Source: a virus
Lineage: Duplodnaviria > Caudoviricetes
Direction: 5' to 3' (one strand)
Virus record (IMG/VR): IMGVR_UViG_3300032243_001666
Span: 1 to 32,168 of that record
DNA length: 32,168 nt
Position numbers and translations under genes: made by a program. How positions within the stretch are numbered: position 1 is the first letter of the stretch; the number at the start of each line of letters is the position of its first letter. Below the pieces are notes generated by a model. It ran no database searches and had not been told where the DNA came from. It saw nothing but the letters and a program-made list of their open reading frames with translations. Below are positions 1 through 32,168 of this stretch, piece by piece.

Positions 1-766
1 GTAAATCAGAGTTTAGTTTCTCATGGCCATATCCATTAACTATCCATTCCACAATTTGACACTCGTATTTAACGGCATCCTTTGCCTCGTGTTCTATTTT
101 ATTTTGTAGTTCTTCATCGAATAATTCAGGGTGTTCGGCTTTGATAGTGTTGATAATCTTGATGCCGATCATACCGTGTAGATTTTCTTCTCTAGAAGTA
201 TATTCTACTTGTTTGTTAGTGTCTTTGAGAACATTCTTATATCTGCCAAACCAGCCGATAGTATAAAATTGGGAAAATAGGGCAATATTCTCAACAAAGA
301 GCGTGAATAAAATCAAAGAATAAATAAATTGTTTTTTATTGTCTGTATGAAATTTATGAAGATGTTTTCTAAGATAGTTAACTCTGCCCTGGATAATATC
401 TAATTTTAGAATTTCATCAAAGCTATCTTCTATACCTAATACTTCTAGTAGTCTTTCATAAGCATCACCATGAATAACCTCAACATTGGCCATAACATAC
501 CCCATATCATTAAGGGATGGGTGTGGAAGATTATCTCCTAGTTTAGCCCAAAACTTCTTCACAGAAATTTCCAGTTGGCCTATAGTAGATAAAGCCCTAA
601 TAATAATTTGTCGTTCCTGCTCTGTTAAATTGACTTTAAAGTCCTGTATGTCGCTTTGAAAGTTAAATTCTCTGTCTGTCCAAAAACCATTATGCATAGC
701 CTCTATGAAGTCTTGGGTCCAAGGGTAATGGTCAGGTTTTCTGGTAATTTGTTCTTGAAAAATCAT
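1..766 (-). CDS. nrdB: Ribonucleotide reductase class I beta subunit (partial, runs off the left edge)
   Basis: Not in the ORF track; translated by hand from ATG at 766: MIFQEQITRKPDHYPWTQDFIEAMHNGFWTDREFNFQSD...VEVIHGDAY...LFVENIALFSQF...SREENLHG. Contains the di-iron ExxH motifs and the radical Tyr position. Start overlaps the upstream stop (ATGA). Confidence 0.93.
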   Translation of the reverse strand, partial: MIFQEQITRKPDHYPWTQDFIEAMHNGFWTDREFNFQSDIQDFKVNLTEQERQIIIRALSTIGQLEISVKKFWAKLGDNLPHPSLNDMGYVMANVEVIHGDAYERLLEVLGIEDSFDEILKLDIIQGRVNYLRKHLHKFHTDNKKQFIYSLILFTLFVENIALFSQFYTIGWFGRYKNVLKDTNKQVEYTSREENLHGMIGIKIINTIKAEHPELFDEELQNKIEHEAKDAVKYECQIVEWIVNGYGHEKLNSDL

Positions 767-921
767 AATTTTTTATTGTTGTTAATGAGTGTTAAAAAGC
801 CTATAATTGTCATGATCATAAATTGGTTATTTATGTCTTTTTCAGTATGGCCGCTATACATCTGATATAATAGATAAAATACAGAAAAATAGAAACACAC
901 TAAGTTTAAGCTTAGTATCAT
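763..921 (-). CDS. Small membrane protein
   Basis: ORF track 763..948; ATG at 921 preferred because it forms an ATGA overlap with the dCMP deaminase stop. Two hydrophobic stretches; the stop overlaps the nrdB start. Confidence 0.6.
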   Translation of the reverse strand: MILSLNLVCFYFSVFYLLYQMYSGHTEKDINNQFMIMTIIGFLTLINNNKKL

Positions 922-1385
922 AATACACCACACAAATTCTGTAACCATTCTAGATTTGGTTTAACTTTATGAATTTCTATACCACTCATTGAGACAAATA
1001 AATCAAATCTTTTTTGGGCTTCTTCATCGAATAAATGAGTACCATGATCATCCACCATATAAACAGTTTTGACTCCTTCTTGCCACAAAGCTATGATGCA
1101 ATCATTGCAACATTGGCCTGTAACATATGCTATTCCATTATCTGGCCTAACCACACAATTTGACAGGGCGTTTTTTTCACTATGAACCATCCAGAAATAT
1201 TTATCTGGGCGGTTTAGTGGAAGCTGGTCATCATTTAGCCCTTTGGGAAATCCATTATACCCAACCCCCAAAATTCTATGATTCTGGTCTGTGATAACAC
1301 ATCCATGTTGAGTATGCTTGTCATGGCTGCGTTGAGATGCAACCTTAGCAAGTCCTAAAAAGTAGTTGGTCCAGTTTGGCCTCAT
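918..1385 (-). CDS. dCMP deaminase
   Basis: RSHD...GCVI, GYNGFPKG, HSEKNA (HxE) and CCNDC (PCxxC variant) zinc motifs. Confidence 0.92.
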   Translation of the reverse strand: MRPNWTNYFLGLAKVASQRSHDKHTQHGCVITDQNHRILGVGYNGFPKGLNDDQLPLNRPDKYFWMVHSEKNALSNCVVRPDNGIAYVTGQCCNDCIIALWQEGVKTVYMVDDHGTHLFDEEAQKRFDLFVSMSGIEIHKVKPNLEWLQNLCGVL

Positions 1386-1393
1386 GATCCCCT

Positions 1394-1422
1394 ATAATAC
1401 CAAGGAACGCGAGGATGTGCAA
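1394..1422 (-). promoter_or_regulatory. Sigma-70-like promoter, near-leaderless
   Basis: TTGCAC-17 bp-TATTAT with TGG immediately before the -10; only 8 nt between the -10 and the ATG at 1385. Confidence 0.55.
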
Positions 1423-1425
1423 GGA

Positions 1426-1674
1426 CTACTTTGCAGTTAGTTTATTATACAAAACAAGGGTCAACACCCCTCCTGCTATTCCCATAAAAATTCCAGCAGG
1501 ACTAATTGTTTCATATTTGCCTAAAAGATAAAGAACAGCGCCGCCCATATAAGACCCAGCCACCCCAAGGGCTACTGTTTTAACAAAATTGAAGTTTTCT
1601 TCACCGGGAACTAAGCTTTTAGCAATACTCCCCACTAATAAACCATAAACACACCATACTAATAAACTAGACAT
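1426..1674 (-). CDS. GlsB/YeaQ/YmgE (transglycosylase-associated) membrane protein
   Basis: 82 aa, three TM-like segments, pattern GLLVGSIAKSLVPG...LGVAGSYMGG...GIAGGVLTL typical of the family. Confidence 0.85.
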   Translation of the reverse strand: MSSLLVWCVYGLLVGSIAKSLVPGEENFNFVKTVALGVAGSYMGGAVLYLLGKYETISPAGIFMGIAGGVLTLVLYNKLTAK

Positions 1675-2068
1675 TGGCCGCCTCCACTAAGGTTATAACT
1701 TCATCATCCTTGAGGTTTTCTCCTACATTTAATAAAGCCGCTAATAATGGTATTGAATATTTTTCATATTCTTCTTTAGTTAATTCTCTTCTAATAATTT
1801 TTTTAATTCTCATTTTGGTAAACCAGCCACGATTTTTACTGAATAATCTAATATCATCTCCATAAAGAGAATATTTATCATGTTCACTCGATAGTTTACT
1901 TAATTTGGTTTTATTGCATTCTTGAAGCACTCTGATAACTGTTAGAATAATACTAATAATCATGAGTATCGCCATAACACTTCCAAATTTTTCATCATTA
2001 GATAATCCTGCTTCTTGGATTACTTTTTGAGCAATAGCTTCTAATTTATCTTTATCTATTTTACCCAT
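1667..2068 (-). CDS. Hypothetical protein with one TM segment
   Basis: 133 aa ORF; hydrophobic VMAILMIISIILTVI; overlaps its neighbours. Confidence 0.75.
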   Translation of the reverse strand: MGKIDKDKLEAIAQKVIQEAGLSNDEKFGSVMAILMIISIILTVIRVLQECNKTKLSKLSSEHDKYSLYGDDIRLFSKNRGWFTKMRIKKIIRRELTKEEYEKYSIPLLAALLNVGENLKDDEVITLVEAANV

Positions 2069-2385
2069 TAGTATTTCCTTATATTAGGGCAGCGACCAGT
2101 GGTGCAGTTTGGTGGATTTTTAGTTGTTGGGGCAGAAATTTGTGCTGGTGAAGTTTTATCTGGTTCACAATATCCGCACTCAACCTTAGAAATTTTATCT
2201 CCACTCATATACCAGCCCTTACCCTTACACACAGGACAGTCTTTTCTTTTATATTTTTTACCTTCAATATTCTGGGCTTTCAGAATACCACCAGCTAAAG
2301 CTACGGGGGCGGCAGTACTTCCGTAGTAGTGAGATGAAGATACTAATATTGTTGATATCATAAATAAAACGAATACTTTATTCAT
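2068..2385 (-). CDS. Signal-peptide protein with a DnaJ-like zinc-finger motif
   Basis: Hydrophobic N-terminus; CPVCKGKG...CGYC; C-terminal CTTGRCP. Confidence 0.7.
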   Translation of the reverse strand: MNKVFVLFMISTILVSSSHYYGSTAAPVALAGGILKAQNIEGKKYKRKDCPVCKGKGWYMSGDKISKVECGYCEPDKTSPAQISAPTTKNPPNCTTGRCPNIRKY

Positions 2386-2588
2386 TTATTTCTCCATGGT
2401 AGTGGAATAATATGATCAATAGTATCTACTACTTTTTTTAAAGGCTTAGGTCTGTGTGGTTTAACTGGAGAATCAGGATTAACAACTCTATCAGAATTGT
2501 TTTTAGAAAAAATCTTAGCAAGACTAATAATAAGATCTGCTATAATAGATATTAGACGATTAAGAGCTATTCTGTCAATTAGTTTCAT
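2382..2588 (-). CDS. Small hypothetical protein (amphipathic N-terminal helix, Pro-rich tail)
   Basis: 68 aa ORF overlapping the downstream gene; preceded by a GGTGTAT motif. Confidence 0.65.
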   Translation of the reverse strand: MKLIDRIALNRLISIIADLIISLAKIFSKNNSDRVVNPDSPVKPHRPKPLKKVVDTIDHIIPLPWRNK

Positions 2589-2619
2589 TGAAAAACCCTT
2601 AGAGAAATTTTACCAAAAT

Positions 2620-2629
2620 ATAATACACC
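2620..2629 (-). promoter_or_regulatory. GGTGTATTAT motif, putative phage-specific promoter
   Basis: Intergenic copy of a motif that recurs upstream of several genes. Confidence 0.5.
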
Positions 2630-2645
2630 AAATTAAAATTGACTA

Positions 2646-3572
2646 TTATAGATAACTATTAAATCCATAGTCTGGGAGTTTTTGCACCGGGAATCCGTTA
2701 AAATTGGAAAATGTATAAGCCCCATTCATTTTAATCATTCCCTCTGCGACATCAGAGTGAATTAAAAAAGAACCGTCTGGAATTGGACCCCAAGCTGGAT
2801 GTCCACCATCATTCCATTTACCCCAGCTATTTTGTACTAAAAAGCTTAAATCTCCATTAGTATCATCACATGCTGTCCAAGCCATACAATGACCCCAATT
2901 ACCTTGGGTTTTTGCATACCCCTTGCTATCTCTTTTATTACTAAAACCATAATTAGAACAGACCGCTAAAGCATATCCATTAGCAATAGCGTCTCTTGCT
3001 TCTTCTATAGTTCTTACTAAGGATGTGGTTTTGATTTGATGATCATTAGCTAGATCTAAAACTTTATCTGGTAGTCCACGGCCTCCCCAACCAGCACCAA
3101 GATTACCGTTATACTTACTAAAGTCAGCAATGCCGGGATAATTTTTTCTAACAATAATACCTCCAATTTGACTAACAAATTCTGCTGCTCTAGAGCAACT
3201 CATTCCTTCTCCAGAAAACCCTCTAGCACCATATATGGCTTCTGTTGCTCCACGGGCTATCCAAGCTTCTCTTTCTCCATTTATATCTATTTCTACAGCC
3301 CTAACAATATCACAAGCATTACGTGTTCCATGACTTACACAATCTCCGACAGTTTGTCTTTCTTCATATGCTTTTTTATCAAATTTTAAAACACTACGAT
3401 ATGGTGTTGATAGTTTGCCCTTGCCGCTACTTTTAATTTTTTGACTAGCATCACCAAATAGTGGATATTTTAAAGTTTCCATCAAATGATCAAAATGGTG
3501 CTGTTCAAATATACATCCACTGAAACCATTTTTATATTTTAAATACCACTGTTCTGGTGTGAGTCTTGGCAT
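2646..3572 (-). CDS. Papain-like cysteine peptidase (C1 family)
   Basis: QTVGDCVSHG (Gln/Cys), GHCMA (His) and QNSWG (Asn) catalytic motifs. Confidence 0.88.
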   Translation of the reverse strand: MPRLTPEQWYLKYKNGFSGCIFEQHHFDHLMETLKYPLFGDASQKIKSSGKGKLSTPYRSVLKFDKKAYEERQTVGDCVSHGTRNACDIVRAVEIDINGEREAWIARGATEAIYGARGFSGEGMSCSRAAEFVSQIGGIIVRKNYPGIADFSKYNGNLGAGWGGRGLPDKVLDLANDHQIKTTSLVRTIEEARDAIANGYALAVCSNYGFSNKRDSKGYAKTQGNWGHCMAWTACDDTNGDLSFLVQNSWGKWNDGGHPAWGPIPDGSFLIHSDVAEGMIKMNGAYTFSNFNGFPVQKLPDYGFNSYL

Positions 3573-4090
3573 TATTTACTACCTTTATTAAAAGCCCATG
3601 CTAAAGCATCAAAACCTTGAATAGCCTTTGTTCTAAGATCTGGATTAAGAAGAACATCATCGTCTCCAATAGCTGCTACTATCACATCCTCTGCTGCTTT
3701 GGCTAGCGTTGGATATTTTCCCTTTATATCCAATCGTAACATAGGACCAGCAAGCATATTAGCTTGACGAATTGCTTCTGTGGTTTTTACAACTTCGTTC
3801 TCTCCGTCTAATTCAACTAATCGACCCAAATCAAGATAAAGATCTCTAAGTTTTCTAATATCACTTTTATAACTATTATCAGATTTTAGAATTTTCACAA
3901 CTTTATCTGCTTTTTCTTTAATATTAACATCAGTTGGTTCTATTAGTTCTAACACATCAACTGATACTGGTTTGTTTGGTAACAAAGATCCAAATTCTGG
4001 TTTAATGATACCAATTAGTATTAATAAGCCAGCTACTGTTAATAATATTTTTTTAGTAAAAGTCATGATAGCTTTTCCTCTTTGTTGCAA
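3572..4090 (-). CDS. Membrane-anchored hypothetical protein
   Basis: N-terminal TM (ILLTVAGLLILIGII) followed by a helical soluble domain; the true start may be MTFTKK at 4066. Confidence 0.75.
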   Translation of the reverse strand: MQQRGKAIMTFTKKILLTVAGLLILIGIIKPEFGSLLPNKPVSVDVLELIEPTDVNIKEKADKVVKILKSDNSYKSDIRKLRDLYLDLGRLVELDGENEVVKTTEAIRQANMLAGPMLRLDIKGKYPTLAKAAEDVIVAAIGDDDVLLNPDLRTKAIQGFDALAWAFNKGSK

Positions 4091-4461
4091 ACATTAGGAC
4101 TTAAAAATGGAAACATTTGATCAGCAACCTTCACCGCTTCTGTACAACCACTCTTTTCAGCCAAGTCTCGTGTTTGTTTCCAAGAGACTACTAACTTAAA
4201 AAAGGTATCATCTTTAGATACTGATGTTTCTTTGGGTAATACAACTGGATCTACTTTTGGTACAGTTACTACTGGTAGAGATACATTATTTGTTGAAGTT
4301 AAGCCTTTAACTTTTTCAATTAAACCACCTAATAGCTTTTGTACAGGACTAAGTTTGTCTTTGAATAGAACAAAGATAATTAGTGCCACACCAGCATAAA
4401 GAGCCAAATCCATGGTTGTTAAACGACTACTAAATTCTTGAAAACTTTCGGTAAAATTCAT
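4063..4461 (-). CDS. Membrane protein
   Basis: 132 aa with one TM (LALYAGVALIIFVLF); AAAGGA upstream. Confidence 0.75.
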   Translation of the reverse strand: MNFTESFQEFSSRLTTMDLALYAGVALIIFVLFKDKLSPVQKLLGGLIEKVKGLTSTNNVSLPVVTVPKVDPVVLPKETSVSKDDTFFKLVVSWKQTRDLAEKSGCTEAVKVADQMFPFLSPNVCNKEEKLS

Positions 4462-4473
4462 TTTATTTTTCCT

Positions 4474-4884
4474 TTATTTATCTGAAACTTTGAGGGTATT
4501 ATCTACTAATGGATCAATAGTGTTCGGGCTATTAAAAATCCCAGTATTTCTAAAAGTGGTAACCAAAGCATCAATAGTTGCACCAACCAACATCATTAGA
4601 ATAGCTTTGATATACTTACTTATAATAGGCTGAAGGAATGAGGGAACAAATGGAATACTGATGATAATAAAAACTTTATCATAAAAATCAGAAATCAGCC
4701 CCATTGCTAAAACCTTTTTGTCTGCCCCTTTTAATTCTGGATGAATAATTTCTATATTTTGAACAATATCAGCTATTGCTAGTTGTAATAATTTCCAGGC
4801 TTCTGGTAAAGCTATAACTTTTAAGCTTTGAATAGATTTTTTAGCTTGTTCTATTAGTGGGTTTAGATCTATTGCGTTTGGCAT
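4474..4884 (-). CDS. Hypothetical, possibly membrane-associated protein
   Basis: 136 aa ORF with hydrophobic central and C-terminal helices. Confidence 0.7.
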   Translation of the reverse strand: MPNAIDLNPLIEQAKKSIQSLKVIALPEAWKLLQLAIADIVQNIEIIHPELKGADKKVLAMGLISDFYDKVFIIISIPFVPSFLQPIISKYIKAILMMLVGATIDALVTTFRNTGIFNSPNTIDPLVDNTLKVSDK

Positions 4885-5164
4885 TTTTTGTACCCCTATT
4901 TTTGCGATTAGCTTCTTTTCTTTCTTCTGGAGTGGCTGTTGTCCACCACATTTTCTTTAAATCGTCTCTGCCTTTGATATATTTATATAAGACTAATAAT
5001 TGACCACCAATCAGTATGCAGCTTTCGACACCATGACTAACATTACTAATTAATTCATCTTTTTGTGTTACATCTCCTATAATACCAATAAGATATAATC
5101 CACTAAAAATAAAACTAACCATAGTAAACCAAAATTCGCTAGTTTTATAACCCGGTTTAATCAT
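4841..5164 (-). CDS. Putative holin
   Basis: N-terminal KPGYKTSEFW motif recalled from phage holin-like proteins; two TM segments and a strongly basic C-terminal tail. Confidence 0.55.
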   Translation of the reverse strand: MIKPGYKTSEFWFTMVSFIFSGLYLIGIIGDVTQKDELISNVSHGVESCILIGGQLLVLYKYIKGRDDLKKMWWTTATPEERKEANRKNRGTKNAKRNRSKPTNRTS

Positions 5165-5190
5165 ATAATAAACCCTTCATGTATTAATAA

Positions 5191-5200
5191 ATAATACACC
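5191..5200 (-). promoter_or_regulatory. GGTGTATTAT motif, putative phage-specific promoter
   Basis: Intergenic, about 30 nt upstream of the holin-like start. Confidence 0.5.
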
Positions 5201-5218
5201 GTTTATAGAATCAAAAAC

Positions 5219-5539
5219 TTAGGGTCTTTCTATTCTATTTTCTAGTGCTTCTAATGTTTTGCTTAACATGGCAATTTGAATCTTAAGCTCATTCATTACT
5301 TCTGTATTTCTTTGTAATGCATTGGCAAAAGCTGCTTGAGTTTCTTTATTAATATTTAATCTTTCCATAATAAATTGACGATCATGAATATACGGAGATT
5401 GTGTCTCAATCATACTCAACACCTCCGCTTTTGTGGTCATGTTTTTTCCGATAGTAACCCAAAACCCCAACATGGTTACAATAATACCAATACTAGTTGT
5501 GGCTAAATTTTCCCAGAAATGAATAATAGTTTCTGACAT
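5219..5539 (-). CDS. TM plus coiled-coil protein
   Basis: One N-terminal TM and a heptad-like C-terminus (LQRNTEVMNELKIQIAMLSKTLEALENR). Confidence 0.75.
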   Translation of the reverse strand: MSETIIHFWENLATTSIGIIVTMLGFWVTIGKNMTTKAEVLSMIETQSPYIHDRQFIMERLNINKETQAAFANALQRNTEVMNELKIQIAMLSKTLEALENRIERP

Positions 5540-5553
5540 ATTTTATAACTTTC

Positions 5554-5600
5554 AAAGAAAAAAGCCATCCTACTTTTTTGTACGATGGCTTGTTCTCTTT
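5554..5600 (-). terminator. Rho-independent terminator
   Basis: Minus strand AAGCCATCGTAC-AAAAAA-GTAGGATGGCTT hairpin followed by TTTTCTTT, just downstream of gene 5622..6227. Confidence 0.8.
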
Positions 5601-5621
5601 AACCTCTATTTTAAGTTAATT

Positions 5622-6227
5622 TCAGTTAGTTTTGGCAGGATAACTCTGGGTTGTTGGGACAGGATTACCACTCTTAAATACTAAGCCCTTATAACCAGGA
5701 GCGGCTCTGCTAACAACAGCAGCATTATCAGTTGCTAGAGTATCTGTTGCTACTACTGGGTAGCCGTTCTCAAATGTTCCAGTAACTCTATTATACTTAT
5801 TAGCTCTAACTGCTGTGGTGAATCTGCGAGTTCTAAGAGTAACAAGACTATTGATGCCTCTGATAGTATCACCACTATTGCCTGTACTACCAACAACAGT
5901 GTTGGCTGAACCATTGAGAGTACTACTAACTAGCTTACCAACTGGTCTTTGGTCATTATATGCAAATGTACCACTTGTTAAACCTTTACCAGCATAATCT
6001 TTACTTGTTACTGAGTTTTCAATAACTGTGGAAGCGAAAGTTGTTACAACTGGACGAGCAGTAGCAACACTAGAAACAACTCCGGAACTAACTGTGCCGT
6101 TAGCCTTGATTGTACCATTATTGTTCTTTGCTGTGGTGTATGTGCCGTATGGTCCACTTGTAATATCGGAACCGTCTGTGGCTTTAGCTGCATATGGTGC
6201 TTTGCCTGAATAGCTAGATGTTGCCAT
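5622..6227 (-). CDS. Probable virion structural protein
   Basis: 201 aa, rich in T/S/G/A, no Cys or Trp; GGAG RBS, its own GGTGTAT motif upstream and a terminator downstream. Confidence 0.55.
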   Translation of the reverse strand: MATSSYSGKAPYAAKATDGSDITSGPYGTYTTAKNNNGTIKANGTVSSGVVSSVATARPVVTTFASTVIENSVTSKDYAGKGLTSGTFAYNDQRPVGKLVSSTLNGSANTVVGSTGNSGDTIRGINSLVTLRTRRFTTAVRANKYNRVTGTFENGYPVVATDTLATDNAAVVSRAAPGYKGLVFKSGNPVPTTQSYPAKTN

Positions 6228-6269
6228 ATTATTTTAAACTCCATAAAAATTTGTAATTTGATAACAATT

Positions 6270-6280
6270 AACTATACACC
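6270..6280 (-). promoter_or_regulatory. GGTGTATAGTT motif, putative phage-specific promoter
   Basis: Overlaps the DeoC-like stop codon, about 45 nt upstream of the start at 6227. Confidence 0.45.
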
Positions 6281-6940
6281 GTTTTTATTTTTAGCATTAA
6301 AATTTATGAAGTTTTGCAGACTATGCTGGGATGTGGTTCTAAAACCAAATAAGCCAGATTTATTAATAGTATCAAAGTGTTTTTCTGTCCACATATTGCC
6401 ACTACAAATAACATTAAGCTCTTTAGAGTTTTTATACAGAAATAGTGAGGCTAAGATATTATCGGCTAAATTATCTAAAAAATACCCTGTGGATGGGTAA
6501 ACATTAGAAATATTGTGGGTTTCAAAAATCTCACACAATTTTTTTAAGCATTGATGATCAAAGAACCTGTATTCTAAAATATATTTAAGTTTAATATTTA
6601 GTGGAGTACAAATAGAATTAGCATTTTTAATATCTTCTCTAATTTTATCATACTTTCTATTAGCTGCTAAATTTTGCGGCATAACAATATCAATCCCCGT
6701 AGCACCAGCTTTAATAGCTTGTTCTATAGCGCATTTTCGAGTTTTATTGTCTGAGATACCTAGAGGATAATCAATCAGACAAGATAGGGTGATACTGTCG
6801 TTGATAAGACTTTTGAGAGGTTTGATGAGATAATATGGTACGGTTATGCTATTAATATTATATGGAAGAATTTCTAGTACTATTTTTTTAGCTGTTGCCT
6901 CATCTGTTTCTGTGTCTATAATAGCAAAATCAATATACAT
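6272..6940 (-). CDS. deoC: DeoC (deoxyribose-phosphate aldolase)-like TIM barrel, probably catalytically divergent
   Basis: IDYPLG, AIKAGATGIDIV and LKYILE motifs match DeoC, but KTSTG is replaced by YPSTG and VKASGG by VICSGN. Confidence 0.8.
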   Translation of the reverse strand: MYIDFAIIDTETDEATAKKIVLEILPYNINSITVPYYLIKPLKSLINDSITLSCLIDYPLGISDNKTRKCAIEQAIKAGATGIDIVMPQNLAANRKYDKIREDIKNANSICTPLNIKLKYILEYRFFDHQCLKKLCEIFETHNISNVYPSTGYFLDNLADNILASLFLYKNSKELNVICSGNMWTEKHFDTINKSGLFGFRTTSQHSLQNFINFNAKNKNGV

Positions 6941-6947
6941 GATGTAT

Positions 6948-7616
6948 TTATTTAGTTTTTTTCATTAAGTTTTTAACATAATCAAAATTTGGATATTTTT
7001 TAGTACCTAGAATACCATCAGCAAAACCATAATCAACAGCTTCCTCTGCTGTTAATATCCAATCACATTTATTGGCTATTTGAGAAATGATATGTTTTTT
7101 AGCCATCATTTTTTTCCAATTTTTTTCTTTACATATACTACTATTCATACACCGATCAGTAAATACATCAATCATCTTATCGCACTCTCTTTCATTCCAT
7201 AAAATACCAGCAGCCGCTGCCTTACTATGTTCACCATCCAAACTAAAAGAACCATAATGAATCATCATGTTGGTATTTGGCATTAATATTCTTAGATTAG
7301 CAGCCTGAAATAGAAAGCTACTAGAAGATTCTGCTTTAGCATAAGCCACAATAATTATTTTGGCTTTGGATGCTTGTATAGCATCATACATACCCAAGCA
7401 ATCTTGCCAATCTCCGCCAGGAAGATGCATATGTACTAGGATAGGATCTAATGATAGTACATTTAAATATCTAAGATTTTTTTCAAAAACAACAGCGGAT
7501 TTATAGTCCACACCGGCTTCTTCTTCTCCATCAACCAAATAAGAATGTAAATAGATTTCTCTATTTTCTACGTCTAAATTATAGTTATGAATATCGTTTA
7601 GAGAGTTCTGATTCAT
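6948..7616 (-). CDS. clpP: ClpP-family protease
   Basis: REIYL, LPGG, AES (Ser), MMIH (His) and DWILTAEEAVDYGFAD (Asp); the triad appears intact. Confidence 0.9.
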   Translation of the reverse strand: MNQNSLNDIHNYNLDVENREIYLHSYLVDGEEEAGVDYKSAVVFEKNLRYLNVLSLDPILVHMHLPGGDWQDCLGMYDAIQASKAKIIIVAYAKAESSSSFLFQAANLRILMPNTNMMIHYGSFSLDGEHSKAAAAGILWNERECDKMIDVFTDRCMNSSICKEKNWKKMMAKKHIISQIANKCDWILTAEEAVDYGFADGILGTKKYPNFDYVKNLMKKTK

Positions 7617-8058
7617 GTTGGTTTTCTAATGCTTCATATACTTTGTCGTTAATTAATTTCATAGTTTCAGAATCATTAAAACATTTACCAACAGCTATTC
7701 TAAATCTATATCTAGTAAAAATATCTAAAATTTCAACACCATCAATATTTTCTATTGTATTTTTTATAAATTCAGAAATATTGAAATTACTATGACCAAT
7801 CCAAAAATTAAAAATTTTACTTGATGCAGTATGTTCGTTGTATGGTATAAGGCCGAGCGGCGAGGCGATGACTTTAATTGACTTCGAGATATTCTTAATA
7901 AGAGGGCGTTCTCTTGTTTCCTCGTCTGGCTCTTGAGAATCCATTAAAACACCCATCTCTGTATCATTATTATAGTCTGTCCATAAGGTTTCGTCTATAT
8001 CGTTACCGAATGGATCTATCCATTTTTCCCAAACAATTAGCGGCTTATGACTAGTCAT
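7585..8058 (-). CDS. Hypothetical protein
   Basis: 157 aa ORF in the operon; WEKWIDPF and IDGVEILDIFTRYRFRIAVGK suggest a folded alpha/beta domain. Confidence 0.75.
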   Translation of the reverse strand: MTSHKPLIVWEKWIDPFGNDIDETLWTDYNNDTEMGVLMDSQEPDEETRERPLIKNISKSIKVIASPLGLIPYNEHTASSKIFNFWIGHSNFNISEFIKNTIENIDGVEILDIFTRYRFRIAVGKCFNDSETMKLINDKVYEALENQHESELSKRYS

Positions 8059-8423
8059 TTATGAACCCCAGTTATTGCACAAAAACTTGAAGGAGAAATA
8101 ATAGGCTTGGTATTAATAGTAATAGGTTTATTATCTAGATTTTGAGACCACGAATGAATAGTATAATCTATAAAAGACTCATAATTAGGATGTTCTTTAG
8201 ATAAATCCACTAAAGAATCTAGAACAGATTTAGTATAATAACCATGATTTATTAAATATAATAAAAGACCAAAATTATTTGAAGATTCTAATGAGACATC
8301 ATTGATAATTAGTTTTATTTTAACTCGACTACTTTCATCTACAACAAAGCTAATAGAATTTTCTTTCTTAATAAGATGATTATTAAATTTGAATAGTTTT
8401 TGTATCAATTTATAAAAATACAT
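8055..8423 (-). CDS. Hypothetical protein
   Basis: 122 aa ORF with overlaps at both ends. Confidence 0.7.
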   Translation of the reverse strand: MYFYKLIQKLFKFNNHLIKKENSISFVVDESSRVKIKLIINDVSLESSNNFGLLLYLINHGYYTKSVLDSLVDLSKEHPNYESFIDYTIHSWSQNLDNKPITINTKPIISPSSFCAITGVHK

Positions 8424-8821
8424 TATTTTAGTTTTTGTATAACCTCTAATAATAGATTACCATATTTCATAGGTTCTTTATATTCAAAATTTAACCAATA
8501 ACAATTATTAATACTATGTGTATGATTAACTATAAAGCCATAGATAGTATTTAGTGTGTTTATATCTATTTCACTATTAACGATATCTATAGAATTTAAA
8601 GTAATTAATTGTGGTATTAATTCTAAATCATTTACAAAAATATAGTTTTTTAGAAATTTAATAAGATAATTATCTAAATCTGTTATATTATCCATGGTTA
8701 ATACAAAAGAAGGAAATGAAATATCTTCTTTTTGAGTAGACAGAATATATGTTTTATTATTTGGAATATCTGTACCAAAAACAACACAATGAATATTAAT
8801 ATCAAACTTTGAATTATCCAT
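8423..8821 (-). CDS. Degenerate Nudix-fold protein (NrtR N-terminal-like)
   Basis: IHCVVFGTD..TYILS..ISFPSFVL..DLDNYLIKFL..IPQLITL parallels NrtR-type VDCVIFGFD..KVLL..WALPGGFV..LDEAA.R.L..LEQLYTF; the Nudix box is absent. Confidence 0.5.
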   Translation of the reverse strand: MDNSKFDINIHCVVFGTDIPNNKTYILSTQKEDISFPSFVLTMDNITDLDNYLIKFLKNYIFVNDLELIPQLITLNSIDIVNSEIDINTLNTIYGFIVNHTHSINNCYWLNFEYKEPMKYGNLLLEVIQKLK

Positions 8822-9479
8822 GATTTGCTACCTCTCTAATCAGATCTATGGCTTTATTAAGACCCTGTCTTACAGCCTCTCTGGTGATGCCGTATTTTTT
8901 ACCAATCTTATCAAATGTATACGACTCAAAATAATATAGTCTGATATAGTCCTTTTGTCTAGCGCTTAAACAATCTAAAGATAAAAGTCCCTCTATTAGA
9001 TTAGACAGTTGTTCTTTTTCTTCTTTTTCAATAGCATAATCTTCTGGAGATAATACTCTAGTATCTTCAGTAAATGACTGAGTTGTAGTACTATCGTCGT
9101 TGTTTTCAATAACATGGTCTAAAGAGTATGCGGTCTTTTTAAATTTTTTATTTTTCTTGTAGTTTTTAGACACATATGTTTGAATTGCCCATAAAGCACA
9201 TTGGTTTCGATATGAATATTTTGTTTTTTTAGTTCCTTTAGTATTTTGATAGTTTTCATCCCATCTCCAATCTGCCATCATAATAGCACTAGCCACAGAA
9301 GATATAGCATCTTCATCCTTGAGCATTTTTGTAGATAGTCCTTGATAAAACTGTCTAGAAAATTTTGATATAGCCTTTTTAGCTAGTAACATATAATGAT
9401 CTAAACTATCAAATTCTATATTAGAGTGGTCCTTATAAGCGATCTTTTGATTACCAATACCGTTAAGCTGTAATAGCAT
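8814..9479 (-). CDS. Phage RNA polymerase sigma-70-family factor
   Basis: Region 2-like EDAIS..IMMADWRWD..KYSYRNQC and region 4 HTH LSARQKDYIRLYY..YTFDKIGKKYGITREAVRQ. Confidence 0.88.
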   Translation of the reverse strand: MLLQLNGIGNQKIAYKDHSNIEFDSLDHYMLLAKKAISKFSRQFYQGLSTKMLKDEDAISSVASAIMMADWRWDENYQNTKGTKKTKYSYRNQCALWAIQTYVSKNYKKNKKFKKTAYSLDHVIENNDDSTTTQSFTEDTRVLSPEDYAIEKEEKEQLSNLIEGLLSLDCLSARQKDYIRLYYFESYTFDKIGKKYGITREAVRQGLNKAIDLIREVANHG

Positions 9480-9811
9480 TATTTATCCTTTATAGTAAAG
9501 TCCTGTGGAATATTCTTATTAACTATATCACTAACTAAATGTTTGATTTGATTTCTTAAGTTTTCCCTTTGCTGTGGAGTGTATCCTATATTTATATCAT
9601 CTGTAGCATCCAAATTAAAATCCGCATAATACTTAGATATAATCTTATCTAAGTCATTTTCTTCTAAATCTATAAGATAGGTCTTTGGCTGAAGATATTT
9701 TAAAATCTCATTTAGTGATAAAATAATCACATCAGACTCTCTATAATTATGTTTATAGAGTAGTCTATTGATTAGCCATTTGATAAATAAAACTTTGCTA
9801 TCCTCTACCAC
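9479..9811 (-). CDS. Hypothetical protein
   Basis: 110 aa ORF, GTG start, AGGA upstream. Confidence 0.65.
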   Translation of the reverse strand: MVEDSKVLFIKWLINRLLYKHNYRESDVIILSLNEILKYLQPKTYLIDLEENDLDKIISKYYADFNLDATDDINIGYTPQQRENLRNQIKHLVSDIVNKNIPQDFTIKDK

Positions 9812-9827
9812 AGTCCTAATCCAATAT

Positions 9828-10349
9828 CTATTTAGTTAGTTTTTTCCATTGATCTGAGTCTGGTCTATCCTTATCTCCCGGTTTAGCTGGCCTGTAATTC
9901 TTGCCCATCTTTTCTTTTTTCTTTCTGATATTATCCCAAAGTCCCGGTTTTTTTTGTGATTCGCCCGCAATCATAGTTTTATCATCGTCAGCCAAGGGCT
10001 GGTTCGTGACAAAATCTTTCATTTCGCACGAAGCTCTGTACATTGCATGAATCTTATCATGCCATCCGGCATTTGTCAATTTTTGCACTGTACTTTCATT
10101 CTTAAGATGGTTCTGCATTTCTGCCATACAGCTATAAATAGCATTAACATGATCCATCATCACTGATGAATTAGTATTATTAAGAGGTGTATTGCTTTCA
10201 TCGTCCCCATATAGATCATCTAGATTTTTCATTGTGGATGGACCCATTTCAAAATCATTAATGTTATTATAATCATTATTTGATTTAGTTTTTTGGGCTG
10301 CTTTTAATAATGAATCTAGAATATCATAAAATCTATCCATAATTATCAC
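9828..10349 (-). CDS. Hypothetical protein with a basic C-terminal motif
   Basis: C-terminal KKPGLWDNIRKKKEKMGKNYRPAKPGDKDRP, a motif type recalled from phage proteins. Confidence 0.7.
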   Translation of the reverse strand: MIIMDRFYDILDSLLKAAQKTKSNNDYNNINDFEMGPSTMKNLDDLYGDDESNTPLNNTNSSVMMDHVNAIYSCMAEMQNHLKNESTVQKLTNAGWHDKIHAMYRASCEMKDFVTNQPLADDDKTMIAGESQKKPGLWDNIRKKKEKMGKNYRPAKPGDKDRPDSDQWKKLTK

Positions 10350-10358
10350 CTTTGGTAT

Positions 10359-10943
10359 TTAAGCTTGAATACTTAAGAAATTATCTAGGCCCATTTCTTC
10401 AATAAGTTTTAGAAAACCTTCATATAATATGATGCCGTCTTCAGAGCCTTGTAATAATGGTATCATAATATTAGCAGTTAACTCATCTCCTACTGCACGA
10501 GCAGCAACTATAGTGTCTCTTTCTGCTCTGGATGCTTCCTGAACAGATGCTAGATTATAGTTGATCATAGCTACCATATCATGGCGTTTCCAGCTTGGAG
10601 GAGACACTGTTAGGGGTTGATAGTCGGCATCAAAAAACTCTAATCTAGATAGATTAATCATGGCGTGTTCATGCTCCTGCTTGGCATCCTCTTTAATAAC
10701 TGTTGCTAGTTTTTTATAACCCCATCTATCTAAATGCACAGCTTGGGCAGAAAGAACTGTTGTTTGTTGCCAGTGTATATTTAAAGATTTTTTGAGTAAG
10801 TCTAAAACAGTATCGTTTGTATAGTTTTTAGCTTCTTTATCGGATATCATATCCGGGTGTTTTGGTTCTTCTGCTGCAACAACTTGCTGTATTTCACTGG
10901 TCTGAGACTGTTCGTTTAAAAATTCTTGTATATTCTTATTCAT
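10359..10943 (-). CDS. bfr: Bacterioferritin-like protein (divergent)
   Basis: HLDRWGYKKLA...EHEHA...RLEFFD..P and GDELTANI align to Bfr helices; several ferroxidase ligands are altered. Confidence 0.75.
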   Translation of the reverse strand: MNKNIQEFLNEQSQTSEIQQVVAAEEPKHPDMISDKEAKNYTNDTVLDLLKKSLNIHWQQTTVLSAQAVHLDRWGYKKLATVIKEDAKQEHEHAMINLSRLEFFDADYQPLTVSPPSWKRHDMVAMINYNLASVQEASRAERDTIVAARAVGDELTANIMIPLLQGSEDGIILYEGFLKLIEEMGLDNFLSIQA

Positions 10944-10984
10944 AATTAGAAATCCGTTTTTTTTGTAGTTGATATAAAATTATT

Positions 10985-11509
10985 CTACCAGCTCTTACAG
11001 GCCCAATACCGACTTTTCCACCTGGGTCCAGGACTATCACACCTCATTCTTGCTCTAAAGCTTTTTCTTCTTTCCGGTATATTCTTTTTAATTGTCATAT
11101 TAGGATCGCCAAAGTTAACTTTAACTACATTACCTTTATCATTTTTAACATAGACACTAAATTTTTTAGGCCCATCGGGTGTTCTAAAAGGTTTATTAAG
11201 AGTAACTTTTTTACCATTTTTTTCTGCTGCTATAATTTTATCTTCTTCGTCGTAAATAACACCGGCTTCTATCTCCCAAATAAATTCATCCCATTCATCG
11301 TCCCAATAACAATTATTAGCTAATAAATTATCTTGAACATCATTTAATAAATCAGATTTAGATTTATCTTTTTTTGTTTGACTGATACATATGGCAACTC
11401 TTTGTTTAGTATCAGGATATTCTTTTTTCATCACTTCGTCGCTCATGCAACGAGATATGAATTTTTGTTTATCTTCATCGGTATGTTTATCGGGTATTGG
11501 CATTATCAT
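10985..11509 (-). CDS. Two-domain hypothetical phage protein
   Basis: N-terminal FISRCMSD..QRVAIC motif, acidic Trp-rich linker, basic C-terminal domain KVNFGDPNM..RRKSFRAR..RYWAC. Confidence 0.75.
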   Translation of the reverse strand: MIMPIPDKHTDEDKQKFISRCMSDEVMKKEYPDTKQRVAICISQTKKDKSKSDLLNDVQDNLLANNCYWDDEWDEFIWEIEAGVIYDEEDKIIAAEKNGKKVTLNKPFRTPDGPKKFSVYVKNDKGNVVKVNFGDPNMTIKKNIPERRKSFRARMRCDSPGPRWKSRYWACKSW

Positions 11510-12578
11510 TATCCTTGATGGTTTGTAAAATAATATTTGCTGTATTAGTCCATGAGTACTGTTTGGCCGTTAATACGCCTTCTGGATTATTATCGATATG
11601 ATTAGTATACACATATTTCATATAATGAACCGTTTGATCCAGCTCATTGCGGTCTAATTTAGCCCAATTACCACTACCCAAAAACCATTTACCATCATTA
11701 GCCACTTCTAGTTCATCTGTATTTATTAAATAGCAATTTTTATCATTACAATATTCTGTGTGTGCAGAATAATTTGTTGCAATAATTGGTTTATTCATTG
11801 CCATGCTTTCTATGATCTCGTTATTCCATCCTTCTGCCCTAGAAGGAAAAACCCCACAATCAGCATGATAAATAAATTCAGCTAAATGATATTGCGTAGG
11901 AAGTCTGTTAAAAATTTTGATTTTATTTTTTAGCTTATTATTTTCAACTAAATTAAGCCATTCTTGTGTTTCTTGTTCAGATAAAAAGGGGTTGAAAGGT
12001 AATAGCCATAATTCTACACTATCATTCTCTGTAAATGCGGATTCAAATGCTTTTAATAGAAAATCTTGACTTTTCCTTTTTTCCCATTTTCCGATATGAA
12101 AAAATATATAATTTTCTTTTTCTACCCTAATTTTATTTGGGGGTTGAAAAATTTCTAGGTCCACCCCTAATGGAGAAACATAAATAGGTTTACTAATATT
12201 GTTTTTTTCTAAAACTTCTTTTGCCCAATGAGATGCTACAAAAACATAATCAGCATAATTAATATGATGTTGTTCTCTTTGTGTTAGTCGGTCTAGTTCA
12301 AAAAAAGGTAATACATAATAGCTGCCATTACCAATCTTTAGAGCCAAATCATGTTGATGCCAAATTTTCAGGCACGGAGCATTATAATCAAAACTATTAC
12401 TATTTTGCAATAACTGACGGATAATATCCCTATCAGCCTCTGAATTAATCTCTACATTATTTCCAATAGGAAATAAAGAAATATCCATATTTTGAGCATG
12501 TATTGCTTTAATAATATTTAGGGAAGTGATACCATATCCAGTGCCATTAATCGGAGCATTGATATTAATAGTTTTCAT
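11487..12578 (-). CDS. Glycosyltransferase, GT4 (GT-B fold)
   Basis: TGYG, IGKWEKRK, PSRAEGWNNEIIESMA (EX7E). Confidence 0.9.
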   Translation of the reverse strand: MKTININAPINGTGYGITSLNIIKAIHAQNMDISLFPIGNNVEINSEADRDIIRQLLQNSNSFDYNAPCLKIWHQHDLALKIGNGSYYVLPFFELDRLTQREQHHINYADYVFVASHWAKEVLEKNNISKPIYVSPLGVDLEIFQPPNKIRVEKENYIFFHIGKWEKRKSQDFLLKAFESAFTENDSVELWLLPFNPFLSEQETQEWLNLVENNKLKNKIKIFNRLPTQYHLAEFIYHADCGVFPSRAEGWNNEIIESMAMNKPIIATNYSAHTEYCNDKNCYLINTDELEVANDGKWFLGSGNWAKLDRNELDQTVHYMKYVYTNHIDNNPEGVLTAKQYSWTNTANIILQTIKDNDNANTR

Positions 12579-13639
12579 TTTTCATATATCCTATTATGTG
12601 TATCGTTGACTAATATAAATGTAGTTTTTTTACCAAAGTCTTTAATCTTAGACGCGCCTATATAAGTACAAGAGCTTCTTATGCCACCAAAAATATCTTT
12701 AAGAATTTCTACTACCGGACCCTTATAAGATACTGTGACACATTTTCCCTCGCTCGTTCTATAATGAGCAACACCGTTATGGTGTTTGTACATAGCCTCT
12801 TTGGAACTCATTCCGTAAAATTTTAGCGATATTTTGTGCATTTCTGCATCATATTCCCATTCTCCTTCACACTCATCAGTTCCTGCAAAAAAACCTCCAC
12901 ACATTACAAAATCCGCATTACAACCAAAAGCCTTACAAATATCACCAACACTTTTGCAGCCGCCATCAGCACAAATATGTCCACCTAGTCCATGAGCAGC
13001 GTCAGAACATTCCATGATTGCAGAAGCTTGAGGATATCCTATTCCTGTTTTTAATCTTGTAGTACATACAGAACCAGGACCTATTCCTATTTTAACAATA
13101 TCTATTTTGCCATGTAATAATAATTCTTCAACCATCTCTGGTGTCACCACATTGCCTGCCATTATAATAATATTGTCATATAGCTTTCTGATATGGGCAA
13201 CTGTTTTGACAAACTTTTCGCTATAGCCATTTGCTACGTCTACGCAAATATTAGGTAGTTCACGACTTTTATCTCTAAGAGTATTAAATATATGTGTTAG
13301 TTTTTCAATATCATTAACAGTAGTGCCTGTAGAATAAAACACTAAATGCCTATAAGGAATGGTTTCATTTGAATAAAAATCTATAAGCTGCTCACTAGAG
13401 TAGTGCTTGTGTAAAGCGACTATACCACCCTGAGAACAAACCTCTTTTGCCATATTAAAAGTACCAGTAGTATCCATATTAGCTACCATAATTGGTATAG
13501 CAGAGATTTGTCTAGGAGAATGTAGAAAATGAAAATCTCGTGTAATATTTACTTCTGATCTACTAGATAAATTAGATCTTTTGGGTCTAATTAATATATC
13601 ATCAAAATCTAGTTTAATATCAGTAATAATTTTTTGCAT
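12575..13639 (-). CDS. guaC: GMP reductase
   Basis: LDFDDILIRPKRS, ANMDTTGT, DVANGYSE, GIGPGSVCTTR, FYGMSS, SEGK. Confidence 0.95.
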   Translation of the reverse strand: MQKIITDIKLDFDDILIRPKRSNLSSRSEVNITRDFHFLHSPRQISAIPIMVANMDTTGTFNMAKEVCSQGGIVALHKHYSSEQLIDFYSNETIPYRHLVFYSTGTTVNDIEKLTHIFNTLRDKSRELPNICVDVANGYSEKFVKTVAHIRKLYDNIIIMAGNVVTPEMVEELLLHGKIDIVKIGIGPGSVCTTRLKTGIGYPQASAIMECSDAAHGLGGHICADGGCKSVGDICKAFGCNADFVMCGGFFAGTDECEGEWEYDAEMHKISLKFYGMSSKEAMYKHHNGVAHYRTSEGKCVTVSYKGPVVEILKDIFGGIRSSCTYIGASKIKDFGKKTTFILVNDTHNRIYEK

Positions 13640-13647
13640 AATTGAAC

Positions 13648-14103
13648 CTATTTAGGAAGATTTATTTTATTTTTATCATTAAAATATTGCCCACCATAAC
13701 TAACAAAAATTTCTTCACCCTTTTTAATATCTTCTACACATATTACATCTGTTAATAGTTGTTTATAATTAAATTTCCACATTGCATTAGGTTTGTCTTG
13801 GTGGTTGTATAGCATACCATATCCTAAAACCATATAGAATAAAAATCCATGAGTTTGGCAGTCTTTGCAAGAACACGGTGGCTGAGCATACATATAATTA
13901 AAAATTTGTGGATCAAGCTGATATCTTGATCTATATTCCATTGGAATAAGCGGGCATCTTTCTATAATTTGGTTTTTAAAAATATTTTTTGTAGCAAAAA
14001 CACCACGACCATGAATTGGAGAATTGCCAATTATGATACTATTTGACTGAATATAGTCTAGTTGTTGAGGATCGTCTGGTCTAACATAATGTTCATTATT
14101 CAT
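13648..14103 (-). CDS. SET-domain methyltransferase
   Basis: SPIHGRGVFA, LYNH and IKKGEEIFVSYG motifs. Confidence 0.9.
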   Translation of the reverse strand: MNNEHYVRPDDPQQLDYIQSNSIIIGNSPIHGRGVFATKNIFKNQIIERCPLIPMEYRSRYQLDPQIFNYMYAQPPCSCKDCQTHGFLFYMVLGYGMLYNHQDKPNAMWKFNYKQLLTDVICVEDIKKGEEIFVSYGGQYFNDKNKINLPK

Positions 14104-14300
14104 AAAATCTCTTTAAGAAAAGTATCTGTATCATAACAGGTTAATTTTTTCTTCCATCCAGTTTCACTTACGCAAATTTTAATACTAGTTACTAACCCTT
14201 TACCCCTGTATATTCTTAATACAGAAACAATAGCATCATAATGAGTGTCTCTTTGTATTATGTGTTTAATTTGACCAGATTGAACATAATATTTAGGCAT
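14100..14300 (-). CDS. Small hypothetical protein
   Basis: 66 aa ORF with overlaps at both ends. Confidence 0.65.
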   Translation of the reverse strand: MPKYYVQSGQIKHIIQRDTHYDAIVSVLRIYRGKGLVTSIKICVSETGWKKKLTCYDTDTFLKEIL

Positions 14301-14838
14301 TATTATTTAATTCAAAAAAATACCATCTTTTATAGGTTTCTATATTTTCTGAACAATCTATATGTATTAAATATGCTTTAATATCCTCCCAATTAGAAAA
14401 AATCATTTGATGTGGAATAGTGCCGAAAAGCCAATCGGGCGTATGATCCTTCCCTTGTTCCATATGAACTATAATAGGTTTTTTTTGTCTATTAGCCCAA
14501 AATATTTCTTCAAGAGTTCCACAAGGGTGGGTATCTAGATCCAGATTAACAATAATAAAATCACTAATATCTACAAGTCTTAGATCTACTCCGCGAATAG
14601 CTTTCATCATTAATGAGAGTTCTGAGTATCTTTTTTGGGCTTTTAATTTGCTTTTCATATTATGAGCATCATTGTCTTCTAATCCTACTTCACCGGGTTT
14701 TTTAATAGGATTGAATACTTGAATATCCAAATTATGTAAAAATGGAGTAATATTATCTCTCCATGTTGATCCTCGGTCTGGCACTCTATCCATAGCACCA
14801 GCTAAATAAACTCTTTGATTTTTTAATCGATGTATCAT
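14293..14838 (-). CDS. Nucleoside 2-deoxyribosyltransferase-like protein
   Basis: VYLAGAM, VFNP, DLRLVDISD and GTLEE (catalytic Glu position). Confidence 0.85.
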   Translation of the reverse strand: MIHRLKNQRVYLAGAMDRVPDRGSTWRDNITPFLHNLDIQVFNPIKKPGEVGLEDNDAHNMKSKLKAQKRYSELSLMMKAIRGVDLRLVDISDFIIVNLDLDTHPCGTLEEIFWANRQKKPIIVHMEQGKDHTPDWLFGTIPHQMIFSNWEDIKAYLIHIDCSENIETYKRWYFFELNNNA

Positions 14839-14972
14839 TCGTTGAGAAAAAGAAAAGTAAATAAAGTTTTAGAAGATTTAACGCCGGGTATAATGCCATG
14901 TCTGGTTCTATAGATGTTCTCCAAACCTTGACACAAACCCAAAAACATAGCCACAACCAGTATAATTTCCAT
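14835..14972 (-). CDS. 45-aa small protein below the ORF-track cutoff
   Basis: MEIILVVAMFLGLCQGLENIYRTRHGIIPGVKSSKTFIYFSFLNE fills the gap between genes and ends in an ATGA overlap with the next start. Confidence 0.5.
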   Translation of the reverse strand: MEIILVVAMFLGLCQGLENIYRTRHGIIPGVKSSKTLFTFLFLNE

Positions 14973-14978
14973 AAAATG

Positions 14979-15836
14979 CTATTCCACCAACATAATTTGA
15001 GAAGGATTTAAAAATAATAGAAAATTATTATTTCTAGCTAGACTATAGTGCATGGTAACATGTTCACAATCATACCCACTATACTCCCCGGTCCAATAAT
15101 TATGTGATCTATACACACACATTCCTCCGAACGCACTGTTTATTCTAACCGGAGGAGATCCAACAGGCAACACGCAAAATCCAAACCACATCATATTGTG
15201 ATAGTTACGAAATTCATTTGTAACACTATATTCTAAATTTGTCCACCAAGATCCACGATAGGCCCATGCATCATAATTCCACAAACTGGGTGTTTCATAT
15301 AGCACTGGTCTAATCTGAAAACTATTTCCAGCAAGACCGGAAATGTGTTCATGTTCTTTCAGCCATCCAAAAGAATTATATACTCCTTTAGCGCTAAAAT
15401 CTAAAAAATCGGTATCAAATACTATAACAAAATCAAAATCCGAATAATTTTTATATGCATAATTTTTAAGAATATTTCTGTATTCTGCTAGTGCTGTAGT
15501 TCTTTCGGTTTCTTGAGTATGTCCAAATGCTGGTCTATTATAATTTTGAGATAAAATAATAATTTTGTTATTTTGTTGTTGTAATGTTTGCAGTTGTTCT
15601 TTTGTATTATCTGAGGAATCATTTTCGAATAAAACTATTCTATAGTCTTTGGCTTTTACTCCTATATCATCAATGATTTTATTAATATTATCATATATAA
15701 CAGATCCTACATCTCTACATAATCCTAAAAAAATCACTTTGGATTCTGATAATTTAATTTTGCCAGACTCTATCTTAGAATCATAAGATTTTTGATATTC
15801 AGACTCAGGATATAAAACATTTTCAATTTTTAACAT
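14979..15836 (-). CDS. GT-A glycosyltransferase, CAP59/GT69 mannosyltransferase-like
   Basis: ENDSSDNT, LAEYRN, FDTD (DxD), SAFGG and CEH motifs. Confidence 0.75.
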   Translation of the reverse strand: MLKIENVLYPESEYQKSYDSKIESGKIKLSESKVIFLGLCRDVGSVIYDNINKIIDDIGVKAKDYRIVLFENDSSDNTKEQLQTLQQQNNKIIILSQNYNRPAFGHTQETERTTALAEYRNILKNYAYKNYSDFDFVIVFDTDFLDFSAKGVYNSFGWLKEHEHISGLAGNSFQIRPVLYETPSLWNYDAWAYRGSWWTNLEYSVTNEFRNYHNMMWFGFCVLPVGSPPVRINSAFGGMCVYRSHNYWTGEYSGYDCEHVTMHYSLARNNNFLLFLNPSQIMLVE

Positions 15837-16483
15837 CGTGATATTATCTCAGATAGTATTTGTTTGGTAACTTCAACTTTGTTTTTAATCATGGTTGAAT
15901 GAAAAAATCTGTAATCCTTGGGAATTTGACGATGATCATTTATATGAGGATTCCATCGGTAGTCTAGCTTGGTCCAAGGTATATTGTATTGTTCTGGAAG
16001 TTTAATTGGTCTTGAATCTGGATTAATACCTAAAGTATGCAATAGTGATGCTTGCTCCCACCAATATTGACTACTAATAAAATTATTATAATGCCATAGT
16101 TGATCCAACCACGACAGGGCTTTTTTATTTAAAATCCAAACCCCACAATTTGGTACACTTCCGTCTGAGGTTTCATGCACCACTAACCCCATATGATCTG
16201 TTTGATTAAAATCATCTAAAATATCTTGATTAAAATCTTTGATAATAACATCAGCATCTATCCACAGTACTATATCATAAGTAGCTAATAGTTTTAATAT
16301 TAGTTCCAGTTTCCACCAAGAATAGTGTCTGGTTTTTGTTGTTTCAGAAAAAAATGAATCATTAGGTATAAATAAGTCATAATTATGAGTTCTGGCATAT
16401 TTATTAAGTGTTAATATAGACAAATCTAATAAATTAGCATGTGTATCGAACCCGAAAGAAGTTATAACTTTATTTGTTATCAT
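15830..16483 (-). CDS. GT-A glycosyltransferase, GT34 (GMA12/MNN10)-like
   Basis: YARTHNY, WWKL, LWIDAD, NCGV and WEQ motifs. Confidence 0.8.
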   Translation of the reverse strand: MITNKVITSFGFDTHANLLDLSILTLNKYARTHNYDLFIPNDSFFSETTKTRHYSWWKLELILKLLATYDIVLWIDADVIIKDFNQDILDDFNQTDHMGLVVHETSDGSVPNCGVWILNKKALSWLDQLWHYNNFISSQYWWEQASLLHTLGINPDSRPIKLPEQYNIPWTKLDYRWNPHINDHRQIPKDYRFFHSTMIKNKVEVTKQILSEIISRC

Positions 16484-17006
16484 ATATAAAAACCGTTAGA
16501 TCTCCCCAAATGTCTTTAATAAGTTCTTCAATAAAGTTCCAATTACCGCCCGCTAATCCGCAACCAAATTTAGGACAATGTATTTGTGCTCTTTGATCTT
16601 GAAAGTTAGATTTAATATATTGTGCTACACTAGCCATAGACCTACATAAAGCCAAATAATTAAGGGGGCGCCTATTTGAGTGTGATATTACACTATTTTG
16701 ACTAATCATATTAGCAAAAACTAATTGATGATTATAGGTTTTATCATGTAAGACCGATATGAATTGTGTGTGTCCTAGATTATTTTTTAAGAATTTAGAA
16801 CCTAATAAATGATAATTCTCTTTAACCGATGGATAATTTTTAGCAACTGCTGTTGCAAATCCAGCACCAAAAAGATTAGCATTATTGCAAACATGAGGAA
16901 CAATAATACTAGAACCATTATTTTTAAGATATATTGGATCTATAATATAGTCAAATAAATTACCACGAATAATAGGTAGACCATTATTTTTTGTTGTTGT
17001 ACCCAT
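16470..17006 (-). CDS. Macrodomain (ADP-ribose binding/hydrolase) protein
   Basis: GNLF, HVCN..FGAGFA, ANMISQ and PKFGCGLAGGNW; start moved from 17030 to 17006 because an AGGAG RBS and a promoter precede it. Confidence 0.88.
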   Translation of the reverse strand: MGTTTKNNGLPIIRGNLFDYIIDPIYLKNNGSSIIVPHVCNNANLFGAGFATAVAKNYPSVKENYHLLGSKFLKNNLGHTQFISVLHDKTYNHQLVFANMISQNSVISHSNRRPLNYLALCRSMASVAQYIKSNFQDQRAQIHCPKFGCGLAGGNWNFIEELIKDIWGDLTVFIYDNK

Positions 17007-17025
17007 AGATATTCTCCTTGATTCT

Positions 17026-17054
17026 ATCATAATCTAGATCAAGAAGAAAAGCAA
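17026..17054 (-). promoter_or_regulatory. Sigma-70-like promoter
   Basis: TTGCTT-17 bp-TATGAT followed by AGGAG and the ATG at 17006. Confidence 0.6.
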
Positions 17055-17066
17055 AAGCTGTTTTTA

Positions 17067-17354
17067 TTATTTAGGTTTTTTGGCTGGAATCGATACATAT
17101 AGAGATAACAGACTCTTAGCAATATCTTCTCCTAGCAGTTCTAGAATACGAGATTCTGCTTGAGATTGAGTATAATCTCCAATAGCATCATAACCTTCAT
17201 TTTCCCATAGTGTTAATGTTTTATAAAACGGAACCATTTGTGCTAGTACTTTTTTGTTTTTCTCAACATCTATTAATACTACGGGTAATTCTGAAATCTT
17301 AATAGGGTTTGTTTTATCTGGCACAGTAATCGATACTTCATGAGGAAGTTTCAT
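17067..17354 (-). CDS. Hypothetical protein, possible tail-fibre accessory
   Basis: 95 aa with AGGAG RBS, directly downstream of the fibre-like gene. Confidence 0.7.
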   Translation of the reverse strand: MKLPHEVSITVPDKTNPIKISELPVVLIDVEKNKKVLAQMVPFYKTLTLWENEGYDAIGDYTQSQAESRILELLGEDIAKSLLSLYVSIPAKKPK

Positions 17355-17369
17355 ATTAATTATCTCCTT

Positions 17370-20324
17370 TTAAAGAATACCTAAAATATTAGATCCATTG
17401 ATTCCACGACCTTTATTCAGATCGGAAATGTCAAGATTGCCGATAATGTTGTTGGGAAGAATACAATTTCCGACTAGAACAATAGTCCCTACGTTTCCGC
17501 GGCTGGCGTTGGGCACGCTGTTGATACTACCGCCAGAACCGCCAAACGTATTAATGTCGCCAGAGTTACTGTCAGTCAATGAAATATAACCGCCATTTCC
17601 GCCGGTTGCCGTTCGCCCCGGATCGGAACCAAGTGTTGCCGCGGTGCCGCCGGAGCCGCCAACGCCATACAGCGGGCCAACATTGCTACGCACTAAAGTG
17701 ATGCTGCCTGCGTGCCCGCCATAAGCTTGATCAGCGCCACTGCTATTGCCGCTACCGCCAAACACAAAAATATTATTTGCAGAGCTGTCCGTTAAAGATA
17801 CCACGCCGCCATTTCCGCCATCTCCGCAACCATATGTAATAAGGCTGCCGTCACCACCATTCCCGCCGACAGAATTAATATTGGAAGATGTGCTTCGGAC
17901 TAACGTAACGCTACCGCCAGAACCACCTTGACCGTAACCGTTGTTACCACCATTTGCACCAGCCACGATAATATCGTTGGCTGTGCTGTCTGTTAGGCGC
18001 ACTACGCCGCCAGAGCCAGAAGTATTGCTGGTGTCTCCGCCTGCGCCGCCGCTGGCTACAATAGACCCGGCATGGCTGTTGGTTGTCAGCGCCACGCTGC
18101 CGCCCACGCCGCCAAAGTAGTTGCTATAGCTGGTATTTACATTGCTATATGTGATGTCGCCGCCGTTTACAACAATATTGCCAGCCGTGGAATTATCCAG
18201 CGTAATTACGCCACCGGGGATGGCGGCAGGATCGCCGTATGTGAAATTAAAAGAGGACGCACTGGCGTAAATACCGCCAGCCGTACTATCGGTCAAACTG
18301 ATTACGCCAGCATTGCCAGAACTACCGCTAAGTTCATTGCCCGCTAAAGTTGCACTAACGGCGTATATGTCAGATACCGTAGAGTTAGTTATTGTGACGC
18401 TGCCCGTGCTGCCGACACCGCCATTAGTACTGCTGTAGAACTGCCCGCCGCCGTCTGTAACGAGAACACCAGCGGTGCAATTCGTCAGCACAATATTGCC
18501 AGAGTTGCCGCCAGAAATAATGTCCGCAACGCCGACACCGTTCACGCCAGAATTGCCGCCGGTTGTAATAATGTTTCCAAGATTCACGGTGTTGTCTGAA
18601 ATAACCGTGACGTTTTTTCCGTCGGTTGGATTAGAGACTACTGCGTTGGCGCCGTAATCAAAAACCATGTCATTACCAACCGCAATGATTCCGCCAATAC
18701 TAGAGGTTGCTGAGCTTACTCCTTTTATTTGTATTGTTACCGGCCAATTGTCAGCGTAAGCTATGTTCAAATTAACGGCGCCGAAAGAACCGCTGTCGAT
18801 GTGGATAGTCCGTGCGCTCTCTTCAGCCCAATAATAAGCCATTTCAAAGGCCCGCTGCGGATTGGCGAGCGGATGTGCTTCTGTGCCGTCGTTGTTGTCG
18901 CTGCCGCCGTCTGCCACATAAATAGTGGTCGGGCTGGTCGGCGTATAGACAGCAGTACCAACTGTTCCAGTGTTGAATCTTTTACCAGCAAACGTGGCGG
19001 TTCCAGATACAACGCCATTGTTCGTTGAAGTATCGTTAAATGTGGCGTTACCAGATACTGTGCCGTGTGACCCACCCCAATAGCCGAGATCATTTCTGTC
19101 GTTTGTGTTTTCGCTATTGTTTCCGAAGGTCGCGTTGCCGGTCACGGTTCCAATGTTTCTGCTATTGTCGAAACTAGCGTTGCCCGTAACAGTCCCGAGA
19201 TTCCAAGAACCAGCAGAAAAACTTACGTTAGCGCATGTAATATTGCCGCTGTTGGTATAACCGAAACCTACTGTCGCCGCGCCAAGGACTGTTACAGTTG
19301 CGGTGCTAGTTAAATACGAATCAATGTAGTTCAAACTAGTGCCACTTAAATAAAGATTGTTTACAGTGCTGCTGCCAGAAAGAGGATAAGTATTTACGTT
19401 AACATTGTCCGCACTGGTCGGAGGAGAATAGCAAGTGAACGGGCCGGGACCAGAAAAACTATCAAGATATACTTCCCAATAATTTGTTGACTCTAAGCTA
19501 ACCGCATTTGTAGCGCTAAAATATCTGGGCGTTGTTCCGTCTACAACAGGACTGCCGTTTAAATACAACGCGCCGCTGTAGTCGCCGGTGCCGTTTCTGT
19601 CCAGCGTAGTTGCAACGCCAGCAAAATAATAAGTGTTAGTTGCGGTATCCCAACCTTCAAACAATGTTGGGTAGGCTGAGTAGTGATTTCCGTCGTAATC
19701 GCCGTAGCCAGTGCTATCCAGAGCCGTAGCAACGCCGCTGATATAGTAGATAGAGTCGCAGGTGTTGTAGCCAGTGTCTGTGGCCGGATTAAAGGTTACG
19801 CTTCCGGCGGTGTAAATTTCATTGTTCCAGCAGCCGGTGCCGTCGCTGTTCAGCGTAGTTGCAACGCCGTCAATGTAATAGGTGCTAGTAGTTGCGTCCC
19901 AACCATTAAACAACGTCGGGAAGCTTGAAAAATGATAACCATTGTAATCACCGTAACCCCCAGCTCCCAGTCCGGGAACAGGCTGGAGGAAACCTGAATG
20001 GCCAGAAGCCATTAAAAACACACCAGCGCAACTGCTGTATCCGTAATATACTCCGTATGTGAAGTCATACGGTACTGGCTGATTATCAATTCTTGTCCCG
20101 GCAGAAATGCCTCCATTGCCGCACGAATCCAAACCTTCTTGCTCCACACCGTTTACATAGTACTTGTTATTGGTTGTATCCCCCCCAGCCCAAAGCGTGG
20201 GATAAGACGAATAATGAAGTAGTGGACTGCCGAAATCACCGTAGCCAGTGCTATCCAGAGTAGTTGCAACGCCGTCAATGTAATAGGTGTTTGTTTCTGC
20301 ATCCCATCCGTTTGTTGGCGGCAT
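17370..20324 (-). CDS. Large Gly/Ser/Thr-rich repeat protein, probable tail fibre/spike or virion adhesin
   Basis: 984 aa; N-terminal GWD-TYY-GVATTLD repeats, central GTVTGNATF repeats, YVADGGSDNNDGT..P motif, C-terminal GGxGG-LTxS beta-solenoid repeats. Confidence 0.75.
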   Translation of the reverse strand: MPPTNGWDAETNTYYIDGVATTLDSTGYGDFGSPLLHYSSYPTLWAGGDTTNNKYYVNGVEQEGLDSCGNGGISAGTRIDNQPVPYDFTYGVYYGYSSCAGVFLMASGHSGFLQPVPGLGAGGYGDYNGYHFSSFPTLFNGWDATTSTYYIDGVATTLNSDGTGCWNNEIYTAGSVTFNPATDTGYNTCDSIYYISGVATALDSTGYGDYDGNHYSAYPTLFEGWDTATNTYYFAGVATTLDRNGTGDYSGALYLNGSPVVDGTTPRYFSATNAVSLESTNYWEVYLDSFSGPGPFTCYSPPTSADNVNVNTYPLSGSSTVNNLYLSGTSLNYIDSYLTSTATVTVLGAATVGFGYTNSGNITCANVSFSAGSWNLGTVTGNASFDNSRNIGTVTGNATFGNNSENTNDRNDLGYWGGSHGTVSGNATFNDTSTNNGVVSGTATFAGKRFNTGTVGTAVYTPTSPTTIYVADGGSDNNDGTEAHPLANPQRAFEMAYYWAEESARTIHIDSGSFGAVNLNIAYADNWPVTIQIKGVSSATSSIGGIIAVGNDMVFDYGANAVVSNPTDGKNVTVISDNTVNLGNIITTGGNSGVNGVGVADIISGGNSGNIVLTNCTAGVLVTDGGGQFYSSTNGGVGSTGSVTITNSTVSDIYAVSATLAGNELSGSSGNAGVISLTDSTAGGIYASASSFNFTYGDPAAIPGGVITLDNSTAGNIVVNGGDITYSNVNTSYSNYFGGVGGSVALTTNSHAGSIVASGGAGGDTSNTSGSGGVVRLTDSTANDIIVAGANGGNNGYGQGGSGGSVTLVRSTSSNINSVGGNGGDGSLITYGCGDGGNGGVVSLTDSSANNIFVFGGSGNSSGADQAYGGHAGSITLVRSNVGPLYGVGGSGGTAATLGSDPGRTATGGNGGYISLTDSNSGDINTFGGSGGSINSVPNASRGNVGTIVLVGNCILPNNIIGNLDISDLNKGRGINGSNILGIL
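19590..20315 (-). repeat. About five imperfect intragenic repeats (about 26 aa)
   Basis: GWDAETNTYYIDGVATTLDSTGYG, GWDATTSTYYIDGVATTLNSDGTG, GWDTATNTYYFAGVATTLDRNGTG and others; DNA gtagttgcaacgccgtcaatgtaataggtg is seen twice. Confidence 0.85.
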
Positions 20325-20327
20325 AGA

Positions 20328-22370
20328 TTAGTATCCTGGTATAAAGGCTATAATGTCCCACTTATCGCGTCCAGCATGATATGTAGCAGCAAGAACGTCC
20401 ATTTTACTGGATTCTGTACTCCATGGCAAAGGAGAGGTGGCACTACTAGGAATATTAAATTTGTTACCAAGAGATATTGTGCGATTTCCCGTAGAGTCTT
20501 GGGTTATTCTCCAACGTAGTGTTTTACCATTTACTGGATTAGTGGGGTTAGCTAGTGTAGTATTGCCAGTAAGAGATATATCAAATATGTCTCCAGTACT
20601 AGCATTAGTATTAATTGTTGATGAATATGATAAATCTACAACAGTTGTTGAACCACTTCCTCCTAATACGGATGTTCCGTTACTGTCTACAATATCGCCG
20701 TCTATTGGTAATGTTAATTTGCCATTTGTGCCAAAAGTCCATTGATTATTATTATTGTCTGTACCAACAATAACATCTCCACCATTTTTTTGTATCTTAA
20801 CATATTGATCATCATCCCCCAAGTATAAATCAACAGTTGCTGGATCCCCAGATAATAGATGAACATGACTATGCTCTGAATTAACCATTCCATTATTGGT
20901 CACGGTAATAAATTGACCAGTAGGCATTCCGTTAGATTCTTCAAAATTATAATATAATGCTGGATAAAGGTTTGCATCTGCAACATCTGGACCCGGTCTT
21001 GTTCCATCAACACTTGTTAGTGTTAGAGTAAATTCAGTAATATTGCTATTTGCTGGTATGGTCCAAGTAATAGTTTCTGTGTCTGGAGCAGAGGTACTTA
21101 CGAAAGTTAACTTGCCAGTTAGTGCTCGACCCAATGATTGTGGAGTAACTCCAGTACCAGAGATCGTATAGTTTACTGTTCCAAAATAAGCCCAATTTTG
21201 TAGAGTAACTGAAATAGTTATAGGATTACCATACTCAATATAATTACTAGTGCTCATTCCCCATGTAGCTTGAGTAGGACGAATTACTAAACTTTGTCCA
21301 ACAGCTGCTGTGGGCGGTGCTATAGAAACAGTATTATTTGTTTCGGTTAATGTTCCGCCTTTCGGTAATGTTAAGCCTCCATTTGTGTCAAAGTTCCAAC
21401 TTTTTGCTTGAGCGGCGGCACTTGTTTGAATTAGCGTATTATCAACACTTTGTATATTATATGTTCCAGGAGCAACAATAGTTCCTCCACTACTAGTTGT
21501 TCCATCTGGATGTGTTAATTTACCATCATTACCAAAATGCCACTCACGATTCCAATATGGATTGGTGCCGTCATTATCTCTATAATTTCCAATCCAAGTG
21601 CCATCATATGATGTCCAAAGATAACCATCGCTATTATTGTTTGGATTTTCTATATAGTTATATGGTGTTCCACTAGGACCAGAATGATACCATAATTCAA
21701 CATAATTTGAACTTTTAATATCTATAGTATCTCCACCAACATCTAGGGCGCTCATTGGTAAAAATACTTTACCATCTGGCTTAAACTCCCATCTGCTACC
21801 GCCACCATCAGCATTAATAGCAACTATACCACTTGGATAGCCAGCACTAATATTAACATTTCCACCTTGTAAGGTAGAATTTCCAGCGCTAATACTAACT
21901 TGGCCACCTTGATTATGTCCATTACCAGCATCTATATTAATATATCCGCCCTGACCAGACTCATTACTATCAGCATCACCAGCATAAATTTTAATATCGC
22001 CACCATTAACATCACTATCACCCCCCCATAAATAAACATCTCCACCCTCACCATTACCCTGAGCGCGTTGACCTTGGATAATTAATCTTTGGGCCGTATC
22101 TCCAGATGCTGCTGGTGTTGGACCAGTAATTACCGATTGCTTAGTGTTATCATTAAATTTTAATAATTGAGCGGACTGAATTCCACCATTATGTAAATCT
22201 ATATTTCCTACTTGAAAAGATGATGAACTTCCAATAGCTGCACTTAATTCACTAAGAGATACTTTTTTTGTAGTAGCAGATCCGCTTGGATCATCCATTA
22301 TCAGAAAGATATCATCGCTACTTAATGCTCCGCTACCTTCTGGAAATTCATTAATTCTTTTAATACTCAT
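20328..22370 (-). CDS. Probable tail fibre/virion protein
   Basis: N-terminal INEFP..SSDDIFLI..TKKVSLSEL attachment-type motif, GGxVxIxAG repeats, four WxFxx(D/N)GxxxxP repeats, C-terminal LTGNTTLANP..ITQDSTGNRT domain. Confidence 0.75.
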   Translation of the reverse strand: MSIKRINEFPEGSGALSSDDIFLIMDDPSGSATTKKVSLSELSAAIGSSSSFQVGNIDLHNGGIQSAQLLKFNDNTKQSVITGPTPAASGDTAQRLIIQGQRAQGNGEGGDVYLWGGDSDVNGGDIKIYAGDADSNESGQGGYINIDAGNGHNQGGQVSISAGNSTLQGGNVNISAGYPSGIVAINADGGGSRWEFKPDGKVFLPMSALDVGGDTIDIKSSNYVELWYHSGPSGTPYNYIENPNNNSDGYLWTSYDGTWIGNYRDNDGTNPYWNREWHFGNDGKLTHPDGTTSSGGTIVAPGTYNIQSVDNTLIQTSAAAQAKSWNFDTNGGLTLPKGGTLTETNNTVSIAPPTAAVGQSLVIRPTQATWGMSTSNYIEYGNPITISVTLQNWAYFGTVNYTISGTGVTPQSLGRALTGKLTFVSTSAPDTETITWTIPANSNITEFTLTLTSVDGTRPGPDVADANLYPALYYNFEESNGMPTGQFITVTNNGMVNSEHSHVHLLSGDPATVDLYLGDDDQYVKIQKNGGDVIVGTDNNNNQWTFGTNGKLTLPIDGDIVDSNGTSVLGGSGSTTVVDLSYSSTINTNASTGDIFDISLTGNTTLANPTNPVNGKTLRWRITQDSTGNRTISLGNKFNIPSSATSPLPWSTESSKMDVLAATYHAGRDKWDIIAFIPGY

Positions 22371-22586
22371 TTAAGCTCCAACTATATCATTAAATATGTT
22401 TACAAATAACCCATTATAGAATCTGTTGCCATATTTATTGTAAATAGTATTAATATCTGGCACATTTTTAACAACAGTATCTAGTGTATTATATTCTCCA
22501 CTAACTGTTGTTGAAACTATAGCCGAGCCATTTTTAATGGGCTTACTATTATCAATAGTGGCAATATCTGTGTATGGTCTGGACAT
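22371..22586 (-). CDS. Small hypothetical (possibly virion) protein
   Basis: 71 aa, AAGGA RBS, first gene after a GGTGTAT motif. Confidence 0.7.
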   Translation of the reverse strand: MSRPYTDIATIDNSKPIKNGSAIVSTTVSGEYNTLDTVVKNVPDINTIYNKYGNRFYNGLFVNIFNDIVGA

Positions 22587-22629
22587 AAGATATATTTCCT
22601 TAGTAAGGTGTGGTTGTAATAGACTTCAT

Positions 22630-22640
22630 AAGTATACACC
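22630..22640 (-). promoter_or_regulatory. GGTGTATACTT motif, putative phage-specific promoter
   Basis: Intergenic, at the head of the tail-fibre gene block. Confidence 0.5.
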
Positions 22641-22652
22641 AAACTAATTGAT

Positions 22653-22904
22653 CTATTTACTTAGTTTTGACCACTTACCAATAGGACAACTTTGATCAGC
22701 CCAAGCTAATTTATTCAAAAAAACCCTTTTCTTATTAATATTACATCCACAAACCAAACACTCTGATGTTTTAGATTCAAACATATCACAACTGATACAA
22801 ATATTATAACGGGCCTCTATTTCGGCCTGACTACTCTTTGGTAGTCCTCTGCGAACGTGCCAAAATAAAGAACTAAGGAAGGTCTTGATTTTAACCAGTA
22901 ACAT
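22653..22904 (-). CDS. Cys-rich metal-binding protein
   Basis: RYNICISC..ECLVCGC..K..CPIGKW with six Cys. Confidence 0.75.
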   Translation of the reverse strand: MLLVKIKTFLSSLFWHVRRGLPKSSQAEIEARYNICISCDMFESKTSECLVCGCNINKKRVFLNKLAWADQSCPIGKWSKLSK

Positions 22905-23127
22905 TTTCTTTTTTGGTTATTTTAATAGGAATAATATTGTTTTCTTTATCCAAATAATATATTGGCAAAATCTCAACAATAGACTGACTACTTATCCAAG
23001 AAGATAGTCCATCGGTTAAAGAATAAGCCAGCCTAGATCCATTCTTACGAAAATCAGCAGTTAGTAAGAATTTTTTTGAGTCATACTCAAAACAGTCTCC
23101 ACTGGAGAGTTCTTCAACGTATTTCAT
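22891..23127 (-). CDS. Small hypothetical beta-rich protein
   Basis: 78 aa, overlapping neighbours, GGGAAG upstream. Confidence 0.7.
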   Translation of the reverse strand: MKYVEELSSGDCFEYDSKKFLLTADFRKNGSRLAYSLTDGLSSWISSQSIVEILPIYYLDKENNIIPIKITKKENVTG

Positions 23128-23305
23128 CTTCCCAATCTTCCCAAAGCTCTTCTGCTTTGATATCTTCTATTTTTTTCTTTAGTTGTTTCTTAGATTTAGA
23201 AATAAACCTTTGTTCTTCTGAAATAGAAGGTTTGGAATAAGTCTTATCTGCTAAATTTTTTCTACGAATATCTTTTCTGTCTTGATCTGCCATTGACCTA
23301 CTCAA
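23114..23305 (-). CDS. Small highly charged protein
   Basis: 63 aa; basic body with an acidic EELWEDWEDE end; the ATG at 23293 is a plausible alternative start. Confidence 0.7.
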   Translation of the reverse strand: MSRSMADQDRKDIRRKNLADKTYSKPSISEEQRFISKSKKQLKKKIEDIKAEELWEDWEDEIR

Positions 23306-23325
23306 TTTTTAGGATGCGATAATGT

Positions 23326-23353
23326 ATCATAGTCCGAAGATTTTTGCGGTCAA
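23326..23353 (-). promoter_or_regulatory. Sigma-70-like promoter
   Basis: TTGACC-16 bp-TATGAT in an intergenic gap. Confidence 0.55.
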
Positions 23354-23436
23354 GTACTTTTTAAGTTTTTTCACACTTGACAATGCTACAAACCAGAACT
23401 ATTTGTTATGCAGAGAACAAAGGTTAAGAGTGTAGA

Positions 23437-24171
23437 TTACTTAGTATTAGCTAATATCCATTCTAGGTTCTCACTTATTCTAGTATGTCCACTTTCAGTA
23501 TCGTAGTCTGATTTTGGTGAATTTTTAGAAAATACACAAGAATTAATACCGGCTAGCTTGCCGTCTATAAATAAACCCCCACCGCTATCTCCACTTGCTA
23601 TTAAAAATTCTAAGCTAGTTTTTTTATCTGTTTTAGATGGGGAGCATACTAACAAATGTTTATCAATATAATCTATAATATTTGATCCTGCTCTTTGTTT
23701 TCCGTCGCTGTGTGTTGCTCCACTTATAAAGTTTCCTGTTAATCCAAAACCAGATATAGAACAAATTTTATCTATTTCATTTTTATTCTCATATAGCTCT
23801 GGGTAATACTCTAAACCTAAATCCTGTTTAGTATATCCTATTGCTATATCATGATATCCAACATTAGATTCTGAGAATTCTTGTGGAATAATAATTTTAG
23901 AAATATGAAAAGTTTTATTCTTAAAAGTTATATCGCAACTCTCAATATCTCTAACAACATGTGCAGCGGTTAAAATAAAATTAGGTTTAATGGCAACGCC
24001 GGAGGCTTTATAGATTTGGTTCTCTTTATTTGTGCCAGATATTTGTCCAACAAAATAAAAACCCTTAGCATATTCTATATATTTAGAGTCTGTTGTATTT
24101 GGATCTATAGTTCCGGCCAAAGAATGGCCTATTAAATATAAAAATATTAGTAATGACGCAAAAAACCTCAT
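23437..24171 (-). CDS. Secreted trypsin-like serine protease (S1)
   Basis: Signal peptide; LTAAHV, DIA and GDSGG catalytic triad; GGAGG RBS. Confidence 0.92.
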   Translation of the reverse strand: MRFFASLLIFLYLIGHSLAGTIDPNTTDSKYIEYAKGFYFVGQISGTNKENQIYKASGVAIKPNFILTAAHVVRDIESCDITFKNKTFHISKIIIPQEFSESNVGYHDIAIGYTKQDLGLEYYPELYENKNEIDKICSISGFGLTGNFISGATHSDGKQRAGSNIIDYIDKHLLVCSPSKTDKKTSLEFLIASGDSGGGLFIDGKLAGINSCVFSKNSPKSDYDTESGHTRISENLEWILANTK

Positions 24172-24182
24172 GTTTCCTCCTA

Positions 24183-24491
24183 TTACAGAGGTTTATGTAA
24201 TATCCTATTATAATACACCCTAGTATCTTCAATAACCGAAATATTCCAACTTTTAAAATCCATTAAATGGCCAAATATTATATGACAAGGATCAGCACAA
24301 AGAGTTATGAGATTTGTGGGGTCAAGTTCTAGATCTGGATTAATATGTACTGGTTTAATATGATGTACTTCTACTTTTTTACTTTTACCACAAGCAGCGC
24401 ATCTTGGATTTAATGCAAGATGATTTTTTCTAACATTAGTCCACTTGGGCGACCTGACTGCATATCTGACTTTTTTCAGAAAGTTAAACAT
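24183..24491 (-). CDS. HNH endonuclease
   Basis: CAACG..VEVHHIKP..NLITLC..CH..H. Confidence 0.9.
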   Translation of the reverse strand: MFNFLKKVRYAVRSPKWTNVRKNHLALNPRCAACGKSKKVEVHHIKPVHINPDLELDPTNLITLCADPCHIIFGHLMDFKSWNISVIEDTRVYYNRILHKPL

Positions 24492-24495
24492 TATG

Positions 24496-25503
24496 TTATG
24501 ATAAAACTTTTGCTGCTATTAAACAACCTTTAGCAACAGCGTGTAGAGGATCTGACGCATGAGATACTTCTTTAATAACTAATGGAAAATTATTTTCAGA
24601 TAGTTTTTTAGTAAAAATTTCTATATATCCATTAGCTTGAGAAGTGCCACCAGCTACAACAATTTTTAATGGATTTTTAAATTTCGGTAATGACTTATGA
24701 TTAATTAATGCTGCCGATAGTTGTTTAGTGGTATAATCAATAAGTCTTTCATAATAAGATGATACAGCACCCAATACTGGATTTTCGCTTGGCTCACCTA
24801 TTTTAAAACCACCCGCCTCCTTTTCGGCTTGAACAACACTGTCGGGTTCTCCGGTGGCTATAGCACTCATACGATCAACCCAGTCTCCACTTTTAGTTGT
24901 GCTGAAAACCACCGTTGGCTCACCATTTAGCATCACACAAACATTTGTCATTCCTGCTCCACAACTAATAGCTATTCCAGTATAATCTTCTGATTCTAAT
25001 TCAGCATAACATAAAGCTTCCGCCTCATTAATAGCTCTTGCTGAATAACCTACTTCATTTAAAATTGTTTTAACAACATCTTCATGATATCCAACATCAA
25101 AATCTTCATCTTCTTGGTCTACTGGTTGTGCCGGAACGCAAAAAACTAATTTTTCACCGGGTTCTGATGCTTTTCCGACTACTTCTTGCAGGATAAAAGA
25201 TAGTATTCTTTTAGCATCTTTTTCTTTGGCAGAAACGACGCCTTTATACATCGGCCTTTTTGCTGTATCATTTCTTTCTATTGCTTTTTCAATAGCGTCT
25301 TTACCTAAAAGAATAAAAGATCCATCACTATCCTTAATAAAAACTTTCCCATGCAAACCTTTTTCTATCATTTTGGTTGCAACAGGGGTTGTTGGTTTAA
25401 TAATATAAAAAGCATCTCTAAAATCTTTATATGTTATTCCATTATTAGTATCTTGAGATAATACAATAAAGCTTGTACCAACATCTAGTCCTACGCCTGC
25501 CAT
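24496..25503 (-). CDS. Actin-fold ATPase, volactin/MreB/FtsA superfamily
   Basis: Phosphate 1 GLDVGTS, connect 1 INEAEA, phosphate 2 ISCGAGMTN, adenosine VVAGGTS, connect 2 DPLHAVAKG. Confidence 0.9.
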   Translation of the reverse strand: MAGVGLDVGTSFIVLSQDTNNGITYKDFRDAFYIIKPTTPVATKMIEKGLHGKVFIKDSDGSFILLGKDAIEKAIERNDTAKRPMYKGVVSAKEKDAKRILSFILQEVVGKASEPGEKLVFCVPAQPVDQEDEDFDVGYHEDVVKTILNEVGYSARAINEAEALCYAELESEDYTGIAISCGAGMTNVCVMLNGEPTVVFSTTKSGDWVDRMSAIATGEPDSVVQAEKEAGGFKIGEPSENPVLGAVSSYYERLIDYTTKQLSAALINHKSLPKFKNPLKIVVAGGTSQANGYIEIFTKKLSENNFPLVIKEVSHASDPLHAVAKGCLIAAKVLS

Positions 25504-25506
25504 AAT

Positions 25507-25839
25507 TTACCCTTTCATATTTTTTAGTTTATTCACAGACAAAGAAATATTTTCTTCAGAAGTTTTTGTATCCCCTAAACTATCGTATTTCTTTTCCATT
25601 CCTGTTGTTTTAATATCTACAACATACTTAGTATCATCAATAGATATATTGTTTTTAACTTGAGCTTTTTCTTCACTAAAAAAGCTTTTTGGCTTATTAC
25701 TAACATTAGTATATACACCGTTGCTATTTGAGTTTTTGCCTATTAAGTATCCTATAAAAAACAAACACACCCCTAAAAATAGGAGTGTGAATGAGAATAA
25801 TATTAATGTTGGTAAATTACTATTTATTTCTACTATCAT
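25507..25839 (-). CDS. Single-TM membrane protein, putative actin partner
   Basis: N-terminal TM (LILFSFTLLFLGVCLFFIGYLIG), low-complexity linker, ISIDDTKYVV motif, amphipathic C-terminal SVNKLKNMKG. Confidence 0.75.
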   Translation of the reverse strand: MIVEINSNLPTLILFSFTLLFLGVCLFFIGYLIGKNSNSNGVYTNVSNKPKSFFSEEKAQVKNNISIDDTKYVVDIKTTGMEKKYDSLGDTKTSEENISLSVNKLKNMKG

Positions 25840-26735
25840 AATTTATTACCTATTATTCTACCTTTGGGCGTTCTAGTTACAAATCCTTCTCTCACCAAAA
25901 ACGGCTCAATGCTATTTTCTATAGTTTCAATAGCTATTCCGCTAAGTGATGATATACTTTTAAGACCCAAAGCATTACCTTTAGCTTTTGTTAAAACTTC
26001 TAAATATAGTCTATCATAGACATCTAGACCTCTACTATCAATACCCTGACTATTAAATACTTCATCAATAGTTACCATCTTATTTGGATAAAAAGCTGTA
26101 TAATTTTTATACCATTGTAGTCTTGCATTTAAAATACGCGGAGTTCCTTTGCTTCTTTTTGCTATCTCTAAAAGATGCTCATCAGAAATAATTAGTCCGA
26201 GTTTTTTTGCGTTCGACCCTGCTAGTTTGGCTAACTCATCGGGAGTATAGAAAGATAAATGTTCTTTAATAGTGAATCTATCATAGAATGGTTGACTTAA
26301 ACTACCGCCACTAGTTGTTGCTCCAACCAAAGTAAACATTGGAAGATCAATCTTCTCTGGCTTATCCTCTACTGTGATGTTTAACACAAAATCTTCCATC
26401 ACAGGATATAGAAATTCTTCTACAATCTTGGGTAGTCTATGAATTTCATCAATAAATAATACTGATCGCGGAGCAATTCCCATTAGGTATGGTAGAATAT
26501 TTTTAATGCTCCGTACATTAGCCGCATTAACCACATGAAGGTTTACGTTGAGTTCGTTGGCTATAGCACCCGCTATGGTAGTTTTACCAAGGCCGGGAGG
26601 GCCGTCTATTAAAACGTGAGGCATCACACCCTCAGAGTTTAAACAGCCATGCACCATGATGCGTAGACGATTCACAACATCTGCTTGACCTATTACATCA
26701 TCAAATTTAGATGGACGAATAACATTATTAGACAT
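25836..26735 (-). CDS. ruvB: Holliday junction branch-migration AAA+ motor RuvB
   Basis: IRPSKFDDVIGQ, GPPGLGKTT, LFIDEIHRL, LYPVMEDF, GATT, DRF, GTPRI, EPFL..GF..RTPKGR. Confidence 0.95.
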   Translation of the reverse strand: MSNNVIRPSKFDDVIGQADVVNRLRIMVHGCLNSEGVMPHVLIDGPPGLGKTTIAGAIANELNVNLHVVNAANVRSIKNILPYLMGIAPRSVLFIDEIHRLPKIVEEFLYPVMEDFVLNITVEDKPEKIDLPMFTLVGATTSGGSLSQPFYDRFTIKEHLSFYTPDELAKLAGSNAKKLGLIISDEHLLEIAKRSKGTPRILNARLQWYKNYTAFYPNKMVTIDEVFNSQGIDSRGLDVYDRLYLEVLTKAKGNALGLKSISSLSGIAIETIENSIEPFLVREGFVTRTPKGRIIGNKL

Positions 26736-26740
26736 AAAAG

Positions 26741-27130
26741 TTAATTCCTCAAGGACTCCAAAGTTTGTTTTACCAAAGTTCCAAAATCATCAACAGGATT
26801 GTTTATATAAGAAGCATTAATTAATTCTGATGCTTCTGTTTTAGTAAATCCGTAGCTAACCAGTAGTGTAACTGATTTTTCTAGTAATTCCACTGGAATT
26901 TTAGGGATTTCTACAAGTTTAGGCTTAACAGACTTAAACTTTAGCTGAAATCCAACTACTCTTTTTACCTTAAATACTTCTCCACAGTCACATACTATTT
27001 TAAAATTAATAGTTGATGCTTCTTTATATGAAAGCCAATGATCCTGAGAACACTGGGGACATCTATATTTTATATGAATATCTTGATCAATCGGTTTCTG
27101 GAGTTTCTTTTTCGTTTTCATTATTTTCAT
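26741..27130 (-). CDS. Zinc ribbon fused to a RuvA C-terminal (domain III)-like domain
   Basis: CPQC..CDCGEVF zinc ribbon; C-terminal SVTLLVSYGFTKTEASELI..TLVKQTL resembles RuvA domain III (AVAALVALGYKPQEAS..TLIREAL); directly upstream of ruvB. Confidence 0.75.
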   Translation of the reverse strand: MKIMKTKKKLQKPIDQDIHIKYRCPQCSQDHWLSYKEASTINFKIVCDCGEVFKVKRVVGFQLKFKSVKPKLVEIPKIPVELLEKSVTLLVSYGFTKTEASELINASYINNPVDDFGTLVKQTLESLRN

Positions 27131-27521
27131 TTACCCAAAAGATAAAATCATTACGCTCTTCATCAAAAGCGCTTTCCAATAATCCATCATTCACAAGTTT
27201 ATTTAAAATATTACTAACCATTCTGCTATTAAAAGACTCTAACATTTCAGTTAAAATTTTATCATTAATATAATATCTAATAGCTTTGGTTTTTTTATTA
27301 ATTTTCTTTTTCAGAAAATTCTTAGCAATAATCTCACATTCAGAAAAAGATAACATAGCATCCATTTCTTCTTCTTCTGTAGGAGTAAGTCTAGCTATAA
27401 GTCCAGTAAAAGAATCAGATGCGTTTTGATTTACTTCTCCAAAGAACTTAAAGACTAATCTTCTAGCATGATCAATAAAAGAAGGCAAGTCCTTTACAAT
27501 ATACCATCCATTATTTTCCAT
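27087..27521 (-). CDS. Hypothetical protein, possible winged-helix C-terminus
   Basis: 144 aa; ILNKLVNDGLLE followed by a putative beta hairpin. Confidence 0.7.
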   Translation of the reverse strand: MENNGWYIVKDLPSFIDHARRLVFKFFGEVNQNASDSFTGLIARLTPTEEEEMDAMLSFSECEIIAKNFLKKKINKKTKAIRYYINDKILTEMLESFNSRMVSNILNKLVNDGLLESAFDEERNDFIFWVNENNENEKETPETD

Positions 27522-27759
27522 TGTTGTCTTCTTTTTTAAGATGTTGTTTTAGTAAAGTATTTTCAAAATTACATTTGGCAAAATCTGGTATTTGATGTAA
27601 GGTAATGATGTAGCGAATATTATTATTCTCATCCTCCATTCTTACCCAATCAATTTTATGACATTTACTTATACTATCTGCCAATTCATAGGCCAGAAAT
27701 GGTGTTTCTGATAGTATACTAGAAACATAAAAAATAGCAAATAAAAATGTTACAAGCAT
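27511..27759 (-). CDS. Small signal-peptide/TM protein
   Basis: 82 aa, hydrophobic N-terminus, AAGGA RBS. Confidence 0.65.
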   Translation of the reverse strand: MLVTFLFAIFYVSSILSETPFLAYELADSISKCHKIDWVRMEDENNNIRYIITLHQIPDFAKCNFENTLLKQHLKKEDNNGK

Positions 27760-27773
27760 ATCCTTATGCTCCT

Positions 27774-28187
27774 TTAATTTAAGATCTCAAACATACCTTT
27801 ATAATAAAGCGGCTGCTGTATAAAGTGAACTGCATGATTTTTAATATGGTTCTTATACTCTATATCTATCCTATCTTCTACGAAATATTTGCTCTTCCAA
27901 ACTTGTTCTTGATACTGGTTGTTCCCAACATACAAAGGAGTATTTAACTCTCCAGTGTATGATGGAACAAACCCAGTCATAGGTAACGAAACACTTTTCC
28001 AATCAATCTTTTTTGGTGGAGTATTTTTAATCATATCTTCTATTGCATTTTTAATCCAGTCTGATAATGGAGTACTATCAACATAAAATTTAAAATAAAA
28101 TTTATCTAAATTTGACTTATTCTGATCATAGTGGTGACTATCATCATAGTTATCTTCATAGTAATCATCATCATATGGTTCGTGCAT
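27774..28187 (-). CDS. Hypothetical protein with an acidic Asp/Tyr N-terminus
   Basis: 137 aa ORF beginning HEPYDDDYYEDNYDD. Confidence 0.7.
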   Translation of the reverse strand: MHEPYDDDYYEDNYDDSHHYDQNKSNLDKFYFKFYVDSTPLSDWIKNAIEDMIKNTPPKKIDWKSVSLPMTGFVPSYTGELNTPLYVGNNQYQEQVWKSKYFVEDRIDIEYKNHIKNHAVHFIQQPLYYKGMFEILN

Positions 28188-28215
28188 ATAAATATTTATC
28201 TTTTTAATAGAAAAA

Positions 28216-28298
28216 TAAGCAGGAGGGAATCGAACCCTCTCAATTAGCGTATGCTTTATAGCTAGAGGCTAATATCTTTAGTCACCAGACTCCACTTT
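28216..28298 (-). ncRNA. tRNA-like element or degenerate tRNA
   Basis: Canonical T arm GAGGG-TTCGATT-CCCTC, weak acceptor AAGTGG/CTGCTT, mini D arm AGTC-TGGT-GACT, atypical anticodon arm ATTAGC..GCTAAT; no CCA. Confidence 0.55.
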
Positions 28299-28308
28299 CT
28301 ATTTACAA

Positions 28309-29172
28309 TTAGTACTGATCATCCTCAAAATCTGCATCGTCCTCATATTCTTCATCATCCTCATCCTCATCAAACTGATTCCAGTAACCTTCTTCACTGG
28401 TGTAATCTTCGTCCTCATCCTCATAGTCATCCTGACTAAAATCAGCACAATACAGGGGCTTTAGAAGTTCACCCTCATATTCTCCAACAACTTCATATCG
28501 GCATGTGCGAAGTTTTTCGCAGTTGCAATCGCTTGGAACACTCACAACATCTTTAGGATTAATCTTAACAATAACAATCTTATCACCAGATTCTAGGCTA
28601 CCATAACCAGCAACATAGTTCAAAGCACCAGCATGAAGACCATCAGAGCATCCTCTGGCACGATTGTCATCAACTTTTGCTCGTTGCATAGTACAAATCT
28701 GACCAACACGATTATCAAAAACCCCACGATACTTATCCTTATAATCACTTCTTACTGCCTTATAAGCCAAAAAGTGGCCGTCCTCAGTAATTGGCAGATG
28801 CTCATGTTCAAGGAAATCATAAAGTTCCTTCTGACTCTGCATACTAGGATTTTCCATGATATTATTCAGGAAATTAACGAGGGGTTGGAACGGTAGTCCC
28901 TTGCTCATAAACTCTAGAATTCTTTTGCTAATTGATCCATGAACAGGCTCACCTTCATAAAGAACCTGACCATTCTTAATCTCCACAAGACCATCACTAA
29001 AAGTAGCAACGGCTTTTTGAACATCAACAACCTCCAACAGTTCCTCTGCCGTAGCAGAGGGAAGTTTTTCCAGAATCAACTTATAGTTGATATGATCTGG
29101 CAACACCTGATAACTCTGATTATTTAGAACCAGCGTCAAATTACCATCCACGAACATAAACGGAACAGCCAT
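28309..29172 (-). CDS. rIIB: T4 RIIB-like protein
   Basis: LYDFL..LPITEDGHFLAYKAV..DY.D, M.R.KVDDN..CSDGLH, VKINPKDVVSVP..K.R.CRYEV; downstream of rIIA. Confidence 0.9.
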   Translation of the reverse strand: MAVPFMFVDGNLTLVLNNQSYQVLPDHINYKLILEKLPSATAEELLEVVDVQKAVATFSDGLVEIKNGQVLYEGEPVHGSISKRILEFMSKGLPFQPLVNFLNNIMENPSMQSQKELYDFLEHEHLPITEDGHFLAYKAVRSDYKDKYRGVFDNRVGQICTMQRAKVDDNRARGCSDGLHAGALNYVAGYGSLESGDKIVIVKINPKDVVSVPSDCNCEKLRTCRYEVVGEYEGELLKPLYCADFSQDDYEDEDEDYTSEEGYWNQFDEDEDDEEYEDDADFEDDQY

Positions 29173-29197
29173 AATCCAACTCCTAAAAATTAAAGTT

Positions 29198-29245
29198 TCG
29201 ATACCTGTGATACTGTCATTTTACACTAATCGGCAAGCTTGTCAA
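29198..29245 (-). promoter_or_regulatory. Sigma-70-like early promoter of rIIB
   Basis: TTGACA-16 bp-TAAAAT with TTGCCGAT in the spacer and ATCACAGG at the predicted +1; AGGAG RBS downstream. Confidence 0.75.
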
Positions 29246-29266
29246 GGGGTCTTGAACAATTTCTGA

Positions 29267-31948
29267 CTACTTGATCAAACTACTCAACTGAATCTTAAAT
29301 AGGTCAATATTTTCCTGGCTCATCTGCTCGACCCAATCCCTACTCTGCTTTCCATAGTATGAACGATCTTCGATAATAGGATTCTGACTAGACTTAAGAT
29401 CTGTCAGATTACCAGAGACTTGATGATTGCCCATAATAAGTTTCAGCATAGGATTCTTATCTACCTCAGTCTTAATCTTTTCCCTAATCTCAGAGATTTT
29501 CCATGTTTTAATATCTTGAGTAGAAGTTCCACGAATAATTTTGATAAAACCTTCTGCCTTGTCTGTATTCGGCACACAATACAAATGATCAGTAATCATA
29601 CGTGTCAAAGTATTATAGGCCAAATTGGCATTACGAATCTCTTTACTGTCAACATCTTCAATCCCAGCCTCTTTCATAAGCTTAGAGATATGAGAAAGAT
29701 ATTCTGTTTGACTGAATCTTGGAATATTAAAAGGACTGATATGAACAGTATGTGCAAAGAACTCTGTTAGCATTGTTTTATTCAAACAATCAACAAGAGT
29801 CTTATTGCCAATAAACTTGTCATAATCTAGACCAAAGATATTCAGAATATGAAACATAAACTGCTTATCCGTTGTTCCGTGCTGATAATATCTGTATCCT
29901 CCACCATTCTTCTCTTCTGTTGCATAATCCTTCTTGCAATATTCAACAAGCTTGTTGATAGAACCAAGATTCTTAAAGTGCTTTTGTGTTACAATTTTGA
30001 GTTGACGCTTCAAAAAGTCATTAAAGTTAACAAGATTATAGCCATCTTTCTCAAGCTTTTTAACGAAAGCTGTTTTAATAGCATAAATCTTACTATTGCC
30101 AACCAAATCCTTGACTATGCTCTTCAGAGTATCTTCTTGGAGAGTTCTAGTAATGCTACAAATCTCTGGACAACCAGACTCAGATTCTGTTCCATATCTC
30201 AACATGGGGACATAAACAATCTCATCTTGTTCCAGAAAATCTTCCAGTTGTTCTTCTGAAAGAATTCTAAGATATGTAGCATCATTATAAGGATTCGTAA
30301 TCTGCTTGCTATCCTTATCATAACCATGAATAAAGAATACGTCTTGATCGCTAACGCTACCATTAGAATTTCTATTGTAAGACTTTCTTGGTCCAGAACT
30401 TTGTGTCAGATGCTTATAGTCTGAAACCTTGAGCAGATTTTCAGCCCCAACATCTTCAATCAATTGATCAAAACCTTCTCCGCTTTTTGTATGATCCTTA
30501 GTATCAATTAATAGGTATGCAAAGCAATCATTTGTATTACAGTACCTTGTAAGAATTTTCTTGGCAGTCTCTTCACCCTTAACGTCACACACAAAGAAAC
30601 TCATCGGACCTTTCTTCTTCTGGTTATTCCAATAACTATAGCCTTTACCAGTAAGAGTTTCGTGATGAATCTTATCTGTCAGAGCAACCATTCTACGAGA
30701 ACGAAATCCAGCAGTCTTGTAATTAAAAACATACAGACTCTTGCCCGCAGGAATTTTATATTCCAAGTCATTGCCAGAGTTGATAGGATGATCTTTGCCC
30801 TTTGGATCAGTCCAAGTAGCACCAACACCCCAGCCGCCAGCCAATTCATTCATAGTGTAGTATGAAGTAATTGCCTCTACCTTATTCTGAGCAGATTTAA
30901 TCTTCTTGGAGAATTCTTCCTTCATTTCCATGTAAATTTCTTGGGTCTTTTTACGCAGCGTCTTGATCACATCTTTAGTATACTGCAATCCTTCACGACT
31001 TACATCCATCTCAAGTTGACCGATATTAAAATCCAACTCAAGATAAAGACCAGAATTAATGATCTCGCTCACGAAGCTCTTCCAAGAATCAATGTCTGCT
31101 TTTTGGAAAGCTCTATTCCACTTCTGAATATGATCGGGCATCTCCTCCTTTTCTTGACCCACAATCTGTGCGGTCTGAACAGGATACGCGATATTACCCA
31201 TGATAGCAATAACACCACTATCAATGTGGTGATAGTTACTAGGATAGTATTGATTGTCATTATTCAACCTACAAACTCTCCACCCATCACCACTAATAAC
31301 AATATTAGTATTGCTATACTTATGATCTTGTAGATTATTTCCAATACCACCTTCAATAATAGGTTTCATGCGGAAATAATGGAAGATTCTCTTAGCCTTA
31401 TCTGTAAACTCTTGGAAGTCATACTGTTTAACAGCAAAACTAATCTCAAGACCATTAGGCTCAGATGTATCAGAAGTATTAAAAAGATTGAGGGTAGGAA
31501 CACCGCTCTCATCAATCGCCGCAATATAAGTATATTTCTTACCATTATAATAAGATGCTGTGGTGAAACTCTTGGTATAAGCAAATGGACTCTTAGACCC
31601 TAGACCAAGACAACCCACAAAATCATTGCTATTGTTCTTGTTGGACGCTCCATAGGTTGTGTACAAGTCCTCCATATCATGCTGACTAAGACCAGTACCA
31701 TAATCCCTAACCATAAAGGTAGGATTGGCAGCAGTGGGGAGGGTCACTTTAAAGGGATTTTTATTGCCAGCAGAAATATGACTATCATAAGCATTGGTAG
31801 ATAGTTCACGAATAGCTGCCATAACCTTATCAGAATAAAGAGAATCTGAAAGGATTTTAAACATCTTGCTCGTCTGAGCAATATTGAACTGATTCCTGCT
31901 TGCAACTCCAACGCTGTGAGTCTCAATCGTCCTATCTGCCAACTTCAT
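29267..31948 (-). CDS. rIIA: T4 RIIA-like protein with an N-terminal GHKL/Hsp90-type ATPase
   Basis: LYSDK..AIRELSTNAYDSH, RDYGTGL, GCLGLGSKSPFAY and SREGL; upstream of rIIB. Confidence 0.9.
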   Translation of the reverse strand: MKLADRTIETHSVGVASRNQFNIAQTSKMFKILSDSLYSDKVMAAIRELSTNAYDSHISAGNKNPFKVTLPTAANPTFMVRDYGTGLSQHDMEDLYTTYGASNKNNSNDFVGCLGLGSKSPFAYTKSFTTASYYNGKKYTYIAAIDESGVPTLNLFNTSDTSEPNGLEISFAVKQYDFQEFTDKAKRIFHYFRMKPIIEGGIGNNLQDHKYSNTNIVISGDGWRVCRLNNDNQYYPSNYHHIDSGVIAIMGNIAYPVQTAQIVGQEKEEMPDHIQKWNRAFQKADIDSWKSFVSEIINSGLYLELDFNIGQLEMDVSREGLQYTKDVIKTLRKKTQEIYMEMKEEFSKKIKSAQNKVEAITSYYTMNELAGGWGVGATWTDPKGKDHPINSGNDLEYKIPAGKSLYVFNYKTAGFRSRRMVALTDKIHHETLTGKGYSYWNNQKKKGPMSFFVCDVKGEETAKKILTRYCNTNDCFAYLLIDTKDHTKSGEGFDQLIEDVGAENLLKVSDYKHLTQSSGPRKSYNRNSNGSVSDQDVFFIHGYDKDSKQITNPYNDATYLRILSEEQLEDFLEQDEIVYVPMLRYGTESESGCPEICSITRTLQEDTLKSIVKDLVGNSKIYAIKTAFVKKLEKDGYNLVNFNDFLKRQLKIVTQKHFKNLGSINKLVEYCKKDYATEEKNGGGYRYYQHGTTDKQFMFHILNIFGLDYDKFIGNKTLVDCLNKTMLTEFFAHTVHISPFNIPRFSQTEYLSHISKLMKEAGIEDVDSKEIRNANLAYNTLTRMITDHLYCVPNTDKAEGFIKIIRGTSTQDIKTWKISEIREKIKTEVDKNPMLKLIMGNHQVSGNLTDLKSSQNPIIEDRSYYGKQSRDWVEQMSQENIDLFKIQLSSLIK

Positions 31949-31969
31949 CGTTATTCTCCAAAAGTGTTA

Positions 31970-32017
31970 TCGTTCCTGTGATGGCTCAAGTATACCATCG
32001 GCAAATCGTCTTGTCAA
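31970..32017 (-). promoter_or_regulatory. Sigma-70-like early promoter of rIIA
   Basis: TTGACA-17 bp-TATACT with TTGCCGAT in the spacer and ATCACAGG at the predicted +1; GGAG RBS. Confidence 0.8.
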
Positions 32018-32168
32018 GCACCACTTTTCTTTTGTTGTCTGTCTGAGATTATTTTAAACCCGATGGCTATGTCTATCAGACCCAAAACTTTTAAAAAGAC
32101 CACAGGCAGAGTAAACGTCATACCTCCAACAAATATGCAGAGCAATCCCATGATCCACACAAAAAAAA
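32014..32168 (-). CDS. Membrane protein, 3' end only
   Basis: Hand translation ..FFVWIMGLLCIFVGGMTFTLPVVFLKVLGLIDIAIGFKIISDRQQKKSGA*; the stop overlaps the rIIA -35 box. Confidence 0.6.
   Translation of the reverse strand, partial: FFVWIMGLLCIFVGGMTFTLPVVFLKVLGLIDIAIGFKIISDRQQKKSGA

Follow-up and report, generated by a model that had tools for sequence, protein, structure and literature searches.

Introduction

Known phage cytoskeletons (PhuZ, TubZ and AlpC) position DNA through tubulin or through DNA-binding adaptors. The PhuZ spindle is described in nucleus-forming jumbo phages (PMC7162821). AlpC, the actin-like protein of Corynebacterium prophage CGP3, is encoded in a ParMRC-like arrangement, co-transcribed with a small upstream gene for an adaptor, AlpA, that binds DNA repeats (PMC4446434). 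Among cellular actins, the volactin of Haloferax volcanii (VolA, HVO_2015) has a role in cell shape and forms filaments described as dynamic and bound to the membrane by their tips (PMC10869688). Its gene adjoins that of a CdpA-like membrane protein, HVO_2016 (PMC10869688, PMC12126565). In bacterial RuvAB, domain III of RuvA is described as sitting on helix a3 and the presensor-1 hairpin of RuvB (PMC9477746), and a survey of 224 jumbo phages describes their RuvC as uncoupled from a RuvB-like ATPase (PMC7824862).

We analyzed a locus in which genes related to volactin and to RuvAB lie side by side, in a 32,168-nucleotide stretch of DNA (the window) from an uncultured large phage. From comparison with relatives, the locus probably consists of two separable phage modules, an anchored volactin and a RuvB with an optional partner, together with an accessory nuclease. 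Neither module was found described in the literature we searched.

Results

Five closely packed genes are present, in a region where close packing is ordinary. The locus and its two flanking genes are as follows.

23437..24171, minus strand: trypsin-like serine protease; its hydrophobic N-terminus is a probable signal peptide
24183..24491, minus strand: small HNH endonuclease, 102 aa, accessory
24496..25503, minus strand: volactin-family actin-like ATPase, 335 aa
25507..25839, minus strand: single-pass membrane protein (anchor), 110 aa
25836..26735, minus strand: RuvB AAA+ DNA motor, 299 aa, with intact motifs
26741..27130, minus strand: mini-RuvA (zinc ribbon plus RuvA domain III), 129 aa
27087..27521, minus strand: conserved 144-aa protein, possibly winged-helix

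A first-pass annotation had proposed that the genes from mini-RuvA to HNH form one coupled machine. Its reading frames and gaps were real: re-deriving them from the sequence gave the same five minus-strand genes, separated in gene order by 5 nt, an ATGA overlap at 25836-25839, 3 nt and 4 nt. Its gene names also held up, with RuvB, actin and HNH all passing family cut-offs. Spacing of ≤5 nt, however, was also found at 23 of the 43 other junctions in the window, which contains a second run of five such junctions. Nor is the run closed at five genes. Two further upstream genes overlap by 44 and 11 nt, and the protease gene starts 11 nt downstream. Promoter-like sites occurred at chance level (33 observed versus 33.7).

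The actin is an intact and highly conserved volactin. It matched Pfam Volactin (PF25216) over residues 4-331 with an E value of 3.2e-61 (208 bits, cut-off 35). Its nucleotide-site motifs agree with those of cellular volactins, with an overall identity of ~34%, and an alignment with six other volactins contained all five of what we take to be the phosphate 1, connect 1, phosphate 2, adenosine and connect 2 motifs. The key nucleotide residues were invariant in 49 phage sequences, indicating an intact ATPase, and mean identity across 68 distinct relatives was 82%, more than for any of the other five genes in the comparison. Solved structures gave no sequence match to the actin profile. Six matches in GTDB, five of them next to an anchor gene, were on short contigs in unrelated MAGs and probably represent mis-binned phage DNA. 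In two huge phages, neither RuvB nor the anchor was matched within 6 kb of the volactin gene.

The actin gene is almost always preceded by the anchor gene. The anchor has one hydrophobic segment (residues 12-30) and a C-terminal tail (residues 67-110) that is conserved in 65 sequences. Those 65 anchors gave no consistent Pfam family, and the look-alikes of the anchor in the ESM Atlas were all without names. The anchor gene was upstream of the actin gene in 137/137 loci (not deduplicated). Where an anchor was found the actin gene adjoined it in 69 of 70 loci; in one locus with an anchor, actin gave no match, and in two others its matches were partial only. No anchor-actin fusion was present among the best 150 volactin representatives. 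In background-corrected comparisons of divergence among 55 phages, the anchor was the only gene whose divergence clearly tracked that of actin (partial r of 0.40; 0/2000 permutations), although shared divergence of adjacent genes can also arise by co-transfer without binding. Based on the co-location and the matching divergence, we think it likely that the anchor tethers predicted actin filaments to the host membrane, and the membrane-tethered phage actin of the first-pass annotation is thus supported.

The archaeal volactins have a different membrane partner. All of the archaeal neighbors that we aligned (8/8) were DUF7139 proteins. For the 65 anchors, the 25 families displayed out of 40 did not include DUF7139. 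By eye, the last helix of the anchor resembled a DUF7139 helix, but we rejected this similarity because a tail-only comparison scored 9.5, below unrelated controls (up to 16.4). A comparison of the anchor with the DUF7139 profile likewise detected no similarity (E value of 0.09).

RuvB is intact and has a partner that is not always present. RuvB scored 302.5 bits with NCBIfam NF000868 (cut-off 282) and 277.8 with TIGR00635, below its cut-off of 299. It aligned full-length to solved RuvB structures (best E value of 1.7e-65), an alignment that includes the winged-helix head and the presensor-1 hairpin, and the Walker A and B motifs, arginine finger and sensor II were invariant in 58 sequences. 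The N-terminal half of mini-RuvA consists of a Cys4 zinc ribbon and a linker; its two cysteine pairs (C24, C27, C47 and C49) were invariant in 72 aligned sequences. Sequence matches were confined to the C-terminal ~50 residues, where the profile matched RuvA domain III of 1IXS (1IXS_A) with an E value of 2.6e-4. Pfam RuvA_C was matched at E≤0.05 by 12 of 72 family members, the protein in the window not among them. The predicted model (pLDDT 90) had RuvA as all of its top seven fold matches, none at E≤0.001, and superimposed on 1IXS_A with an rmsd of 1.8 Å over 48 columns. Mini-RuvA therefore carries the three-helix bundle of RuvA domain III; RuvA domains I and II, which provide junction binding and the tetramer, were not found in it.

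The conservation of RuvB varies with the presence of mini-RuvA. Mini-RuvA was present in 65 of 80 relatives and absent from 15, and it was missing from all seven whole records checked, four of them closed. Among phages with mini-RuvA, 62 of 66 had hydrophobic residues at positions 120 and 122 of the RuvB hairpin, compared with 8 of 15 among those without it, and four of the five most relaxed among 80 hydrophobic RuvB columns fell in the presumed docking surface, the bounds of which we drew by hand. The hairpin signal failed a phylogenetic test on quick IQ-TREE and FastTree trees, a test that was underpowered, with only two independent pairs on supported branches. The docking surface appears to tend to decay where mini-RuvA is absent. 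Together with the profile and fold matches, this pattern supports the RuvA-domain-III adaptor suggested by the first-pass annotation, and mini-RuvA is likely an optional RuvB partner that docks on and stimulates the motor.

The HNH gene is probably a passenger, a spare accessory nuclease. The protein matched Pfam HNH (28.2 bits, cut-off 21.4) and also PHROGs HNH families. Of 73 relatives, 41 had the gene and 32 lacked it, and its position varied: after actin in some, and after RuvB, thioredoxin or another gene in others. An endonuclease VII gene was found in 6/6 large relatives, 9-16 kb upstream, a position that lies past the end of this contig. RuvC (PF02075) was found in 0/5 large relatives (control, 8/14); the contig containing the window is itself a fragment. 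Endonuclease VII is the likelier resolvase, and these counts do not support the idea that the HNH protein substitutes for RuvC. The RuvB module thus contains an intact RuvB and a RuvA domain III fold, without the junction-binding core of RuvA and without a RuvC family match.

The two modules are probably separable. Among distinct relatives, tight junctions (≤30 nt) were found for mini-RuvA-RuvB in 66/66, anchor-actin in 61/67 and actin-HNH in 26/40. Unlinking in relatives, which the first-pass annotation had named as evidence against its proposal, was seen in part. The RuvB-anchor junction was tight in only 26/68, the anchor-actin pair had moved as a unit in five loci and was 8.9 kb from RuvB in one record, and both genes were missing from three records (112-158 kb) that carry RuvB and in which positive controls were detected (all linear, none closed, CheckV 81-100%, and possibly incomplete). 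On the other side, the two modules shared one locus in 33 of the 40 relatives in which RuvB was found. The divergence of RuvB was at background with respect to both actin (r of 0.08; 293/2000 permutations) and the anchor (r of 0.02; 780/2000) in the 55 phages.

These results bear on the proposal that tethered actin, RuvB loaded by mini-RuvA, and HNH work as one machine that positions, pumps and resolves replicating phage DNA. The genes are probably co-transcribed and usually share a locus, and the prophage actin AlpC is described as aiding phage DNA replication (PMC4446434). In a search with PF00091 as the tubulin profile, 0/5 large relatives gave a match, as might suit an actin-based alternative to the PhuZ spindle. 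However, the full five-gene order was kept in only 16 of 71 distinct relatives, mini-RuvA and HNH are frequently missing, the anchor-actin pair can be absent or relocated, RuvB does not diverge with actin, and endonuclease VII is available. We consider a single coupled five-gene machine very unlikely, and an actin-linked DNA motor was not borne out. A loose functional linkage of the two modules is possible.

The most constant neighbor of RuvB is the 144-aa gene, which lies partly outside the region considered in the first-pass annotation. It was upstream of RuvB in 80/80 relatives and directly abutted RuvB where mini-RuvA was deleted. Its model (pLDDT 84) weakly matched the winged helices of SarA, MarR and TubR, with no match at E≤0.001, and solved structures gave no sequence match to the family. 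If this protein were a DNA adaptor and the anchor held the opposite end of the filament at the membrane, the actin could be a DNA transporter of the ParM or AlpC type, in keeping with the proposal that AlpAC guides phage DNA to the membrane (PMC4446434). But the gene was retained in all seven relatives without actin at this locus, and its divergence did not track that of actin (r of 0.10; 182/2000 permutations). In 22300-29400, none of the 20 largest families of repeats formed a regular non-coding array, although degenerate sites could escape such a search. DNA transport of this kind therefore seems to us quite unlikely.

The protease is a frequent neighbor of the anchor-actin pair. It matched Pfam Trypsin (E value of 1.1e-12), was present in 65 of 73 relatives, and adjoined the pair in 38 of the 41 relatives in which actin was found; thioredoxin and subtilase genes are also nearby. 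One relative carries DUF1501, homologues of which were without informative taxon names. DUF1501 is common in Planctomycetota. In three natural fusions the anchor sits behind a trypsin-like domain that keeps its catalytic motifs, and these fusions point to a cytoplasmic location of the anchor tail. They also raise a role in the envelope, in which an anchored filament would place the exported protease at membrane sites and remodel the host surface. But the three fusions resemble one lineage, and losing a stop codon could produce them wherever the protease gene lies ahead of the anchor gene, as it does in five loci. The protease also stays in six loci where the pair is missing, and its divergence tracks that of actin weakly (r of 0.16; 56/2000 permutations). 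We regard such an envelope role as rather unlikely, and it is similarly doubtful that its purpose would be phage release or the exclusion of other phages.

Discussion

The preferred reading, of two separable modules, suggests how each might work. The actin would polymerize with ATP, and the tail of the anchor, in the cytoplasm, would bind the filament, probably at its end, given that in Haloferax it is the tips of volactin filaments that contact the membrane. Since the anchor-actin pair is accompanied by neither a DNA-binding adaptor nor a centromere, the filaments may organize membrane sites during infection rather than segregate DNA. RuvB would migrate branches in recombination-dependent phage replication, with domain III of mini-RuvA serving as tether and activator. 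DNA contact might come from the basic zinc ribbon or from the constant 144-aa neighbor, and endonuclease VII, encoded elsewhere, would cut the junctions.

The phage actin shares PF25216 with Haloferax volactin, along with the nucleotide-site motifs, including a serine in the second phosphate loop, and a gene for a membrane protein adjoins each. The phage protein is, however, phage-encoded, with ~34% identity to the cellular members compared. Its partner is a 110-aa single-pass protein encoded upstream, whereas the archaeal partner is a multi-pass DUF7139 protein encoded downstream, with no homology detected between them. As in AlpAC and ParMRC, a small upstream gene accompanies the actin, but at this locus we found neither a DNA-binding adaptor gene coupled to actin as in type II partition nor a repeat array of the kind bound by AlpA; what is coupled to the actin is a membrane protein. 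The phage actin belongs to the volactin family, which may set it apart from AlpC. Like the PhuZ phages, this is a large phage with its own predicted filament, of actin and not tubulin, with a dedicated membrane partner and no sign of DNA centering. The complete RuvB with a presensor-1 hairpin and the partner with RuvA domain III are shared with bacterial RuvAB (1IXS, 7PBL; PMC9477746); the differences are that the genes are phage-encoded, that the partner is optional and has a zinc ribbon in place of RuvA domains I and II, and that there is no RuvC family match.

Phages with the actin-anchor pair form a diverse and abundant lineage. It is a speculative and on balance improbable idea that a widespread lytic lineage has its own anchored volactin cytoskeleton, with a one-helix adaptor, that organizes the host envelope with the protease at filament tips and does not move DNA. 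If the envelope role were true, it would be a DNA-independent use of actin by a phage, which we did not find in the literature searched. The two-gene unit of actin and anchor is a small, expressible system for testing how volactin-type filaments attach to membranes, and the phage RuvBs, some paired with RuvA domain III alone and others with no such partner, offer naturally occurring variants in which the contribution of RuvA to the motor could be examined.

The five-gene run is real but ordinary in its spacing

The five genes are real and the first-pass annotation had read their identities correctly. All five ORFs and their junctions (a 5-nt gap, an ATGA overlap, a 3-nt gap and a 4-nt gap) match its description.

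26741..27130, minus strand, mini-RuvA, a 129-aa zinc-ribbon and RuvA domain III protein
25836..26735, minus strand, RuvB
25507..25839, minus strand, probable membrane anchor of the actin (below: anchor), a 110-aa single-pass membrane protein
24496..25503, minus strand, actin, 335 aa
24183..24491, minus strand, HNH

The tight spacing is ordinary for this genome, because 23 of the 43 other gene junctions in the window, one entire 32,168-base virus record whose main genes lie on the minus strand, are also of 5 nt or less. The run continues past the five genes, with two overlapping genes upstream and a trypsin-like protease gene 11 nt downstream.

The five genes are best read as two modules and a passenger, not as one system

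We searched IMG/VR separately for actin and RuvB matches and took the best 80 loci for each, of 308 and 280 confirmed stretches. This sample held 156 loci on contigs of up to 238 kb, and its members are close relatives only (actin 82-89% and RuvB 71-91% identical); the 148 loci with a full RuvB formed 82 clusters at 95% identity. The usual block order was rIIA, rIIB, two or three small genes, the 144-aa gene, mini-RuvA, RuvB, optional thioredoxin, anchor, actin, optional HNH, trypsin and optional subtilase.

Gene presence in clusters with sufficient flank
144-aa gene: 80/80
mini-RuvA: 65/80
anchor: 66/73
actin: 66/73
HNH: 41/73
trypsin: 65/73

The proposal that the five genes form one coupled system, a membrane-tethered actin and a RuvB DNA motor with HNH as the nuclease, was not borne out. 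The complete five-gene order was present in 16 of 71 clusters, and relatives carry separable units. Of the 38 RuvB-found clusters that had both flanks (the subset unbiased for actin), 15 had the anchor alone between RuvB and actin, 16 had more in between and 7 lacked actin at the locus. Eight loci (L031, L034, L079, L092-L095 and L142) have a gene of ~200 aa inserted between anchor and actin; by its motif it resembles a GIY-YIG homing endonuclease.

Linkage was tight within each module. The mini-RuvA-RuvB junction was within 30 nt in 66 of 66 cases and the anchor-actin junction in 61 of 67; for RuvB-anchor the count was only 26 of 68. The anchor preceded actin in 137/137 loci, and actin followed in 69 of the 70 anchor-found loci. 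Three loci (L214, L215 and L216) have an anchor with no or just a partial actin match; actin may have decayed in one lineage.

The anchor-actin pair relocates as a unit (L119, L122, L144-146) and sits 8.9 kb from RuvB in the larger record G302. Neither gene was found in three RuvB-bearing records of 112-158 kb, which are linear and may be incomplete and in which positive controls were detected. In L081, the window's closest RuvB relative, HNH directly follows RuvB (that locus stops 2.6 kb further on). The actin presence label requires at least 7 changes on a FastTree RuvB tree. In two huge GenBank phage records with volactins (31-35% identity), nothing within 6 kb matched RuvB, mini-RuvA or the anchor. 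Separation in relatives is partial: the pair has moved or is missing in some records, but RuvB and the pair still lie at one locus in 33 of 40 RuvB-found clusters, which counts against full independence.

We compared divergence in the 55 phages that have every one of the seven genes considered, with background correction and 2000 permutations.

Shared divergence between gene pairs
anchor-actin: r 0.40, 0/2000 permutations
144-aa gene-RuvB: r 0.16, 7/2000 permutations
RuvB-actin: r 0.08, 293/2000 permutations
RuvB-anchor: r 0.02, 780/2000 permutations

The shared divergence of anchor and actin is compatible with either binding or mere co-transfer.

The RuvB module

RuvB is complete: it scored above the NF000868 cut-off and aligned full-length to solved RuvB, with invariant catalytic motifs. 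The window's own 129-aa mini-RuvA had no Pfam match. Four cysteines are invariant across the family alignment, and the family profile matched RuvA domain III (1IXS_A, E 2.6e-4). In the predicted model (pLDDT 90, pTM 0.46) a linker joins a beta-rich N-terminal part to a three-helix bundle; the 7 best fold matches of this bundle are all RuvA, none reaching E 0.001.

The constant neighbour of RuvB is the 144-aa gene (27087-27521, minus strand; 80/80 relatives), not mini-RuvA, and its product may be a winged-helix protein that binds DNA as a partner of the RuvB motor. This gene abuts RuvB in 24 loci without mini-RuvA; one further locus has a damaged region. Mini-RuvA was absent from 7/7 whole records of this kind, 4 with terminal repeats (3/3 controls positive), and its presence label requires at least 10 changes on the FastTree RuvB tree.

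The RuvB docking surface may relax where mini-RuvA is missing. PMC9477746 gives helix a3 and the presensor-1 hairpin as the binding site of RuvA domain III. Hairpin positions 120 and 122 were both hydrophobic in 62 of 66 RuvB sequences with mini-RuvA versus 8 of 15 without, and I77, M85, I120 and V122, all in this surface, were 4 of the 5 most relaxed among 80 hydrophobic columns (hypergeometric p 0.0014). We regard this as suggestive only, because the sequences share ancestry, only 2 pairs were supported in the independent-pair test and helix a3 was assigned from the alignment.

RuvC (PF02075) was found in none of five large relatives. An endonuclease VII domain was present in all five and in the fetched 238-kb record G007, 9-16 kb upstream of RuvB; the first-pass annotation saw no resolvase because the window's contig stops 5.4 kb upstream of RuvB. 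From its family membership we infer a junction-resolving role for the endonuclease VII protein. G007 also has genes for RecA, for an ERCC4 nuclease and for several further HNH proteins (219 scans, part of 313 called ORFs). The window's HNH is small and of a common phage type.

The anchor-actin module

The actin is a volactin: it scored 208 bits with PF25216, for which the cut-off is 35. Profiles of MreB, MamK, salactin and BeeR were far weaker. Its nucleotide-site motifs agree with those of cellular volactins, and in a comparison of six genes it was the best conserved (mean identity 82% versus 73% for RuvB). The anchor combines a single hydrophobic helix with a conserved tail of ~44 residues.

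In H. volcanii, volactin forms dynamic filaments whose tips bind membrane (PMC10869688), and its gene adjoins a CdpA-like membrane gene (PMC12126565). We found volactin in 15 of 151 sampled genomes from the phylum of an archaeal MAG titled Thermoplasmatales; all 8 readable membrane-protein neighbours at those loci were DUF7139. Profile comparison detected no relatedness between these neighbours and the phage anchor, which is therefore an analogous partner, and we infer that it binds actin.

Some volactins carry additional segments. Distant members P0213, P0230, P0268 and P0154 have N-terminal extensions starting with Cys pairs that resemble zinc ribbons. Inserts of ~360-380 aa, situated close to the second phosphate loop and intein-like as judged from junction residues only, interrupt L162:2061-4172 and 17 of the best 150 volactin representatives. 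The huge phages L163 (LR745208.1) and L164 (LR756511.1), of 485 and 595 kb, have volactin-family genes in other contexts without RuvB.

No repeat array and no coupled DNA-binding adaptor were found for the actin module, and this speaks against a mechanism of the ParMRC or AlpAC type. In three database proteins (P0391, P0392 and P0393) a trypsin-like protease is fused to the entire anchor. These fusions point to a predicted N-out, tail-in topology and hint at an envelope role, although they look like a single event and the protease persists in relatives without the anchor-actin pair.

Elsewhere in the window

28300-28205, minus strand, tRNA-like non-coding element between rIIB and the 137-aa gene
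17370-22370, region of raised GC (up to 52% versus ~32%) with two long ORFs, of 984 and 680 aa, that match no family
6948-14103, host-like genes: ClpP-type protease, sigma-70 region-4 protein, ferritin-like protein, glycosyltransferase, IMPDH/GMP reductase and SET-domain protein

The T-loop motif of this gap was present in 73 of 76 distinct relatives. The element has a T-arm, a short D-like stem and a variable middle; of the 8 pairs predicted in the two stems, 4 show compensatory changes across 17 sequences. ARAGORN made no call at the site in the window or 16 loci, and Rfam gave no match in the window. The long-ORF region had no close match among the fetched relatives.

Relation to known systems

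Phage-encoded actin as such is already known (AlpC; PMC4446434). In the main texts of the open full-text literature, we found no paper on phage volactin or on phage RuvB with a cut-down RuvA; among the matches listed, no 'volactin' paper was about phages by title or start of abstract. The main text of PMC7162821 does not use 'actin', and its supplement may list genes of this kind. Each of the two modules is apparently an undescribed variant of a known system.
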